A stretch of DNA of 64,000 bases. Origin: Bacillota bacterium (GTDB lineage Bacteria > Bacillota > Dethiobacteria > DTU022 > UBA8154). The notes under the pieces were generated by a model. That model made no database searches. It saw only the letters and a list, made by a program, of their open reading frames with translations, and was not told the DNA's origin. Positions 1 to 64,000 of this stretch are shown piece after piece; within the stretch, counting starts at the first letter, position 1, and every line of letters begins with the position of its first letter. The DNA is taken from positions 8,724-72,723 of the forward strand of contig JAUSPO010000039.1 in the NCBI GenBank assembly GCA_030656575.1. Reading direction: 5' to 3'. Position numbers and translations under genes: made by a program.

Positions 1-1981
1 TGTCCATGAACAGCACGGTATCGGGCGGTATATGGGTATTCGCACGATGGATGTGGCAGGGATAACCAGGGATTACCTTTATATTAAATATGCCCGGGAA
101 GACAAACTCTATCTTCCTGTCGATCAGATAGATTATTTGCAAAAGTATGTGGGAGGGGAAGGTGGGGCTGCCAGAGTCTCTTCACTGGGAGGGCAGGAAT
201 GGACAAGAATTAAAAATCGTGTCAAAGCATCCGTACAGGAACTTGCGGCAGAACTTCTTTCCCTCTATGCGGCACGTGAAGCAACTCCTGGGCATGTTTT
301 CCCCGCCGATCAAATCTGGCAGGGTGAATTTGAAGATCGTTTTCCCTATGAAGAAACACCCGACCAGCTTCGGGCGGTGCAGGAAGTAAAGGATGACATG
401 GAAAAAAACAGGCCCATGGACCGGCTACTTTGTGGAGATGTGGGCTACGGGAAAACAGAGGTATCGTTGCGGGCGGCTTTTAAGGCTGTGATGGGAGGCA
501 AGCAGGTTGCTTTTCTAGTACCTACAACTATTTTGGCACAGCAGCATTATGAAAACTTTCTTGAACGTTTTAAAGGTTTTCCTGTGGAGATTGAACTGTT
601 AAGCCGTTTCCGCAGCCCTAAAGAGCAGCTAAAAGCGATCAGGGGTATTAAGGCCGGCACTGTGGATATTGTTATCGGAACTCACAGGCTTTTCTCCAAA
701 GACACAGATTTTAAAGATCTGGGGCTCTTAATTATTGACGAGGAACACCGTTTTGGTGTCCGCCATAAGGAAAAGCTGAAGATGCTTCGCAAGGATGTCG
801 ACGTATTGAGTATGACAGCCACCCCTATTCCCCGCACCCTGCATATGGCCATATCAGGGGCAAGGGATCTTAGTGTGATTGATACTCCGCCGGAGAACCG
901 CTACCCCGTTCAAACCTACGTTGTGGAATATTCTGATCACCTCGTCAGGGAAGCCATTCAAAGGGAGTTAAACCGCGGAGGTCAGGTCTATTTTATCTAT
1001 AACCGAATTCAGAGCATTGAAAAATGGGTATCTAAACTTCAGGAACTTGTTCCTGAGGCTAGAATTATTGCCGCACATGGTCAGATGCCTGAGCATAAAT
1101 TGGAAGAAGTTATGCACAAGTTCCTGCACAGAGAGTATGATGTCTTAATCAGCACAACGATAGTGGAGGCCGGACTTGATATTTCCAATGTAAATACGAT
1201 GGTGATCTATGATTCCGATTATTTTGGCCTGGCCCAGCTTTACCAGCTCAGGGGAAGGGTGGGACGTTCCAACCGACTTGCTTATTGTTACCTTACCTAT
1301 AGAAAGGATAAGGTAATTTCAGGAGATGCTGTGAAGAGGCTTCAGGCGATTAAAGAATTTACCGATTTGGGTTCCGGTTTTAAAATTGCCCTGCGGGATC
1401 TTGAAATCAGGGGAGCGGGTAATATCCTCGGTCCGGAACAACATGGCTCTATCATGGCTGTGGGTTACGATCTCTACTGCCGACTTCTTGAGCAGGCCAT
1501 AGAAACAATGAAAGGCAAAAAGGATTTGGCCCCCAGAAAAATTGAACCTAAAATCGATTTAAATGTAAATGCCTATCTTCCTTCCTCGTATATACAAAAT
1601 CAGCAGCAGAAGATTGAGCTATATCGCCGTATTGCCGTATTGGAGAATAAGGATGAACTGCTCGATATGGCAGGCGAATTAAAGGATCGTTATGGACGCC
1701 TGCAGTCACCTGTTGAAAACCTGCTGCTGGTCATGCGGCTCCGCCAACTCGCCCGAGAAAAAAATGTGGAAAGCATGGAACAGCAGAAGAACTTGACAAT
1801 CATCAAATTTCATAAGGAAAGGACCTTTGAGAGTGACCACCTCTGGCAGTTGGTAAGTCGAAACCGCCGTACTCTTTCACTCCATGCGGGAAAGGGAGTT
1901 TCCCTGAAAATCAAGAACCTGCAGGTCAAGGAAAAAGATTACCTCAAACATCTGATCGAAATTCTGGAACAAGTCATCTAG
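1..1981 (+). CDS. mfd: Transcription-repair coupling factor Mfd, C-terminal ~650 aa (5' end lies outside the window)
   Basis: ORF 32..1981 stays in frame back to the window edge. Superfamily-2 helicase motifs are present (GKTEV, DEEH, TAT, QLRGRVGR), followed by a TRCF-type C-terminal domain. Confidence 0.9.
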   Translation, partial: VHEQHGIGRYMGIRTMDVAGITRDYLYIKYAREDKLYLPVDQIDYLQKYVGGEGGAARVSSLGGQEWTRIKNRVKASVQELAAELLSLYAAREATPGHVFPADQIWQGEFEDRFPYEETPDQLRAVQEVKDDMEKNRPMDRLLCGDVGYGKTEVSLRAAFKAVMGGKQVAFLVPTTILAQQHYENFLERFKGFPVEIELLSRFRSPKEQLKAIRGIKAGTVDIVIGTHRLFSKDTDFKDLGLLIIDEEHRFGVRHKEKLKMLRKDVDVLSMTATPIPRTLHMAISGARDLSVIDTPPENRYPVQTYVVEYSDHLVREAIQRELNRGGQVYFIYNRIQSIEKWVSKLQELVPEARIIAAHGQMPEHKLEEVMHKFLHREYDVLISTTIVEAGLDISNVNTMVIYDSDYFGLAQLYQLRGRVGRSNRLAYCYLTYRKDKVISGDAVKRLQAIKEFTDLGSGFKIALRDLEIRGAGNILGPEQHGSIMAVGYDLYCRLLEQAIETMKGKKDLAPRKIEPKIDLNVNAYLPSSYIQNQQQKIELYRRIAVLENKDELLDMAGELKDRYGRLQSPVENLLLVMRLRQLAREKNVESMEQQKNLTIIKFHKERTFESDHLWQLVSRNRRTLSLHAGKGVSLKIKNLQVKEKDYLKHLIEILEQVI

Positions 1982-2001
1982 GACAGGAAGGATGATCAAA
2001 T

Positions 2002-2148
2002 ATGCAGGGCTATGCCTGCCCAAGGTGCGGCAAAAAAACAAGCGGAGATTTTTTATCCTGGAAAGGTGGCATAAACCGGGCAATATGTAACGCCTGTGAG
2101 CAGGAAGAAAAAAAGAAGGAGCAGGAAAGGGAAAAGAACGCTGATTGA
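2002..2148 (+). CDS. Small zinc-ribbon protein (48 aa, CPRC...CNAC), not in the ORF track
   Basis: ATG at 2002 with GGAAGGA about 9 nt upstream. Two CxxC pairs and a Lys/Glu-rich tail. Lies just downstream of mfd. Confidence 0.35.
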   Translation: MQGYACPRCGKKTSGDFLSWKGGINRAICNACEQEEKKKEQEREKNAD

Positions 2149-2186
2149 GCTATTGACTGAGCGCGAACCCTAAGCCTGGTTGGAGA

Positions 2187-2384
2187 GAGAACTTGTCTTC
2201 GCGAAACCGGAAACCAACTATAGTCTTCTACATCCTTTTTTTGCTGATACTACGGCCCTCGACCCTTTGCACGGGACGTCAAGGAAATGCGCCAGGCGAA
2301 ACGTCCCCCCTTGGCTCACCCGTCCCCTTGGCTCACCCGTTCCCTGGCTCAGAATGGCGTCGGAGAACTTGTCTCCGAAACCGT
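2187..2384. repeat. ~200-bp structured intergenic element bounded by direct repeats GAGAACTTGTCTYCG(C)GAAACCG, containing a cluster of GGGACG/CGTCCCC and TTGGCTCACCCGTYCCC motifs
   Basis: Direct repeats at 2187-2210 and 2364-2384. Internal tandem TTGGCTCACCCGT(C/T)CCC x2 and CGAAACGTCCCCCC related to the dispersed repeat family. Only spurious overlapping ORFs. Confidence 0.5.
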
Positions 2385-2459
2385 CCCTGCCACGTCCCTG
2401 CCTCTGGGTTAACAAATCAGTGGTAATTGTCATAGTATACAGCATGAGGGGATGGTTTT

Positions 2460-2729
2460 ATGATCGATTTAGAATTTGTTGGTGGCATTTCTGCTGTAGC
2501 AATTATTATGGGACTTGTGCAGTTATCGAGGAAGTTTGGAGTAACTGAGAAATATACTCCACTTGTTGCAATTTTTTTGGGACTGTTAGCGTCTCTCGGT
2601 TATAATTATTTTGGTGACCAGAAATGGTTTGAAGCTTTAATAATCGGTCTTGCCCTTGGCTTGAGCTCTATTGGCCTTGAATCTACTACAAGGATTGCAT
2701 TACAGGTATATCGGGAACAGAGGAAATGA
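2460..2729 (+). CDS. Small membrane protein, 89 aa, 2-3 TM helices (possibly holin-like)
   Basis: RBS GAGGGGA 8 nt upstream of ATG. Hydrophobic segments. Followed by a rho-independent terminator. Confidence 0.45.
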   Translation: MIDLEFVGGISAVAIIMGLVQLSRKFGVTEKYTPLVAIFLGLLASLGYNYFGDQKWFEALIIGLALGLSSIGLESTTRIALQVYREQRK

Positions 2730-2746
2730 ACTCGTTAGCTGAAGCA

Positions 2747-2766
2747 TTGGGAATTAGGTGGAGAGC
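2747..2766. repeat. Palindromic hairpin GGTGGAGAGCCTACTCCACC (copy 1 of 2)
   Basis: Perfect 7-bp stem with 6-nt loop. The same motif recurs at 52324-52353. Both copies follow the 3' end of a + strand gene and are followed by GAT(T)GAAAAA. Confidence 0.5.
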
Positions 2767-2828
2767 CTACTCCACCACGATAAAAAAATCTCAATTGTGC
2801 TATACTTAGAAAAATCAGGGGTACCGCT

Positions 2829-2855
2829 CTCCCGGCGTTAACGCCGGGTTTTTTA
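2829..2855 (+). terminator. Rho-independent terminator CCCGGCGTTAACGCCGGG + T6
   Basis: GC-rich 7-bp stem followed by TTTTTT, downstream of the 2460..2729 ORF. Confidence 0.7.
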
Positions 2856-2911
2856 ATGTCGCGTGCCCAGCTAAGCGCGCATTATCTTGCCGGCGCAAGT
2901 CCGGTTTTGAT

Positions 2912-2941
2912 GAGCCAGGGGGACGTTTCGCTTGGCCCAAG
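2912..2941. repeat. Dispersed repeat GAGCCAGGGGGACGTTTCGCTTGGCCCAAG (family copy)
   Basis: Near-identical 26-30 nt copies at 12228-12258 (same orientation) and 15108-15133 (reverse complement). Degenerate relatives at 2296-2351 and 12171-12204. Confidence 0.7.
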
Positions 2942-3042
2942 ACATCACTGCCCTGTTTGGTTTCCTGTTTTTGGCTGCTTATGTTATACTGAAAAAAGGG
3001 GGGTTACAGGAAATGGGTTCAAAGGAAATATAAAGCGGACTG

Positions 3043-5213
3043 GTGTCACTTGATGAAATGCTAAGCGGTTTTCGCCAGGGCGATAATGTAGTCTGGCAGG
3101 TAGACAGTCTGGATGAATATACATTCTTCGCAGAGCCTTTTGTGAAAGAGGCTCTACTGGATAACGAAGACTGTGTTTACCTGAGATTTGCCCCTCACCC
3201 CCCCCATTGTCAGTCCCCGAAAAGGCCTGATCATGAAGAAAGTGGACCCGGGACGCGGCTTTACATATTTTGTAACCGAAATACACAGGATTATCAGGGA
3301 ACAGGTAGAGGCCAAGACAAAATTTTTTATCTTCGACAATTTATCGGCCCTCGTGGATGAGTGGGCTACAGATGAATTGCTTGCAAATTTCTTCCAGGTG
3401 ACATGTCCTTTTCTAGGCGAACTGGATACAGTGGCTTATTTTGCATTAACGCGTGGCAGGCATGCGAATAGTGCCGTTGCCCGCATACGGGATACTACCC
3501 AAGGTGCTGATAGATGTTTATCGTATCAAAGAAGTGATCTATGTTCATCCTTTAAAAGTTTGGGATCGATATTCGCCCCAGATGTTTTTACCCCATATCG
3601 TTACCGGAAAAACACTTTGGCCTGTTTTCCAAAGCGGTGAGGCCGCCGAGGTCTCTTCTGTGGCCAGGAAAAATTCCCATAGTGAAAAAACCTCTATTGC
3701 CCCATGGGATAGTGTCTACAAAAAGATTTTTCAATACAAAGATTCTGGTGAAAAGTCAGCGACAGTGGCCACAGAACTGCAGGCCCTGAAACAGGAATTG
3801 GCCAGAATGTTGATAGGTAGTCACGCCGAGTTTAACAAGCTGTCTGAAGCTTTTTTTACTTTGGGGGATTTATTGGGAATCAGGGACAGGATGATCGGTT
3901 CTGGAAGAATTGGGGGCAAGGCAGCAGGAATGCTGCTCGCCAGGAGGATCTTATTGGATCTGCCGGGTGAGATTGAACAGGACTTTTTAGCCGGTTCATT
4001 CCCGCCGGATATCTACGAACAATTTCGGAGCATGCTGGATTATTTCGGACAGGCACCGATCATTATCCGTTCGAGCAGCCTTTTGGAAGACAGCTTTGGT
4101 AACGCTTTTGCCGGTAAATATCTAAGCATTTTCTGCGCCAACCAGGGGGGGCCTGAGGAAAGGCTTAATGCTTTTTCACGTGCTGTAAAACTTGTCTATG
4201 CAAGCGCGCTGAGCCCTGAAGTCCTTTCCTACAGGCTCAGGCGTGGTCTTGGGGAATCTGATGAACAGATGGCTATCCTCGTACAGCGTGTCTCAGGAAT
4301 GCGCTACAGGCATTATTTCTTTCCGAACCTTCCGAACAGCCAGCTGCTATTTTCCTTTATGAAAGACGGATATTTGTTTGATCCTCCGTATTTAGACATG
4401 GAGACGGGTTCAGCAGGTAAACCGGTCTTAACATTTAACAGGCTGATCAGCAGAACTCCTTTTGTAAAAGTTATGGGTGAAATGGTAGGAAAATTGGAAA
4501 GAGCTTACGGACATCCGGTAGATACAGAATTTACAGCATTTGTGAATTCACGGGGCAGTTTGAATGTTAATTTACTCCAGTGTCGCCCCTTACGGCTGCC
4601 GGGCTTGTCAGGGCCGCTGAAGTTTCCTGAGCATATTCAATCACATCAGATTCTTTTTAAATCTATGAAGGTTATTAATGGTGGACTGATCAGTCAGATA
4701 AAATATATTATATATATAGACCCCAGACGTTATGCTGTCATAAGCTCAGTTTCCTTGAAAAGGTCTGTTGGCAGAATCGTCGGTGCCCAGAATAAACACC
4801 CGCTTCTTGTGGATGGTCAATTTCTGATGATGGGTCCGGGCAGGTGGGGGAGCAGTAATATTGACCTTGGGGTAAATGTAAGCTATGCGGATATTGATAA
4901 CACTGCTGTTCTTGTTGAGATTGCCCGTGAAGCATCCGGGCATGTGCCGGAGGTATCTTACGGCACGCATTTTTTCCAGGATCTTGTAGAAGGGCAGATC
5001 ATTTACCTGCCTGTTTATCCGGAACTTCTGGAAACTGCTTTTAATAATAGTTTCTTTGAAGATTCGCCTAACTCTCTGGAAGAACTCCTGCCGGGAAATG
5101 AACAGTTAAAGAGTGTGGTACACGTGATCAATATTCCTGCTGTAACTAACGGTAAATATGCCAAAGTCGTGGCCGACCCACAGACACAAAAGGCTGTTTG
5201 CTTCCTTGAGTAA
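3043..5213 (+). pseudogene. PEP-utilizing enzyme (pyruvate,water dikinase-like PEP/pyruvate-binding domain) with N-terminal KaiC/RecA-like domain lacking a P-loop; disrupted by two +1 frameshifts
   Basis: Three consecutive ORFs in frames 1, 2, 3 (3043..3360, 3188..3640, 3453..5213) read as one protein. The first shift coincides with a C8 homopolymer at 3198-3205. PPDK_N-like region (IIRSSSLLEDSFGNAFAGKY, DEQMAILVQRVSG) is in the last ORF. Confidence 0.6.
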
Positions 5214-5236
5214 CTATATAGTGAAGGGGAAATAAG

Positions 5237-5515
5237 ATGGAAAGCTATTATATTGTTACATTCGAAACTACCCATCATGCCCTGAAATTTGAGAAGACTC
5301 TCAAGGGGGAAGGAATATCTTTGACCCTTTTGCCGGTGCCACGGCGCCTCAGTTCCAGCTGCGGCATTGCCGCCAGGTTTCTCCCTGACGTTCTGCACAC
5401 GGTTAAGGAACTGATCGGTTGTCATGATCTGCAGTTGGATAAACTTTATCTTTTTGAGAATGAAAAGAATAATGTGAAATTTTACTCTGTAGAACTTCAG
5501 GCAGAGGAGGAATAA
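5237..5515 (+). CDS. DUF3343-family small protein (putative Se/S carrier-like)
   Basis: 92 aa; motif YYIVTFETTHHALKFEKTLK...LLPVPRRLSSSCGIAARF typical of DUF3343. Confidence 0.6.
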   Translation: MESYYIVTFETTHHALKFEKTLKGEGISLTLLPVPRRLSSSCGIAARFLPDVLHTVKELIGCHDLQLDKLYLFENEKNNVKFYSVELQAEEE

Positions 5516-5517
5516 TC

Positions 5518-7230
5518 TTGCCCCCGACATTTGATGAGCGTGTACATCTTTCCAGGGTAGCCCAGGGATTGGAAAAAGCTGATCTTCTCATCCGGGATGG
5601 AAAAGTGATCAATGTTTATTCCAAAGAGATCCTTTCTGCAAACATTGCTATTGCTCATGGCAGAATTGCCTATGTCAGGCCGGATGACCTTCCCGTCGGC
5701 CCTGCGGATGAGAACATATCTGCCCGGGGTAATTTTCTTTCTCCCGGATATATTGAGCCCCATGCTCATCCGTGGGTTATTTATAATCCTGAAAGCCTGA
5801 GTAAGGCTGTACTCCCCCTTGGGACAACCACCCTTGTGATGGAGAACCTTGTCTTTTATCAGCACGGAGGGCCGCCAGCCTTTATAAAACTTGTTAAAGC
5901 CATGGAGTCATGCAGTTCCCGTTTTTACTGGCTGACAAGGGCTGTCCCCCAATCCCCCCTCCGTGACGAAGAAGATCTCTTTTCTGCCCATAACATTGAA
6001 ACGGTGCTCGGCCTGCCTCAGGTAGTGGGCATTGCCGAAATTACAAGATGGGCTGAACTCTTGGATGAAAAGCCTTCCCTCTTTCGTAAGCTTGTTTCGG
6101 CAATGGAGCAGCAGAAGAGAATAGACGGACATACATCAGGATGTAAAAACGGAGCCCTCAATGCCTTAGCCGGATTGGGGATTAACTCCTGTCATGAACC
6201 CATCAACAGCAAAGAAGTGTTGGAACGACTGAGGCTCGGTATGTGGGTCATGCTGCGGCAGAGTTCCCTCCGCCCCGACTTCCATGCCATATTACCCGGT
6301 TTGCTGCGTGAAAACATTTCTCTCGATCGGGTCATGATGACAACGGATGCTGCCGAACCAACTTTTGTCTTTAAGAATGGCTTTGTAGACGGTCTGATCA
6401 AAGCTGCTCTTGAGCATAATCTGGACCCTGTAACGGCTATCAAGATGGCCACTCTCAACCCGGCAGCATATTATGGCCTTGATGAGGACATAGGGGGAAT
6501 TGCCCCGGGAAGATATGCAGATATTTTATTCCTGAAAGACCTGCAGAACCCTACTCCTGAAAAGGTCCTCATTGGTGGGAAAGCACCGGATAGTGCTCCG
6601 GGAACAAATACCTTAGATTGGGGACAGCTTGGTTTTGCATCAAATTTTATTAAGCCTTCCTGGCTGGATGAATATTCTGTTTTGGCTCCGGATAGGGGAA
6701 AGGTTCCGGTAATTAGAGTGGTGAGCAGTGGTATTACCAAGCTTGATTATATAGAGTGGAGTGGTGATTCTTTGCCGGAAGAAGTTTATTTCTGCGCTCT
6801 TCTGGGACGCCGGGGAGAATTCTTAATTACCTGCTTCGTCAGTGGTTTTGCAGAGGATCTTCCGGCCTTAGCTTCTTCCTTTACTACATCCATGGGAGTC
6901 CTGGTTATGGGCAAATCTTTGGAAACTATGAGCCGTGCCGCTGCAAGGTTGTATGATCTGGGGGGCGGGATAGTTCTTTGGGGAGAAAGTGAGGCATTGT
7001 TCGAAATGCCTCTTCAGATAGCTGGAATGATGACTCCTTTATGTTTAGACGAGACGGCCGAACAGCTGGGAATATTATTCGAATTAATGGGGGAAAGAGG
7101 TTTCCGTCACAACGACCTGCTTCTTTCACTCCTTTTTCTTTCTTGTGATTTCCTGCCGGATGTGAAGATAACACCCATGGGAGTCCTTGACGTTAAAAAA
7201 AGAAAAATCATTTATCCTCCCAAGTTTTAA
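5518..7230 (+). CDS. ade: Adenine deaminase (amidohydrolase superfamily)
   Basis: 570 aa; TTG start with GGAGGA 8 nt upstream; metal-binding HxH motif (IEPHAHP); adenine-deaminase-length C-terminal domain. Confidence 0.75.
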   Translation: MPPTFDERVHLSRVAQGLEKADLLIRDGKVINVYSKEILSANIAIAHGRIAYVRPDDLPVGPADENISARGNFLSPGYIEPHAHPWVIYNPESLSKAVLPLGTTTLVMENLVFYQHGGPPAFIKLVKAMESCSSRFYWLTRAVPQSPLRDEEDLFSAHNIETVLGLPQVVGIAEITRWAELLDEKPSLFRKLVSAMEQQKRIDGHTSGCKNGALNALAGLGINSCHEPINSKEVLERLRLGMWVMLRQSSLRPDFHAILPGLLRENISLDRVMMTTDAAEPTFVFKNGFVDGLIKAALEHNLDPVTAIKMATLNPAAYYGLDEDIGGIAPGRYADILFLKDLQNPTPEKVLIGGKAPDSAPGTNTLDWGQLGFASNFIKPSWLDEYSVLAPDRGKVPVIRVVSSGITKLDYIEWSGDSLPEEVYFCALLGRRGEFLITCFVSGFAEDLPALASSFTTSMGVLVMGKSLETMSRAAARLYDLGGGIVLWGESEALFEMPLQIAGMMTPLCLDETAEQLGILFELMGERGFRHNDLLLSLLFLSCDFLPDVKITPMGVLDVKKRKIIYPPKF

Positions 7231-7291
7231 ATAAACCCGGTACATACTGAGGCTTCTTTCGTAATTACCTTTTAATTTACTGAACGAGGGG

Positions 7292-7771
7292 GTGTTGTCC
7301 ATGATGCCATCAAGAGATGAACTCTACTCCTTATATGACAGTTTTAACTCAATATATTTTCAAGATAAATTGCCATCCTCAAAAGAAGTAATGATCGAAT
7401 TCTCAGGCAGACTAACAGCCTCAGCGGGAATATGTTTTCCCAGAAAAAAGATTATCAGGTTGTCCACACACTATCATGAGAAGTTTCCTGATGATTGCGC
7501 TGCAACTCTGTTACATGAAATGATTCACCTGGCTGTTCCCGGGCATGGGGAAGAATTCAAGGCATGGATTCGGGTAATACGCAGCAAAGGAGGCAGCGTG
7601 GAGCGGCGTCCCAGGGAAAGGGCAACACAGGCAGTATTTAGATGGAAATATATCTGCGTGAAGTGCATGAAGGAGTACTTTAGAAAAAGGAGATTAAAGA
7701 ACGGTGGCAGAAATTTCCTTTGCAGTCTCTGTAAGAGTAAGTTAAACGAGCTTAAGCTGCCAAAAACTTAG
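7292..7771 (+). CDS. SprT-like zinc metallopeptidase-domain protein with C-terminal zinc ribbon
   Basis: HEMIH motif and C-terminal CxxC...CxxC. Confidence 0.6.
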   Translation: MLSMMPSRDELYSLYDSFNSIYFQDKLPSSKEVMIEFSGRLTASAGICFPRKKIIRLSTHYHEKFPDDCAATLLHEMIHLAVPGHGEEFKAWIRVIRSKGGSVERRPRERATQAVFRWKYICVKCMKEYFRKRRLKNGGRNFLCSLCKSKLNELKLPKT

Positions 7772-8032
7772 ACACGGTTCTTTTGTCCGACCGGCTTCCA
7801 CGCAAGATATAATGCCTGATTTAACGTGAACATTCACCTTGGACCGAGTCTTCCGGCCTTTATTACGCCAAACGTCCTTGATGTGCTGGTAAAAACATTT
7901 GACATCAAGCCCATATCTACTCCAGAAAAGGACCTGGCTGCAATCTTAGATACGAAGTAAGCAATCGGGGATAAAGGGAGGGACATTTTTTATCGGAACT
8001 GTAAAACGTAACCTCGGCTAGTTTAAGGTAAG

Positions 8033-8126
8033 GGGACACACCTCTTTTTTGCTAAGGTAAGGGGACACACCTCTTTCAGAGGAATGTCCCCAATGGATTG
8101 TCCCCGATCGTCCCTGGTTATGCGTT
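8033..8126. repeat. Tandem repeat TAAGGTAAGGGGACACACCTCTTT x2, followed by an inverted GGGGACA...TGTCCCC and a GTCCCC cluster
   Basis: Two direct 24-nt copies at 8035-8058 and 8063-8086. GGGGAC/GTCCCC motifs relate to the other dispersed repeats. Lies in the 5' leader of the 8186..8941 gene. Confidence 0.55.
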
Positions 8127-8185
8127 ACAGTACTGGTAAAAGGAGATGTCCCCCTTTCCCTACCTCGTCCAAAAGCAAGGAGGCG

Positions 8186-8941
8186 ATGAAGATTAAACTT
8201 GAGGGGAATTGTCAAACAACGGCTATGGGTATTATGCCTCACACTGATATGGAAAGGGCTCTTGAGCTTTCTCTTTCTCTGGATATACCGTTCTGGCCTC
8301 AACTGCCAAAAACGAGTTTTTTTGAGGATATGTATGTGCAGGTGTCCGAACATTTTCCGGGGATATCTCTGGATCTTGAAAATCGAATGATTAGATTTTC
8401 CATTGATAAGTTTTATGCTGACCTTGATGAATATGTGGCACAAATGGATAATCTGGATTACTTTCGTCTCTCTCCGCAGTATTCTGCTGTTTTCCATCGT
8501 TTTTTAGATGAGGATCTCTCTTCATACCAATACATAAGGGGCCAGAGTATAGGACCGGTAAGCTACGGTTTAAAGATTCTCGATGAGAATAATAAGCCCA
8601 TGATATACTATGACGAGGTAAGGGAGATAATTTTTGATTTTACAGCAAAAAAGTTGCAGGCTCAATACATCGAAATGAGAAGCAAAAGCGAAGGGGCCTT
8701 TGTTTGGGTGGATGAACCCGGCCTGGAGATGATTTTTAAGGCTTTTACAGGATATACGGGAGGAAAAGCTCTGGATGATTATCGCGTCTTCCTTGAAAAG
8801 TTTCCCGGGCCCAAAGGTGTTCATCTCTGCGGCAATCCGGACTGGTCTTTCCTGCTGCAGTTGGAGCTTGATATTCTTTCTATCGATGCTGACAGTGGAG
8901 AATTCGTATCGGTTATTAAAGGATGTTGCAGCACATTATAA
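8186..8941 (+). CDS. Hypothetical protein (~251 aa); possibly URO-D/MtaA-like fold, not confidently assignable
   Basis: Long ORF with protein-like composition. Start chosen at MKIKLEG after AAGGAGG. The ORF-track N-terminal extension (from 8084) runs across the repeat and looks non-coding. Confidence 0.4.
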   Translation: MKIKLEGNCQTTAMGIMPHTDMERALELSLSLDIPFWPQLPKTSFFEDMYVQVSEHFPGISLDLENRMIRFSIDKFYADLDEYVAQMDNLDYFRLSPQYSAVFHRFLDEDLSSYQYIRGQSIGPVSYGLKILDENNKPMIYYDEVREIIFDFTAKKLQAQYIEMRSKSEGAFVWVDEPGLEMIFKAFTGYTGGKALDDYRVFLEKFPGPKGVHLCGNPDWSFLLQLELDILSIDADSGEFVSVIKGCCSTL

Positions 8942-8988
8942 AGAGGAAATAGGTTAAGCTTTAAATAAACGAAATGGAGGGAAAAAGA

Positions 8989-9327
8989 ATGGAAGATAAT
9001 AAAAAACCGCAGGTTGAGGGCAGAGCTATTAACCTGATTGATTTTATTGCATACCAGGACAGCTCGGTGGTCAGCAGAGAAGTTTTGAAAAAAGAAACAG
9101 GCACTGTTACCTTATTTGCTTTTGATAAAGGACAGGGCCTCAGTGAACACACAGCTCCTTTTGATGCCCTGGTTTATGTAATGGATGGAGCAGTGGAGAT
9201 TGTAATCTCAGGGGAGCCCCATAATCTTGTGGCGGGTGAAATGATTATCATGCCGGCCAATAAACCCCATGCCCTAAAAGCAGTAGAAAAGTTTAAAATG
9301 ATGTTGGTTATGATTAAGTCTTCATAA
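8989..9327 (+). CDS. Cupin-domain protein
   Basis: Cupin motifs G(X)5HxH...E and PANKPHAL; GGAGGG 7 nt upstream of the second ATG. Confidence 0.6.
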   Translation: MEDNKKPQVEGRAINLIDFIAYQDSSVVSREVLKKETGTVTLFAFDKGQGLSEHTAPFDALVYVMDGAVEIVISGEPHNLVAGEMIIMPANKPHALKAVEKFKMMLVMIKSS

Positions 9328-9426
9328 AAAACACACAAAATAAACACAAAAAGGATATAAAAACCTAATGCCAATTTATCTGCCGTATGTTATACTAAGT
9401 CTATCTTTTATTTTAGGGGTGAATAA

Positions 9427-10356
9427 ATGACCGAGTACAACGAAAAGGCAGTGGCCCGGAAGCGGCCGGTAAATATTGTTGCAATTGGGGCTATCTTAGT
9501 TATTTTGGCGTTGGGGACGGTTCTCCTGATTAATTTTCTTCCAGGTCAGAGTGAGGGCAAGAGTGGGGCAGCAGCTACTGTAAATGGTGAAGTAATCACA
9601 ATGGATGAACTTTATGAGGTTATGCTGAAAGAAGGCGGCAGGGATTTTTTAGACCGTCTTATTGCTAATCGCCTCATTCTCCAGGAAGGTGAAAAGTTAG
9701 GCATCACAGTTAGTGACGAGGAAATTGATGCGGAGATACAAAGTGTAATCAATGAGAATTTTTATGGTAATGTAGAAATTTTTCGTCAGGCAATAGAGCA
9801 GTACGGAACAACAGAAGAAGCTATCCGGGATGATTTATCAATAGAAATGGTTCTCCGTAAGATTGCCAAAAGCCAGATTGAAGTTACAGATGAGGTTGCC
9901 AGGGAGTATTTTTTGAGTAACCAGGGATTATATAACATCTCTGAACAGGTTGAGGCACGCCATATCCTGCTTGAAACTAAGGAGCAGGCTGAAGAGTTAA
10001 TACAGCTTTTAGATAGCGGCAGCGATTTTGCCGAATTGGCCAGGGAAAATTCTATAGACACTGTTTCCAGGGCGGATGGTGGTAAATTAGGATTTTTCGG
10101 AAGAGGAGAGATGGTCCCTGAATTTGAGAATATTGCTTTCAACCTTGCATTAAATCAACACAGTGATGCGGTAGAATCACAGTTTGGGTTCCATATTATT
10201 GAAGTTCTTGATCGCAACGCTGCTCGGGAAGTAAGCTATGAAGAGGTTCAGGATAAAGTTAAGGGAGACCTGTCCGAAAGGTTAGTGTCTGAGAAAATGT
10301 CGGAAATAATAAATTTGCTCTGGGAAACGGCAGATATTGACTACAAGTTATCGTAA
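9427..10356 (+). CDS. prsA: Parvulin-type peptidyl-prolyl isomerase / foldase (PrsA/SurA-like) with N-terminal membrane anchor
   Basis: N-terminal TM segment, then SurA-N-like region, then PpiC domain (HILL...FGFHIIEV). Confidence 0.75.
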   Translation: MTEYNEKAVARKRPVNIVAIGAILVILALGTVLLINFLPGQSEGKSGAAATVNGEVITMDELYEVMLKEGGRDFLDRLIANRLILQEGEKLGITVSDEEIDAEIQSVINENFYGNVEIFRQAIEQYGTTEEAIRDDLSIEMVLRKIAKSQIEVTDEVAREYFLSNQGLYNISEQVEARHILLETKEQAEELIQLLDSGSDFAELARENSIDTVSRADGGKLGFFGRGEMVPEFENIAFNLALNQHSDAVESQFGFHIIEVLDRNAAREVSYEEVQDKVKGDLSERLVSEKMSEIINLLWETADIDYKLS

Positions 10357-10394
10357 CAGCCCATATAGAATATTGAACCTGAAATAAAGAGAAA

Positions 10395-10420
10395 AAGGGC
10401 ATCCCTGCCCTTTTTCTTTA
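10395..10420 (+). terminator. Rho-independent terminator (AGGGCA-TCC-TGCCCT + T-run) after prsA
   Basis: Hairpin followed by TTTTTCTTTATTT. Confidence 0.55.
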
Positions 10421-10472
10421 TTTGAAGGGGGCGAATGACGCCGTAGGTAACCCGGGCAAGCCCGGGCATGTG

Positions 10473-10667
10473 TTACCGTCCTCGTACTGTGGGCCTGAAC
10501 ATATCCAGAGAACCTAAAACGATGTGCGCCAGGCCAAAGCCGGTAACGGTGTTTCCTATCTTGCCGCCAATCATTTTACCTAGTCCGGTAACGAGAACAC
10601 CTAAACCGAGAGTTGCTCTACTGGTAGTCACGGCTTTTCGCTTTTTTCTAAAAAACACGGCATTCAC
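10473..10667 (-). CDS. Small Gly-rich membrane protein (possibly GlsB/YeaQ/YmgE-like glycine-zipper family)
   Basis: 64-aa ORF with GxxxG-rich hydrophobic core. Start and RBS are ambiguous (GTG next to AGGGGG). Confidence 0.25.
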   Translation of the reverse strand: MNAVFFRKKRKAVTTSRATLGLGVLVTGLGKMIGGKIGNTVTGFGLAHIVLGSLDMFRPTVRGR

Positions 10668-10746
10668 CCCCTAATTATTTTCTCTTTAACTTGGAAAAAA
10701 TAACACAAGCAAAAGCTGGAATAAAAGCAAAAGAGGAGGGAATTTT

Positions 10747-12093
10747 ATGAAAAAAAAGGTAGTCGTTATTGGTGGAAATGCGGCCGGGATGAGTGCAGCC
10801 AGCCAGGTAAAGAGGCTAAAACCGGAATGGGAAGCAGTAGTGCTTGAAAAAAGTGAATATTTTTCTTATGCATCCTGTGGAATGCCTTATTATCTTGAAG
10901 GGATTGTACCTGAGATTTCTAATCTAATGGAATTTAGTTCTATTGATGCGATTAGAGAAAGAAATATAGATCTGAGACGTAACTGTGAGGTAACAGAGGT
11001 TAAACCTGAAGAAAAAATGATTATGATAAAAACACCGGGATGACCGGAAAGTGAAACCTTTGATTTTTTACTTATAGCATCAGGCACCCTCCCTCTGACA
11101 GCAGGCATAAATATTCCTAGAGAAGCAGAGAGAATTTTTACATTGAAGAACATTGATGATATGAAAAGAATCAATTATTTCATAGAAAAATTAAAACCCC
11201 GGAGATGCGCAGTAATAGGTGGGGGTTACATTGCTTTAGAAATGCTGGAGGCTTTTAAAACGAGGGATATAGAAACTCACCTTATCCACCGCAGAAATGA
11301 TCTTGCCCAGACCTTTGAAAAAGAAACCTCCAATATTATTAAAGAAAAAATGCTTGCAGAAGGAATAATCTTAAAACTGGAAACGGCTGTTAATGCCCTG
11401 GAAGAGAAAAACGGCCATGTAATAGTCAAGACAGACAAGGAGGAACTGCAATACGACTTTGTCCTGGTTGCAACAGGCGTAGTGCCCAATACGGATTTTC
11501 TTAAAGGGTCTGCAATTGAGCTGGGGATAAAAGATTCTGTTAAGGTTAACAGGTATCTGCAGACAAACTACGATTATATCTATTCTGCAGGTGACTGTGC
11601 GGAGACAGTAAATATGATTACAGGTTAAATTGCCTATGTCCCACTTGCCCCAAAGGCAAATAAGGAAGGATTTCTTGCCGGTGTAAATATCTGCGGGGGC
11701 AAAGAAGAGTTTCCAGGTATACTGGGGACCGCGATTACGAAGTTTTATGATCTCGGTATCGGACGGACAGGATTAACATTGGATGAAGCAGAAAAAAACG
11801 GTTTTAATCCCGTCAAATACCAACTTTCTTCATTGAACAGGGCAAAGTACTACCCTGGCTCAGAACAGATGAATTCAATCATTATCGCCAGCAAAGACAA
11901 CGGACGTATTTTGGGAGCCCAAATAACCGGGCCTCTTGACAGCGTAAAGAGAATAGATGTTTACTCTACGATGATTTACAATAAAATGACGGTTAAAGAT
12001 GCCTTTAACCTGGACCTGGCCTATGCGCCTCCATTTTCCCCTGTCTACGACCCTGTTCTCCTGGCCGCCCGAGTCGGGAGAAAACACGTTTAA
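10747..12093 (+). pseudogene. FAD-dependent pyridine nucleotide-disulfide oxidoreductase (NADH oxidase / CoA-disulfide reductase family) with two in-frame stop codons
   Basis: ORFs 10747..11043, 11143..11628 and 11779..12093 are all in the same frame. They are separated only by TGA (11041-11043) and TAA (11626-11628). The sequence between them also reads as Nox/CoADR: GG(N)AAG FAD motif, active-site SCGMPYY, GGGYIALE NAD motif. Confidence 0.7.
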
Positions 12094-12132
12094 TATGCTT
12101 AACATCTGAGATATGTTTAACATGTGTAAGAT

Positions 12133-12163
12133 AAAAAAACTGCTCTTATAAGCAGTTTTTTTC
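12133..12163 (+). terminator. Rho-independent terminator AAAAAAACTGCTCTTATAAGCAGTTTTTTT (probably bidirectional)
   Basis: Perfect hairpin flanked by A-run and T-run. A near-identical hairpin recurs at 15081-15106, adjacent to another copy of the dispersed repeat. Confidence 0.65.
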
Positions 12164-12227
12164 TGCCCATCCAGGGAGCCATGGGGGACGCAAACGTTTG
12201 GCCCTGCCCAAAAAGACTTAAGAGAAA

Positions 12228-12258
12228 GAGCCAGGGGGACGTTTCGCTTGGCTCAGCG
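12228..12258. repeat. Dispersed repeat GAGCCAGGGGGACGTTTCGCTTGGCTCAGCG (family copy)
   Basis: See 2912-2941 and 15108-15133. Flanked by the degenerate copies CCAGGGAGCCATGGGGGACGCAAACGTTTGGCCC (12171-12204) and CCCCTGGCCAGTCCCCCTGGTCAG (12295-12322). Confidence 0.7.
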
Positions 12259-12436
12259 TGATGACCTTTCCTGACAAAAAGAACTGACCCCTGGCCAGTC
12301 CCCCTGGTCAGCCCTCAACTTTAATCTGGCCAAGCAACAATCGCAGGTAAATTTTGAATATTTACAAAGGAATGAGAAGATGTTATATTAAGATAAAACT
12401 ATAAGTTTTCACCCGCTGTCGGGGGAAGGAGGAGCA

Positions 12437-12610
12437 ATGAATACATATACTTTTATCTTAAGAAATCAAGACGGTGAGCAATGCTGCCATATTCCCAAGG
12501 CGATTATAGAAAGGAATTATGGGCTTCTGGAAGAAGATACATATATCTTCCATACTCCCCCCCAGAGGCCAAAATCAAGTCATTTATCTGAGCGACCATC
12601 CCAGATTTAA
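12437..12610 (+). CDS. Small protein, 57 aa (below the ORF-track cutoff), strong RBS
   Basis: GGAGG 5 nt upstream of ATG. Cys-rich (CCH) N-terminal half. Contains a C7 homopolymer. Confidence 0.3.
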   Translation: MNTYTFILRNQDGEQCCHIPKAIIERNYGLLEEDTYIFHTPPQRPKSSHLSERPSQI

Positions 12611-12611
12611 G

Positions 12612-12642
12612 GAAAAAAAAGATAGCCTGTGAAGGCTATCTG
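12612..12642 (-). terminator. Rho-independent terminator for acs (minus strand)
   Basis: AGATAGCCTTCACAGGCTATCT hairpin followed by T8 on the minus strand. Confidence 0.6.
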
Positions 12643-12701
12643 AAACAATAAGGAGTAGTCAGATATTTTTCAGCTTGTTAAGCTGACATAAGCTTTTGCT
12701 G

Positions 12702-14651
12702 TTAACTGGCTTTGGCCGCATATTTGTCTTTTATTGAATTAATAATATCCGGATCCATTAAGGTGGTAGTGTCACCGATCACTTTTCCTTCAGCTATATC
12801 ACGGAGGAGCCGTCGTATGATTTTTCCACTGCGGGTTTTAGGAAGTTCAGCTGTAAAGTAAATATCCTCCGGGCGTGCCAACGCCCCGATTTTACTGACA
12901 ACCAATTTTTTCAGTTCTGCGACGAGTTCATCCGATCCGTTATGACTTTCCTTAAGTGTAACAAAGGCAGAGACAGCCTGCCCCTTAAGTTCATGTTTCT
13001 TGCCAATTACAGCAGCCTCTGCTACTGCAGGGTGTTCCACCAGCGCGCTTTCTATTTCCGCAGTTCCAAGACGATGCCCCGAAACGTTGATAACATCATC
13101 TATTCTCCCAATACACCAGATTGAACCATCTTCGTCTTTCTTGGCTCCGTCACCGGCCAGGTATATCCCTTCGTACTGCTGCCAGTAAGTGCTGAGATAA
13201 CGTTCTGGATCTTTATAAAGGTTGCGAAGCATCGCCGGGTAGGGTGTATTAACTACCAGGTAACCCTGTTCACCAGGCTTTACAGGTTTCCCCTGTTCAT
13301 CAACAACATCCACGTCCACACCGGGAAATGCGCGAGAGGCTGAACCTGGTTTGAAGGAGGCGTCTCCCGGAAGAGGGGTGATCAATATCATCCCTGTCTC
13401 TGTCTGCCACCATGTATCCATAACCGGGCATTTTTCTCCACCAATATATTTGTAATACCACATCCAAACTTCGGGATTAATAGGTTCTCCCACTGAACCG
13501 AGGATGCGAAGACTGCTGAGATCATGTCCTGCCAGCCACTCTTCACCCCAGCGCATGAACATACGGATTGCCGTGGGGGCAGTATAAAAAATGCTTACTC
13601 CGTATTTTTCAATAATAGACCAAAAGCGGTTCTGGGCCGGGAAATCAGGAGTCCCCTCAAACAGCACGGTTGTAGCCCCATTGGCCAGCGGACCATAAAC
13701 AATGTAACTGTGACCTGTTATCCATCCGATATCCGCAGTGCACCAGTATACATCCTGCTCCTGGTAGTCGAAGATATGCTTGAATGTAGTGTGAACGCCC
13801 ACCATATAACCTCCGGTGGTATGAAGAATGCCTTTGGGTTTTCCGGTCGTTCCGCTGCTATAGAGGATAAAGAGGGGGTCTTCGGCATCCATGACTTCCG
13901 GCTCGCAATATAACGCTGCATCATTGATCAGATCTGAGTACCATAGATCCCTGTCCTGTTCCATGTGAATATCCTGCCCGGTCCTATTAACAACTACCAC
14001 GTTTTTAATGCTTTGGCAGTTGCTGCCCTCCAGTGCTTTATCCACATTGTCTTTAAGAGGGACAACTTTGCCCTTCCTGTATCCTCCGTCGGCAGTAATC
14101 AAAACCTTGGAATTGGAATCCTCGATCCGGTCTTTCAGGGCGCCGGGACTAAAACCTCCAAAAACTACGCTGTGGGGCGCGCCAATCCGTGCGCATGCCA
14201 GCATGGCTATGACAGCCTCAGGGAGCATTGGCATATAAATTGTAACCACATCGCCTCGTTTTGTTCCCAGTTTCTTAAGGACGTCAGCAAATTGGTTAAC
14301 CTCGCGGTAAAGGTCCTGGTAAGTTAAGACACGCCTGTCGCCCCGGTCGCCTTCAAATATAATAGCTGCTTTATTTTTTCGCCAGCCGGAGATGTGACGG
14401 TCAACGCAGTTGAAGGATGCATTTAACTTGCCATCGTTGAACCATCTGTAAAAGGGTGCCTTACTATCGTCAAGGATTGTATTCCACTCTTCAAACCATG
14501 AAATATTTTTACTCATTTCGGACCAGAAATCCAGTCGGCCATGTCGGGCCTTTTCCCGCAGCTGATTGGTATTTTGTTTTACCGTTTTATCTGTAATGGG
14601 ATTTGCTATTTCCTGGTAAGGGACCGGGGTGTTATTCTGTTTTTCTTTCAT
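12702..14651 (-). CDS. acs: Acetyl-CoA synthetase (AMP-forming acetate--CoA ligase)
   Basis: 649 aa; AMP-binding signature ([11 protein letters not shown]), length and C-terminal Lys motif typical of Acs. Confidence 0.9.
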
Positions 14652-15080
14652 TAAATCTGCCCTCCTAAAAATGAATTATTTAAACTTGGGAAGGATTTAT
14701 CATTGATAAAAAGCATCGTATGCGGTTGACGAAAACTCTTAACAGTATCCAATATACCTCCCTTCGAAGTAAGTAAGCTATTTTTTTGCCCCGTTCCATG
14801 ATACAAACATTTATTGAGTTCTGACCTATATTTCTACAACGCTATCCATAAACCCTTTATATTTTTGTATTAAATATCGCGTTTTTCCCTACAAATTATT
14901 GTTATTTCTGGTTTATCTCTACTAAATAAAGACCTTACCCTATGTTTAATTATCATTAAAAGCCGTACTGTCGAGGTTTGGGTGGATGTTTTCTTTTCGT
15001 TTATGTGGTAGGGTTTTTCCAAGCTATAAAAATAATAAATATATTCATAAACCATTTAATAGATAAAAGAATAAGCATTA

Positions 15081-15106
15081 AAAAAACTGCTCTTTTTAGC
15101 AGTTTT
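15081..15106. terminator. Hairpin AAAAAACTGCTCTTTTTAGCAGTTTT (terminator-like, paired with dispersed repeat)
   Basis: Same hairpin as 12133-12163 with one loop change. Lies immediately 5' of the repeat at 15108. Confidence 0.5.
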
Positions 15107-15107
15107 C

Positions 15108-15177
15108 TGAGCCAAGCGAAACGTCCCCCTGGCATTTATTTACGTCCCCCTGGCATTTAATGGCCGGGGGGACGTGG
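15108..15177. repeat. Dispersed repeat (reverse-complement copy) CTGAGCCAAGCGAAACGTCCCCCTGG, followed by two further CGTCCCCCTGGCATTTA units and GGGGGGACG
   Basis: Reverse complement matches CCAGGGGGACGTTTCGCTTGGCTCAG (12231-12256). Overlaps the 3' junk tail of the glnA fragment. Confidence 0.7.
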
Positions 15178-15580
15178 GTTTTAGTATGCGGCTAAGTAGT
15201 TTTTTAGTTCCCAGTTCTTTTAATTCCCCCAATACCTTCTTTAGGACAACTCTGGAACAACCTGGAAAAGGGAGCCCATCCGCACCATAAACGTCGCAGA
15301 TCATTCTTGCCGTTTTACCTCTTCCAATATTTCGCCAGGGGAAAATGGCAAAGGTTGAAGGATCCGGGGCAAGACACATATCTGACTCATCAACCCTGAC
15401 AAAACCTTTTACTGATGAACCGTCGAACATTACCTGGTTATTTAATGCCTCATCGAGCTGTTTAGGAGAGATGGCCACATTTTTCAGCTTACCAAAGATA
15501 TCCGTAAACTGCAGTCTTATAAAATTAACATTCTCCTTTTCAACCAGATTTCTGACATTATCACCACAATATTCGTCCAA
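15140..15580 (-). pseudogene. glnA: Glutamine synthetase type I, N-terminal ~125 aa fragment (truncated)
   Basis: N-terminal GS beta-grasp domain (FIRLQFTDIFGKLKNV...MFDGSS...DPSTFAIFPW...LKKVLGELKELG). Similarity stops abruptly; the ORF then reads through the dispersed repeat into a stop. The remaining ~320 aa are absent. Confidence 0.7.
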
Positions 15581-15752
15581 AACAAAAATCAGTTCCTATT
15601 ATTTTTTTTTTGTAAAAAGTAAAAAACACTGGCTAAAACCAGTGTCAATCCTAGAATACCATATATTGATATTTACCTCAAACGGCTTGTTCGGAGTAAA
15701 ATGCATAGTAATAGGTTACTATCAGTCAGAGGGCGACAGGTCTCTTATCTTT

Positions 15753-15912
15753 AATATTCGTAACTACTCAGCCATTAGGTTACTTAGTCGCTCGGGACGC
15801 AAAGCATGGGGAGGGTTCCATCGTCTTCTCTTCGGACCTTCGCTACGCTACGGTGACGCTCGAACCGTCCCCATGCTTCACTTGTCTTTTATCTGAGTAG
15901 TAACTAATATTC
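15753..15912. repeat. Nested palindromic element X1 (~160 bp). 19-bp terminal inverted repeats AATATTCGTAACTACTCAG / CTGAGTAGTAACTAATATT enclose an inner hairpin CATGGGGAGGGTTC...GAACCGTCCCCATG
   Basis: TIR identity 17/19. Internal long hairpin. A second copy lies at 23968-24134. No ORF inside. MITE/PATE-like. Confidence 0.6.
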
Positions 15913-15955
15913 TTTCATATAGGTCCGAAGAATAGCCGATACCTGTGGTTTGGTC

Positions 15956-16312
15956 TTAAATTCGTGAAGGTAAAAAAAGCCTGCCTATTTTAGAACTGTT
16001 TTCCTGGATGGAAGCAAGACTTTCTTCGGAAAAGTAGAGCCTGTTATCTTCAGTAACTTTAACAACCTGAACGTTTAGCAGGAAGTCTAGAGCCTGAGGT
16101 TTGTAGTCGCGCCTTTTGAACATGGGGCCGATCAATTTTTTGGGAAGGATTCCAAGTTCTTTGCTGGTTTTAGCATTATTGACTTCTAAAGCGTTATTCT
16201 TCCGAAATATTTTTACGACCGCAATAATAGCACTCCTTTGAAGATAAATAGAGAGTCCAAAAAAAATAATTACCATCATCATTAAGAGAAAAAGCACTTT
16301 GATTATTTCCAT
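15956..16312 (-). CDS. Hypothetical membrane-anchored protein
   Basis: 118 aa with N-terminal TM helix. Confidence 0.4.
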   Translation of the reverse strand: MEIIKVLFLLMMMVIIFFGLSIYLQRSAIIAVVKIFRKNNALEVNNAKTSKELGILPKKLIGPMFKRRDYKPQALDFLLNVQVVKVTEDNRLYFSEESLASIQENSSKIGRLFLPSRI

Positions 16313-16454
16313 ATCATTATCACCCTAACATACAGAAATTTGTACCTTTATCTTAAGCCAATTTAAAAAAAATGTCAAAAGACAAGTTGTAAAATTGTGA
16401 TATAATGATTTCAGACAGATTACTTTTGCTGAATTTTTTGGTGGTGATAGACAG

Positions 16455-17651
16455 ATGGAGAAAGATCCTTTTTCTGAATTTAGGGTATCCGTTGAATTGG
16501 ATGGAGAAAAACGCATCTCCGGGAATAATCTTTTTGACCTTTTGGAGAAGATTACGAGATATGGCTCCATCAGCAGAGCTGCTTCCGAAATGGGTATTTC
16601 TTACCGTTATTCCTGGGGGTTAATTCAGGCTGCCGAAAAAGCTTTAGGGCTGGCCCTTGTGAATAAGCAGATTGGCGGATATGAAGGTGGGGGAACATCT
16701 CTCACCCGGGAAGGTAAGGAACTTCTGGGCCAGTACAAGGAGTTTAAAGGTGAAGTAGACACCCAGCTAAACCGCTTTGTAAAAAAAGCAAAGCAGGCAA
16801 AGAATGCCGCCCATCCAACAAAGGATGGTTCTGGCCAAGGGGACGGTTCTTCCGGCCAGATTTTCCAACGGCACCTGCTGCTGGCCAGCACCATGGAGCC
16901 TGTGGAAACAGGATTGCTGGATGTTCTGGAAGGGGCTTTTTATCAGTCCTCCGGTGTACTGGTCAGGCACATCGCCCTTGGAAGCGGGCGTGCCCTGCAG
17001 ATTGCCAAAAGTGGACGAGTGGATATGGCCCTTACCCATGCCCCGGAACTTGAAGAGGAATTTATGGAGGAAGGGTGGGGGGAGTCCAGATTTCCCGTCA
17101 TGGCCAATGATTTTGTCCTTGTGGGCCCCGTTTCCGACCCTGCAGAAATTGCTAAAATTGACCCTTCTGGCGGCACAAAAGAAGCCTTTCGTAAGGTCGC
17201 CCTTTCACGTTCGCCTTTTATCAGCCGCGGTGATCATTCGGGAACTCACTTGAGGGAATTGAAAATATGGGAGTCTGCCGGTATTTCTCCTGAAGGAGAA
17301 TGGTATTTAAAATCTTCCGGTGTGGTCGGCAATTTGGGAATTCTGCGCCTTGCTCTGGAGAAAAAAGCCTATACCCTTGTTGACAGGGCTACCTTTCTTT
17401 TATCCCGCAGCTTTGAAAAAATGATCAGGATCTTTACCGGCACTGAAGAAGGTAATGCCCTGACCGGCGAATTGGAAAACATTTTTTCTTTAACCCTTGT
17501 GAACCCGGAGCGCATACCGACGGTTAATTCTGAAGACGCCCTGCTCTTTGCCGGGTGGATACAAGGGAAAGAAGCACAGCAGGTAATTGCCGGTTTTGGA
17601 CAGGAAAGCTTTGGGAGGCCGCTTTTTTCAATAGTGAACCCGTTCAGCTAA
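16455..17651 (+). CDS. TunR-like tungstate/molybdate-responsive regulator: ModE-type N-terminal HTH fused to a TupA-like periplasmic-binding-protein-fold domain
   Basis: N-terminus (LFDLLEKITRYGSISRAASEMGISYRYSWGLI) matches the ModE HTH. The C-terminal ~250 aa align colinearly with the TupA encoded at 20785..21630 (DAxLTHxP, FVLVGP, RGDxSGTH, AYTLxDRATxL). Confidence 0.7.
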   Translation: MEKDPFSEFRVSVELDGEKRISGNNLFDLLEKITRYGSISRAASEMGISYRYSWGLIQAAEKALGLALVNKQIGGYEGGGTSLTREGKELLGQYKEFKGEVDTQLNRFVKKAKQAKNAAHPTKDGSGQGDGSSGQIFQRHLLLASTMEPVETGLLDVLEGAFYQSSGVLVRHIALGSGRALQIAKSGRVDMALTHAPELEEEFMEEGWGESRFPVMANDFVLVGPVSDPAEIAKIDPSGGTKEAFRKVALSRSPFISRGDHSGTHLRELKIWESAGISPEGEWYLKSSGVVGNLGILRLALEKKAYTLVDRATFLLSRSFEKMIRIFTGTEEGNALTGELENIFSLTLVNPERIPTVNSEDALLFAGWIQGKEAQQVIAGFGQESFGRPLFSIVNPFS

Positions 17652-17697
17652 TGCTGAACATCGGCAAATCATTATAATCGAGGGAGAAAATTCCTAC

Positions 17698-17721
17698 CGT
17701 TATATATAGATAAGTATAACG
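17698..17721. promoter_or_regulatory. ModE-type operator palindrome CGTTATATATAGATAAGTATAACG upstream of modA
   Basis: Inverted repeat CGTTATA-N10-TATAACG matches the ModE box architecture (CGnTATATA...TAYATAnCG). Located between a TATAAT (17673-17678) and the modA RBS. Confidence 0.6.
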
Positions 17722-17751
17722 CAAAGTTTAACTTCATAGGGGATGATAAAA

Positions 17752-18642
17752 ATGGTTGGAATAAAAATCAAAGCATTTACTTTATGCCTTTCGCTATTAC
17801 TTCTTTTAACTATTATGGGATGCGGAAAGCTGGGTGTGGGAGATGTCAGCAAAAATCCGGAGCCAAGTTTACTGGTTTTTGCGGGGGCGGCCAGTAAGCC
17901 TTCAACAGAACTGGCTGCTAAAGCTTTTGGAGAAAAAACAGGTGTTAATGTGGAGCTAATTTTTGGCGGATCGGGATACGTGCTCTCACAGATGGAGCTA
18001 GGCAAAGCAGGAGACGTATACTTTCCCGGCTCTTCCGATTTTATGGAGATTGCAAAGGAAAAAGGACTGGTCTTTCCGGAAACAGAAGAATACATTGTAT
18101 ATCTTGTAAACGCTATCAACGTTAAGCGCGGTAATCCGCTAAACATCCAAAGCTTGGATGATCTAACCAGGCCGGGATTAAAAGTGGCCATTGCTAACCC
18201 AGAGGGTGTCTGCGTGGGCCTTTATGCCGTTGAAATCATTGAGAAAAGTTTTACTCCCGAAGAAAAGGAGATCTTCAAGGCTAATATTGTAAATTACCCT
18301 GAAAGCTGTGAAAAAACAGCCACTTCGATCTCAATGGGAACCGTTGATGCTGTGATTGGCTGGAGGGTTTTTGAACACTGGGATCCGGAGCGCATTGAAA
18401 CTATTCCCCTGAAGCCTGATGAAATTATTCGGGTAGGGTATATCCCCGCTGCCGTTTCCACCTTTACCCATAATAAAGAACTGGCTTTGCAATTCGTCGA
18501 GTATTTAGTCTCGTCAGAGGGTCAGCAGTTTTATAAAGAATTTCAATACTTTACCACTCCTGAAGAAGCTTTTGCTTATATCGAGGAAGTGCGCCCTGTA
18601 GGCGGCAGCTACAAGCTGCCTGAAAGCTGGGTGATAAAATGA
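17752..18642 (+). CDS. modA: Molybdate/tungstate ABC transporter substrate-binding lipoprotein (ModA/WtpA-like)
   Basis: Lipoprotein signal (LTIMGC). PBP type II fold similar to ModA/WtpA. First gene of the A-B-C operon. Confidence 0.7.
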   Translation: MVGIKIKAFTLCLSLLLLLTIMGCGKLGVGDVSKNPEPSLLVFAGAASKPSTELAAKAFGEKTGVNVELIFGGSGYVLSQMELGKAGDVYFPGSSDFMEIAKEKGLVFPETEEYIVYLVNAINVKRGNPLNIQSLDDLTRPGLKVAIANPEGVCVGLYAVEIIEKSFTPEEKEIFKANIVNYPESCEKTATSISMGTVDAVIGWRVFEHWDPERIETIPLKPDEIIRVGYIPAAVSTFTHNKELALQFVEYLVSSEGQQFYKEFQYFTTPEEAFAYIEEVRPVGGSYKLPESWVIK

Positions 18643-19421
18643 CATTTAAACGGGTCACTATTCTTTTTGCGATCAGCATTGTTCTTATCTATGGGGGACT
18701 TATTCTTTCTTTATACTCCTTTTTTTCCACAGAGCACTTGTTAAATATGATCCGTTCACCCAGAATCCTTTATTCTATTCGCCTCAGCATTGCTGCAGCG
18801 TCCATAACCGTGTTTTTTTCCATGATCCTGGCTGTCCCGGCTGCCTTTGCCCTTTCCCGTTATAACTTTGCGGGAAAGAGGATCGTTGATACTTTGCTTG
18901 AATTGCCTTTATTCGTCTCCCCTGCAGCCCTGGGAGCAATGATCCTTATTTTTTTCAATACTCCTGCGGGTGTTTGGGTTCAGGGTAATATTCAGCAGTT
19001 TGTTTTTACGGTTTACGGGATAGTTCTGGCGCAAATTATTGCTGTTTTGGGGATTTCAGTCCGGCTGGTAAAAGCGGTTTTTGATGAGATACCATTACGT
19101 TACGAAGCAGTGGCGAGGACGCTGGGTGCGTCTCCTTTCCGGGCATTTTCCACCGTTACACTTCCTAATGCCTACAAGGGTCTGTTTGCTGCCACGGTTC
19201 TCACATGGGCCAAAGCAGTGGGAGAGTTTGGCGCCACCGTTACCGTGGCAGGGACGATTGCCATGCGGACGGAAACTCTTCCCGTTTCCATTTACATGAG
19301 GCTGGCAAGCGCTGATATCGAAGGAGCTGTGGGATCCATTATAGTGCTTATCACTATAAGTCTTCTTGTTTTGTATTTTTCCAGGCTTTTGTTCTCAGGA
19401 GGCGGCTATGTTAGAAGTTAA
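18639..19421 (+). CDS. modB: Molybdate/tungstate ABC transporter permease (ModB/WtpB-like)
   Basis: Six TM helices, EAA-like loop (ARTLGASPFRAF). Overlaps modA stop (ATGA). Confidence 0.75.
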   Translation: MTFKRVTILFAISIVLIYGGLILSLYSFFSTEHLLNMIRSPRILYSIRLSIAAASITVFFSMILAVPAAFALSRYNFAGKRIVDTLLELPLFVSPAALGAMILIFFNTPAGVWVQGNIQQFVFTVYGIVLAQIIAVLGISVRLVKAVFDEIPLRYEAVARTLGASPFRAFSTVTLPNAYKGLFAATVLTWAKAVGEFGATVTVAGTIAMRTETLPVSIYMRLASADIEGAVGSIIVLITISLLVLYFSRLLFSGGGYVRS

Positions 19422-20493
19422 AAACCTTACTATTCGAGCTGGGGATTTTCAGGTAAGAGATATTAGTTTTTCCGTTCAAACAGGGAGCTGCCATGTTTTT
19501 TTAGGTCCCACGGGAAGCGGAAAAACTCTAATCCTGGAAACCGTTGCGGGTCTGCGCCTTCCGGAGAGTGGCACGATTTACCTGTCCGGAGAGGAAATTA
19601 CCAGCACCTTACCTGAAAAACGTAAAATAGCTTACCTGCCGCAGGACCTGGCCCTTTTTCCCAACATGACGGTAAAGGATAATATTTCCTACAGCATGCG
19701 AATAAACGGCCTTGACAAAAAAGAGAGCTACAAAAGAATTAAATCTTTGGCCCAAACGCTGGAAATTGAAGGTATCCTGGACAGGAGTATACACTATTTG
19801 AGCGGCGGCGAAAAACAGAGAGCAGCTCTGGCAAGGGCTTTGGCATCCGGCAGCAAAATGATGCTCTTGGATGAACCTCTTTCCTCTTTGAATACCAGAT
19901 TACGAAGGGATATTTGGTATTTATTAAAAAAGATTCAGTCAGAGCACGGGTTGACTTACTTAGTAGTCACTCATGATTTGGACGAAGCGTCTTTTTTAGG
20001 CGATACGATCAGCATTATTTTCGAGGGGGACCAGCTCCAGACGGGCGGCAAAAACTCGGTCTTTAACCATCCCACTTCCATTGAAGCCGCAGGGATCGTG
20101 GGAGTGGAAAATTATTTTAAAGGTGTAGTGGAAAAGATAGAGGAGAACTTTATAGTAATCTATTCTGAGGAAATAGGTACCGCATTTAAAGTAGAAAAAG
20201 ATAACTCGGCTTTTCCATTAAAAGAAGGTGCTCACATTACCATGGGGATTAGAGCAAACAATCTGTTCTTGGCAGAGCCGGATAATAAATCTATGGATAC
20301 AAATGCTGCTGAATTCGTTGTTGAAGCGGTATATGAAAAAGGTTCAACATACACTGTGCTGTTAAAGCATTTATACTGTAAGGATAGTAAAGCCCTGGCG
20401 GAAGTATTTAAGCATAACAATAAATTATCATTTAACATAGGGCAAACTGTGAAAGTCTTATTCCCGGGCGAATATATCATGATTTTGAGCTGA
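19408..20493 (+). CDS. modC: Molybdate/tungstate ABC transporter ATP-binding protein with C-terminal TOBE domain (ModC/WtpC-like)
   Basis: Walker A GPTGSGKT, LSGGEKQR signature, Walker B LLDEP, C-terminal TOBE-like domain. Start moved to MLEVKNL with GGAGG upstream. Confidence 0.75.
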   Translation: MLEVKNLTIRAGDFQVRDISFSVQTGSCHVFLGPTGSGKTLILETVAGLRLPESGTIYLSGEEITSTLPEKRKIAYLPQDLALFPNMTVKDNISYSMRINGLDKKESYKRIKSLAQTLEIEGILDRSIHYLSGGEKQRAALARALASGSKMMLLDEPLSSLNTRLRRDIWYLLKKIQSEHGLTYLVVTHDLDEASFLGDTISIIFEGDQLQTGGKNSVFNHPTSIEAAGIVGVENYFKGVVEKIEENFIVIYSEEIGTAFKVEKDNSAFPLKEGAHITMGIRANNLFLAEPDNKSMDTNAAEFVVEAVYEKGSTYTVLLKHLYCKDSKALAEVFKHNNKLSFNIGQTVKVLFPGEYIMILS

Positions 20494-20570
20494 ATAACGG
20501 TGCCTGGCACTTAACTTATTAACTTATTGTCACCATTGCGGATTCCTGACCCACTCTATAAAAGTTTTCG

Positions 20571-20600
20571 TTGACACCTTTTCTTTTTATTGTTTATAAT
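20571..20600 (+). promoter_or_regulatory. Consensus sigma-A promoter TTGACA-N18-TATAAT for the tupABC operon
   Basis: Exact -35 and -10 hexamers. About 185-nt structured leader follows before tupA. Confidence 0.55.
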
Positions 20601-20784
20601 AGCTATAAGGTAGATTAATTTACTATAAAATATGTTCTCGTTCAAGTAAGGGTTGTTTTTTTGAAAAGGCCGCTGTCGAAGTTTGGCAGAGGGTGATTTT
20701 TTTTGCCCCCAATATGCACGGCTGTGCATATTGGGAAAAGATAATTGAATTTGAAGCACCAAATACGAAAAGGGGTTGTTAAAA

Positions 20785-21630
20785 ATGCGTGTATTCTTTA
20801 AATTATTATGCCTTACGCTTGCGATTATACTTATAGGCGGCTGCAGTAATGCACCTGTAGACAAAGGGGAAGTGGATAAGGTAGATGAATTTATTATTCT
20901 CGCCACCACAACCAGCACATACGATTCGGGGCTTCTGGACGTACTGCTTCCCGTTTTCAGCCAAAAATACGGTACTAAAGTCCGGGTGATTTCCCAGGGG
21001 ACGGGCCAGGCCCTGGAAACCGGCAAGAGGGGAGACGCAGATCTGCTTCTCGTCCACGACCGTGCTTCAGAACTGCAGCTGGTTGAGGAGGGGCACTTTA
21101 CGGACCGGCAGGATGTAATGTTCAATGACTTTATTGTTGTGGGCCCGTCCGCAGACCCGGCAGGGCTGAAAGGAATTGAGAAGGTGACGGATGCTTTTAC
21201 TGCCATTGCTTTCGGGGGTCATACGTTTGTTTCCCGTGGAGACGATTCAGGAACAAACCGGAAGGAGCTTTCTCTCTGGGAAAAAGCGGGTATTGGCGAT
21301 TTTAAAGATTGGTACCTTTCGGTAGGACAGGGTATGGGCGACACCCTGCGCATGGCAGGAGAGAAACAGGCTTACACCCTGACAGACCGGGCTACCTATC
21401 TTTCTTTAAAGAATTCCCTGGATCTGGAGATTGTGCTGGAAGGTGACTCCCTTCTCTTTAATCAGTACGGAATTATGGCCGTGAATCCTGCAAATCATTC
21501 TCATGTTAAGTATGAGAGTGCTGTGAAGTTCATTGACTTCTTGATGTCTTCGGAGGGACAGGAGTTGATCGCTTTTTTCCAAATCGGGGGGGAAGGTCTT
21601 TTCTTCCCGGGTAAAGGCGTGGATGATTGA
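20785..21630 (+). CDS. tupA: Tungstate ABC transporter substrate-binding lipoprotein TupA
   Basis: Lipobox LIGGC. TupA-family motifs (TTTSTYDSGLLD, RGDDSGT, AYTLTDRATYL). Confidence 0.8.
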   Translation: MRVFFKLLCLTLAIILIGGCSNAPVDKGEVDKVDEFIILATTTSTYDSGLLDVLLPVFSQKYGTKVRVISQGTGQALETGKRGDADLLLVHDRASELQLVEEGHFTDRQDVMFNDFIVVGPSADPAGLKGIEKVTDAFTAIAFGGHTFVSRGDDSGTNRKELSLWEKAGIGDFKDWYLSVGQGMGDTLRMAGEKQAYTLTDRATYLSLKNSLDLEIVLEGDSLLFNQYGIMAVNPANHSHVKYESAVKFIDFLMSSEGQELIAFFQIGGEGLFFPGKGVDD

Positions 21631-21692
21631 GTATAACATACCAGACGACATTAACGAGCTAAAAAGCTGATGAAAGTATGAGGATTGATTAA

Positions 21693-22391
21693 ATGTCCCT
21701 TTTAAAAGGAATCGCCGAAGCCTTTTCATTAATATTAACTCTTGATCCTTACCTGACACAGATTGTGCTGCTTTCCCTGCAGGTTTCAGGTTTGGCTGTG
21801 TTCTTTGCCGCCTTGGCAGGAGTTCCCCTGGGGACTTACCTGGGCCTTAAGCCCCAGGAGCGGACCCGTTTTGCCGGCAAGCTGCTCTATACACTAATGG
21901 GGATGCCGCCCGTGGTGGCCGGACTTCTCTTTTATCTCCTTTTTTCCCGCATGGGTCCTTTTGGTGTTTTGGGTCTTCTTTACACTCCCACAGCCATGAT
22001 CCTGGCCCAGTTTGTCCTGGCCGTTCCCATTATTGCTGCATTAACCATGATCGGTATCCGCAGCAGGGGAAAAGATGTGCAGGAAACTGCCCGCACCCTG
22101 GGCGCAGGAAGGCTTCTAACCGCCTGGACAGTGGTTCGTGAATCCCGCTTTGCCATCTCTGGAGCTATCGTTACCGGACTGGGGAGAGTAATTGCCGAGG
22201 TGGGTGCCGTAATGATCGTTGGAGGAAACATCGAGGGGCATACCCGGGTCATGACCACGGCTATTGTCCTGGAAACCGGCAAGGGAAATTTTGAGCTGGC
22301 TGTGGGGCTGGGGCTGGTCCTTTTAATCATTTCCTTTGTTATTAACTCCCTTCTCTATAGTTTCCAGGGAGGAGGTAAGGAAATTGCCTGA
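21693..22391 (+). CDS. tupB: Tungstate ABC transporter permease TupB
   Basis: Five to six TM helices, ABC permease fold, operon position. Confidence 0.75.
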   Translation: MSLLKGIAEAFSLILTLDPYLTQIVLLSLQVSGLAVFFAALAGVPLGTYLGLKPQERTRFAGKLLYTLMGMPPVVAGLLFYLLFSRMGPFGVLGLLYTPTAMILAQFVLAVPIIAALTMIGIRSRGKDVQETARTLGAGRLLTAWTVVRESRFAISGAIVTGLGRVIAEVGAVMIVGGNIEGHTRVMTTAIVLETGKGNFELAVGLGLVLLIISFVINSLLYSFQGGGKEIA

Positions 22392-23124
22392 TAAGGATAT
22401 TATTCTTGAAGTAAAAAATCTCTCCAAGGTTTTTGATAAAGAGGTTCTTAATATTAAGAAACTGTCTTTTCGCAGGGGTAAAGTGTATGGAATTATTGGG
22501 CCCAGCGGTTCCGGGAAGAGCACTTTTTTGCGCCTTGTTAATCTGTTGGAGCTGCCCACAAAGGGTAAGATTTACTTTAAGGGTGAGGATATCTCAATGA
22601 ACGGCCGGACAGATATCCCGGCACGGCGGGAGATGACCTTGGTGTTCCAGAAACCTCTTCTTTTCAGGACCAGCGTGGAAGAAAACATTGCTTATGGCCT
22701 TAAGGCCCGCCGCTTCACAAAAGAAGAGATCAAGGCACGGGTTGAAACCCTCCTGGAAAAAGTGGGCCTCAGGGATTTTGCCGGCAGGCACGCCGGAACC
22801 CTCTCCGGGGGCGAGGCCCAGCGAGTGGCCCTGGCCAGGGCGGTGGCCTTCGAGCCAGCCCTTCTGCTCATGGACGAGCCTACGGCTAATCTGGATCCTT
22901 CAAACGTGGAACTTATTGAGCGGCTGATCATGGATCTAAACCGAAATACAGATATGACTATTGTTATGGTCACGCACAACATCTTCCAGGCCAGGCGGGT
23001 TGCCCAGGATGTTATTTTTCTGCATGAAGGGCGTATTGTGGAGATGGGGGCCACGGAAAAAATGTTTACATCCCCCCAAGATCCCCGTACCAGGGCCTTT
23101 GTGGATGGACGGATGATCTTCTAA
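22384..23124 (+). CDS. tupC: Tungstate ABC transporter ATP-binding protein TupC
   Basis: Walker A GPSGSGKST, LSGGEAQR, LLMDEP. TTG start overlapping tupB stop, with GGGAGGAGG 8 nt upstream. Confidence 0.75.
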   Translation: MPDKDIILEVKNLSKVFDKEVLNIKKLSFRRGKVYGIIGPSGSGKSTFLRLVNLLELPTKGKIYFKGEDISMNGRTDIPARREMTLVFQKPLLFRTSVEENIAYGLKARRFTKEEIKARVETLLEKVGLRDFAGRHAGTLSGGEAQRVALARAVAFEPALLLMDEPTANLDPSNVELIERLIMDLNRNTDMTIVMVTHNIFQARRVAQDVIFLHEGRIVEMGATEKMFTSPQDPRTRAFVDGRMIF

Positions 23125-23264
23125 GGATGCGCTTTTGTAACTCATGCCGGTTAGAAATGTAAAATTGCTTTCCAACATTATTTAGGATAGCCCCGTGGAG
23201 AATAACTCTTCATGGGGTTATTTTTGCGCATTTCGATTTGCTGAGTAATAAATTATTAGGTAAA

Positions 23265-23807
23265 CTAATGTATACCATATCCTCCAGTAATCGAATCTTC
23301 AAAAAGTGGCAGATTAGGTGGTAGGAACGTAAAGAACAAGAAGGATAGAAAGATAAGTACCAAAAAAACTACAGCGGTTATATGTAAAGATTTTGGTAAA
23401 CGCGGTAATATTAATAATTTGTAACTGGCAAGCTGTGCAGCTGCAACGGCTATTGCAAAGATCAATATGTCAAGAAACAAGAGGTGGCGGCCTAGAACTG
23501 CGGTGTATGAGTAAAAGAGAACAATAATTATAATCGGTGCCAGGTAAAGGGCAGCAGTTTTTGCGACAATAAAATTCCTTGTTATTTTCTTTAAATATTT
23601 ATATTCCACAGTATAATGCAAAACCCCCGGCCAAAATGCCAGTTTCAAATGCTCCCAAACGCTTTCATTTACTGCTGCTATTAGGGCAATGGGCTTCCAC
23701 TGCCCTAACCAGTCGAAAACGAAATGCAAAAGGGAACCTGCAGTGAAGATAAAGATAACCCCCGCTATTTCCCAGGTTAAAACGGTATTTTTTTTTATGG
23801 TTTGCAC
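23265..23807 (-). CDS. Hypothetical integral membrane protein (5 TM)
   Basis: 180 aa, hydrophobic helices, no recognisable catalytic motif. Confidence 0.45.
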   Translation of the reverse strand: MQTIKKNTVLTWEIAGVIFIFTAGSLLHFVFDWLGQWKPIALIAAVNESVWEHLKLAFWPGVLHYTVEYKYLKKITRNFIVAKTAALYLAPIIIIVLFYSYTAVLGRHLLFLDILIFAIAVAAAQLASYKLLILPRLPKSLHITAVVFLVLIFLSFLFFTFLPPNLPLFEDSITGGYGIH

Positions 23808-23967
23808 CTACCTTTTCCACTATAAGTCTTGAATAATATTCAGGAAGGCCTAATCACATCATCATAAGATATGGAAGCATCAAAGCCACGAGTCTCCTAT
23901 ATAAGTATGTTTATGATGATTGCATTAGTTGTTGAAAAGTAAAATAATCGACTTGATGTTTACACAC

Positions 23968-24134
23968 GAGACATGGGGACGGTTCGAAAGCGCCGGGATA
24001 AACCGGCATACATGGGGACGGTTCGAGCGTCCCCGTAGCGCAGCGAAGGGCCGAAGGGAAGACGATGGAACCGTCCCCATGTCTCCGGTCCCCATGTCTC
24101 ACTTATGCCTACCTGAGTAGTAACTATTATTCTA
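23968..24134. repeat. Nested palindromic element X2: second copy of X1 with duplicated CATGGGGACGGTTCGA arm and hairpin core inverted relative to X1
   Basis: Right flank GAACCGTCCCCATG...TCACTTATGCCTACCTGAGTAGTAACTATTATTCT is colinear with the X1 right end. The ~43-nt core is the reverse complement of the X1 core (about 4 mismatches). Confidence 0.6.
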
Positions 24135-24403
24135 CATAAACTGCAGCGGTTATATGTAAGGGTTCCTGCTTTGTTTGGCGTTCTATCTTGAAAGGGAAAG
24201 AAGGAAAAAGAATATTGTAGACTTTTGCAGGAATGAAGAAGTTTATGGAGAATCTAACAAATATTTCTGACAGTGAAGGCATTTATATAAATTTTGGAGA
24301 AGCGTGATGCGTATTCCCGATATATATAACCTTTGAGTTATTTTATTAAAAAATGTATTGCATTTATAACCTTTGGGTAATATAATGATAGTGAGGGTAG
24401 TTA

Positions 24404-24577
24404 ATGCCAATAATAGGAAAAATATATTACCCTTTTATTTGTTTTAAAGGAGAAAAGTATGCTATTTTGCTTCATGGTTTCGAAGAGAAAGATAACAAAA
24501 AGCAGAGCAAATATAGTTATGATAAAGCTATTACAGTTGCGCAAAAGCGTTTTGAGGAGGTAGTTAAGGATGATTGA
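24404..24577 (+). pseudogene. HigB/Gp49-like (RelE/ParE superfamily) toxin, C-terminal ~55 aa remnant only
   Basis: Translation ...IYYPFICFKGEKYAILLHGFEEKDNKKQSKYSYDKAITVAQKRFEEV matches the C-terminal half of Gp49-like HigB toxins (conserved LLHGF.KK core). The N-terminal half is absent. Overlaps the downstream antitoxin start by 8 nt. Confidence 0.5.
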
Positions 24578-24941
24578 TTTAAATCATTTGCCTGACGCCT
24601 GGAGAATTATTTATAAGTTGGATGGGGAAGAAGGCAACGAAAAAGATGGGTTATATGAAATCTATTATCAGATTTCTACTGCTATTTTTAAGTATAGACT
24701 TAAACATAATCTTTCCCAAAAAAAACTTGCAGAAAAGCTTGGTGTTACTCAAGCAATGGTTTCAAAACTTGAGAGTGGTGATTATAATTATACAATTGGG
24801 CAGCTTTGGAAAGTATCGCAAAAACTTGGATTTAAACTTAATATAGAACTCGAAGAAGAAACTGAAGATATTACAGAAGATTATATTCAAAAAGATAACC
24901 AGATAGATGTGATTCATTCGATAATGGTGGAGGGCTCATGA
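24570..24941 (+). CDS. XRE-family HTH antitoxin (HigA-like) with acidic C-terminal tail
   Basis: HTH LSQKKLAEKLGVTQAMVSKLESGD. Acidic C-terminal extension (ELEEETEDITEDY...). 4-nt overlap (ATGA) with the downstream chaperone gene. Confidence 0.65.
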   Translation: MIDLNHLPDAWRIIYKLDGEEGNEKDGLYEIYYQISTAIFKYRLKHNLSQKKLAEKLGVTQAMVSKLESGDYNYTIGQLWKVSQKLGFKLNIELEEETEDITEDYIQKDNQIDVIHSIMVEGS

Positions 24942-25378
24942 AAGCAGAGGAGATTCTTGCTGAATTCCAATTTCTTGGAAATAGAGTAAGCAGCTTAAAT
25001 TTTGATGCCAGAGTAATCGAGGCAAAAGCACAGCGCGCTGAGCTTTCATTTGAATTTGACTACAATGTGAAAGCGGTAGAAGAGCACGAGAATAAGTTAA
25101 TTGGAATAATTGAGTTTATTGTTAAGGCCAAAGCAACTAGCAAAAAGAAAATATTTTTCGAAATTGACTTGGTCATGGAAGGTGCTTTTGCTTATGATGC
25201 AAAGACTGATACTGAAGGTAAGTTTCAAGACATGTTAGAAATAAATGGCATAGTAACGTTATCGCAGATATCCAGAGCATATATCTTGAGTGTAACGTCT
25301 CAATCCGGCATTCCGCCTGTAAAAATGCCAATGATTAATGTTATAAAATTAAGAGAGAGGAAGAAAAAAGAGGACTAA
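24938..25378 (+). CDS. SecB-like chaperone
   Basis: 146 aa. Colinear with E. coli SecB: FQIQRIYTKDISFE ~ FQFLGNRVSSLNFD; GTFPQLNLAPVNF ~ GIPPVKMPMINVI. Same operon as the HTH antitoxin, typical of TAC systems. Confidence 0.6.
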   Translation: MKAEEILAEFQFLGNRVSSLNFDARVIEAKAQRAELSFEFDYNVKAVEEHENKLIGIIEFIVKAKATSKKKIFFEIDLVMEGAFAYDAKTDTEGKFQDMLEINGIVTLSQISRAYILSVTSQSGIPPVKMPMINVIKLRERKKKED

Positions 25379-25632
25379 TTACATGGGAGTGTAACTCCCA
25401 TGTATAAAATCATATTTTAAAATATCAGGTTCCACGGGGAGTCACAAGCATCTGTTTCATTATAGGATAACAAGCCGACGAAGAGCCGATACGGCTTTTT
25501 TTGCTATACGACAGAGTTGTCATCATTTGCGACAACCAGTATATTCCCCTGATTATGCTGATATGGCCTCTGGGTCTATAAGTTTAAATGTAGGATTAGA
25601 AAGAAAATGCCGGAGAACAAGGAGCATTACCA

Positions 25633-27015
25633 TTGAGCTCAAAGCAGCGCACTACTACCTTATCTTTATCCCCGGCAAGGCAGACCCTTTTCGCCCTGGG
25701 AAGCGGGGCTTTTACCCTGCTGGAACGGCTGGTAATAATATACGTGCCTTTTTACTTCCTTCCCCCTGCTGAGTACCGGGTGCACAACCTGGTGCCCGAC
25801 CGGACTTTTTTGGGGTTTGTTACGGTAATGGGAGCAGCCCTGGTAGCCGGGCGGGTTTTTGACGGTATTGCCGACCCGGTTATCGCTGCCATGAGCGATA
25901 ATAACCGCTCCAGGGTCGGGCGCCGCAAGCTTTTTTTGCTGCTAAGTGCTCTGCCTCTGGCTATCTTTACCATACTGGTTTTTTCCCCACCCCATTTGGG
26001 TCAGGAAAGCCTGCTTAACGGGGTCTGGCTGGGTGTGATGATCTGCCTTTTCTACATCGCTTTTACCGCCTACGTTAATCCCTATCTGGTTCTTATCTCG
26101 GAACTGGGCCATTCCGATGCCATGCGTATAAACCTGTCGACCAGGATTGCTTTCTTTGGACTCTTGGGTATGGTAGCCGTAACCGTATTATTTCCGGAAA
26201 TAGTCAGCCGCCTCCAGGAGGCGGGGATGGAAATAAGGGCCTCTTACAGGGCGGCAGTGATGGGCTTCGCCGCTATCTCCGCGATTCTACTGTATTCCGC
26301 CACTTTCAGCTTTGACGAAAGGCTTCACTGCACACCGCATCAACCCATGCGTATTGGAATGTGGTATTCCCTAAAAAAAACCTTTGCTTTCAGGTCTTTT
26401 CGAATCTTTATTGCCGGGGAAATGTTCCTGCAGTTCGCTATGAACATCTTCACCATGGGGATGATGTATTATGCCGTGGTTATCTTCCTGCGGGGCCAGA
26501 GCTTCATGACGGTAATAGCCGGGATCATGATCGGTTCGGCCCTGCTTACATTTCCCGCCGTAAACTTAGCGGCAAAGAGGTGGGGTAAAAAAAGGGTGAT
26601 CCTTATGGGGATGGTTATCTTAACCATTTGCAGTCTCTCCCTTTTCCTGCTCAGCTTTAAGATGACCGGGCCTTATTTCTACCTGGGGTTAATCGTTCTG
26701 GCCCTGGCAGGTTTGCCCCTGGCAGTGCTGACCATCCTCATCAACCCAACCATCGCGGAGATGGCCCGGGCCGAGGCCACGCGCACCGGAGAAGCCCGGG
26801 AGGCCATGTTTTTCGGGGCACGGGCCGTTCCTTTGAAGGCCACCATCGCCCTGGCCGGGGCTTTTTTCATCTTCCTCATTTCCTCCTTTGGCAAAGATGC
26901 AGCTGAACCCCTGGGGGTCCAGCTTAGCTTCCTCACGGTATCCATAGCCGGCCTGGGCGCCCTTCTATGTTTCCTCCGCTACCCCGAAGAAGAAGTACAG
27001 AAACACCTCCATTGA
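25633..27015 (+). CDS. MFS transporter, glycoside-pentoside-hexuronide (GPH/MFS_2) family
   Basis: 460 aa, 12 TM. D-x-x-x-D-P-x-I motif in helix 1-2 (GRVFDGIADPVIAAMSD), which is GPH-like. TTG start. Confidence 0.65.
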   Translation: MSSKQRTTTLSLSPARQTLFALGSGAFTLLERLVIIYVPFYFLPPAEYRVHNLVPDRTFLGFVTVMGAALVAGRVFDGIADPVIAAMSDNNRSRVGRRKLFLLLSALPLAIFTILVFSPPHLGQESLLNGVWLGVMICLFYIAFTAYVNPYLVLISELGHSDAMRINLSTRIAFFGLLGMVAVTVLFPEIVSRLQEAGMEIRASYRAAVMGFAAISAILLYSATFSFDERLHCTPHQPMRIGMWYSLKKTFAFRSFRIFIAGEMFLQFAMNIFTMGMMYYAVVIFLRGQSFMTVIAGIMIGSALLTFPAVNLAAKRWGKKRVILMGMVILTICSLSLFLLSFKMTGPYFYLGLIVLALAGLPLAVLTILINPTIAEMARAEATRTGEAREAMFFGARAVPLKATIALAGAFFIFLISSFGKDAAEPLGVQLSFLTVSIAGLGALLCFLRYPEEEVQKHLH

Positions 27016-27129
27016 AACGAAACCGCTACAACGAGGCAGGCGAATTTTAAATCTGAAAAAATACCCTTTCAGAAATAAATGCTTGTAAGATCTTTTTAAA
27101 TAGTGTATAATACCATAAAATTGAATAAT

Positions 27130-27255
27130 CAATACTAGGGGTGCTTCCGAGTGGAGGCTGAGAGGGGAACGCCATGAAGTTCCCAAACCCTTGAACCTGT
27201 TGTGCGGGCTGAATTATGGCTCGTCTGGATAATGCCAGCGAAGGAAAGGTAATTT
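27130..27255 (+). promoter_or_regulatory. TPP (thiamine pyrophosphate) riboswitch
   Basis: Conserved THI-box elements in order: CTAGGGGTGC...GCTGAGAGG...AACCCTTGAACCTG...CTGGATAATGCCAGCGAAGGAAAG. Followed by a terminator-like hairpin. Upstream of the thiamine salvage operon. Confidence 0.85.
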
Positions 27256-27275
27256 GAAGTGATGAACTTTAATTG

Positions 27276-27300
27276 CGGGCCCGCGTTGGGTCCGTTTTTT
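27276..27300 (+). terminator. Riboswitch expression-platform terminator (GCGGGCCCGCGTTGGGTCCG + T6)
   Basis: GC-rich hairpin followed by TTTTTT, just upstream of the first operon gene. Confidence 0.55.
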
Positions 27301-27331
27301 AATTTACAGGGAGAGGTGATGAACTTTTAAC

Positions 27332-28759
27332 ATGGCTAATCTTATTGTTTTGACAGTAACCGGCTTTACCTTTCTGGCAGTAATTTATGTTTACCTTACG
27401 CGGCAGCGTTATTCCACAATCGATGCTTTTCTTACCGCCAGGGGAACGATGGGGACCTGGCTTTCCACAGCCACGGTCTTTGCTTCCATTATGGGAGCGT
27501 GGATACTTTTTACCCCGGCAGAAGCGGGAACGTGGGGAGGAATTACAGCGATCACGGGATATGCGGTTGCACAGGCCGTGGCGATCATGATTTATGCCAA
27601 ACTGGGACCCCGCATGCGGCGTATTGCCCCTCATGGTTCTACCCTGGTGGAATTCGTTTACTACCGCTTTGGCCGGCCCATGTACGCCATAACCCTGGTG
27701 GTGGGGATTTTTTATATGGCTGTTTTTCTTTGCGCCGAGTTAACCGGCATTGCCCTGGCCATAAAAACGGTGGTGGGTTTTCCATTGTGGGTAACCGCCC
27801 TGCTGGTCGGCTCGGGAACGCTTATCTACACAGCTTACGGCGGAATCCGTGGCTCAATTTTTACCGATGCGGTTCAGGCAATTATTATCATACCGGCCCT
27901 GCTGCTTGTCTTTACGGTTGCAGTCTTAACGTCAGGTGGACTGGGAACCCTATTTTCGTCTCTGCGGGAGATTGACCCCTCATTGCTGAGCATGGGGCAC
28001 CGGGGCGGTTGGAATTTTGCCCTGACCCTTTTGATCGCGATTGTGTCCGCCAATTTATTTCATCAGGGCTTTTGGTCAAGAGTTTATGCCTGTAAAGATG
28101 TAAGTGTGGTCAGAAAATCATTTCTTTATGCCGGGGTAGTCATTGTTCCAGTTGTATTCCTGGCGGGGACGTTTGGCCTTATGGCAGTTAGCAGGGACTT
28201 ACTGGACACTCCCTCTGCAGCGCTTTTTGAAGTTGTTCTGTCCGTGACCCCATTATGGGTTCTTCTTGTGCTACTGGTATTGGCTCTGGCGTTGGTAATG
28301 AGCAGCACTGACACGCTGATCAATGCCATAGCCGCTGTCTTTACCGTGGATATTGCCCGGTTTTTCCCCGCTGTTTCCACCCACCTGCTGCGTACCTGGT
28401 CCCGTATCCTGACGGCAATTCTTTGCGTGGCGGTAATTGGCGCAGCCTCACAGGGTTACAGCGTCCTCTACCTGTTTTTGCTTGCCGACCTGGTCTGTGC
28501 CGCAGCTGTCTTTCCAACCTTTTATGGCCTTTATTCCCCGCGTTTAACCGGCCAGAGCGCTGCGCTGGCAGTACTAAGCGGCATTGCTGCAGGGGCCCTG
28601 ATCTTCCCTGATCCGGCATTCACCAGGGGGGATTTACTTTCTTCTTTTCTGGCAGCGCTGCTTGTACCGGTTATTCTATCCCTAATCCTGGCTCAATTCA
28701 GCAGATCAACTGTTGACTTGGGAAGCCTGGCTGAGAAGGCTTATGATATAAAAATGTAA
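27332..28759 (+). CDS. Sodium:solute symporter (SSS) family transporter, probable thiamine-precursor (HMP/thiamine) importer (ThiV-like)
   Basis: 475 aa, about 13 TM, SSS-family architecture. First gene after the TPP riboswitch. Confidence 0.55.
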   Translation: MANLIVLTVTGFTFLAVIYVYLTRQRYSTIDAFLTARGTMGTWLSTATVFASIMGAWILFTPAEAGTWGGITAITGYAVAQAVAIMIYAKLGPRMRRIAPHGSTLVEFVYYRFGRPMYAITLVVGIFYMAVFLCAELTGIALAIKTVVGFPLWVTALLVGSGTLIYTAYGGIRGSIFTDAVQAIIIIPALLLVFTVAVLTSGGLGTLFSSLREIDPSLLSMGHRGGWNFALTLLIAIVSANLFHQGFWSRVYACKDVSVVRKSFLYAGVVIVPVVFLAGTFGLMAVSRDLLDTPSAALFEVVLSVTPLWVLLVLLVLALALVMSSTDTLINAIAAVFTVDIARFFPAVSTHLLRTWSRILTAILCVAVIGAASQGYSVLYLFLLADLVCAAAVFPTFYGLYSPRLTGQSAALAVLSGIAAGALIFPDPAFTRGDLLSSFLAALLVPVILSLILAQFSRSTVDLGSLAEKAYDIKM

Positions 28760-28798
28760 AAGGGGTATAATTTGTAAAGAAAACAGGAGGAAGCAAAA

Positions 28799-29305
28799 AT
28801 GAAAAACTCACTGGTAAAAACATTTCCCCTGCGCAAAATTGTGGCGGTTGGTTTGCTGGTAGCCCTGGGCGTGGTGGCAGCACCTCTTTCCATCCCCGTG
28901 GGAGTGGCCAAGGTATATCCGATCCAGCATGCCATTAACGTACTGGCGGGGGCCATGCTCGGTCCGGGTCCGGCTGTCATGGCGGCTATACTTACCTCAA
29001 CCCTGCGAAACTTAATGGGAACAGGCACACCATTGGCCTTCCCGGGAAGTATTTTTGGAGCGCTGCTGGCCGGTCTGGCTTTTCGCTACCTGAAAAGGGA
29101 TTATTTCGCCGCAGCGGGGGAAATTGTGGGCACAGGCTTAATCGGCGGCTTGGTAGCCTTCCCCCTGGCTAAATGGATATTGGGATTTGCCGGGTTGGCG
29201 TACGCCTTTATCATCCCCTTCGCCTTGAGCAGCCTGGCCGGCTCTGTTATCGGAGTTATTATCCTGCGGCTCTGGACCAAAACAGTAAATCGGAACATCC
29301 ATTAA
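28799..29305 (+). CDS. thiW: ThiW-family thiazole (HET) transporter / ECF S-component-like
   Basis: 168 aa, 5 TM, Gly-rich helices. Position in the TPP-regulated operon between the transporter and thiD. Confidence 0.6.
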   Translation: MKNSLVKTFPLRKIVAVGLLVALGVVAAPLSIPVGVAKVYPIQHAINVLAGAMLGPGPAVMAAILTSTLRNLMGTGTPLAFPGSIFGALLAGLAFRYLKRDYFAAAGEIVGTGLIGGLVAFPLAKWILGFAGLAYAFIIPFALSSLAGSVIGVIILRLWTKTVNRNIH

Positions 29306-29360
29306 CAACGGTTTAAGGATAACCTCATAAATTAGAGTCGTAAGGGAGCTGGGAAACTTG

Positions 29361-30194
29361 ATGAAAAGAAATGCAAAAAAAATGCCCTGTGTTATGACTG
29401 TAGCCGGCTCTGATTCTGGTGCCGGTGCAGGCATACAGGCAGATCTTAAGTCTATGGCAGCCCAGGGCGTTTACGGGCTGACTGTAATTACTGCTGTAAC
29501 GGCGCAAAATACGCAGGGCGTGGATCAGTTCCAGGTAATGTCTCCCCAACTGGTGGAAGCACAGATGGATGCCGTGCTGCGGGACTTTCCCGTCATAGCT
29601 GTTAAGACCGGCATGCTGGGAAATGCTGATCTCGTTGCCGTGGTGGCCGCCAAACTTCAGCAATACTGCTTTCGTGGTATCGTAGTAGACCCGGTAATGG
29701 TGGCAAAAAGTGGTGATTCCCTCCTGGAAGAGGATACACAGGCAGCCATCCGGGATAAATTACTACCCCTGTCTCTTGTTATTACTCCCAATATCCCGGA
29801 GGCGGAAGTACTCTGCGGTTTTCCAATCACCGGTATAGATGACATGAAAAAAGCAGCCCGCTCACTGCATGCAAGAGGCCCTGCCTTTGTTCTTTTAAAA
29901 GGGGGGCACCTGCAGGGTGAGGATGAGCTCACCGATGTATTGTACGATGGGACAAGATTCTATTTTTACCGGGCTCAGCGTATAAACACCAGGCATACAC
30001 ATGGTACCGGCTGCACATATGCTTCGGCTATCGCGGCTCATCTTGCCCTGGGACGGTTTGTTCCCCAGGCTGTGTTGTCAGCACGCAGGTACCTTCAGGA
30101 GATCCTGCCCTGGCACCCGGCACTGGGAAAGGGCAGCGGTCCCATGGATCACTTTGCTGCCTGGCGGCAAAAGGTTGACGCTGGGCGCTTTTAG
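29361..30194 (+). CDS. thiD: Hydroxymethylpyrimidine/phosphomethylpyrimidine kinase ThiD
   Basis: VMTVAGSDSGAGAGIQADLK motif, ribokinase fold, length 278 aa. Confidence 0.85.
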   Translation: MKRNAKKMPCVMTVAGSDSGAGAGIQADLKSMAAQGVYGLTVITAVTAQNTQGVDQFQVMSPQLVEAQMDAVLRDFPVIAVKTGMLGNADLVAVVAAKLQQYCFRGIVVDPVMVAKSGDSLLEEDTQAAIRDKLLPLSLVITPNIPEAEVLCGFPITGIDDMKKAARSLHARGPAFVLLKGGHLQGEDELTDVLYDGTRFYFYRAQRINTRHTHGTGCTYASAIAAHLALGRFVPQAVLSARRYLQEILPWHPALGKGSGPMDHFAAWRQKVDAGRF

Positions 30195-30245
30195 CTGCCG
30201 GCATGCAGCTGGACCGTTCTGCCTTTAATTTGAGGGGGTGTAGGC

Positions 30246-31088
30246 ATGATCGATGGTAAGGCTATTGCTGCTATTATAGAACAGGTCCGCCTGGAAAGGC
30301 CCCTGGTCCACCACCTGACCAATTACGTGACCATGGGGGATTGTGCTGCCATAACTGCATGTGTGGGAGCACTGCCCGTAATGGCGCAGGCGGAGGAAGA
30401 GGTAGAGGAGATGGTAGCGTCAGCTCACGCGGCAGTGATTAATACGGGAACCCTTTCCCCATCCCGTGTCCGTGCCATGGGCCTGATGGGGATAAAAGCC
30501 CGGGAAAAGGGCATTCCCGTTGTTTTGGATCCGGTGGGTGCGGGGGCAACTTCCTATCGGACGGGGGAGATCCTGGCATTGATACGAAATATAATGCCCC
30601 CCATTATCAAGGGAAACAAGGCTGAGATCGGCTTTCTGGCAGGTGTTCACGGCGTGAAGATCAGGGGAATACAAACGATAAGTGAAACTGGAGATTCCCT
30701 TGAAACGGTACATCAATTCAGGGAAAATCTCCATTACCACGGGGTGGTTGCCATGACGGGCCCGGTGGATATTATTTATGATGGCAGGCGCCTGGCCCGT
30801 GTTTTTAACGGACATTCCCTGCTGCCTATGGTTGTGGGAAGCGGCTGTATGGCAGCCTCAGTCATTGCGGCTTTTGCAGCCGTGGAGGAAGACCACTTTA
30901 CTGCCACCACGGCAGCCCTGGCAGCCCTGGGCGTAGCCGCTGAAATAGCGGTGAAAACCGTGGACAACGGGGGGCGGATGGGACCTGCCGAGTTCAGGAA
31001 CCGGTGGTTGGATGCCCTTTTCCTTCTGACAGCAGAGCAGCTGGCCAAGGGTGTTCGGATAGAGGTGGATGCAGGCTGTCAGGATTGA
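30246..31088 (+). CDS. thiM: Hydroxyethylthiazole kinase ThiM
   Basis: LVHHLTNYVTMGDCAAIT and VINTGTL motifs typical of ThiM. Confidence 0.85.
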   Translation: MIDGKAIAAIIEQVRLERPLVHHLTNYVTMGDCAAITACVGALPVMAQAEEEVEEMVASAHAAVINTGTLSPSRVRAMGLMGIKAREKGIPVVLDPVGAGATSYRTGEILALIRNIMPPIIKGNKAEIGFLAGVHGVKIRGIQTISETGDSLETVHQFRENLHYHGVVAMTGPVDIIYDGRRLARVFNGHSLLPMVVGSGCMAASVIAAFAAVEEDHFTATTAALAALGVAAEIAVKTVDNGGRMGPAEFRNRWLDALFLLTAEQLAKGVRIEVDAGCQD

Positions 31089-31114
31089 TTTAATCTGTGA
31101 AGGAGGGGTTGGAC

Positions 31115-31765
31115 TTGTCTTTATTGAAACCCTTTGACCTGAGCGTGTATGTGATTACGGATACACGTCTGTCCAGGGGGCGTACAAATCAGGAAGTTAT
31201 ATTGAAAGCTATTGCGGGCGGAGCTACCTGTATCCAGCTGCGGGAAAAAGATCTTTCCACCCGGGAATATTTCCACATGGCACTGGCGTTAAGAGAACTC
31301 ACGCTGCAGCATGGTGTTACCTTTATTATTAACGACCGTTTGGATGTGGCCCTGGCCGTTGAGGCCGATGGCGTGCACCTTGGAGAGGATGACCTGCCTG
31401 CGGCGGCGGCGCGTCCTATTATGCCCCCGGAAATGATCCTCGGTGTGACTGCGAGAAATGTGCAGCAGGCGTTGCAGTTTCAGGAGGCCGGTGCTTCATA
31501 CCTGGGAGTTGGTTCTGTTTTTAGCACTGAAACGAAGGGAAATACGGGTAAACCCATCGGCTTGCAGGGTTTGGCGGATATTGCCCGCAGGGTGAAAATA
31601 CCGATTGTAGGTATCGGGGGTATTACCGCTCAACGAGCCGGGGAGGTAATAACAGCAGGCGCGAGCGGCGTGGCCGTAGTTTCGGCTGTGGTCTCTGCAC
31701 CGGATCTAACCGGAGCCACACGGGAATTTGCCCACGCTGTTAGCAAGGCACGTTCACAGGCTTAG
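31115..31765 (+). CDS. thiE: Thiamine-phosphate synthase ThiE
   Basis: LYVITD, IQLREK, FIINDR, GVHLG, GIGGI motifs. TTG start chosen 7 nt after GGAGG (ORF track starts at GTG 31097). Confidence 0.8.
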   Translation: MSLLKPFDLSVYVITDTRLSRGRTNQEVILKAIAGGATCIQLREKDLSTREYFHMALALRELTLQHGVTFIINDRLDVALAVEADGVHLGEDDLPAAAARPIMPPEMILGVTARNVQQALQFQEAGASYLGVGSVFSTETKGNTGKPIGLQGLADIARRVKIPIVGIGGITAQRAGEVITAGASGVAVVSAVVSAPDLTGATREFAHAVSKARSQA

Positions 31766-31779
31766 CAAAGGAGTAAAAA

Positions 31780-32793
31780 ATGGTGAAATTACAAGACTTG
31801 GGGGAATTTGCCCTCATCGGGCACCTCACAAAAAAGATGAGAGCGTACGGTGATTCGGTAATCCTGGGGATTGGGGACGATGCGGCTGTTTTTCGGGTTG
31901 ATGGTGGCAAATACACTTTAGTGACATGTGATATGCTTGTGGATGGACATCATTTTTGGCGGGATCGAATTACACCGGAGCAGCTTGGCCATAAAGCCCT
32001 GGCTGTCAGCCTCAGCGACATCGCCGCCATGGGTGGTGTGCCCCGCTATGCCCTTCTTGCAGTGGGATGGCCCTCAGATGTGGACGTTGACTATGCGGAA
32101 GGAATCTATCATGGGATCGAAAAACTGGCCGCTGCCCACGACGTTTTTATTATCGGCGGTGATACGGTTAGTGCGCCTCAGCTTATCCTGGACGTGACGG
32201 TTATTGGAGAGATGGAAGACAATCCTGTGACGCGGACAGGTGCCAAAACAGGCCATCTCTTTGCCGTGACGGGCTCCCTCGGGGCATCGGCTGCCGGCCT
32301 GACATTACTGCAGAACGTAACTTCCCGGGACGTTATCCTTTCTGCCGCCTCACGGCAGGCATTGCTCCGCTCCCACCTGCTGCCTCAACCGCGCGTAAAG
32401 GAAGGGGCAGTTATACTTAAGACCGGTTGCCCTTCTGCCATGATCGACATCAGTGATGGGCTGGCCAGTGAAATATACCATATCTGTGAAGGCAGCGGGG
32501 TGGGAGCAGAAATTGATATTACGTGCTTGCCTGTCCACGAAAGGACAAGACAGGCCGGGGAGTTACTGGGAAAAGATTATCTCAATTGGGCCCTTTATGG
32601 CGGCGAAGACTATGAACTGCTTGTAAGCCTTGCGGAAGAAAATGCCCTGACCGTACAAAAAGAATTGCGCGCAATGGATGTTGATTTTACGATTATCGGA
32701 AAAGTCATGGTAAAAGAAAAAGGTGTAAAACTTCTCTTGGGCGATGGTAAGGCAGTGGATATGGAGAAAAAGGGTTTTGATCACTTTTCCTGA
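31780..32793 (+). CDS. thiL: Thiamine-monophosphate kinase ThiL
   Basis: AIR-synthase-related fold, GDDAAV motif, 337 aa. Confidence 0.85.
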   Translation: MVKLQDLGEFALIGHLTKKMRAYGDSVILGIGDDAAVFRVDGGKYTLVTCDMLVDGHHFWRDRITPEQLGHKALAVSLSDIAAMGGVPRYALLAVGWPSDVDVDYAEGIYHGIEKLAAAHDVFIIGGDTVSAPQLILDVTVIGEMEDNPVTRTGAKTGHLFAVTGSLGASAAGLTLLQNVTSRDVILSAASRQALLRSHLLPQPRVKEGAVILKTGCPSAMIDISDGLASEIYHICEGSGVGAEIDITCLPVHERTRQAGELLGKDYLNWALYGGEDYELLVSLAEENALTVQKELRAMDVDFTIIGKVMVKEKGVKLLLGDGKAVDMEKKGFDHFS

Positions 32794-32945
32794 CAAATAA
32801 AGGACGGTAGCGAACATGACTTAGTATATAAGAAAAAACCGTTGGACAGACGGGGTTAGCTTGGTAAATCAGCGCTGGCTGGTACGTCCCAAGAAGCCCT
32901 CACCTCTAAGCGTTAGCGTAGGTGGTGGGAGCATGTCACGTAACT

Positions 32946-34190
32946 TTAGGGTTTATTGGCAATTCGGATCTTTTTGATGCGGTTATTCTCGACCTCATAC
33001 ACAGTAAATACCGCATTGGAATACTCCATGGTTTCATCTTTTGCCGGAACACGCCCGAACAGGTGAAAGATTAAACCTCCGATAGTGTCGTAGTCTTCCT
33101 TGGGCAGATTAAGCCCCAAAAGTTTATTAATCTCCTCTACGGCTACCCGAGGACTAACTGTAACTTCGCCCGGTCCAACCATCTTGATTAGGGGTTCAAA
33201 TTCGTCATATTCGTCCCTAATTTCGCCGATTATCGTTTCCATTAAATCTTCAAGAAAAGCCACTCCTGCTGTGCCCCCAAATTCATCCAGCACAATGGCA
33301 ATATGAATTCTTTCCCTCCTGAATTCTCTTAGGAGATCACTAATCAGTTTTGATCCGGGTACAAAGTAGGGTAGACGCATCACATTTCTTACGGTATTGT
33401 TTTCAAGTTGTTGGCAGTATTTCATCAAATCTTTAGCGTACAGAACACCGACTACATTATCCAAATTATTTTGATACACCGGCAACCGGGAGTGAGAAGA
33501 ATTTACGACAATTTCCCATGCTTTTATTAAATTAGTTTCAACAGGTAACGCTACCACATCAACCCGTGGCATCATAACTTCACGCACCAGGGTATCATTA
33601 AGCTCAAAAACATTGTCTATAATTTCCTGCTCTTGGTGTTCTATAGTGCCTTGGTCTTCTCCCAAATTTATTAGAGTTCTTATTTCTTTCTCCGTGATAA
33701 AAATCTGATCCGGATGCACTTTGCCACCCAGCAGCCTGATAAGAAAATTAGCAATGGCACCCAAAATCTTTATTATTGGATAAAATAAGACCTCTAACCA
33801 ACTAATAGGCCGTGAAACCTGTAAAGCAAGCTTTTCCCCATTAATTGCCGCATACGTTTTTGGGGTAACTTCACCAAAGATCAGCATCAGTACTGTCATT
33901 ACACCTACCGCTATTCCGACACCGGATTGGCCGAAAAGACGTAAAGCTACTGATGTAGCCAACGCGGAAGCACCAATGTTTACAATGTTATTTCCAACCA
34001 GAATTGTTGACAGTAATTTGTTGGGGCATTCCAATAACTTATATACTAACGTAGCACCAGGTATACCTAGTTCAACCAGGTGACGTGCCCGTAATCGGCT
34101 TAAAGACATAAGTGCCGTCTCAGATCCAGAAAAAAAAGCGGATATTAGTATTAGGATAAAAAGTAATCCCCATTCCCAGGCAGCAACCAT
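32946..34190 (-). CDS. CNNM/HlyC/CorC-family transporter (DUF21 + CBS pair + CorC_HlyC domains)
   Basis: N-terminal 4-TM DUF21, two CBS domains, C-terminal CorC-HlyC transporter-associated domain. Confidence 0.8.
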   Translation of the reverse strand: MVAAWEWGLLFILILISAFFSGSETALMSLSRLRARHLVELGIPGATLVYKLLECPNKLLSTILVGNNIVNIGASALATSVALRLFGQSGVGIAVGVMTVLMLIFGEVTPKTYAAINGEKLALQVSRPISWLEVLFYPIIKILGAIANFLIRLLGGKVHPDQIFITEKEIRTLINLGEDQGTIEHQEQEIIDNVFELNDTLVREVMMPRVDVVALPVETNLIKAWEIVVNSSHSRLPVYQNNLDNVVGVLYAKDLMKYCQQLENNTVRNVMRLPYFVPGSKLISDLLREFRRERIHIAIVLDEFGGTAGVAFLEDLMETIIGEIRDEYDEFEPLIKMVGPGEVTVSPRVAVEEINKLLGLNLPKEDYDTIGGLIFHLFGRVPAKDETMEYSNAVFTVYEVENNRIKKIRIANKP

Positions 34191-34377
34191 TGACTATCTC
34201 TCCTTTATCTGGCTAATCTCGGCCTAGATTATTGTCTCCACACTCGGAGTCTACTATTTATCTATTATCTATCCCTTGTGATTAGTTAGTTTTCATTTTT
34301 GTTTTTTATCAGTTTAATTGGCAGTCTATTGGGGAAACTAAAAAATATTGTAAATACAGGCATGGAACAGAAGACTT

Positions 34378-34740
34378 GTGAAAAAATTGCTGGCAAGGCT
34401 GTTTACTGGTAAACGTGATCGTACAACAAAACAGAAGGAATCACACGCCGATCAAGCTTTTAGCGGCGTATTAAGTAAGGATGAACAGCTGGTAAGGGAT
34501 GTTTTTGCCAACTGTGGTGATGTGATCTACAGGAACCTGAGCATACCCGCCCTGGAAAATCGTAAGACTCTTATAGTAATGGTGGGACACCTGGCCAACG
34601 GCGAAATCGTGAACCGGGATATTATTGCCAGGTTGGCGGCACCGGTGCCAGGAGGAGAAAAAACGGCAGAAACTCTTCTGGACTTTAAACACAAGATACT
34701 TCATACTTATCGGCAACGCAGCAAAAGAACAGGGTTCTGA
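34378..34740 (+). pseudogene. Spore germination protein GerA-family (A subunit), N-terminal ~120 aa fragment
   Basis: GerA-family N-terminal pattern (RNLSIPALENRKTLIVMVGHLANGEIVNRDIIARL). Full-length members are ~500 aa. The ORF stops and no continuation follows. Confidence 0.5.
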
Positions 34741-34899
34741 CGACGATTTTCCTTAAAAAAACTACAGTGCCTTGACACGATTGCCACAAATATATGATTT
34801 GACATCCGTTCCTTCAATGGCTTATGATTCTTATATTGGAAAAGTAAATTCCACAGTGGCAGAGTCTTTGTATTCCTAATATTGGGGGAAGGTGCACTA

Positions 34900-35361
34900 A
34901 TGAAAAGGAAGATTGGCCGAAATGGAAAATGTATCTGCGGAAGCGGCAGGAAATACAAGAAATGCTGTTTGGATAAAGAAGAGCCTTTCGCTTTACCTGC
35001 TGAGCTGATGCAGAAAAGCTTTGAACTGCAGGATTTAAACAATATGTTGAAGCTCGGATACGAGCTGGTTGAAGAGGGCAATGATATTGAGGCTTGCAAT
35101 GCATGGCTAAATTTTTGGGAGATTTTAAAAACCTATCATATACCAGCTATGAAGTCCATAGAAGACGCCCGGAAAATCACTGAATTCGAACAACCGCTCT
35201 CTGACTGGTGCCGGGATTTTATGACATGTTTGCAAAATTGCGTCCGTAATGACGGTAATTATCATGAAAAGCTAACTGATTACTGCAGGGAATTTTGTGA
35301 ACTGTTCCCGGAGACAGACAAAGATATTGTTGAAAACATGAAAGCATTAGTATCTGAATAA
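34900..35361 (+). CDS. SEC-C motif domain protein
   Basis: N-terminal CICGSGRKYKKCC metal-binding SEC-C motif. Confidence 0.6.
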   Translation: MKRKIGRNGKCICGSGRKYKKCCLDKEEPFALPAELMQKSFELQDLNNMLKLGYELVEEGNDIEACNAWLNFWEILKTYHIPAMKSIEDARKITEFEQPLSDWCRDFMTCLQNCVRNDGNYHEKLTDYCREFCELFPETDKDIVENMKALVSE

Positions 35362-35394
35362 CATCTTGGTCAGGAAGTACAAAAAAATTAGCTT

Positions 35395-36744
35395 TTAACA
35401 ACATTCTTCATCATGGTAAATATTTCTGCAGTTTGTTTCTTTTATAGTCAGAGTAAAAGCAAAGGCAATTATCAGGGTGATCAAGCATGCGCCAAGCAGG
35501 GACCGGTAAGCTGCCAGGGGGTAAATCTTTGCCCCCGCATTTAAAACGCCTTCCCAGCGCAGGTCCAGAATATAACCCAGGAGCGGTTGTAAGACAGCCA
35601 TACCGGCAAAGGGTCCGATATTTACCACGCTTAGTGCTATACCAGAGAAAGTGGGCTCATTTACCTCCTTGGCCAAAGGAAGGATAGTGGACGAACTGCC
35701 GCTGCCAAAACCAATTAAGAAAAAGATAGGATAGAGCGCATGAAGGGGTGGTTGCCCGTTGTTCCAGAAGAAAAGCAGTGCCCAAATTGCAATATAGATG
35801 CTTAAAAGAATCAACATAGGCAGTTTGCGCCGGCGGAGTTTGTCTGAAACAAATCCCATAAAGGGGTGGCCTACAATCATTCCCAGTGGAACTGCCATGA
35901 TCAGGCTTGCAGATGCGTTTCTTGTTAAACCGTATATCTGCATAAGGTAAGAAACGCTCCAGGTACCTGTAAAAGCGAATAATGTTCCATATATTCCGAA
36001 AGCATTGGCAAAAAGGGGCCATGTCCTGGGATTTTTAATTACGGCTTTTAAGGCTTTAATAAGTTCGCCAAAACTGGCTTTAGGGGCCTCTTCCTTTTGT
36101 TCTTCCTCTGGCCCGGAAAGCGGTTTTTTGTTTTTTCCAGCGATGACCTCTCCAGGGTTGTCACGGACTACCAACCAGCATAAAAGGGTAGCAAAAAAAG
36201 TCACTCCTCCGATAATCACAAAAGAGGTCCTCCAGCCGACGCTGTTTACCAGAAGGGCAAAGGGAGTGGTTCCCAGGGCCACACCAAGGTTACCGGCCAG
36301 AAAGGTCAGCCCCGTAATGGTAGCAAATTGTGAAGGTTTAAACCAGCTTATCTGAAATTTTAAGATAGAGACGAGGACTACCGAAACCCCTAAGCCAACC
36401 AGGCATCTTCCCACGAAAGCAAAAAATAAATTTGGCGCCAGGGCAAAGATGACGGACCCGGTGCAGGCAACAAGCATTCCTGCAGTTACCGTTTTGCGTG
36501 GCCCCCAGGAATCGGCCAGCAGGCCGGAGGGGATCTGCATAATCATGTATAAAAGGGCATAACTGGCCACCAGGGCCCCGGCCATGGCGGCATCATGAAT
36601 ATTCAGGTCAATGATCAGATAATCCAGGATAACAGCCAGGGAAAGGCGGTGAAAAAAGACAATAAGATAGGTAAATGCCAGTATCGCCCACATGGTCCAG
36701 GCCAGCCTCCGGACCTGCTTTTCCTCAAACAAACCTTCTCCCAT
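35395..36744 (-). CDS. MFS transporter
   Basis: 449 aa, 12 TM helices with central cytoplasmic loop. Confidence 0.7.
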   Translation of the reverse strand: MGEGLFEEKQVRRLAWTMWAILAFTYLIVFFHRLSLAVILDYLIIDLNIHDAAMAGALVASYALLYMIMQIPSGLLADSWGPRKTVTAGMLVACTGSVIFALAPNLFFAFVGRCLVGLGVSVVLVSILKFQISWFKPSQFATITGLTFLAGNLGVALGTTPFALLVNSVGWRTSFVIIGGVTFFATLLCWLVVRDNPGEVIAGKNKKPLSGPEEEQKEEAPKASFGELIKALKAVIKNPRTWPLFANAFGIYGTLFAFTGTWSVSYLMQIYGLTRNASASLIMAVPLGMIVGHPFMGFVSDKLRRRKLPMLILLSIYIAIWALLFFWNNGQPPLHALYPIFFLIGFGSGSSSTILPLAKEVNEPTFSGIALSVVNIGPFAGMAVLQPLLGYILDLRWEGVLNAGAKIYPLAAYRSLLGACLITLIIAFAFTLTIKETNCRNIYHDEECC

Positions 36745-36771
36745 TAAATATCTTCCTTCCCATTTCTTGGT

Positions 36772-37431
36772 TTATTTTGTGAGCACACACACGTTTTTCC
36801 GGTCAAAGGTTAATACTTTCAGCCCGAGCCGCTCGGCCAGGACAGTAAAGGTCCTGGGCCTGAAAAAGGAGATATGGGTGGAATCGCGCCTGTACCACCA
36901 ACTACTAAATGATGCTGCATCCCCGGGGTGGAACAAGGTCATGATCGCCAGGATTCCGCCACTATTTAAGTGTTTTTTAAGCAGCTTTGCTGTTTGCAAA
37001 GGGTCTTGCAGGTGTTCGAACACCTCAGTAGCCGTAATAAGGTCGTAGCACTTAGTTTCATAAGTTTTTTCCGGAGCAAAATATGGGTCATAGGTATCTA
37101 CCTGAAATCCTTTTTGCTGCAAGAGGGTGGCCAAAACCGGGCTGGGGCCGCAGCCAAAATCCAAGGCCGTTTTAATTCGCTCCGCATAAGGGTCAACAGC
37201 GACTTTCATAAATTCTTTAAACATGTTTACATAGCCTTCATTTTCCATGGAATTGTTGTGCTCCTTATAACGGGCAACCTCTTGCTCTGGCGGCACAATC
37301 GCCGCCTCGTCCATAAAGATGAATTCACAATCGCTGCAAAGATAATAATCGATCTGAAACTTTTTGTCCCTTATGATTACCGTTGCCCCGGAACAGATCT
37401 TGCAGTCATTTTTTTTCATTAGTAATATCAC
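36772..37431 (-). CDS. Class I SAM-dependent methyltransferase with N-terminal zinc ribbon
   Basis: CKICSG...CSDC at the N-terminus. Motif I LDFGCGPS. Confidence 0.65.
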   Translation of the reverse strand: MILLMKKNDCKICSGATVIIRDKKFQIDYYLCSDCEFIFMDEAAIVPPEQEVARYKEHNNSMENEGYVNMFKEFMKVAVDPYAERIKTALDFGCGPSPVLATLLQQKGFQVDTYDPYFAPEKTYETKCYDLITATEVFEHLQDPLQTAKLLKKHLNSGGILAIMTLFHPGDAASFSSWWYRRDSTHISFFRPRTFTVLAERLGLKVLTFDRKNVCVLTK

Positions 37432-37626
37432 CTTTTATATTTAAATAATCTTATTTTTTCTTGTTTGTTTATTTGCTATTATACCAGCAAATTACTTTCT
37501 TTGTGGAGAGTACAGGGCTATTTTTAATCTCAAAGGTCCGTATGTTCAAAATTCTTCTTCATTTTACAAGATACACCTGCTATGTTATAGTTTAATTTGT
37601 TTATGCACATAGAAAGGAACAAGCAG

Positions 37627-39216
37627 ATGACTTTGCAGCATGAAGAGCTAAAAAAACAGGTAAACAGCAGACGCACATTTGCCATCATTTCACACCCGGA
37701 TGCTGGAAAAACAACCATGACGGAGAAATTGCTGCTTTACGGCGGGGCAATCCGACTTGCCGGTTCCATTAAGGGGAGAAAGACAAAGAAGTATGCCGCC
37801 TCTGACTGGATGGAGATGGAAAGGGAGAGAGGTATTTCCATCACTTCCAGCGTTCTGCAGTTCTCTTATAATGGCTACCGCATAAATATCCTGGACACGC
37901 CGGGGCACCAGGACTTCAGTGAGGACACATACCGCACCCTGACCGCGGCGGACTGCGCACTGATGATGATCGACATGGCTAAAGGAGTGGAAGCGCAGAC
38001 GGAAAAACTCTTTAAAGTATGTCGTATGCAGGGTATCCCCATTTTTACCTTTATCAACAAACTGGATCGCCACGGCCGCGAGCCTCTGGAGCTGCTGGAT
38101 GAAATTGAGAATGTGCTGGGTATTGGCTCCTGTCCATTAAACTGGCCGGCTGGTCTGGCTTCCGGCAGTTACGGGCTTTACGACAGACGGCTGCAAAAAC
38201 TGGAGCTCTGCCAGGGTGGTCAGATTAGTGAAATTGTTCCCTCAAACGGACGGGGCCTTGAAGATGCAGCGATCCAAAATGCCCTGGAAGGTTCCTTTTA
38301 TGAGAAACTGAAGCAGGAAATGGAGCTGCTTGATGGTGCCGGGAATAAATTTGAGCTGGATAAAGTAAAAAAAGGACTCCTGACGCCGGTGTTTTTCGGC
38401 AGCGCGATCAGCGGTTTTGGCATAGAAACGTTTTTTCACGAATTTCTCAAAATGGCCCCGCCGCCGGCAGGGAAGAAGGCTGATGCCGGTCTTATAGAGC
38501 CCACGGCAAATAAATTTTCCGGATTTATCTTCAAGATCCAGGCCAATATGAACCCGGCCCACCGGGACCGCATTGCCTTTTTGAGGGTTTGCTCCGGTAA
38601 ATTTGAACGGGATAAGGTGGTTACCCTTGTGCGCACGGGCAAAAATATCAGGCTTTCGCAGCCGCAGCAATTCCTGGGTCAAAATCGAAATATCGTGGAA
38701 GAGGCCTATCCAGGAGATATTATCGGCTTATTTGACCCCGGCCTTTACCAGATTGGGGATACTTTATGTGAAGACGGGTCCTTCAAGTTTGAAAAACTGC
38801 CCCGTTTTTCGCCGGAACTGTTTGCCAAAGTAACGGCCCGAGATGCCACAAAATACAAACACTTTCATAAGGGACTTTCCCAATTGGCAGAGGAAGGCGC
38901 TGTCCAAATATTTAAGGTGCCAAGAACAGAGGAAATTATCCTGGGAGTTGTTGGAGAGCTGCAGTTCGAAGTATTTCAGCACAGGCTCCAATCAGAATAC
39001 GGCGCAGCAGTAAACCTGCAGCGCCTGCCATACCAATTGGCCCGCTGGGTCATGAATCCGGATCCGGAAACACTTTCCCGGTTGAGGAGCTTTGTAGTAA
39101 AAGACGAAAAGGACCAAACGGTTATCCTCTTTGAAAACGAATTCTCGTTAAATTATGCCAAAGATAAGAATCCGTCCGTAACCCTGTATTCCCTGGAGGA
39201 ATGTCCTATCGTTTAA
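37627..39216 (+). CDS. prfC: Peptide chain release factor 3
   Basis: GTPase motifs AIISHPDAGKTT, DTPGH, NKLD; RF3 length. Start at MTLQ with AAGGA 8 nt upstream. Confidence 0.9.
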   Translation: MTLQHEELKKQVNSRRTFAIISHPDAGKTTMTEKLLLYGGAIRLAGSIKGRKTKKYAASDWMEMERERGISITSSVLQFSYNGYRINILDTPGHQDFSEDTYRTLTAADCALMMIDMAKGVEAQTEKLFKVCRMQGIPIFTFINKLDRHGREPLELLDEIENVLGIGSCPLNWPAGLASGSYGLYDRRLQKLELCQGGQISEIVPSNGRGLEDAAIQNALEGSFYEKLKQEMELLDGAGNKFELDKVKKGLLTPVFFGSAISGFGIETFFHEFLKMAPPPAGKKADAGLIEPTANKFSGFIFKIQANMNPAHRDRIAFLRVCSGKFERDKVVTLVRTGKNIRLSQPQQFLGQNRNIVEEAYPGDIIGLFDPGLYQIGDTLCEDGSFKFEKLPRFSPELFAKVTARDATKYKHFHKGLSQLAEEGAVQIFKVPRTEEIILGVVGELQFEVFQHRLQSEYGAAVNLQRLPYQLARWVMNPDPETLSRLRSFVVKDEKDQTVILFENEFSLNYAKDKNPSVTLYSLEECPIV

Positions 39217-39425
39217 GAGATCTTGAAAAAACGCTGTTAAGAATCCGACATTGGTCTGATGGCAGCGGACGGGTGGCGGCGGTGGAAGTGCTGATCATCT
39301 TACGGGTGGACCTTTATCTCAGGGAAGGATGAGACAGCAGTCTGATTAAACGAAAATTATTTCCTGAACATAGGTGCACTTCAGTTGACTCTCCTTACTA
39401 TTTAATAATAATTTGCTAATTTGAA

Positions 39426-39743
39426 TTAAATAAGCTCTTTTATTTTAGCCAATACTTCCTCCAGACGAAAGGGTTTGTAAATGATGTCCTGATAGGTTCC
39501 TTCTGGCGGAAAATCAACATCATTCTTCTCTGAACCCGTAACAATGATTACGGGCAATTCGTATAATAAGGGGTTTTGCCGCAGCTTATGAATAACCATT
39601 TTCCCGCTTGTACCCGGCATCTTTAAATCTACCATTACCAGATCAGGTGGGGACTCACTGTTGAGCTTGATTAGCCCTTCATCGCCATCATATGCCGTAA
39701 GTATATGGTAACCTACATCGGACAGAAATTCTTCAAAAATCAT
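39426..39743 (-). CDS. Single-domain CheY-like receiver protein lacking the N-terminal beta1/acidic-pocket segment (possibly truncated)
   Basis: Phospho-acceptor Asp (VDLKMPG), Thr (IIVTG) and Lys (YKPF) equivalents are present. The protein starts within alpha1, with no upstream in-frame start before a stop. Confidence 0.45.
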   Translation of the reverse strand: MIFEEFLSDVGYHILTAYDGDEGLIKLNSESPPDLVMVDLKMPGTSGKMVIHKLRQNPLLYELPVIIVTGSEKNDVDFPPEGTYQDIIYKPFRLEEVLAKIKELI

Positions 39744-40073
39744 GACTAGGCTTTGTTGAATGTTGTAAGGTTTTGTTGATAACTTGCAGTTTTAGCTGGC
39801 AACTATTTTAACACTGGGCATTCAGACCCTGAACAAGGAGATAAAAATGTTGGAAGGTATGACTGAGTATGAAAAACCCCTGCCGGAAAGACCACCCGTT
39901 TCCACGAGGTACCTGGACGTAATGAGGATGTCTTCATATTCCGCACCATTTTATGGGGTTTGCAGGAGGCACAGGACCACCACTTGAGCCCTGTTCTTTG
40001 AGGTAGCACAAAAGGAAAGCCCTCATTTCACAATCTGGTTTCTGGAGTTCGTCATAAAGGAATTTAGATAGTA

Positions 40074-41933
40074 TTATGCTTTTATATATTTCCTGCGCTT
40101 AAAAAAGAAGAGCATGATTATCCCGGCAATTATGGCTGCTCCCGATACCAGCAATAAAGTTAAAGCAGCCTTGTCTATGGCTTGGGGCTGCCCGGTGCCC
40201 ATGCCAAAACGAGGGTTTCCGCCGGGGTCTCCTCCCGGCCATATACCGCGGGACATCCCACCGCCATCAGGAAAACCTGCCATCATTTCGGCTATATTCT
40301 CAGGAATTCCTAACTCTCCGGCTTTTTCCCGCAGTTCGTCATTGAGGCCTCCTGCCTGCAAAATCTCCTGCCTGAGGGTCTCCATTGCTGCTATGTCCAA
40401 TCCTTCAGGAATTACCATACCTCCTGGCTGCCGGCCGCCGCCATCCCAGGCAGGCCTTTCGGTATTTTCACCAGGGCGCTGCTGAGGGGGGATTCGACCT
40501 CCATCAATATTGCGCACTCCGCCTCCGCCCATTCCTCCCATGCCGCTGCCGTTGTTTCTGGAAGGCAGCTCACCGCTAAGCTGATTTTGTATTAATTCGG
40601 ACATTGCAGCGGCAAGCTCAAGAATCCCTGGAACATTGCCGCCAAAACCCTGCACTCCACCCATCCTGAAGCCCTGGTTTCCGGACACATTGTTTGCCTC
40701 CGGTATATTCGGCACAACTTCTGCCTGGTTTTCATCCCCCATGGCACCGCCCGCAATAGTACCGGAAATGCTTCTTTCAAACTGCTCGTAAGTATAAAAG
40801 GCCGTGGGATCTGTTCTGACGTATGGGGAAATCAGCTCAAAAAGCCGTGCTGTTTCATCTTCCAGGTAGCTGCTGCTTAAAAACTCTGTTGCAATCTCCT
40901 CAAGATAACCGTGATAGGTTTCGAGATATTCTTCATTTGCAAAGAGACTGGCGATAAGGGGTCTTTCGGCAAGCGCCCCCTGGGTCGGCTCATCAATATA
41001 CACACTTGTAGCATCACCACCAAAGCTAAAACCGCCAAAGGACATGTTTAAATCCCATGGGAGTATTGTAAAAACGCCGTTTTGCTCATAGAGGTAGTAA
41101 TTGTGCCCCATTCTGCCCTGGTAGCTGTCAAAATTGGCCAGGGCGGTGCTGACGGCGATGTACCTTAGCGCCGCGTCAACATCGAGATATTTTTCCAGAT
41201 CACCATCGTTATTTAAAGCGTCGAGCATCCTTATCAGCCTGGACCAGTCGGCATTCTTGCGGTCACTTTTAACTTCGAGGCCTGTATAGTCGGCCGGATT
41301 GGTGCCGTTATACCTAAGGGTATTGCCCACAGATTTGTACAGGTCTCCGGTAATGTTCCCAAAGTTCCTTTCCAGATAGGGTTCCAATATGCTCTCAACC
41401 GCGAGGTAGAGGCCGAAATAGTCCCCGTTTACATACACGGCGGCAAAGGCAAAGGCTGGAACGGCCACCCCCATCTCCTCGAAGATCTGATAGGAGAGAT
41501 ACTCACGCATATAGGATGGGTCGGAAAAGCCGTTGTTCAGATTCAGCTGGGTAAGCCCCGCCATGGTCTGGTTTTTAACTAAGCTATCGAAATTTATTTT
41601 GAAGCTGTAACGGTTGCTGTCACTGCGTGCGACCGACATGAGACTGGAATTCCCTTTAGTCCTTATCCTCACCGACGGGTAGATATCGCCGTTTACCGTT
41701 ACCGTCGCCGGGTGGAACTTCTCTGCCATGGGGTTTTCCATCATGTTTTCCCAATCAGCCTCGCTGATTCCAATGTTAACATCCATTACTTCATCTCTTT
41801 GAAAGTACCTGCTTACATATTCGTCGCCGTATACAGTAACTTTGCCGGTGCCGAAAGCCGTGTAAGCGAAAACAAATAAGGCCGTAAATATTACCATTAC
41901 TAATGATAGCAAGATAATCCTGTTATTTGTCAT
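40074..41933 (-). CDS. cotH: CotH-family (spore coat protein H-like kinase fold) protein with N-terminal TM anchor, Gly/Pro-rich low-complexity region and C-terminal TM
   Basis: CotH motifs (LNLNNGFSDPSYMREY, NYYLY, DLNMSFGG). Confidence 0.75.
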   Translation of the reverse strand: MTNNRIILLSLVMVIFTALFVFAYTAFGTGKVTVYGDEYVSRYFQRDEVMDVNIGISEADWENMMENPMAEKFHPATVTVNGDIYPSVRIRTKGNSSLMSVARSDSNRYSFKINFDSLVKNQTMAGLTQLNLNNGFSDPSYMREYLSYQIFEEMGVAVPAFAFAAVYVNGDYFGLYLAVESILEPYLERNFGNITGDLYKSVGNTLRYNGTNPADYTGLEVKSDRKNADWSRLIRMLDALNNDGDLEKYLDVDAALRYIAVSTALANFDSYQGRMGHNYYLYEQNGVFTILPWDLNMSFGGFSFGGDATSVYIDEPTQGALAERPLIASLFANEEYLETYHGYLEEIATEFLSSSYLEDETARLFELISPYVRTDPTAFYTYEQFERSISGTIAGGAMGDENQAEVVPNIPEANNVSGNQGFRMGGVQGFGGNVPGILELAAAMSELIQNQLSGELPSRNNGSGMGGMGGGGVRNIDGGRIPPQQRPGENTERPAWDGGGRQPGGMVIPEGLDIAAMETLRQEILQAGGLNDELREKAGELGIPENIAEMMAGFPDGGGMSRGIWPGGDPGGNPRFGMGTGQPQAIDKAALTLLLVSGAAIIAGIIMLFFFKRRKYIKA

Positions 41934-41950
41934 AAACCTGCACTCCCTTT

Positions 41951-42625
41951 TTAGGATGCATATTCCCCGCTGAAGCTCACCAGGGATGTATTAGTGACGC
42001 CCGGGATTGCTGTCAGTTCGTTTACAAACTGCGTTTCCCCGCCTTTTAAGCGTATCTCCAGAACAAGTTCAATGCCTTTTGATGCTGTAACGGTTTTGGA
42101 TTTCACACGATATTTGGAAAACTTCTTTTTCATCAGCCCTATGGTTTCACTCTCGGCACTTTCATCCGTGCAATTGATGATAACGATGTAAGGCATATCA
42201 ACCACATTTTTGCTGACAAAAGCGACAAGAGTAAGACCGATAATTACCGAACCCAGTACGGCGACAGGAATAAATCCGGCCCCAAGGATTATGCCGGTGC
42301 CTATTGCCCAGAAGAGAAAGACTAAATCCATGGGGTCTTTTATGGGAGTGCGGAATCGGACGATGGAAAGGGCGCCCACCATGCCGAGGGAAAGAACGAC
42401 GTTGGAAGTTACGGTAAGGATGACCACAGTGGTGAGCATTGTAAGCAGCAGAAGCGAAATGTTGAACGGCCGTGAATACATGACGCCTGAAAAAGTCTTT
42501 TTGTAGATAAGATAGATAAACATACCCACGAGGAAAGCGGCACCCAAGGCTATAACTGCATCAATGAAGGAAAAACCGGATACCTTTTCCAGAAAACTTG
42601 ATTTAAAAATATCATTAAATGTCAT
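41951..42625 (-). CDS. DUF4956-domain membrane protein
   Basis: N-terminal SFIDAVIALGAAFLVGMFIYLIY pattern and 4-5 TM helices. Conserved partner of VTC-domain and CotH proteins. Confidence 0.6.
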   Translation of the reverse strand: MTFNDIFKSSFLEKVSGFSFIDAVIALGAAFLVGMFIYLIYKKTFSGVMYSRPFNISLLLLTMLTTVVILTVTSNVVLSLGMVGALSIVRFRTPIKDPMDLVFLFWAIGTGIILGAGFIPVAVLGSVIIGLTLVAFVSKNVVDMPYIVIINCTDESAESETIGLMKKKFSKYRVKSKTVTASKGIELVLEIRLKGGETQFVNELTAIPGVTNTSLVSFSGEYAS

Positions 42626-42648
42626 ATTCTCTTACTCCTTTCAATTGT

Positions 42649-43341
42649 TCACATATATTGGCGGCAGGCCGCATATTTTGAAACCGGTGTTGATGTGCAT
42701 TTGTTCAACTGGACGATATCCTGGATAAACTCCGGCAAGAACCCGTCATATTTTACCTCGAGGATGCAGAGGCCTTTATCTATGGCTGACGCGGTTGGCA
42801 GGTCCTCATCAAAAAGGTCGGTGGAACTTATAGATGCTTTAATGTCAAAATCCATGGTGATCCGCACATTTCCCGCGGGGTGGAGATAAGCCTCCCGCAT
42901 ATAATCCACCACTGTTCTGGGAAGAAGTCTTTCTGTCTTGATCCTGAGGTAAAGCTCCCTCAGCAGTGCCTGGTCAGAGTCTCTGAGAAAGCCTATCTCA
43001 CCACTTAGGATACTTTGCACATCCTCTTTTGTTAACGTTGCTTTAAGCTTTGTGCCCTTGCCGAAATATTTAATTTTTTTCTCCAGGCGGATAAAGCTGT
43101 GGTTGTGATTGTAGAAACGGATGCGGAATTTTTCCTTGATTGGAAGTCCCTCTAACTTTTCATGGAGGGCCTTGTTCTCCGGCGTATCGAAATAGAGACT
43201 GCGGATATGGTATCTGCCGTCCGGCCCGGCGTTCTGGTCAGGGCGCAGCAGGCAGGACAGCCTGCTTCTGATCACCAGCGCATCCGCCTGAGTCACCACA
43301 TGCTTTAGTTCATTGCGGAACTTTAAGTTGTTCATAAACAT
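42649..43341 (-). CDS. VTC-domain (polyphosphate-polymerase/CYTH-like) protein
   Basis: ELKHVV...RSLYFDTPE...RIRFY motifs typical of the bacterial VTC domain. Confidence 0.65.
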   Translation of the reverse strand: MFMNNLKFRNELKHVVTQADALVIRSRLSCLLRPDQNAGPDGRYHIRSLYFDTPENKALHEKLEGLPIKEKFRIRFYNHNHSFIRLEKKIKYFGKGTKLKATLTKEDVQSILSGEIGFLRDSDQALLRELYLRIKTERLLPRTVVDYMREAYLHPAGNVRITMDFDIKASISSTDLFDEDLPTASAIDKGLCILEVKYDGFLPEFIQDIVQLNKCTSTPVSKYAACRQYM

Positions 43342-43719
43342 AAATAATCACCTCACTTTCCTTCCAGAAGGGTAAGCGTTCCGGAAAAGGTTTGACCATT
43401 CCGGTATAACTTAACGGGGATTTCATCGCCAACTTTGTGCAGCATCTGTCTGGATAAGAGTGTCAGCCACATTTTCAGCATTAACTTTGCGGTCAATATG
43501 CAATAAGCCTGACCTTCAATACGTTTCCTATTTTGCCGGACATAACCTCAAAACCCCTTTCATTTTATTCTTTATGCTTTATTCTAGCTTAGAACTTGTC
43601 TACAAATCACCGAAAAGAGACGGTAAAAATAACGCAAAGTTGCCGCAAAAAAAAGAACGGGGCAGCAAAAAAGCACTTCCGTTCTCTGTGATATTCTATT
43701 CTGATTGCGAGGTTTGTTT

Positions 43720-45144
43720 TTAAAAGGTAATAGTGAAGGCGGTTCCCTGAGCGGTGTTCTTAGCTTCAATTTTGCCGCTGTGCTGCTCGATTACCGATTT
43801 TACTATGGAAAGCCCTATGCCGTGTTTGCCCCCGTTGGCTTTATAAAAACGGTCAAAGATATGAGGAAGGTCTTCCTTCGATATACCTTCGCCATCATCG
43901 ACCACAGCAATGGTTATTCCACCGTATGGACGGTGGCAGGAAATGGTGATCTTGCTTTTTGCATATCTGATGGCGTTTGAGATAAGATTGGAAAAAGCCC
44001 GGGAGAGACGCTTTTCATCGCAGCGCATATTCACCGGCTGATCATCAAACTCGAAAATAAACTGTAACCCCCTCTCCGCCGCCAGAGTTCTCTGGCGTTC
44101 GGCACAGTTTGAAAGAAGCTCGCGCAGATCCCATTCCTCTAAGCTGCTGTTCGTAGTTATGCTGTCGATACGCGAGAGGTAAAGCAGATCTTCAACCATT
44201 TCACTGAGGCGGTCGGTTTCACTGATGATCACCCGGCTGGATTCTTGATCGTCCAGGATCCCGTGTTCGATACCCTCTGCATTACACCTGATGGCCTGCA
44301 GTGGAGTTCGGAGCTCATGGGATATGTTTTGAAAAAATGTCTTCTGCTCTTTATCATAGGCATCAAGCTGTGCAGCCGCTTTGTTCATGCTCTCGGCCAG
44401 TTCCGCAAGCTCAATATCCCCATAATTCAAGGTATTTTTTGAAAAATCCCCCCTGCCGATTCTCATGGCAAATCGTTTTAGTTCCCTGACAGGCTCAGCG
44501 ATTTTGCCCGACAAAAAGATAGCAATGGCAGCAGCTAAAATCCCTGCCATACCCATAACCACCAGAAGAACAGTGTTGATACGATCTGCAAAGGAAGTGA
44601 TCGCTGTCATATCTATATAGTAGATTAAATACGACCTGTGCATGAACACATATTCCGGTACCTGCACTGAAACATAATAGTACTCGCTGCCTGTTGCCTT
44701 AAGCCGCATGATTTCAGTGCTCTGCAGATCTGCCTGCTCAGTCTTAAGCTGCGATGCCAAAGCAATCATCTCCTCATAGTTGTGCATGAAGATCATGTTC
44801 AAATCAGGGAAGATGAGTTCGTAATTCTCTGTAATAATTAATGCCTCAGCTTTGCCTATCTGACTCCTCGGCAGCGTTCTGATATTGGGAATGTAATCGG
44901 GCCTTTGCCCCGGCGGAGGCAGTTCAACTGGTGGCATCAGCCTAGGCGGATTTTTCTCATCAAAGACGATCTGTACTGCGTCCTTAAGTTGTTCATTTAC
45001 GCTGTTCTTAATATATTCTCCCACAAGCAGGTTGAAAACAGCAAAAACCACCAGAAAAATGACGGCAATAAGAGCGAGCACTATAGCGAGTATCCTTGTG
45101 CGGATGCTGATCTTGCGGGTATTTATTTTAAGCATCGTCCGCAC
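43720..45144 (-). CDS. Sensor histidine kinase (2 TM, HAMP-like, HisKA, HATPase_c)
   Basis: H-box HELRTPL; N, G1 and G2 boxes (DDGEGI, GIGLSIV). Confidence 0.85.
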   Translation of the reverse strand: MRTMLKINTRKISIRTRILAIVLALIAVIFLVVFAVFNLLVGEYIKNSVNEQLKDAVQIVFDEKNPPRLMPPVELPPPGQRPDYIPNIRTLPRSQIGKAEALIITENYELIFPDLNMIFMHNYEEMIALASQLKTEQADLQSTEIMRLKATGSEYYYVSVQVPEYVFMHRSYLIYYIDMTAITSFADRINTVLLVVMGMAGILAAAIAIFLSGKIAEPVRELKRFAMRIGRGDFSKNTLNYGDIELAELAESMNKAAAQLDAYDKEQKTFFQNISHELRTPLQAIRCNAEGIEHGILDDQESSRVIISETDRLSEMVEDLLYLSRIDSITTNSSLEEWDLRELLSNCAERQRTLAAERGLQFIFEFDDQPVNMRCDEKRLSRAFSNLISNAIRYAKSKITISCHRPYGGITIAVVDDGEGISKEDLPHIFDRFYKANGGKHGIGLSIVKSVIEQHSGKIEAKNTAQGTAFTITF

Positions 45145-45838
45145 GCTCCTTCAGGCGAAAACCGAAACCCCATACCGTATCTATGACCGTCCTGCTGCAC
45201 GACAGCTTCTTGCGAAGCCTTCTTACTGTGTCATCGGCAGCCCGTGTCTCCACTTCGCTGTTATATCCCCATACTTTGTTGAGCAGTTCGTCCCTTGAGA
45301 TGGCCCGGTCTTTATTTTCAATGAGATAGGATAAGAGGTTGTATTCGTTTGGCGAAAGTTCTAAAGGCAGATCATCAAGCTTCACTGTTTTATTCTGCAG
45401 ATCTATTTGTATATCAGCATAGGTAAGAAGACGCGGCGAAGAATTTTCTTCACCCGCTTTATCAAATTCTATCCTGCGGAATATTGCTTTAACCCGCATG
45501 ACAAGGGAGATGGCGGAAAAGGGCTTGGTAAAATAGTCATCGCTGCCGAGGTTTATCCCTGTGGCGTAATCCAGGTCGCTGTCGCGCGCTGTGAGCATGA
45601 TGATGGGCACTGTGCTTAGCTTGCGCAGTTCTGAGCAAACGGTAAAGCCGCCGGAGCCAGGCATCATCACGTCGAGGATCACAAGGTCGCATGCTTTATC
45701 TTTAAAAGCAGCGAGCAGCTTATCGCCGTCCTCAAAAGCGGTGACGCCATACCCTTCACTCTCGAGAAAGGATTTGACTACATCCCGTATGTTTTGTTCG
45801 TCATCTGCAATATATATGGATTTACACATGCTTTCCAT
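45128..45838 (-). CDS. OmpR-family response regulator (REC + winged-helix)
   Basis: DD..D57 (LVILDVMMPG), T, K residues. C-terminal trans_reg_C (VWGY...RLRKKL). Confidence 0.85.
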   Translation of the reverse strand: MESMCKSIYIADDEQNIRDVVKSFLESEGYGVTAFEDGDKLLAAFKDKACDLVILDVMMPGSGGFTVCSELRKLSTVPIIMLTARDSDLDYATGINLGSDDYFTKPFSAISLVMRVKAIFRRIEFDKAGEENSSPRLLTYADIQIDLQNKTVKLDDLPLELSPNEYNLLSYLIENKDRAISRDELLNKVWGYNSEVETRAADDTVRRLRKKLSCSRTVIDTVWGFGFRLKERADDA

Positions 45839-46584
45839 GCCTCCAGTTTCTTCACCATCATTATAAGTTGACCGGCAGGTTAAATCTCCGTAGATTTGAT
45901 AGGAATTTGCCGCAAAACTACCGCAGTTCCCCAGTGATAGGATATTTCGATATTACCAAATAAAATACCTTTGGGCATTTTTTCATTTTTTTGCCTTAGA
46001 AAGCTACACAGCATATACTGGAGGCTTCTCCAAGGGAACGGAAAAGGATGGAATCTATACTGGAGGAAGCTACAATGGTGGGATCGAACTTGTTGTCATT
46101 AAGTCCGGAACAGGATTCCAGCAGAACATGATGTCCGGACGGGGTGAACAAAATCCAGGATGCCCCCTGGAACAAAGGAAGAGTACCTGATGCAAGATGA
46201 TTGGGTAACTCGACTCTCAAAGATTAAATCTTATCTGCCTTAATGGGCGGAGGGGGGAAAGGTGGTCAATAAGAATAAAAAAATGGGGCAAAATATTACT
46301 GTTGTAATTAAAAATATAAAAGGATATAGGGAGACAGAAGTGACAAACATTCAACTTCCACATGATATTTTAATTACCTCTCTGAAAGAGAATTAACCCT
46401 CTATAAATCTGAAGAAATTATTTAATGATTCCACTGCAAAAAGTCGATTTCTTGATTTGATAAAGATTTATTCCCCACTTATCAGAGGAAAAAGCGCTAT
46501 ATTTGATACCAGAACACCATAATTGCACCATTATTAAGGCTTTTCCCCCACTTTGGATATGCAATGAAGAAAAAAGAGCATTTA

Positions 46585-46735
46585 TGCAGTGGAATCATTT
46601 AATTCAACCCATAAAAGACACTTACACGCTACTCTTGCCCTGGAAAACGGCGCAGACTTAAAGACAGTATCTGCAAACCCTGGACATTCGGTATTACCGG
46701 AGTACTTACGCGCATGTTACTGAGAAAATGAAAGA
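46585..46735 (+). pseudogene. Tyrosine recombinase/phage integrase C-terminal remnant
   Basis: Reads FNSTHKRHLHATLALENGADLKTVSANPGHS (integrase box II: HxxRH...LGH), then a frameshift/stop. Lies immediately next to the tRNA 3' end. Confidence 0.5.
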
Positions 46736-46930
46736 TAACATAGCTGAGAAAGTTGGAGGCATTGGCTCCCTGTCTAAAAAAATAAGCCCCCATAAAAAAG
46801 AGCTTAACCATCAGTATTCTTCAATAGCCGGGAGTTGCCACTCCCGGTTTTATCTTGCTCTTATACTGCATTAAATTCTACCTACTGCAGTACTGTTGCC
46901 AGTACTGTCCGTTATTTAGCTTATATTATG

Positions 46931-46960
46931 AAAACGGCACTCTTTACGAGTGCCGTTTTC
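46931..46960 (-). terminator. Rho-independent terminator downstream of tRNA-Val
   Basis: AAAACGGCACTC-TTTA-CGAGTGCCGTTTT perfect 12-bp hairpin with flanking T-run. Confidence 0.7.
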
Positions 46961-46961
46961 C

Positions 46962-47036
46962 TGGTGGGGCTGCAGGGATTTGAACCCTGGACCTCTTGAA
47001 TGTGAGTCAAGCGCTCTCCCCCTGAGCTACAGCCCC
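46962..47036 (-). tRNA. tRNA-Val (anticodon CAC)
   Basis: 75-nt cloverleaf GGGGCUG/CAGCCCC acceptor, D-arm GCUC-AGGGGGAG-GAGC, anticodon stem CUUGA/UCAAG with loop CUCACAU, T-arm CAGGG-UUCAAAU-CCCUG, encoded CCA. Confidence 0.85.
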
Positions 47037-47160
47037 ATGTAAGAATAATTATAAACCCTCGGGAAGGGTATGTCAAGGACAACGAAACAGCCCAAACAAC
47101 CCCTTATGTAAAAATTGTTTAACCAAAAAAACAGAAGAGCTTTTCGTATCAAATTTTGAA

Positions 47161-47676
47161 TTAGATAACTTTTGCACCAAGAGTTCTTTCCAGTTCTTTT
47201 AAAGCAAATTCATGAGCTTCCTCATCAAAAGAGGCTACACAATTTTTTCTTACTATTACATCATAATGCCTCATGCGTGCATCGGCAGCCGTATAAAGAA
47301 CACAAATCTGAGTGCAAACACCCACCAGTTCCAGTTCCGTAACACCCAGTTCCCTGAGGGTCAAATCCAGATCCGTACCGAAAAAAGCGCTGTAACGCCG
47401 CTTGTATATTATAAAATCTCCTTCACAGGGCGCAAGCTCATCGACCACTTCAGATCCCCATTCCCCCGTCAGGCAGTGAGGAGAAAACATTTTGAACTCG
47501 GCATCATGGGGCAGGTGTTTGTCCATGATATAAATGACCGGGTTTTTCTGTAAGCGCCATTCCTTCAACCTGGATGATACGTTTTGAATTATCTCTTTCG
47601 AGTCTCCTATACAAAGAGCGCCGTTTGTTTCCAGAAAGTCTCGAAGCATATCAATAATTAAAAGAGCTTTCCTCAT
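47161..47676 (-). CDS. Isochorismatase-family cysteine hydrolase (nicotinamidase/pyrazinamidase-like)
   Basis: Catalytic triad context (LLIIDM..DF, K, GVCTQICV). Confidence 0.7.
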   Translation of the reverse strand: MRKALLIIDMLRDFLETNGALCIGDSKEIIQNVSSRLKEWRLQKNPVIYIMDKHLPHDAEFKMFSPHCLTGEWGSEVVDELAPCEGDFIIYKRRYSAFFGTDLDLTLRELGVTELELVGVCTQICVLYTAADARMRHYDVIVRKNCVASFDEEAHEFALKELERTLGAKVI

Positions 47677-47742
47677 AAAATCCCTCTTTTACAAGTTCAT
47701 ACTGGTGTGGGAACGTTGTTTTTTGCTTCATGCTTATGCTGC

Positions 47743-47940
47743 TTATGCGCTGTTTTCTTTTTTTTCTTCTTTTGTATGGGTCCATACGGGGCATCCCTGT
47801 ATTTTTTCGCCAGGATATTTCTTAGAAACCCGCTTGCAAAAATGGAAATGGGTAGAAAACCTAAAAATTAATACTACTGCAATAAAAATAGCTACTACGG
47901 CCAGCATAGGATAAATCATTAATTTCACCACCTTTTTCAT
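47743..47940 (-). CDS. Small hypothetical membrane protein (65 aa)
   Basis: Single TM helix; weak support. Confidence 0.25.
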   Translation of the reverse strand: MKKVVKLMIYPMLAVVAIFIAVVLIFRFSTHFHFCKRVSKKYPGEKIQGCPVWTHTKEEKKENSA

Positions 47941-48046
47941 TTTTGCGATTATTATAATTATATCATAAAATTAAAACTTATCTACTATCATTTTATGTGG
48001 CAGCGAGTGGCTCAGGAATCCGCAATGGTGATAATAAGTAAATAAG

Positions 48047-49591
48047 TTAGGTGACAGGCACCGTAAGCTGTTCTTGAAGTATCTTTACTCCTGCATCCAT
48101 TCCCTGAGCCCCTAGAAGAATAAGAGCACTTCCTGGCGCTGCGACCTCAAGTGCCTGTGCCAGGGCATCCTTCAGCTCAGGATAATGACATGGGTATAAG
48201 CCTGAAGAGATAACTCCACTAAAAAAAGCATCTTCCTCTTCGGGAAGGACCTGGTTTCGCTCATCGACATGGCTTATACTCGAGGTGGAAAAAAAGTATT
48301 TAATCTGCAGGTCTTTTACCCATTTGCCCAGGGCTTTACCATTGTCTTCGTTCACTTTTACTCCGCGCCTACCGCGGATTGCGTAAACTAAGACCAATTT
48401 GTTAGGGGAAAGACTCCTGATTGCATTAAAAACAGCATCGATGCTTCCAGAATTCATGGCAGTATCATCAATGACCTGCAGGCCAGCCAGATTATGTATC
48501 TGCATCCTCCGTTCCACTCCCCGGAAGGAAGCCAGGCCATCGGCAACGCTTTCTTTTCTTAGACCTGAAAGCAATGCCCCTGCCGCTGCTGCAGCAGCAT
48601 TTGAAACATTGTGCATACCGGGGAGAGGAATACGCAGTGGGTATGTTTCTTCCAGAGTGAGACTTTCCATTAATTCTCTATTTCTAACTTTTAATAGAAA
48701 AGAGCTTCCCTGTTCTCCCAAAATTGTGTCTTGGATCATGAAATCGCAGGAAGGAAGGGTGCCAAAATAGAAACACTTGCTCTTTGTTGAAAAACTTAGT
48801 TTCTGTAAATACCCGTCATCTTTATTGATCAGCAAAAACCCCTCAGGTTTCACCAGGGATGCAAGTCTTCCTTTTGTGGCGGCATAGTCTTCAATATTCT
48901 TGTGGAAATCAAGATGATTTGGAGAAATGTTTGTAAATATTGCTCCCTGAAAAGTAATGCCATCAACCCTCTTAAGGGCAAGTCCGTGAGAAGATACCTC
49001 CATTGCAGCATGGCTCACTCCGCTTTCAACCATAAGGTGCAGATACCTCTGAAGTTCAAGAGAATCTGGAGTGGTAAGGCGCGACAGCCAGGTTTGACGG
49101 GCACAATGGACTTCTACAGTTCCGATCATACCGGAGATTAGTCCGGCTGTTTCATATATTTCTCTTAACATACTGGTAGTAGTCGTCTTGCCGCATGTTC
49201 CTGTCACGCCGATAAGACTGAAATGCTGAGAGGGTTGGCCGTAAAAATTAGCTGCCATCAGTGAAAGGGCCAGCCTCGAATCAGGGACATGGATCCATAT
49301 GGCAGGAGAAGGTAAATAAGGCTTTTCTTCGGCAACGATGACTGTCGCTCCTCTACCCAGAGCCTCGGGTATGAACCTGTGCCCATCGTGTTTCAGCCCT
49401 TTTACGGCAACGAAAACGTTGCCGGGTTTTATCTGGCCAGAGTTGTAACCGATTCCGCTAACAGAGATATTTTTCCAGTGGTAGAGGGAACTGTATTTAA
49501 GGCCCGCTGTAATGTCTTGCAACTCTAAGGAATGCATCAAGCCACCTCTTTTTCTAAACGCTTTTAGTTTCTCAAAAAAGAGATAGATCAT
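48047..49591 (-). CDS. Mur ligase family protein (MurE-like UDP-MurNAc-tripeptide synthetase fold)
   Basis: N-terminal MurE-type domain (IKPGNVFVAVKGLKHDGHRFIPEA), P-loop GVTGTCGKTTTT, Mur ligase C domain. Confidence 0.65.
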   Translation of the reverse strand: MIYLFFEKLKAFRKRGGLMHSLELQDITAGLKYSSLYHWKNISVSGIGYNSGQIKPGNVFVAVKGLKHDGHRFIPEALGRGATVIVAEEKPYLPSPAIWIHVPDSRLALSLMAANFYGQPSQHFSLIGVTGTCGKTTTTSMLREIYETAGLISGMIGTVEVHCARQTWLSRLTTPDSLELQRYLHLMVESGVSHAAMEVSSHGLALKRVDGITFQGAIFTNISPNHLDFHKNIEDYAATKGRLASLVKPEGFLLINKDDGYLQKLSFSTKSKCFYFGTLPSCDFMIQDTILGEQGSSFLLKVRNRELMESLTLEETYPLRIPLPGMHNVSNAAAAAAGALLSGLRKESVADGLASFRGVERRMQIHNLAGLQVIDDTAMNSGSIDAVFNAIRSLSPNKLVLVYAIRGRRGVKVNEDNGKALGKWVKDLQIKYFFSTSSISHVDERNQVLPEEEDAFFSGVISSGLYPCHYPELKDALAQALEVAAPGSALILLGAQGMDAGVKILQEQLTVPVT

Positions 49592-49874
49592 GAATTGAAA
49601 AATTTACCGCAGACAAAACGGGAAAGCTAATACTACAGCGGGAAACGTCGTTAGACTTGACAAGAAGGTCTAAAGGTGGTTTCATAAGGTTACTTAGAGG
49701 TTAATTTTTCCCTGGAAATACCAGAAGAGGGGGAGACAATTTTGAACAAAAAAATTATAGTAATTTTAGGGATTTTAATACTTGCCGGAGCTATATTTAT
49801 TTATACTGCCGGGTGTTGAATTGCCTATTAAATATTCACCGTAGGTGAAATCGTCTTATAAGCCAGGAGTTGAA

Positions 49875-50672
49875 ATGATGAGAACTGAGGAAATAACCAT
49901 TACAGTGGAAGGTATCGTTTTGAGAGGGAGGGTATATTGGCCCGATCCGAAAACGATCTCTGAGGAAGATAAGGGAAAACCTCTCCTGATCCTCTGTCAC
50001 GGTATCCCCAGAGGGAACCAACCTTCGGGAGAAAGTGAAGAGCATACTTATCAGGAAGACGGGGGTTATCCTGCTCTTGCCGGGCAAAGCTGCGAGGCAG
50101 GACTGCCGTGTTTTCATTTCAATTTTAGGGGAACAGGGGATAGTGAAGGGAACTTTGATCTGCTGGGGTGGACGCGAGATCTTATTGGGGTCCTCGACTA
50201 CTGGGAAAAGCGCGGCTTTGGGAAAAATGGCTTTTATCTTTGGGGATTCAGTGCCGGAGCGGCTGTTTCCTGTCATGTGGCCTCTTCTGACCCTCAGATA
50301 AAAGCAGTTTTATTGGCAGCCTCTCCAGCAGAATTTAAAAGCATTTTTCTTCCCCGGAATCTGGAACAGATCATTTTACGCCTCAGGGGTGCGGGTATTA
50401 TCAGGGATAGTTACTTTCCTGCCGACCCTCACAGGTGGCTTGAAGATATTCATTCTGTCAGCCCCATAAGTATTATTCATAAAATATCACCCAGGCCCCT
50501 GTTGGTGATTCATGGTGATGCTGACGAACTTATTCCCTTTGAACATGCTCATAGACTTTACGAGCAGGCAGGGGATCCTAAACAGCTTTACATAATACCC
50601 GGGGCGGAACATCAACTGCGCAAAAATAAAGAAGCTGTTTTCAAATGCCTCGATTGGCTGAAAAATCTTTAG
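49875..50672 (+). CDS. Alpha/beta hydrolase (dienelactone hydrolase/peptidase S9-like)
   Basis: GFSAG nucleophile elbow. Asp and His late in the sequence (HGDADELIP, EHQL). Confidence 0.65.
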   Translation: MMRTEEITITVEGIVLRGRVYWPDPKTISEEDKGKPLLILCHGIPRGNQPSGESEEHTYQEDGGYPALAGQSCEAGLPCFHFNFRGTGDSEGNFDLLGWTRDLIGVLDYWEKRGFGKNGFYLWGFSAGAAVSCHVASSDPQIKAVLLAASPAEFKSIFLPRNLEQIILRLRGAGIIRDSYFPADPHRWLEDIHSVSPISIIHKISPRPLLVIHGDADELIPFEHAHRLYEQAGDPKQLYIIPGAEHQLRKNKEAVFKCLDWLKNL

Positions 50673-50825
50673 TGTAGCATATACTTTTAAACAGTGTATT
50701 TAACTTATGAATAACATAGAGCAAGAAACATGTTTACATGGTCTTCTAAATTTGCAGTATAGTTTAAGATTTTTTTCGTACTTAAAAGATAGGGAAAAAC
50801 AGTTGTTACAAGGAGGTGGAGGCAG

Positions 50826-51065
50826 ATGAAAATAAAGATTTTAGGCTCGGGGTGCAGAAACTGCGAAAAACTGGAAAAGGAAACCATCAATGCCCTGGCC
50901 GAACTGGATGTGGTTGCTGAGGTTGAGAAAGTATCAGATATGGAGAAGATAATGGAGCATGATATCATGATGACTCCGGCACTAGTGGTAAACGAAAAAG
51001 TTAAAGTATTTGGCCGTGTGCCCAGAAAAGAAGAGATTAAAAAGTGGATCAAGGAAGAATTATAG
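50826..51065 (+). CDS. Thioredoxin-family redox-active disulfide protein (Thioredoxin_3-like)
   Basis: 79 aa, CRNC active-site motif. Paired with the DUF318 permease. Confidence 0.65.
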   Translation: MKIKILGSGCRNCEKLEKETINALAELDVVAEVEKVSDMEKIMEHDIMMTPALVVNEKVKVFGRVPRKEEIKKWIKEEL

Positions 51066-51084
51066 TTATCAGGAGATGGGGAAA

Positions 51085-52260
51085 ATGAAGGAATGGCATA
51101 AGTTAACACTGATTGTGGCTGTCTTTCTATCAGCCTATTTTGTTCCATTTAACAACCCGGTAGTGCAGGTTTCCATTTTGGAAGCTTTTCACATGCTGCA
51201 GGAATATGCCAGAGAGCATGTCCTATACTGCCTGATACCAGCCTTTTTTATCGCGGGAGCCATAGCAAACTTTGTTTCACAGGGTGCGGTGCTGAAGTAT
51301 TTCGGGGGTGGGGCTCCCAAATATCTGGCTTATACGGTAGCCTCTGTTTCCGGGAGCATTTTGGCGGTCTGCTCCTGCACAGTGCTGCCCCTTTTTGCCG
51401 GAATATGGAAAAAGGGCGCAGGCATCGGCCCTGCCACCGCTTTCCTGTATTCCGGTCCAGCCATTAATATTCTGGCCATAATCCTCACTGCGCGGGTTTT
51501 GGGCTGGCAGCTGGGTCTGGCAAGGGCCATCGGGGCTGTGCTATTTGCCATCGTGATCGGGCTGATCATGGCTTTTATCTACCGGCGGGAGGATGAAGAA
51601 AAGGTTAAAGCCTCAATGGGACAGATGGTTGACCAGGAAGAAAGGCGCAGCCCGACACAAAACCTGATATATTTCGTAGTATTGGTTCTGATCCTCGTTT
51701 TTGCGGCTTGGGGAAGGCCGCAGGAGGCGACTGGTTTCTGGAATTTTGTCTTCGGAATAAAGTGGTACGTGGTTATTATCCTGCTGGGGATACTGGCTTT
51801 TATGCTGGCACGCTGGTTTGAAAGCTATGAACGCACTTCCTGGGTGGAATCGACCTGGAATTTTGCTCAGCAGATCCTGCCCCTCCTTTTTGGCGGAGTC
51901 CTGGTGGCCGGTTTGCTCATGGGGCGTCCCGGAGTTGATGCAGGTCTTATTCCATCTCACATTATTGAGACAGCAGTGGGGGGTAACTCCCTGCAGGCCA
52001 ATCTTTTGGCCTCAGTTGTAGGCGCATTCATGTACTTTGCCACCCTCACCGAAATTCCCATCATGCAGGGGCTTCTCGGCCTTGGAATGGGGCAGGGGCC
52101 AGCCCTGGCACTGCTTTTAGCAGGTCCGGCTTTAAGCCTGCCCAACATGCTGGTTATCCGCAGTATACTGGGAACTCAAAAGACACTGGTTTTTGTTGTT
52201 CTGGTTGTGATCATGGCTACCTTATCGGGAATGCTTTACGGCGCATTATTCCCGGGATAG
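51085..52260 (+). CDS. DUF318/ArsP-like permease
   Basis: About 390 aa multi-TM protein with conserved CSC motif (AVCSCTVLP). Canonical partner of the small thioredoxin-like protein. Confidence 0.65.
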   Translation: MKEWHKLTLIVAVFLSAYFVPFNNPVVQVSILEAFHMLQEYAREHVLYCLIPAFFIAGAIANFVSQGAVLKYFGGGAPKYLAYTVASVSGSILAVCSCTVLPLFAGIWKKGAGIGPATAFLYSGPAINILAIILTARVLGWQLGLARAIGAVLFAIVIGLIMAFIYRREDEEKVKASMGQMVDQEERRSPTQNLIYFVVLVLILVFAAWGRPQEATGFWNFVFGIKWYVVIILLGILAFMLARWFESYERTSWVESTWNFAQQILPLLFGGVLVAGLLMGRPGVDAGLIPSHIIETAVGGNSLQANLLASVVGAFMYFATLTEIPIMQGLLGLGMGQGPALALLLAGPALSLPNMLVIRSILGTQKTLVFVVLVVIMATLSGMLYGALFPG

Positions 52261-52323
52261 AATAAATAAGAATAAAATAAACAGTCTGCAGTGAACTCGC
52301 TTCAACAGGCTGAAACATCGGGG

Positions 52324-52353
52324 AATCAGGTGGAGAGTCTACTCCACCTGATT
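52324..52353. repeat. Palindromic hairpin AATCAGGTGGAGAGTCTACTCCACCTGATT (copy 2 of the GGTGGAGAGYCTACTCCACC motif)
   Basis: 12-bp perfect stem with 6-nt loop. Same core as 2747-2766. Lies after the permease gene end. Confidence 0.5.
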
Positions 52354-52521
52354 GAAAAATCCACATACGCTACGCTTAGAGGTGGGTCTTAACCAAAAAA
52401 ATCAGGATAAAACTCAAGCCAGCTATGAAATAAGCTCCATAGGCTGGCTTTTTAGTTTAAAGAAATTGGTTTTGGCAGTTATACTCAAACAACGGTAGAC
52501 TGCCTTGTTTCTCCATGCTGT

Positions 52522-52989
52522 TTACTGAGGATTGTACATGCCGCTGTTTTTCATATAGTTAAAGATCTCTTCTCCATGCTGCTGTTCTTCCTTCTGGATA
52601 TGATTTAGTACCTGGCGAACGTTGGCATCCTGGCTTTCAAAGATGGCCGTATCGTAGGTTCCTGAGACGTATTTTTCCGTCATAAGCATATCATTCAGGA
52701 GTCCTGCATCATGGGAGTTATTAGAGCCCTGCAGAGCCGACGACATCGTCTGCTGTCCCTGCTGTGCCTGCCCTTGGAGTTGGGGAACCTGCCCTGACAG
52801 GAGTTGGTTAATACTGTTCAAGTGCTGCTGTTCTTTTTGTGAAAGACTGTTAAAGAGTTGTTTCAGCTGTGGATCCTGGGCTGATTGAGCATAACTTTTG
52901 TATTTTTGAACACAGACCTCTTCGTGTTTTTTTTGGTCTTGAAAAAGCATTTTTTCCTTTTGAGTTGGGCTAAAGTTCATAAAAAGCAT
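52522..52989 (-). CDS. cotF: Spore coat protein F-like (Coat_F domain)
   Basis: Gln-rich 155-aa protein with Coat_F-like helical repeats. Confidence 0.5.
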   Translation of the reverse strand: MLFMNFSPTQKEKMLFQDQKKHEEVCVQKYKSYAQSAQDPQLKQLFNSLSQKEQQHLNSINQLLSGQVPQLQGQAQQGQQTMSSALQGSNNSHDAGLLNDMLMTEKYVSGTYDTAIFESQDANVRQVLNHIQKEEQQHGEEIFNYMKNSGMYNPQ

Positions 52990-53168
52990 CCCTTCCTTTG
53001 TTATAGTCTTTTTTTATTTTATCTAATAGGAATGTTTTTATGCACTGTAGGGAAAAAGAGATAGAATGTCGGAGATAACAAAAGGGCAAAAAAACGGAGG
53101 GATGTTCATCACTCCAGTTATTTGCTGGTCTTACCAATGGAACATGAAAAGCCTTTTTTGGTGTTTAG

Positions 53169-53615
53169 TTATTTTAATCTTTTTAAAATCAATTCATCAT
53201 GCTTGGCTACTTCAACTTCTATGCGGTCTAGTTTCTGTGAAGTTTGTATGTACCCGTCAAAAAGAGCAGCTAATTTCTGCCCGTGTTGATTTTCGATTTT
53301 GATAACAATATCTTTAATAAACTTAACGTCCGTTTTAACATCCGACAATTCAGTTTTAACGCTGGCTACTTCCGTTTTAACACCTGATAATTCAGTTTTA
53401 ACGCTGGCTACTTCCGTTTTAACACCTGATAATTCAGTTTTAACGTTAGCTACTTCCGTTTTAACACCTGATAATTCAGTTTTCATGCTAGCTACTTCCG
53501 TTTTAACACCTGACAATTCAGTTTTAATATCTGCAAATTCAATTTTTGTGACCATGTTGGTTTCCATACCAGCGATTTTTTGCAGTATCGTTTCTAATAG
53601 TTCCCTATCTTTCAT
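53169..53615 (-). CDS. Coiled-coil repeat protein with five tandem 14-aa repeats (TELSGVKTEVASVK)
   Basis: Encoded by 42-bp tandem DNA repeats at 53331-53540 with near-identical central copies. Confidence 0.55.
   Translation of the reverse strand: MKDRELLETILQKIAGMETNMVTKIEFADIKTELSGVKTEVASMKTELSGVKTEVANVKTELSGVKTEVASVKTELSGVKTEVASVKTELSDVKTDVKFIKDIVIKIENQHGQKLAALFDGYIQTSQKLDRIEVEVAKHDELILKRLK
53331..53540. repeat. 42-bp tandem repeat x5 (CGTTTTAACACCTGATAATTCAGTTTTAACGCTGGCTACTTC) inside the 53169..53615 CDS
   Basis: Copies 2 and 3 differ by 1-2 nt. Confidence 0.8.
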
Positions 53616-53869
53616 CTTAGTTACTCCCTTTTGGTATTATGTTGGTTTCTCCGGGTTAGTAATTAAGCAAGTTCAGTTTGTTAAAATTTAACTATACATC
53701 TTTCCTTTTCAACCATATTAAGCATATTTTAACATATCCTGAGAAATAGTAATAGTATATAAAAAATTAAAATAATTAAGGCATATCTATACTCCGTCCA
53801 TAACAGCCTGGTCTTTGATGAAGATTGCTGTCAGAAATGGGGAGCCGAAAAAAATAGTGATGATTGGAA

Positions 53870-55048
53870 CTATATATACTTCCTGAGGACATCCAAATGG
53901 GACAATTCTTGTTCCACCGGAATGCGTATTATCTGGCGGGGGTGGGGGGCAGCTGATATTTCTGTTCCGTTTTCATCGTACAGCCGGTTTACCTGGAAAC
54001 TATAAGGGCCCTTTTTCGGACCAAAGACTTCCAGCATATCTCCTTTAAAAAAACGATTGCGCTGTTCAACGATCGCCATTCCCGTTTCTTTTTCAAAGCC
54101 CAGAACAAGCCCGGTCATGACGCAATCCCCCAGGTAACTGCGTTTATCATCCGGGTCAACCTGCTCAGGCCGGCCAAAATAGAAACCAGTATGGTAAGAA
54201 CGGTGGCTGACTTTTCGCAGCTCGGCTTCCCAGGACGGGTCAAATTCATACCCTTTAGGATCTGAAATATAGCGGTCTAACGCTTCACGGTAAACCCGTG
54301 TCACAGTAGCCACATAGTGAATACTTTTCATCCGGCCTTCAATCTTAAGGCCATTAACACCGGACTGAATCATCTCGGGAATGTGACGGATCATACAGAG
54401 GTCCCGTGAGCTTAGAATAAAACTGCCTTCCTTTCCCTCTGACAAAACAAGGGGGTCATGAGGACGGTTTTCTTCGAACAGTTCATAACTCCACCGGCAT
54501 GGCTGGGTACATTCTCCACGGTTTGCTCCACGGCCCGTAAAATAAGCACTAAGGAGGCACCTTCCTGAATAGGCCACACACATGGCTCCATGAATAAATA
54601 CTTCCAGCTCTATGTCAACTTTGTCCCGTATTTCCCGGACTTCTTCCAGGGACAATTCCCGGGAGAGGTTAACTCTTTTTACACCTAAGTCAAACCAAAA
54701 TTTAGCGCTGCGCCAGTTTGTCACTGCAGCCTGCGTGCTCAGGTGAACAGGGATGTGGGGCACAGTTCGTTTGGCAAGCTCCCATAATCCCGCATCGGCT
54801 ATGATTAGAGCATCCGGCCCTAACTTTTCAATATCTTTAAATTTTATGCCGGCATCTTCGAGATGGCGGTTATGAGCGATAATGTTTAATGTTAAATATA
54901 CTTTTACCCCGGAATCATGGGCCAGCTCGATTCCTTTACTTAGCTCTTCGGCAGAAAATCCGGGGGCATAAGCTCTCAGGTCGAGTCCCGCTCCCCCCAT
55001 GTAAACAGCATCGGCACCATATTTAACAGCTGCCCTTAAACGTTCCAA
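53870..55048 (-). CDS. Peptidase U32 family protein (YhbU/RlhA/UbiU-like); 5' end uncertain (TTG start or upstream frameshift)
   Basis: U32 core (GADAVYMGG, E..C). The conserved N-terminal PELVVPAGDLE is encoded upstream of the annotated TTG with no in-frame ATG/GTG. An ATG in the +1 frame (55099-55101) gives MIYQEDKP. Confidence 0.65.
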   Translation of the reverse strand: MERLRAAVKYGADAVYMGGAGLDLRAYAPGFSAEELSKGIELAHDSGVKVYLTLNIIAHNRHLEDAGIKFKDIEKLGPDALIIADAGLWELAKRTVPHIPVHLSTQAAVTNWRSAKFWFDLGVKRVNLSRELSLEEVREIRDKVDIELEVFIHGAMCVAYSGRCLLSAYFTGRGANRGECTQPCRWSYELFEENRPHDPLVLSEGKEGSFILSSRDLCMIRHIPEMIQSGVNGLKIEGRMKSIHYVATVTRVYREALDRYISDPKGYEFDPSWEAELRKVSHRSYHTGFYFGRPEQVDPDDKRSYLGDCVMTGLVLGFEKETGMAIVEQRNRFFKGDMLEVFGPKKGPYSFQVNRLYDENGTEISAAPHPRQIIRIPVEQELSHLDVLRKYI

Positions 55049-55288
55049 ATCACCTGCCGGGACAACCAGTTCCGGGATGGTTTGTCTTCTTGATAGATCA
55101 TCTCTGTTTATTATGTAATTTACCCCGTTCCTATAGATTATGACTCTATTTAAAAAGAAATTATATCACAGCCAGGGTGGAATAACAAAAAACAAATTGG
55201 AAAATATTATAATCAAAAATAAGTTTGAAATAAGTTTGAAATAAAAATTATATTGATTTTATTGGTTCTTTGCTTTATTATTATTTAG

Positions 55289-55678
55289 ATGAACAATAAA
55301 AAAGCAAAAGAACTTAGGGGATACGAAGTGCCTTATTCCAGGGGACAAATGGAAGATGAAGTAACCAAGGCAATGATTCAGTGGGAAAAGGAATATATGG
55401 GACGGGGGCCTATTGAAGCGAGAACGGATATTGTACGCAATATGATTATTGTTACCTTAAAAGGGATCCTTTCTCAGGCAGAAAAGCATCTGGCTAACAA
55501 CAGCGAAGGAATGATTCTGATCAAAAGATTGCGGGAGCAATTAGTTGAGCAGAGGCGTTCTGAACTGGAAGAAATAATCTTCAGGGTAACTTCAACAAAG
55601 GTGATCAGCTTGCATACAGATTTAAGTACCCGGACGGGGGAAAGAATTTTTGTTTTTGTGACTGAAAAAGAAATTTAA
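55289..55678 (+). CDS. DUF2294-family protein
   Basis: EVTKAMIQWEKEYMGRGP...ISLHTDLSTRTGERIFVF, the typical DUF2294 signature. Confidence 0.55.
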   Translation: MNNKKAKELRGYEVPYSRGQMEDEVTKAMIQWEKEYMGRGPIEARTDIVRNMIIVTLKGILSQAEKHLANNSEGMILIKRLREQLVEQRRSELEEIIFRVTSTKVISLHTDLSTRTGERIFVFVTEKEI

Positions 55679-55730
55679 GAGTCGTAAGGTTGGAAGTCAA
55701 TTAAAGGGTAAATTGATCAGTTAATCTGAA

Positions 55731-55780
55731 ATCCAACACCAAATGATGTAAAGCATCATCGGTGTTGGATTTTTTTTTTG
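55731..55780 (+). terminator. Strong rho-independent terminator (16-bp stem + T10)
   Basis: ATCCAACACCAAATGATG...CATCATCGGTGTTGGAT followed by TTTTTTTTTT. Confidence 0.8.
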
Positions 55781-55811
55781 GAGATAAAGAATAAAGGAGG
55801 AAGCAACGTAT

Positions 55812-56339
55812 ATGGTGGATTATGAACTAAAAAACCGCATTATAATGAAAGAAATCTTCTCATCTTTCAGGGGAACAGAGAACGAGCTTATTCCAATTTT
55901 ACAACATGTGCAGGAGCATTTCGGGTACCTGCCGGAGAGCGCTATGCTTGAAGTCGCCAGGTTTATATCCGTGTCCGAGAGCAAAGTTTATGCTACAGCC
56001 TCGTTTTACAGTCAGTTCAGATTTAAAGCCACAGGTAAAAAACATATTACCGTGTGTCAGGGGACAGCATGTCATGTCCGGGGAGCCGGGAAAATCCAGG
56101 ACACCCTTGAACGGCAGCTGGGCATAAAAGAGGGTGAAACAACCGCCGACCAGGAATACAGCCTGGAAGCTGTTGCCTGTATTGGATGTTGTGCCCTTGC
56201 ACCCTGTATAGCCGTTAACAATGAAACTATCTATGGCCGGCTGACTCCACAAAAAGTGAAAGTTGTTCATGAACCGATTAGAGGGGAGAGAAAAAATGGC
56301 CAAAAGAACCATTCTGGTCAGCCAGGGAACATGCTGTAA
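55812..56339 (+). CDS. NuoE-like [2Fe-2S] subunit of NAD(P)-dependent formate dehydrogenase (FdsG/HndA-like)
   Basis: Thioredoxin-like [2Fe-2S] motif (CxxxxC...CxxxC: CQGTACHVRG...CIGCCALAPC). Confidence 0.75.
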   Translation: MVDYELKNRIIMKEIFSSFRGTENELIPILQHVQEHFGYLPESAMLEVARFISVSESKVYATASFYSQFRFKATGKKHITVCQGTACHVRGAGKIQDTLERQLGIKEGETTADQEYSLEAVACIGCCALAPCIAVNNETIYGRLTPQKVKVVHEPIRGERKNGQKNHSGQPGNML

Positions 56340-58089
56340 ATCAGCAGGGGCGGAGCAGGTATATACTGCCCTGAAAAAAGAAGCAGTTAAGTGGGGCCTG
56401 GAAGATGAAGTAGAGTTTAAACAACCGGGCTGCCATGGCTTTAGTCAAATAGATCCGGCAGTGATTATTGAGCCGGATGGTCTTTTGTTCGCTGGTGTTA
56501 AAGAAGAAAATGCATCGGAAATTATGCAATCCCTTTTACCAGGGAGAAGGCCGCCGGAACACCTTTTTTACACGGAACCTCACAGCAGTAATACAATTCC
56601 TTATAAACAGAAAATCCCTTTTTTCAGCAGGCAGCAGAGATTTATACTTCACAATTGCGGCACTATCGATCCCGGCAGCATTGAGGATTACGTAAAAGGC
56701 GGAGGTTATGAGGCCTTACACAAGGCAGTGTATGAGATGACCCCTCTTCAGGTAATTGCCGAAATAGAGGATTCCGGCTTAAGAGGCCTCGGAGGTGGCG
56801 GGTTCCTTGCAGGAAATAAATGGAGATTATGTTACCAGTCCCCAGGTGATCAAAAGTATCTTATTTGTAACGCGGATGAGGGAGATCCGGGTTCATTTCA
56901 GGACCGTTCCCTTTTGGAGGGAGATCCTCATGCGGTTTTAGAAGGAATGCTGATTGCAGGTTATGCAGTTGGGGCCACAAAAGGATATATCTATGTACGT
57001 GCAGAATACCCCCTGGCTATAAAAAGGCTGCAGATCGCTTTACAACAGGCCAGGGAACAGGAATTGGTGGGAAAGAACATCCTGGGGAGTGATTTTTCGT
57101 TTGAAATGGAAATCTTTCAAGGCGCCGGTGCTTTTGTTTGCGGTGAAGAGACTGCCCTCCTGCAGTCCCTTGGAGGAAAAAGGGGTATGCCTTATCCCCG
57201 GCCTCCCTACCCGGTTGTTTCAGGACTTCACGGCCAACCAACTCTTATTAATAATGTAAAAACTCTGGCCAGTATACGCTGGATTATTAATAATGGTGCA
57301 GGCTGGTTTAGGGCAAAAGGAACGGAAAAGAGTAAAGGTACTGTTGTTTTTTCCTTATCGGGCAAGGTAGTTAACTGCGGCCTCGTGGAAGTGCCTATGG
57401 GTATTTCCCTGCGGGAGATCATCTTTGGTATTGGCGGTGGAATTCCGGGTGAAAAGGCTTTTAAGGCAGTGCAAACCGGGGGGCCTTCGGGCGGCTGTTT
57501 ACCGGCAGATCTGCTGGATACCGCTGTTGATTTTGATACGCTCAGGGATGCCGGTTCTATCATGGGCTCCGGGGGTATGGTGGTTATGGATGAAGATACC
57601 TGCATGGTTGACACTGCCCGCTTTTTTCTTGCATTTAGTTTAAAGGAGTTATGCGGCCAGTGTACTACCTGCCGGTTAGGGACAAGGCAGATGCTTGAGA
57701 TATTAAACAGGATTACCAGGGGAGAGGGCAGGCCTTCTGATCTTGATCTGCTTATACAGTTGGGTGAGGTGGTCGCACAGGGATCTCTTTGTGGGCTGGG
57801 CAGGACTGTCCCCAATCCGGTTCTTACGACTTTGCGCTATTTCAGGGATGAGTACGAAGCGCATATTAACGAAAAACGATGCCCTGCCCGTGTCTGTAAA
57901 GATTTAATAACCTACCGTATTGATCACGAAAAATGTAAAGCCTGTTCCCTATGTCTTAAGGCCTGCCCCACCGCAGCCATTAAAGGCAACAAAAAACAGG
58001 CATATTTAATAGAACAGGACAGGTGTGTGAGGTGTGGAACATGCCTGGACCTTTGTGCAGATCGTTTTGGAGCCATAGAATGTATTTAA
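56296..58089 (+). CDS. NuoF-like NAD(P)H-binding FMN/[4Fe-4S] subunit (FdsB/HndC-like) with N-terminal [2Fe-2S] thioredoxin-like module and C-terminal 2x[4Fe-4S] ferredoxin
   Basis: SQGTCC motif, NuoF glycine-rich NADH/FMN motifs (GLRGLGGGGF, GAGAFVCGEETAL), C-terminal CxxCxxCxxxCP x2. Confidence 0.8.
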   Translation: MAKRTILVSQGTCCKSAGAEQVYTALKKEAVKWGLEDEVEFKQPGCHGFSQIDPAVIIEPDGLLFAGVKEENASEIMQSLLPGRRPPEHLFYTEPHSSNTIPYKQKIPFFSRQQRFILHNCGTIDPGSIEDYVKGGGYEALHKAVYEMTPLQVIAEIEDSGLRGLGGGGFLAGNKWRLCYQSPGDQKYLICNADEGDPGSFQDRSLLEGDPHAVLEGMLIAGYAVGATKGYIYVRAEYPLAIKRLQIALQQAREQELVGKNILGSDFSFEMEIFQGAGAFVCGEETALLQSLGGKRGMPYPRPPYPVVSGLHGQPTLINNVKTLASIRWIINNGAGWFRAKGTEKSKGTVVFSLSGKVVNCGLVEVPMGISLREIIFGIGGGIPGEKAFKAVQTGGPSGGCLPADLLDTAVDFDTLRDAGSIMGSGGMVVMDEDTCMVDTARFFLAFSLKELCGQCTTCRLGTRQMLEILNRITRGEGRPSDLDLLIQLGEVVAQGSLCGLGRTVPNPVLTTLRYFRDEYEAHINEKRCPARVCKDLITYRIDHEKCKACSLCLKACPTAAIKGNKKQAYLIEQDRCVRCGTCLDLCADRFGAIECI

Positions 58090-58116
58090 CCAAGGACCAA
58101 AGGAGGCTTTGCAGCA

Positions 58117-60876
58117 ATGCAGGAAGTTAAACTCGTTATTGATAATCTGGAAATCACTGTTCAGGAAGGGACAACTGTTTTGGAGGCTGCCCTGCAAAAC
58201 GGTATTTATATCCCACACCTTTGTCATCATCCTGATTTAAAACCGGCTGGAATTTGCCGCCTGTGTATGGTGGATGCAGACGGGCAGATGCTGGTTTCCT
58301 GCCGAGCTGCTGCTGCAGAGGGAATGGTCGTTAAAACAGGAACCCCGGCAGTGGAAAAAGTCCGCCGGTTAGCTGTGGAACTTCTTATTGCCGAACATGA
58401 TGCAGAATGTCTTACCTGTGGGAAAAACTTTAACTGCAAGCTGCAGGAAGTAACCCGCTTTGTGCAAATTGACAGAGAACGGCTCCAAGAACTGAAGGCT
58501 TCCGAGCGAAAGCCTGTGGATAATTCCCACCCGTTTATTACCAGGGACTATAATAAATGTGTGTTGTGCGGTATTTGTGTACGCACATGCGATGAAATCC
58601 AGGGTGCAGGTGCCATTGATTTTGCTTTAAGAGGTTATGCCACAAAAATAAGCACCTTTGGAGATAATCCATTGCGGGAGTCTGCATGTGAATCCTGTGG
58701 GGAATGTGTGGAACGCTGTCCTGTGGGAGCGCTATTACCTGTGGGTTTTCAACAGCCGTCCCGGGAGGTGGAAACTGTATGTCCATTCTGCGGTACTGGC
58801 TGCGGTCTTTTTTTGGGTGTCAGAGGAGATAAACTGGTCAGTGCCCGGGGGAATCCAAGACATACGACAAATAAAGGACGACTATGTGTTAAAGGACGTT
58901 TTGGCTGGAGCTTTGTTAATAGTCCGGAAAGGTTACAGGCTCCCCTGATTAAAAAAGACGGCCGTTTTGTGGAGGCGGGCTGGGATGAAGCACTTGATCT
59001 GGTTGCCGGCAAACTGTCGCAATACAGGGGGGAAGAGGCAGGTGTTTTTGCCAGCGCTAAAACCAGCAATGAAGAGATTTATATGGCTTCAAAGTTTGCC
59101 CGCGTGGTTTTGGGCACCAACAATATTGCCAATGTTGCTCACCTGTGTCATGCAAATACCGTCCGCGGGCTTCTTCCGGTTACCGGTAGTGCCGGTATGA
59201 CTGTTCCTGCCTGGCAGATCAGGGAATCTGCTTGCTTTTTTGTTGCCGGATGTAACCCTACTGAAGCACACCCCGTTATTGGATTGGAGATACGAAAGGC
59301 TGTCAGGGAAGGGGCCAGGTTAATTATTGCTAACCCTAAAGAAATTTCCCTATGCCGTTTACCCCATCTTCGCCTTCCTCTCAGGCCGGGAACTGATGCT
59401 GCCCTGATCATGGGAATGGCTAAGGTTATCCTCGACGAAGGACTATTGGATGAAAAATTTATCGCGGAGAGAACTATCAATTTTGAAGCTTTTAAAAAGT
59501 CCCTGGAGATCTTCAGCCTAAATGAGGCCGAAGAGGTTACAGGTGTATCAAAAGACCTGATCCGGGAGGCGGCACGGGTATATGCTTCCAGTAAACCGGC
59601 TCTTATTTTCTGGGCCATGGGCATTACACAGCATTCACACGGTCATAACAACGTATGGGCCCTGGCCCACCTGGCAATGATGACAGGGAATTACGGGAAG
59701 CCCGGCGCAGGTGTTGCTCCGCTGCGGGGACATAACAATGTGCAGGGGGCTACTGATATGGGTGCCACTCCCGCCTGGTATCCCGGTTATCAGCTTTGCC
59801 CCGGTTATGAGCTGTACCCGCGTTTTAATAAGTTTTCATCCAGCCAGGAGAAGTTTGAAAAGGCATGGGGTTACAAATTGCCGGATTCTCCCGGACTATC
59901 AACGGTAAAACAATTTAATGTTAAGGCAAAGGGTTGGGGTGGGGCCGCCATGCGGGATTTGCAGCAGAAAATTAAGGCCTGGTATATTATTGGGGCTGAT
60001 CTTGTTAACGGAGTGGCTGAATCGGGACATGTGAGGCGAAGCCTGGAAGAGGCTGAATTTGTTGTTGTTCAGGATATCTTTTTAACTGAAACAGCCAAAA
60101 TGGCGGATGTTGTACTGCCTGCTGCCTGTTTTGCCGAAAAAGACGGAACTTTTACTTCCACAGATCGCAGGGTGCAAAGAATTCACAAGGTCTTGGAGCC
60201 ACCCGGCAAAGCTAAAGCGGATTGGTGGATTACCTCTGAGATTGCCCGCCGGATGGAATACAGTGGGTTTGATTTTCAAAATCCGGGGCAAATTATGGAT
60301 GAAATAGCTTCGCTTGTTCCCATCTATGGTGGTATCAGTTATGAACGCCTGAAAGAAGAGGAACTTCGCTGGCCATGTATTGATAAAAACCATCCGGGGA
60401 CGCCTGTTTTGCATGTTGACCAGTTTATAAAGATTGAGAAGGCCGAATTCTGGCCCCTTGAATATATACCGTCTCCTGAACTGCCGGACGAGGACTTCCC
60501 GTTGATCATGACTACAGGTCGTACCCTTCCCCATTTTCATTATAATATGACCAGGAAAGTTGAAGGATTAAATAAGCTGTGCCCGGAAGACTTTGTGGAA
60601 ATTAATGAGATAGATGCGGCTGACCTTCATATTCAAAGCGGTGATAATATAAAGGTTATCTCCCGCCGTGGCAGTGTTGTGAGTAAAGCAATGGTCAGCA
60701 ACAGAATTATTCCCGGGGTTGTTTTTAAAACGATTCATTTTATTGAAAGCCCTACAAATATGCTGACTTCTTCGGAATTTATTGACCCGATGGGAACCAC
60801 TCCCAATACCAAGGTTTGCCCGGTCAGAATAGAAAAAGTTGCAATCAGGAAATTAGAAGGTTTGGGTGAAAAGTAA
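58117..60876 (+). CDS. fdhA: Formate dehydrogenase catalytic subunit (FdhA/FdsA-type molybdopterin/tungstopterin oxidoreductase), Cys-type
   Basis: N-terminal [2Fe-2S] + [4Fe-4S] clusters, then CPFCGTGC, then Mo/W-bisPGD domain. The active-site residue is Cys (VAHLCHANTV) where Sec-type enzymes have U. No in-frame TGA. Confidence 0.85.
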   Translation: MQEVKLVIDNLEITVQEGTTVLEAALQNGIYIPHLCHHPDLKPAGICRLCMVDADGQMLVSCRAAAAEGMVVKTGTPAVEKVRRLAVELLIAEHDAECLTCGKNFNCKLQEVTRFVQIDRERLQELKASERKPVDNSHPFITRDYNKCVLCGICVRTCDEIQGAGAIDFALRGYATKISTFGDNPLRESACESCGECVERCPVGALLPVGFQQPSREVETVCPFCGTGCGLFLGVRGDKLVSARGNPRHTTNKGRLCVKGRFGWSFVNSPERLQAPLIKKDGRFVEAGWDEALDLVAGKLSQYRGEEAGVFASAKTSNEEIYMASKFARVVLGTNNIANVAHLCHANTVRGLLPVTGSAGMTVPAWQIRESACFFVAGCNPTEAHPVIGLEIRKAVREGARLIIANPKEISLCRLPHLRLPLRPGTDAALIMGMAKVILDEGLLDEKFIAERTINFEAFKKSLEIFSLNEAEEVTGVSKDLIREAARVYASSKPALIFWAMGITQHSHGHNNVWALAHLAMMTGNYGKPGAGVAPLRGHNNVQGATDMGATPAWYPGYQLCPGYELYPRFNKFSSSQEKFEKAWGYKLPDSPGLSTVKQFNVKAKGWGGAAMRDLQQKIKAWYIIGADLVNGVAESGHVRRSLEEAEFVVVQDIFLTETAKMADVVLPAACFAEKDGTFTSTDRRVQRIHKVLEPPGKAKADWWITSEIARRMEYSGFDFQNPGQIMDEIASLVPIYGGISYERLKEEELRWPCIDKNHPGTPVLHVDQFIKIEKAEFWPLEYIPSPELPDEDFPLIMTTGRTLPHFHYNMTRKVEGLNKLCPEDFVEINEIDAADLHIQSGDNIKVISRRGSVVSKAMVSNRIIPGVVFKTIHFIESPTNMLTSSEFIDPMGTTPNTKVCPVRIEKVAIRKLEGLGEK

Positions 60877-60948
60877 TAAATATGTTATAGTATTAAGCAA
60901 GGATACAGGAAAAAAATAGCAAAGAATATAAAATAGGAGGCAGGATAA

Positions 60949-61977
60949 ATGGGCAGCGTTAAGGACTTAAAAATTTTAGAGGCACCCACAAAAGAACAAC
61001 ATGGAAGGGGCAGATTTGTTTTCTCCGACCGTTACTCTGTTTTTGACTGGGGAGAGATGCCAGACCGGATTGAACACAAGGGGGCGGCCATCGCTCTATT
61101 GGGGGCCTTTTTCTTCGAAAAGCTGGAGGAGATGGGAATTCCCACGCACTACCTTGGGCTGGTGGAAGATGACCGGGCAAATATAATATCCCATATCAAA
61201 AATCCTGTGGACTCCATGGAGGTAAAAATGCTTCAGGTCATCAAGCCGGAAGTGAAGGGCGACCGATATGATTACTCCAAATATGGTGGGGAAAAGGGAG
61301 GCTTTTTGATTCCTCTGGAAGTGATTTACAGGAACTCTCTGCCCCCAGGGTCCAGCGTCTTTAAGCGCCTGGAAGCCGGAGAGGCTAAACCAGAGGACCT
61401 GGGACTTCAGGAAATGCCTGTCCCGAACCAGAAGCTGGATTCACCCATGCTGGATGTTTCCACAAAATTAGAGGTTACGGACCGCTACATCACCTGGGAT
61501 GAGGCACGGGTTATATCCGGCTTAAGCCAGGAGGAAATCAGTGACCTGAAACAACTCGTTATTACAATAAACGAATTCATTACCCGGGAATTTTCCCAAA
61601 TAGGATTAATTAATGAAGATGGAAAAATAGAGGTGGGGTTTGACCACCAGCGCCGCCTGATGCTGGTGGATGTTTTGGGTACCCTGGATGAGTGCCGTTT
61701 CACTTATGAAGGAATTCCGGTTAGCAAGGAGATTCTGCGGATTTTCTACCGGAATACTCCGTGGCACCTTGCAACAGAAGAGGCCAAAGCCAAGGACAGG
61801 CAGCGCTGGAAGGAAATATGTCGGGAGGCCCCGGAACCGCTGCCCCCCAGGCTGAAGCAGTTGGTTTCTCAGATTTACTGTGCCTGTACCAATGAAATCA
61901 CCAAAAAAGAGTGGTTTAAGAATACGCCTCCCATTAAAGAGGTTATGGCAGAGATTAAAGGATATTTAAAGGATTAA
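60949..61977 (+). CDS. purC: SAICAR synthetase-family protein (PurC-like), long form
   Basis: SAICAR_synt-like N-terminal pattern (DRYSVFDWGEMPD), ATP-grasp-like. 342 aa, longer than typical bacterial PurC. Confidence 0.5.
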   Translation: MGSVKDLKILEAPTKEQHGRGRFVFSDRYSVFDWGEMPDRIEHKGAAIALLGAFFFEKLEEMGIPTHYLGLVEDDRANIISHIKNPVDSMEVKMLQVIKPEVKGDRYDYSKYGGEKGGFLIPLEVIYRNSLPPGSSVFKRLEAGEAKPEDLGLQEMPVPNQKLDSPMLDVSTKLEVTDRYITWDEARVISGLSQEEISDLKQLVITINEFITREFSQIGLINEDGKIEVGFDHQRRLMLVDVLGTLDECRFTYEGIPVSKEILRIFYRNTPWHLATEEAKAKDRQRWKEICREAPEPLPPRLKQLVSQIYCACTNEITKKEWFKNTPPIKEVMAEIKGYLKD

Positions 61978-62096
61978 AAGTAATGGTTAGACAATGATAT
62001 TAATAAGACAATCAAAAAAGGGGACTATCCCGCTTTGGGATGCCCCTTTTTGATGTTTAAGTAAGGATTCTCTTTTGCGATCCGTATGATGGCTCC

Positions 62097-63896
62097 CTAT
62101 CTTGCCTTCAATACAGCAGTAAAGGCTTCCTGGGGAATTTCCACTCTGCCTATCTGCTTCATCTTTTTTTTGCCTTCCTTCTGCTTCTCCAATAGCTTCC
62201 TTTTCCGGGTTATGTCGCCGCCGTAGAGTTTCTCTGTGACATTCTTGCGCAAAGCCTTGATCGTTTCCCGGGAAATAACCTTGTTTTCAATAGCCGCCTG
62301 TATGGGTACGTCAAACATTTGTCTGGGAATGATTTTTCTAAGTTTCTCCACCAATTCCTTGCCGCGCTGATAGGCCTTATCCCTGTGAATTATAAAAGAG
62401 AGAGCATCCACTTTTTCAGCGTTCACTAAGATGTCCACCAGAACAAGGTTGGACGCTGCAAAGCCGTGCAGAGTGTAATCAAGGGACGCATAGCCCCGTG
62501 TGCGGGACTTGAGAAGGTCAAAAAAATCATAAATAATTTCCGCCAGGGGAAGAAGGTAGGATAGTTTTACCCTCCCTGATTCCAGATACTCTATATTTTT
62601 GTAATCTCCTCTTTTTTCCTGGCAGAGTTCCATGACAGCCCCAACATAATCCCCGGGTAAAAAGATTGATGCTTCCACATAAGGCTCTTCAATTAATAAT
62701 CTTTCTTCTACCGGGGGTAACAGAGCCGGATTGTCCAGCTCCACCACATCCCCATTCCTTTTATGAACTTTATAGATTACACTGGGTGCCGAAGTAATCA
62801 GTTCTAAACCGTATTCTCTCTCAAGCCTTTCCCTTACAATATCCATATGCAATAACCCCAGAAATCCGCAGCGAAATCCAAGGCCTAAGGCCGTGGATTT
62901 TTCAGGTTCGTAGGTGAGTGATGAATCGTTAAGCTTTAGCCTCTCAATGGCCTCCCGCAGGGCCACAAAATCATTGTTGTCTTGTGGGAAAAGACCGCAG
63001 AAGACCATAGGTACTACCCGGCGATAACCGGGCAGGGCTTTTGCTGACGGGTTATCCGCTGAAGTGACCGTATCGCCTACCTGGGCATCCCCTACATTCC
63101 TTATGGAAGCGATCAGATATCCCACTTCCCCGGCAGTTAGGATATCAGTTGGCTCCATACCCGGCCGGAAGACACCTGTCTCCATCACTTCAAAAACCTT
63201 GCCGGTATTCATTAGTTTTATCTTTTCGCCCTTTTGAATACGGCCTTCCATAACTCGGATATAAGCGATCACACCACGGTAGGTATCATAATGGGAATCG
63301 AAAATCAAGGCCTTCAAGGGCGCATCGCTAGTACCCACTTCAGGTGGCGGCACCTTTTTAACGATGGCCTCCAGGACCTCTTCGATCCCAGTACCTTTTT
63401 TTGCCGAAACCAGGAGGGTATCTCTGGCGTCTATGCCGAGGATTTCTTCTAATTCTTTTTTTATTCTCTCCGGGTCAGCGTTCTCCATATCAATCTTGTT
63501 GATGACAGGGATAATTTCCAGATTCTGTTCCAGGGCCAGGTAGATATTGGCCAGAGTTTGAGCCTCAACTCCCTGAACAGCGTCAACGACCAGGATGGCG
63601 CCCTCACAGGCGGCCAGGCTTCTGGACACTTCATAGGTAAAGTCCACATGCCCCGGAGTGTCTATCAGGTTTAAAATATATTCCTCCCCGTCCCGGGCAT
63701 GGTATGCCAGCCGCACGGCCTGCAGCTTTATGGTAATACCCCGTTCCCTTTCCAGTTCCATCTGATCGAGGACCTGCTCTTTCATTTGCCTGCCGGAAAG
63801 GGTTCCTGTCAATTCCAAAAGACGATCAGCCAGAGTAGACTTTCCATGGTCAATATGTGCAATAATACAGAAATTCCTGATCTTTTCCGCTTTCAC
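62097..63896 (-). CDS. lepA: Elongation factor 4 (LepA)
   Basis: [35 protein letters not shown] GTPase motifs. 599 aa with LepA C-terminal domain. Confidence 0.95.
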
Positions 63897-64000
63897 CTTC
63901 TAAGCCTCCACATAATCGACTCAAAAATCTTTGTAAAATAAAATTATATCACCCGAAATGAATAATGGCAACAACGTTGAAACTCGCGAAACTCGCAGCG

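Follow-up and report, generated by a model that had tools for sequence, protein, structure and literature searches.

The VTC-domain, DUF4956 and CotH genes described here, together with the response regulator and sensor kinase genes upstream of them, make up one unit of five genes. We infer, with a probability of roughly 40%, that this unit is a sensor-controlled envelope module, in which polyphosphate would be made at the membrane and passed to an extracytoplasmic partner. The trio itself has already been described as an accessory of Gram-positive pel operons, and in the window (the whole stretch of 64 kb that was analyzed) it stands alone.

Gene Cassette and Its Neighborhood

The original prediction had pointed to three co-directional genes for VTC-domain, DUF4956 and CotH proteins, and all three were found as open reading frames on the minus strand, with each domain call above its Pfam gathering cut-off. 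What it had missed were the regulator and kinase genes upstream and the MgtC-like nature of the DUF4956 protein. The features of the unit are as follows:

45128-45838, minus strand, OmpR/PhoB-type response regulator, 236 aa (Pfam Response_reg and Trans_reg_C)
43720-45144, minus strand, sensor histidine kinase, 474 aa (HAMP, HisKA, HATPase_c)
43647-43687, minus strand, terminator-like hairpin and U-run after the kinase gene, weak in the window
43632-43649, minus strand, direct repeat with a period of 11 bp, TTTGCGG-N4-TTTGCGT, a candidate operator at which the response regulator would control the VTC operon
42649-43341, minus strand, VTC-domain gene, ORF of 230 aa
41951-42625, minus strand, DUF4956 gene, ORF of 224 aa
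40074-41933, minus strand, CotH gene, ORF of 619 aa
41862-41918, minus strand, CotH N-terminal transmembrane (TM) helix or signal anchor, aa 6-24 (hydropathy)
40767-41666, minus strand, CotH kinase domain, aa 90-389, predicted to be extracytoplasmic
40164-40748, minus strand, CotH Gly/Pro/Met-rich low-complexity tail, aa 396-590 (composition)
40101-40157, minus strand, CotH C-terminal TM helix, aa 593-611 (hydropathy), followed by the basic tail KRRKYIKA

The gaps between the VTC and DUF4956 genes and between the DUF4956 and CotH genes are 23 and 17 nt in the window, and the median spacing of the third gene in the surveyed loci is 14 nt. A strict DUF4956 peptide pattern matched at least 598 species-representative genomes, from which 80 loci were fetched as a sample. 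The VTC gene lay directly upstream of the DUF4956 gene on the same strand at 75 of the 76 testable positions, and the CotH gene directly downstream at 64 of 73. The trio thus recurs across Firmicutes, as had been predicted; the prediction would have been undermined by domain searches that failed or by a gene order unique to this genome, and neither is the case, since Pfam confirms the domains and the order is widespread. A genuine fusion of VTC and DUF4956 was not found; the long matches are partial chimeras. Among the matches listed, the hosts included C. difficile, Butyrivibrio, and metagenome-assembled genomes (MAGs) whose record titles label them Caldisericia and Chloroflexota, and many of the host taxa are spore formers. 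We know of no sporulation in Butyrivibrio, Caldisericia, streptococci or bifidobacteria, the last two of which carry the cassette according to PMC7112168.

The neighbors of the cassette in the window are genes for RF3, a methyltransferase, an MFS transporter, and the two-component system. Only the regulator and kinase families recurred beside the cassette in the 80 loci; the next real recurrent neighbor, an ABC ATPase, was present in 13. No pel-type gene family recurred in these loci, and no pel-type glycosyltransferase, HEAT-repeat, deacetylase or exopolysaccharide (EPS) gene was found in the 64-kb window among its ORFs of 200 aa or more. As only two-component genes recur beside the trio and no pel genes are nearby, the module is autonomous. 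This contradicts PMC12345266, which states that the synteny of the trio is not found outside pel loci.

Two-Component System and Candidate Operator

The regulator and kinase genes overlap by 17 nt. Two TM helices of the kinase (residues 18-36 and 192-210) flank an extracytoplasmic sensor region of about 155 aa, and the protein is 69% identical to its positional counterpart in Sporotomaculum syntrophicum. The complete order regulator-kinase-VTC-DUF4956-CotH is also present in the Sporotomaculum locus (L085) and in a further locus (L004), and an OmpR-type regulator and a kinase were found within 3.5 kb of the cassette in 22 of 38 loci. The hairpin behind the kinase gene folds with -13.7 kcal/mol (z -1.15) in the window and is followed by eight U, while its positional homologue in L085 reaches -22 kcal/mol (z -4.06).

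The direct repeat upstream of the VTC gene is the single match to TTTGC-N6-TTTGC in the 64-kb window. It is conserved between the window and the Sporotomaculum locus, and L004 and a C. difficile locus (L002) also have this box, 85-110 nt ahead of their VTC genes. Perfect 7-mer repeats spaced by exactly 11 bp occurred upstream of the VTC gene in 21 of 77 loci (0.67 expected), whereas at other spacings they were at background; when 8-mers with one mismatch were allowed at the 11-bp spacing, the count rose to 35 of 75 loci (3.4 expected). Judged from this pattern, the candidate operator appears to be of the response-regulator type, which would place the VTC operon under its own two-component system. 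It shares with the Pho-box-type operators of the OmpR/PhoB family the two direct repeats at 11 bp, one helical turn, upstream of an operon and the adjacent gene of the cognate regulator. Unlike in Pho boxes, the half-sites vary by lineage (TTTGCSN in the window), and only those of a few loci resemble the Bacillus PhoP box, TT(A/T/C)ACA.

The VTC Protein Has a Complete Vtc4-Type Active Site

The 230-aa VTC protein consists only of the VTC domain and has no TM helix. It matches Pfam VTC (PF09359) with an E-value of 2e-42 and 145.8 bits (gathering cut-off 23), its residues 8-229 covering profile positions 1-233 of 235. Ten of its residues, namely K13, R73, R75, K89, Y147, R149, R160, E195, S221 and K222, correspond to Vtc4 K200, R264, R266, K281, Y359, R361, R373, E426, S457 and K458 (numbering checked against 8i6v_E), and all ten are invariant in 30 of 30 homologues. 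These residues of Vtc4, its triphosphate and Mn ligands among them, are needed for polyphosphate synthesis by the enzyme, which is inactivated by R264A/R266A/E426N. Position 458 is Lys in active Vtc4 and Ile or Leu in the inactive Vtc2 and Vtc3; K222 at this position is Lys in every one of the 30 homologues. In the AlphaFold2 (AF2) model (pLDDT 90.7, pTM 0.87), the top 13 Foldseek matches in the PDB were all Vtc4, Vtc3 or Vtc2, the best being Vtc4 (E 3.6e-12, TM 0.70), and ygiF and other tunnel enzymes ranked below the Vtc4 structures. By these signatures, the protein is a cytoplasmic, Vtc4-like triphosphate-tunnel protein with a closed beta-barrel. The bacterial family has in addition an invariant Glu in the tunnel, E11 (of RNELK), with T198 at the Vtc4 counterpart; E11 is reminiscent of the ExExK motif found in hydrolytic tunnel enzymes. 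To our knowledge, polyphosphate synthesis has not been demonstrated for any bacterial VTC-domain protein.

DUF4956 Is a Distant Relative of MgtC

The DUF4956 protein is the sole polytopic membrane protein of the unit, with 4-5 TM helices. It matches PF16316 with 34.6 bits (gathering cut-off 30.6), as do all 20 aligned homologues. Its AF2 model has five helices followed by an ACT-like beta-alpha-beta-beta-alpha-beta domain (residues 144-217). The best fold match of the protein in the PDB was the C-terminal domain of MgtC (2lqj, E 4.3e-4), and ACT domains came next. The matches to MgtC PF02308 (13.8 bits, cut-off 31.4) and, over the full length, to NCBIfam PRK09977 (21.7 bits, cut-off 214) are below the cut-offs; however, such sub-threshold MgtC matches were consistent in 17 of 20 members, and several homologues carry the IMG label YhiD. 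The protein is a distant relative of the MgtC/SapB/YhiD group, with which it shares an N-terminal part made of 4-5 hydrophobic helices and an ACT-like domain in the cytoplasm, and from which it differs by its own signature, scores far below the cut-offs, and its pairing with the VTC gene. Its most conserved segment, LGMVGALSIVRFRTxIKDPxD, is oriented towards the cytoplasm, like the ACT-like domain, and no basic residues were seen inside its TM helices. We know of no MgtC-family protein that acts as a channel.

CotH and Its Natural Replacement

The CotH protein matches PF08757 (E 8e-70, 236.3 bits, cut-off 23.8) and is homologous to PDB 5jd9 (E 1.7e-22). Its D269, N278 and D294 align with D224, N229 and D247 of the B. 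cereus enzyme, so the catalytic residues, which the original prediction had proposed to check, are kept; this catalytic Asp, Asn and metal-binding Asp are 98-100% conserved among 64 sequences. The 23-residue spacing of the two Asp residues agrees with that of D228 and D251 in B. subtilis CotH, the mutants of which are inactive. The membrane anchoring and the Gly/Pro-rich region had been foreseen correctly: the N-terminal helix is present in 63 of 63 orthologues, the C-terminal helix with the basic tail is shared with most of them, and residues 396-590 contain 22.6% Gly and 8.2% Pro, with conserved short motifs in the segment immediately past the kinase domain. The TM helices at either end predict that the kinase lies outside the cytoplasm, and the streptococcal CotH homologue has been reported as secreted or surface-located.

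In most of the loci without CotH as the third gene, this place is taken by a Cthe_2159 beta-helix protein (7 loci), a membrane-anchored member of a carbohydrate-binding family. Its layout is that of CotH: an N-terminal TM helix, a globular domain, a Gly/Met-rich tail, and a C-terminal TM helix; one such locus has the order regulator-kinase-VTC-DUF4956-Cthe_2159. The exchange of CotH for a protein of like layout argues that the VTC-DUF4956 pair delivers something to the outside.

Proposed Function and Alternatives

In the envelope module that we favor, a signal at the sensor kinase would lead the regulator to turn on the VTC operon. The VTC protein would bind to DUF4956 on the cytoplasmic side of the membrane and polymerize the gamma-phosphate of ATP into polyphosphate, and DUF4956, alone or aided by the third protein's TM helices, might move the chain or phosphoryl groups across the membrane, a step that is wholly conjectural. 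The extracytoplasmic partner would then use, bind or attach the product at the cell surface. In the case of CotH, polyphosphate may replace scarce ATP as the phosphoryl donor, or may become attached to a wall protein or a polysaccharide. The CotH enzymes of Bacillus are protein kinases that depend on ATP, and we know of no case of polyphosphate as the donor for a protein-kinase-like fold. The more specific version, a polyphosphate synthase-translocase whose membrane part is non-homologous to the VTC pore and which feeds CotH with a donor or with material for surface attachment, is a tentative proposal that we consider doubtful.

Such a module would be the functional equivalent, in bacteria, of the eukaryotic VTC synthase-translocase, in which, in yeast, polyphosphate synthesis is coupled to translocation. 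The two systems have in common the catalytic tunnel domain with all triphosphate and Mn ligands and the K458 equivalent, Vtc4 being the best structural match, and the genetic tie of a soluble synthase to a small polytopic membrane protein. However, the bacterial cassette lacks the SPX domain and the Vtc1-type three-helix DUF202 membrane domain, and its membrane partner is unrelated and MgtC-like; the Vtc1 pore is lined with Lys and Arg, whereas the DUF4956 helices are free of basic residues. The non-homologous subunit would stand for Vtc1, and the two-component system and the ACT-like domain for the SPX control, which in eukaryotes responds to inositol pyrophosphates. The extracytoplasmic kinase and the extra tunnel Glu are additions of the bacterial cassette.

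Whether the product leaves the cytoplasm is where the strongest competitor departs from the envelope module. According to it, the unit serves intracellular phosphate or energy homeostasis: VTC-made polyphosphate stays in the cytoplasm, DUF4956 is an MgtC-like regulator that would modulate the ATP synthase, phosphate uptake or a histidine kinase, and CotH acts separately at the surface with a donor such as released ATP. This reading, possible though in our view improbable, fits the resemblance of DUF4956 to MgtC, which in works cited in PMC12345266 affects the F1Fo ATP synthase and PhoR-dependent phosphate metabolism, as well as the absence of a cationic pore and the proposal by the S. intermedius authors that polyphosphate may stay cytoplasmic. 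The deletions described for S. intermedius are also in its favor: those of the DUF4956 and CotH homologues shift aggregation and Pel levels in opposite directions, and that of the VTC homologue has no aggregation phenotype (PMC12345266), a pattern not expected of a strict linear pathway. It leaves unexplained, however, why the third gene almost always encodes an extracytoplasmic, membrane-tethered protein, CotH or mostly Cthe_2159 otherwise, and why the pairing survives the exchange of this partner. A different chemistry, that of a tunnel enzyme which hydrolyzes or cyclizes triphosphates or nucleotides and is not a polymerase, its product being sensed by the ACT-like domain of DUF4956, is suggested by the invariant E11, absent from Vtc4, by matches of the model to triphosphatases and class IV cyclases, which share the tunnel fold, and by the small-ligand-sensing role of ACT domains. 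Given the complete Vtc4 ligand set, including the Lys specific for active Vtc4, and the rank of Vtc4 structures above all hydrolases and cyclases, we hold it to be quite unlikely.

The same S. intermedius phenotypes could be read as signs of an accessory role in the formation of an exopolysaccharide such as Pel: CotH would phosphorylate the polymer or the proteins that synthesize it, and polyphosphate would pair as an anion with a cationic polysaccharide. The trio directly adjoins pelDEADAFG in streptococci, in clostridia, and in bifidobacteria (PMC7112168), as it does in NELoc-2 of C. perfringens (CP4_0463-0465; PMC2879425). On a Planococcus plasmid the three genes are followed by HEAT-repeat and glycosyltransferase genes, on a Pseudobutyrivibrio plasmid they lie within an EPS cluster, and the carbohydrate-binding family of Cthe_2159 points the same way. 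The accessory cassettes of S. intermedius (SIR_1594-1592) and C. perfringens consist of the same three families in one operon; yet the cassette of the window is coupled to an OmpR-type two-component system, and its CotH has a tail rich in Gly and a TM helix at the C-terminus, whereas SIR_1594 has an FN3 domain. As pel or EPS genes are found neither among the window ORFs of 200 aa or more nor among the recurrent neighbors in the 80 loci, a Pel-type role as the general function is unlikely, if somewhat less so than the non-polymerase chemistry. The name CotH and the many spore formers among the hosts recall, finally, a function in the spore coat or sporulation, as for the CotH kinases of Bacillus (B. 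cereus 5jd9/5jda and B. subtilis CotH), which have the same fold, catalytic Asp, Asn and metal-binding Asp. However, the CotH of the window is held by TM helices at both ends, has a 195-aa Gly-rich tail, is predicted to be outside the cell membrane and not in the coat, and is associated with VTC, DUF4956 and a two-component system; no substrate genes with Ser/Lys/Arg repeats, such as cotB and cotG, are nearby in the window, control is apparently exerted through the two-component system and the candidate operator, and the hosts include Butyrivibrio, a Caldisericia-labelled MAG, streptococci and bifidobacteria. We therefore regard a spore function as highly improbable. Of the phosphate- or polyphosphate-linked system at the cell or spore surface that had been predicted, the first part gains from the intact active sites and from the cytoplasmic VTC and extracytoplasmic CotH, and the spore part is unsupported. 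Similarly, the statement that the trio has no assigned function holds for its biochemical function, but pel-operon descriptions and deletion phenotypes do exist.

Significance

Polyphosphate synthesis in bacteria is credited to PPK1 and PPK2. A functional Vtc4-type polymerase, present in at least hundreds of Firmicute species, would be a third route to polyphosphate. If the membrane partner exports the product, the module would be the first system known to export polyphosphate from bacteria, and could account for the phosphoryl-donor supply of secreted CotH-family kinases and for extracytoplasmic kinase chemistry despite scarce ATP, under a dedicated envelope sensor. The module is now a testable unit with a candidate operator, a regulator, catalytic residues, and a natural CotH/Cthe_2159 swap. 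Its presence in C. difficile, in NELoc-2, which is a necrotic-enteritis locus of C. perfringens (PMC2879425), and in streptococcal pel loci, which affect abscess persistence (PMC12345266), makes its function relevant to biofilm formation and virulence.

Organization and Conservation of the Module

The VTC, DUF4956 and CotH genes lie on the minus strand with gaps of only 23 nt (VTC/DUF4956) and 17 nt (DUF4956/CotH), and are preceded on the same strand by the genes of a response regulator and a sensor kinase, which overlap by 17 nt. The genes of this unit are as follows:

45128-45838 (-), OmpR-type response regulator, immediately upstream of the trio (Pfam)
43720-45144 (-), HAMP/HisKA/HATPase sensor kinase, immediately upstream of the trio (Pfam)
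42649-43341 (-), VTC-domain protein, 230 aa (Pfam VTC PF09359, E 2e-42)
41951-42625 (-), DUF4956 protein, 224 aa (Pfam PF16316, 34.6 bits against a cut-off of 30.6)
40074-41933 (-), CotH protein, 619 aa (Pfam PF08757, E 8e-70)

The three open reading frames and the Pfam domains of the original prediction, which described a VTC/DUF4956/CotH triad, were correct, but the triad was incomplete upstream, as the adjoining regulator and kinase had been missed. A Bacillota MAG contains an annotated protein identical to the DUF4956 protein of the window.

A strict DUF4956 peptide pattern matched at least 598 species-representative genomes, and the neighbourhoods of the best 80 of these loci were surveyed by extracting open reading frames and scoring them against the window proteins. 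The VTC gene was directly upstream of the DUF4956 gene and on the same strand in 75 of the 76 loci with room for it (median gap 27.5 nt), and CotH was directly downstream in 64/73 loci (median gap 14 nt). An OmpR-type regulator and a kinase were found within 3.5 kb in 22 of the 38 loci with enough flank on both sides. When the neighbouring reading frames of the 80 loci were clustered all-against-all, the regulator and the kinase were the sole other genuine recurrent families; the next, an ABC ATPase, was present in 13 loci, and the remaining clusters were antisense reading frames overlapping the three genes. Among the matches listed, the hosts were mostly Clostridia (C. difficile, Romboutsia, Butyrivibrio, and many Lachnospiraceae and Oscillospiraceae), with further hosts among relatives of Pelotomaculum and Syntrophomonas, and with MAGs labelled Caldisericia and Chloroflexota, for which MAG binning calls for caution.

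A DUF4956 profile search of 1.84 billion representatives gave 6,635 clusters at E up to 1e-3, and also a few long hits that were candidates for natural VTC-DUF4956 or DUF4956-CotH fusions. In three such metagenomic proteins (P0268, P0376 and P0383), Pfam showed that both joined domains are truncated, for example the N-terminal part of DUF4956 with a partial CotH. Such proteins probably stem from frameshifts or chimeric gene calling and mirror the adjacency of the genes; we therefore did not take them as a sign of physical coupling. We also considered whether diderms have a version that includes an outer-membrane exporter. On the Hymenobacter volaticus plasmid NZ_CP095062.1 (locus L086, 6773-8856), a distant DUF4956 gene (31% identity) lies directly before the gene of a TolC-family outer-membrane channel, with a regulator and a kinase upstream, and Pfam detected no VTC or CotH domain in the genes beside it. 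This single occurrence is a possible diderm variant, which we treat as an anecdote.

The surroundings of the module in the window contain several other features. Downstream of CotH, at a distance of 330 nt, is a stand-alone receiver-domain gene of 105 aa (39426-39743, -). The Pfam alignment of its product begins at profile position 14, so that the first receiver strand is apparently missing; the frame stays open on the upstream side but has no start codon there. The gene may be a truncated remnant, and the identical gene call is present on an independent Logan contig (L084). A single tRNA-Val gene (anticodon CAC; 46962-47036, -) is located between the two-component genes and an isochorismatase-family gene. 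Further away, the regions 16455-23124 and 56263-60876 contain two ABC transporter sets whose PBP_like_2 or SBP_bac_11 binding proteins point to oxyanion uptake, together with a pair of a NuoF-like protein and a molybdopterin oxidoreductase, which looks like an enzyme of the formate-dehydrogenase type. This gene content fits a syntrophic or acetogenic Firmicute and bears no relation to the module.

The VTC-Domain Protein Has the Triphosphate-Site Residues of Vtc4

A profile of 30 VTC homologues was matched to Vtc4 in the PDB, and the proteins were aligned after the Vtc4 sequence and numbering had been checked against chain 8i6v_E. Nine residues of the window protein correspond to Vtc4 residues as follows: K13 to K200, R73 to R264, R75 to R266, K89 to K281, Y147 to Y359, R149 to R361, E195 to E426, S221 to S457, and K222 to K458; a tenth, R160, corresponds to R373 in the HMMER alignment. 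All ten are invariant in 30/30 homologues. According to the Vtc4 literature, the listed residues hold Mn-triphosphate and their mutation lowers cellular polyphosphate, the triple mutant R264A/R266A/E426N is catalytically dead, and the inactive paralogues Vtc2 and Vtc3 deviate at K458 alone, with Ile or Leu in its place. The AlphaFold model of the window protein is confident (pLDDT 90.7), and its best PDB matches are structures of Vtc4 (E 3.6e-12, TM 0.70), above YgiF, thiamine triphosphatase and class IV cyclases. Hydropathy analysis revealed no transmembrane helix in the protein, and Pfam no SPX domain. We count the prediction of a Vtc4-like enzyme, cytoplasmic and with all its active-site residues, among the established points.

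The first strand of the protein reads R-N-E-L-K, with the Glu invariant in the family, at the position of Thr198 in Vtc4. A Glu at this position is part of the ExExK metal-binding motif of the hydrolytic members of the CYTH/TTM superfamily. Because of this additional tunnel Glu, polymerase activity of the VTC protein, as judged from its residues, is likely but not certain.

The DUF4956 Protein Is a Distant Relative of MgtC

The DUF4956 family is unusually conserved, with 52-81% identity across loci and the signature LGMVGALSIVRFRTxIKDPxD(L/I)xFLFWAIGxGIxLGAG. The AlphaFold model (pLDDT 77) consists of five helices and a C-terminal beta-alpha-beta-beta-alpha-beta domain (residues 144-217). Among PDB folds, the top match is 2lqj, the C-terminal domain of MgtC from M. 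tuberculosis (E 4.3e-4), and ACT domains rank next. Weaker evidence agrees with this: sub-threshold matches to Pfam MgtC were found in 17/20 members, NCBIfam MgtC/SapB matched over the full length (E 1.3e-4), several homologues carry the IMG label YhiD, and the homologue of S. intermedius was termed MgtC-like in a published analysis (PMC12345266). On these grounds we file DUF4956 as a distant relative of MgtC and not as a member of that family. On a count of either four or five transmembrane helices, both the ACT-like domain and the loop with the invariant RFRTxIKD are predicted to face the cytoplasm, the side where the VTC protein must be; this predicted orientation of an MgtC-like membrane protein is likewise a point that we take as established. 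Whereas the Vtc1 pore of the eukaryotic VTC is lined with Lys and Arg, DUF4956 has no basic residues inside its helices.

In C. perfringens NELoc-2, CP4_0461 and CP4_0464 are cytoplasmic-membrane proteins of 222-226 aa encoded between VTC and CotH genes and annotated as 'tubulin/FtsZ, GTPase' (PMC2879425). Their position and size make them almost certainly DUF4956 proteins, and the 'tubulin/FtsZ' label looks like an old mis-annotation that is still propagating.

CotH Is a Predicted Outward-Facing Kinase and Is Replaced in Some Loci by Another Membrane-Anchored Protein

The CotH protein aligns to B. cereus CotH (5jd9) with E 1.7e-22. As for whether it retains kinase catalytic residues, the alignment of 63 orthologues and the B. 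cereus fragment gave a positive answer: D269, N278 and D294, equivalent to B. cereus D224, N229 and D247, are 98-100% conserved. From the spacing of 23 residues, the two Asp can be equated with B. subtilis D228 and D251, and the substitutions D228Q and D251A inactivate the B. subtilis kinase (PMC7821199). Judging from these residues, the catalytic core of CotH is intact.

Hydropathy analysis placed transmembrane helices at residues 6-24 and 593-611, the second followed by KRRKYIKA; all 63 orthologues have the N-terminal helix, and most also have the C-terminal one with its basic tail. The positive-inside rule predicts that both the kinase domain (residues 90-389) and the Gly/Pro/Met-rich tail of 195 residues are outside the cytoplasmic membrane, and we regard the prediction of an outward-facing CotH with its catalytic residues as firm. 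The S. intermedius homologue has been described as secreted or surface-located. Just past the kinase domain and ahead of the Gly-rich tail, CotH (aa 438-470, about 40524-40622) and its orthologues have the short conserved motifs L..F..LRA.SI.GQL.G.IPST and LIDAS...LS.MG, and IPST may serve as a phospho-acceptor site.

In five of the nine CotH-less loci, the DUF4956 gene was followed by a gene of the Cthe_2159 family (PF14262), a beta-helix protein of a carbohydrate-binding family. The layout of this partner is that of CotH: an N-terminal transmembrane helix, a globular domain, a Gly/Met-rich low-complexity tail, and a C-terminal transmembrane helix with a basic end. A scan of metagenomes added two loci, one with the order regulator-kinase-VTC-DUF4956-Cthe_2159 (L081) and the other DUF4956-Cthe_2159.

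Cthe_2159 genes in the CotH position (coordinates within each locus)
L023, 10680-12563
L024, 2352-4376
L036, 2018-4132
L073, 6710-8569
L074, 3940-5628
L081, 6001-7899
L082, 871-2400

Since Cthe_2159 replaces CotH with the same layout, the constant core of the system, as read from the genes, is VTC and DUF4956, and the third component is an exchangeable, membrane-tethered module predicted to be extracytoplasmic.

A Candidate Operator Precedes the VTC Gene

The spacer between the kinase and VTC genes (378 nt) opens with a hairpin and a U-run; the hairpin is weak in the window and strong at the orthologous position in Sporotomaculum syntrophicum. After it comes the direct repeat TTTGCGG-N4-TTTGCGT (43649-43632, -), a candidate operator; TTTGC-N6-TTTGC matches nowhere else in the 64 kb. 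Sporotomaculum has the same regulator-kinase-VTC-DUF4956-CotH order, with a kinase 69% identical to that of the window, and retains the repeat and about 45 nt after it. The leader from the candidate operator to the VTC start is about 140 nt longer in the window than in Sporotomaculum. The same box also precedes VTC by 85-110 nt in C. difficile and a Caldisericia MAG.

Direct repeats in the 200 nt upstream of VTC (expectation from shuffles)
Perfect 7-mer repeat at exactly 11 bp: observed 21/77 loci, expected 0.67
Perfect 7-mer repeat at any one of the other spacings from 7 to 25 bp: observed 0-4, expected about 1
8-mer repeat with one mismatch allowed, at 11 bp: observed 35/75 loci, expected 3.4

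The half-sites of the 11-bp repeats vary between lineages. Operators of OmpR/PhoB-family regulators usually consist of repeats one helical turn apart. From this form and the enrichment of the 11-bp repeats, we conclude that the operon is a predicted direct target of an OmpR/PhoB-type regulator in many lineages, including at some loci without adjacent two-component genes. The tight operon linkage, the regulator and the candidate operator are also counted among the established points.

In L012, L015 and L065, loci in which adjacent two-component genes were not detected, 11-bp repeats of the form (G)TTTACA-N4/5-(G)TTTACA lie about 79, 78 and 100 nt upstream of VTC, respectively. They fit the Bacillus PhoP-box consensus, TT(A/T/C)ACA, hinting that the operon may belong to a phosphate-starvation regulon in some lineages.

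We rejected PhoR/PhoB, WalK, CpxA and heavy-metal sensors as named systems to which the two-component pair could belong, as all NCBIfam matches were well below cut-offs. Rfam detected no riboswitch or known RNA across 39000-46500, which includes the leader. A PDZ-domain remnant in a 47-codon reading frame of the leader (43353-43496, -) was a resemblance by eye only and had no Pfam match. Generic scans for sigma-70 promoters and for terminators gave no useful signal, with 19 promoter-like sites against 11.7 expected.

The Module Occurs Outside pel Loci

The trio has been reported as accessory genes beside pelDEADAFG in streptococci, clostridia and bifidobacteria (PMC7112168), and within C. perfringens NELoc-2 (PMC2879425). 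In S. intermedius, deletion of the DUF4956 or the CotH homologue reduced aggregation in artificial sputum by more than 50%, the two deletions shifting Pel levels in opposite directions, while aggregation was not altered by loss of the VTC homologue; the authors state that they saw no such synteny elsewhere than in pel loci (PMC12345266). Our survey contradicts this last statement, as there were no pel or EPS genes among the window reading frames of at least 200 aa, and no pel/EPS family recurred beside the trio in the 80 loci. EPS-linked trios were found on plasmids of Planococcus and Pseudobutyrivibrio. Thus, the trio exists in at least two contexts: an autonomous form under two-component control and a form embedded in EPS loci.

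Discussion

The proposed mechanism is that the VTC enzyme would make polyphosphate at the membrane, that polyphosphate or its phosphoryl groups would reach the outward-facing partner through DUF4956, and that this partner would use, bind or fix the product. We infer the hand-over from the split topology, the swappable partner, the need of an extracytoplasmic kinase for a phosphoryl donor, and the precedent of yeast VTC, in which synthesis is coupled to translocation. A loose parallel is found in Zetaproteobacteria, in which an ATP/ADP antiporter is encoded beside a cluster of extracellular CotH-domain proteins. The model is weakened by the predicted absence of an evident anion pore in DUF4956, by the discordant deletion phenotypes in S. 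intermedius, and by the extra Glu in the predicted VTC tunnel. To our knowledge, no protein-kinase-like fold uses polyphosphate as a donor, which is a further weakness. Weighing these points, we give the full model, from VTC-made polyphosphate via DUF4956 to an extracytoplasmic partner, a probability of about 0.4. The spore-surface or coat function that the original prediction also proposed found no support.

The trio is real and ordinary by annotation, and it is not new as a gene trio. What is added here is the five-part unit, the intact catalytic sites of the active Vtc4 type, the predicted inside/outside topology, the candidate operator, the alternative partner and the independence from pel. 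We rate the module as a predicted counterpart of the VTC system in bacteria, assembled from non-homologous parts and joined to a surface kinase.
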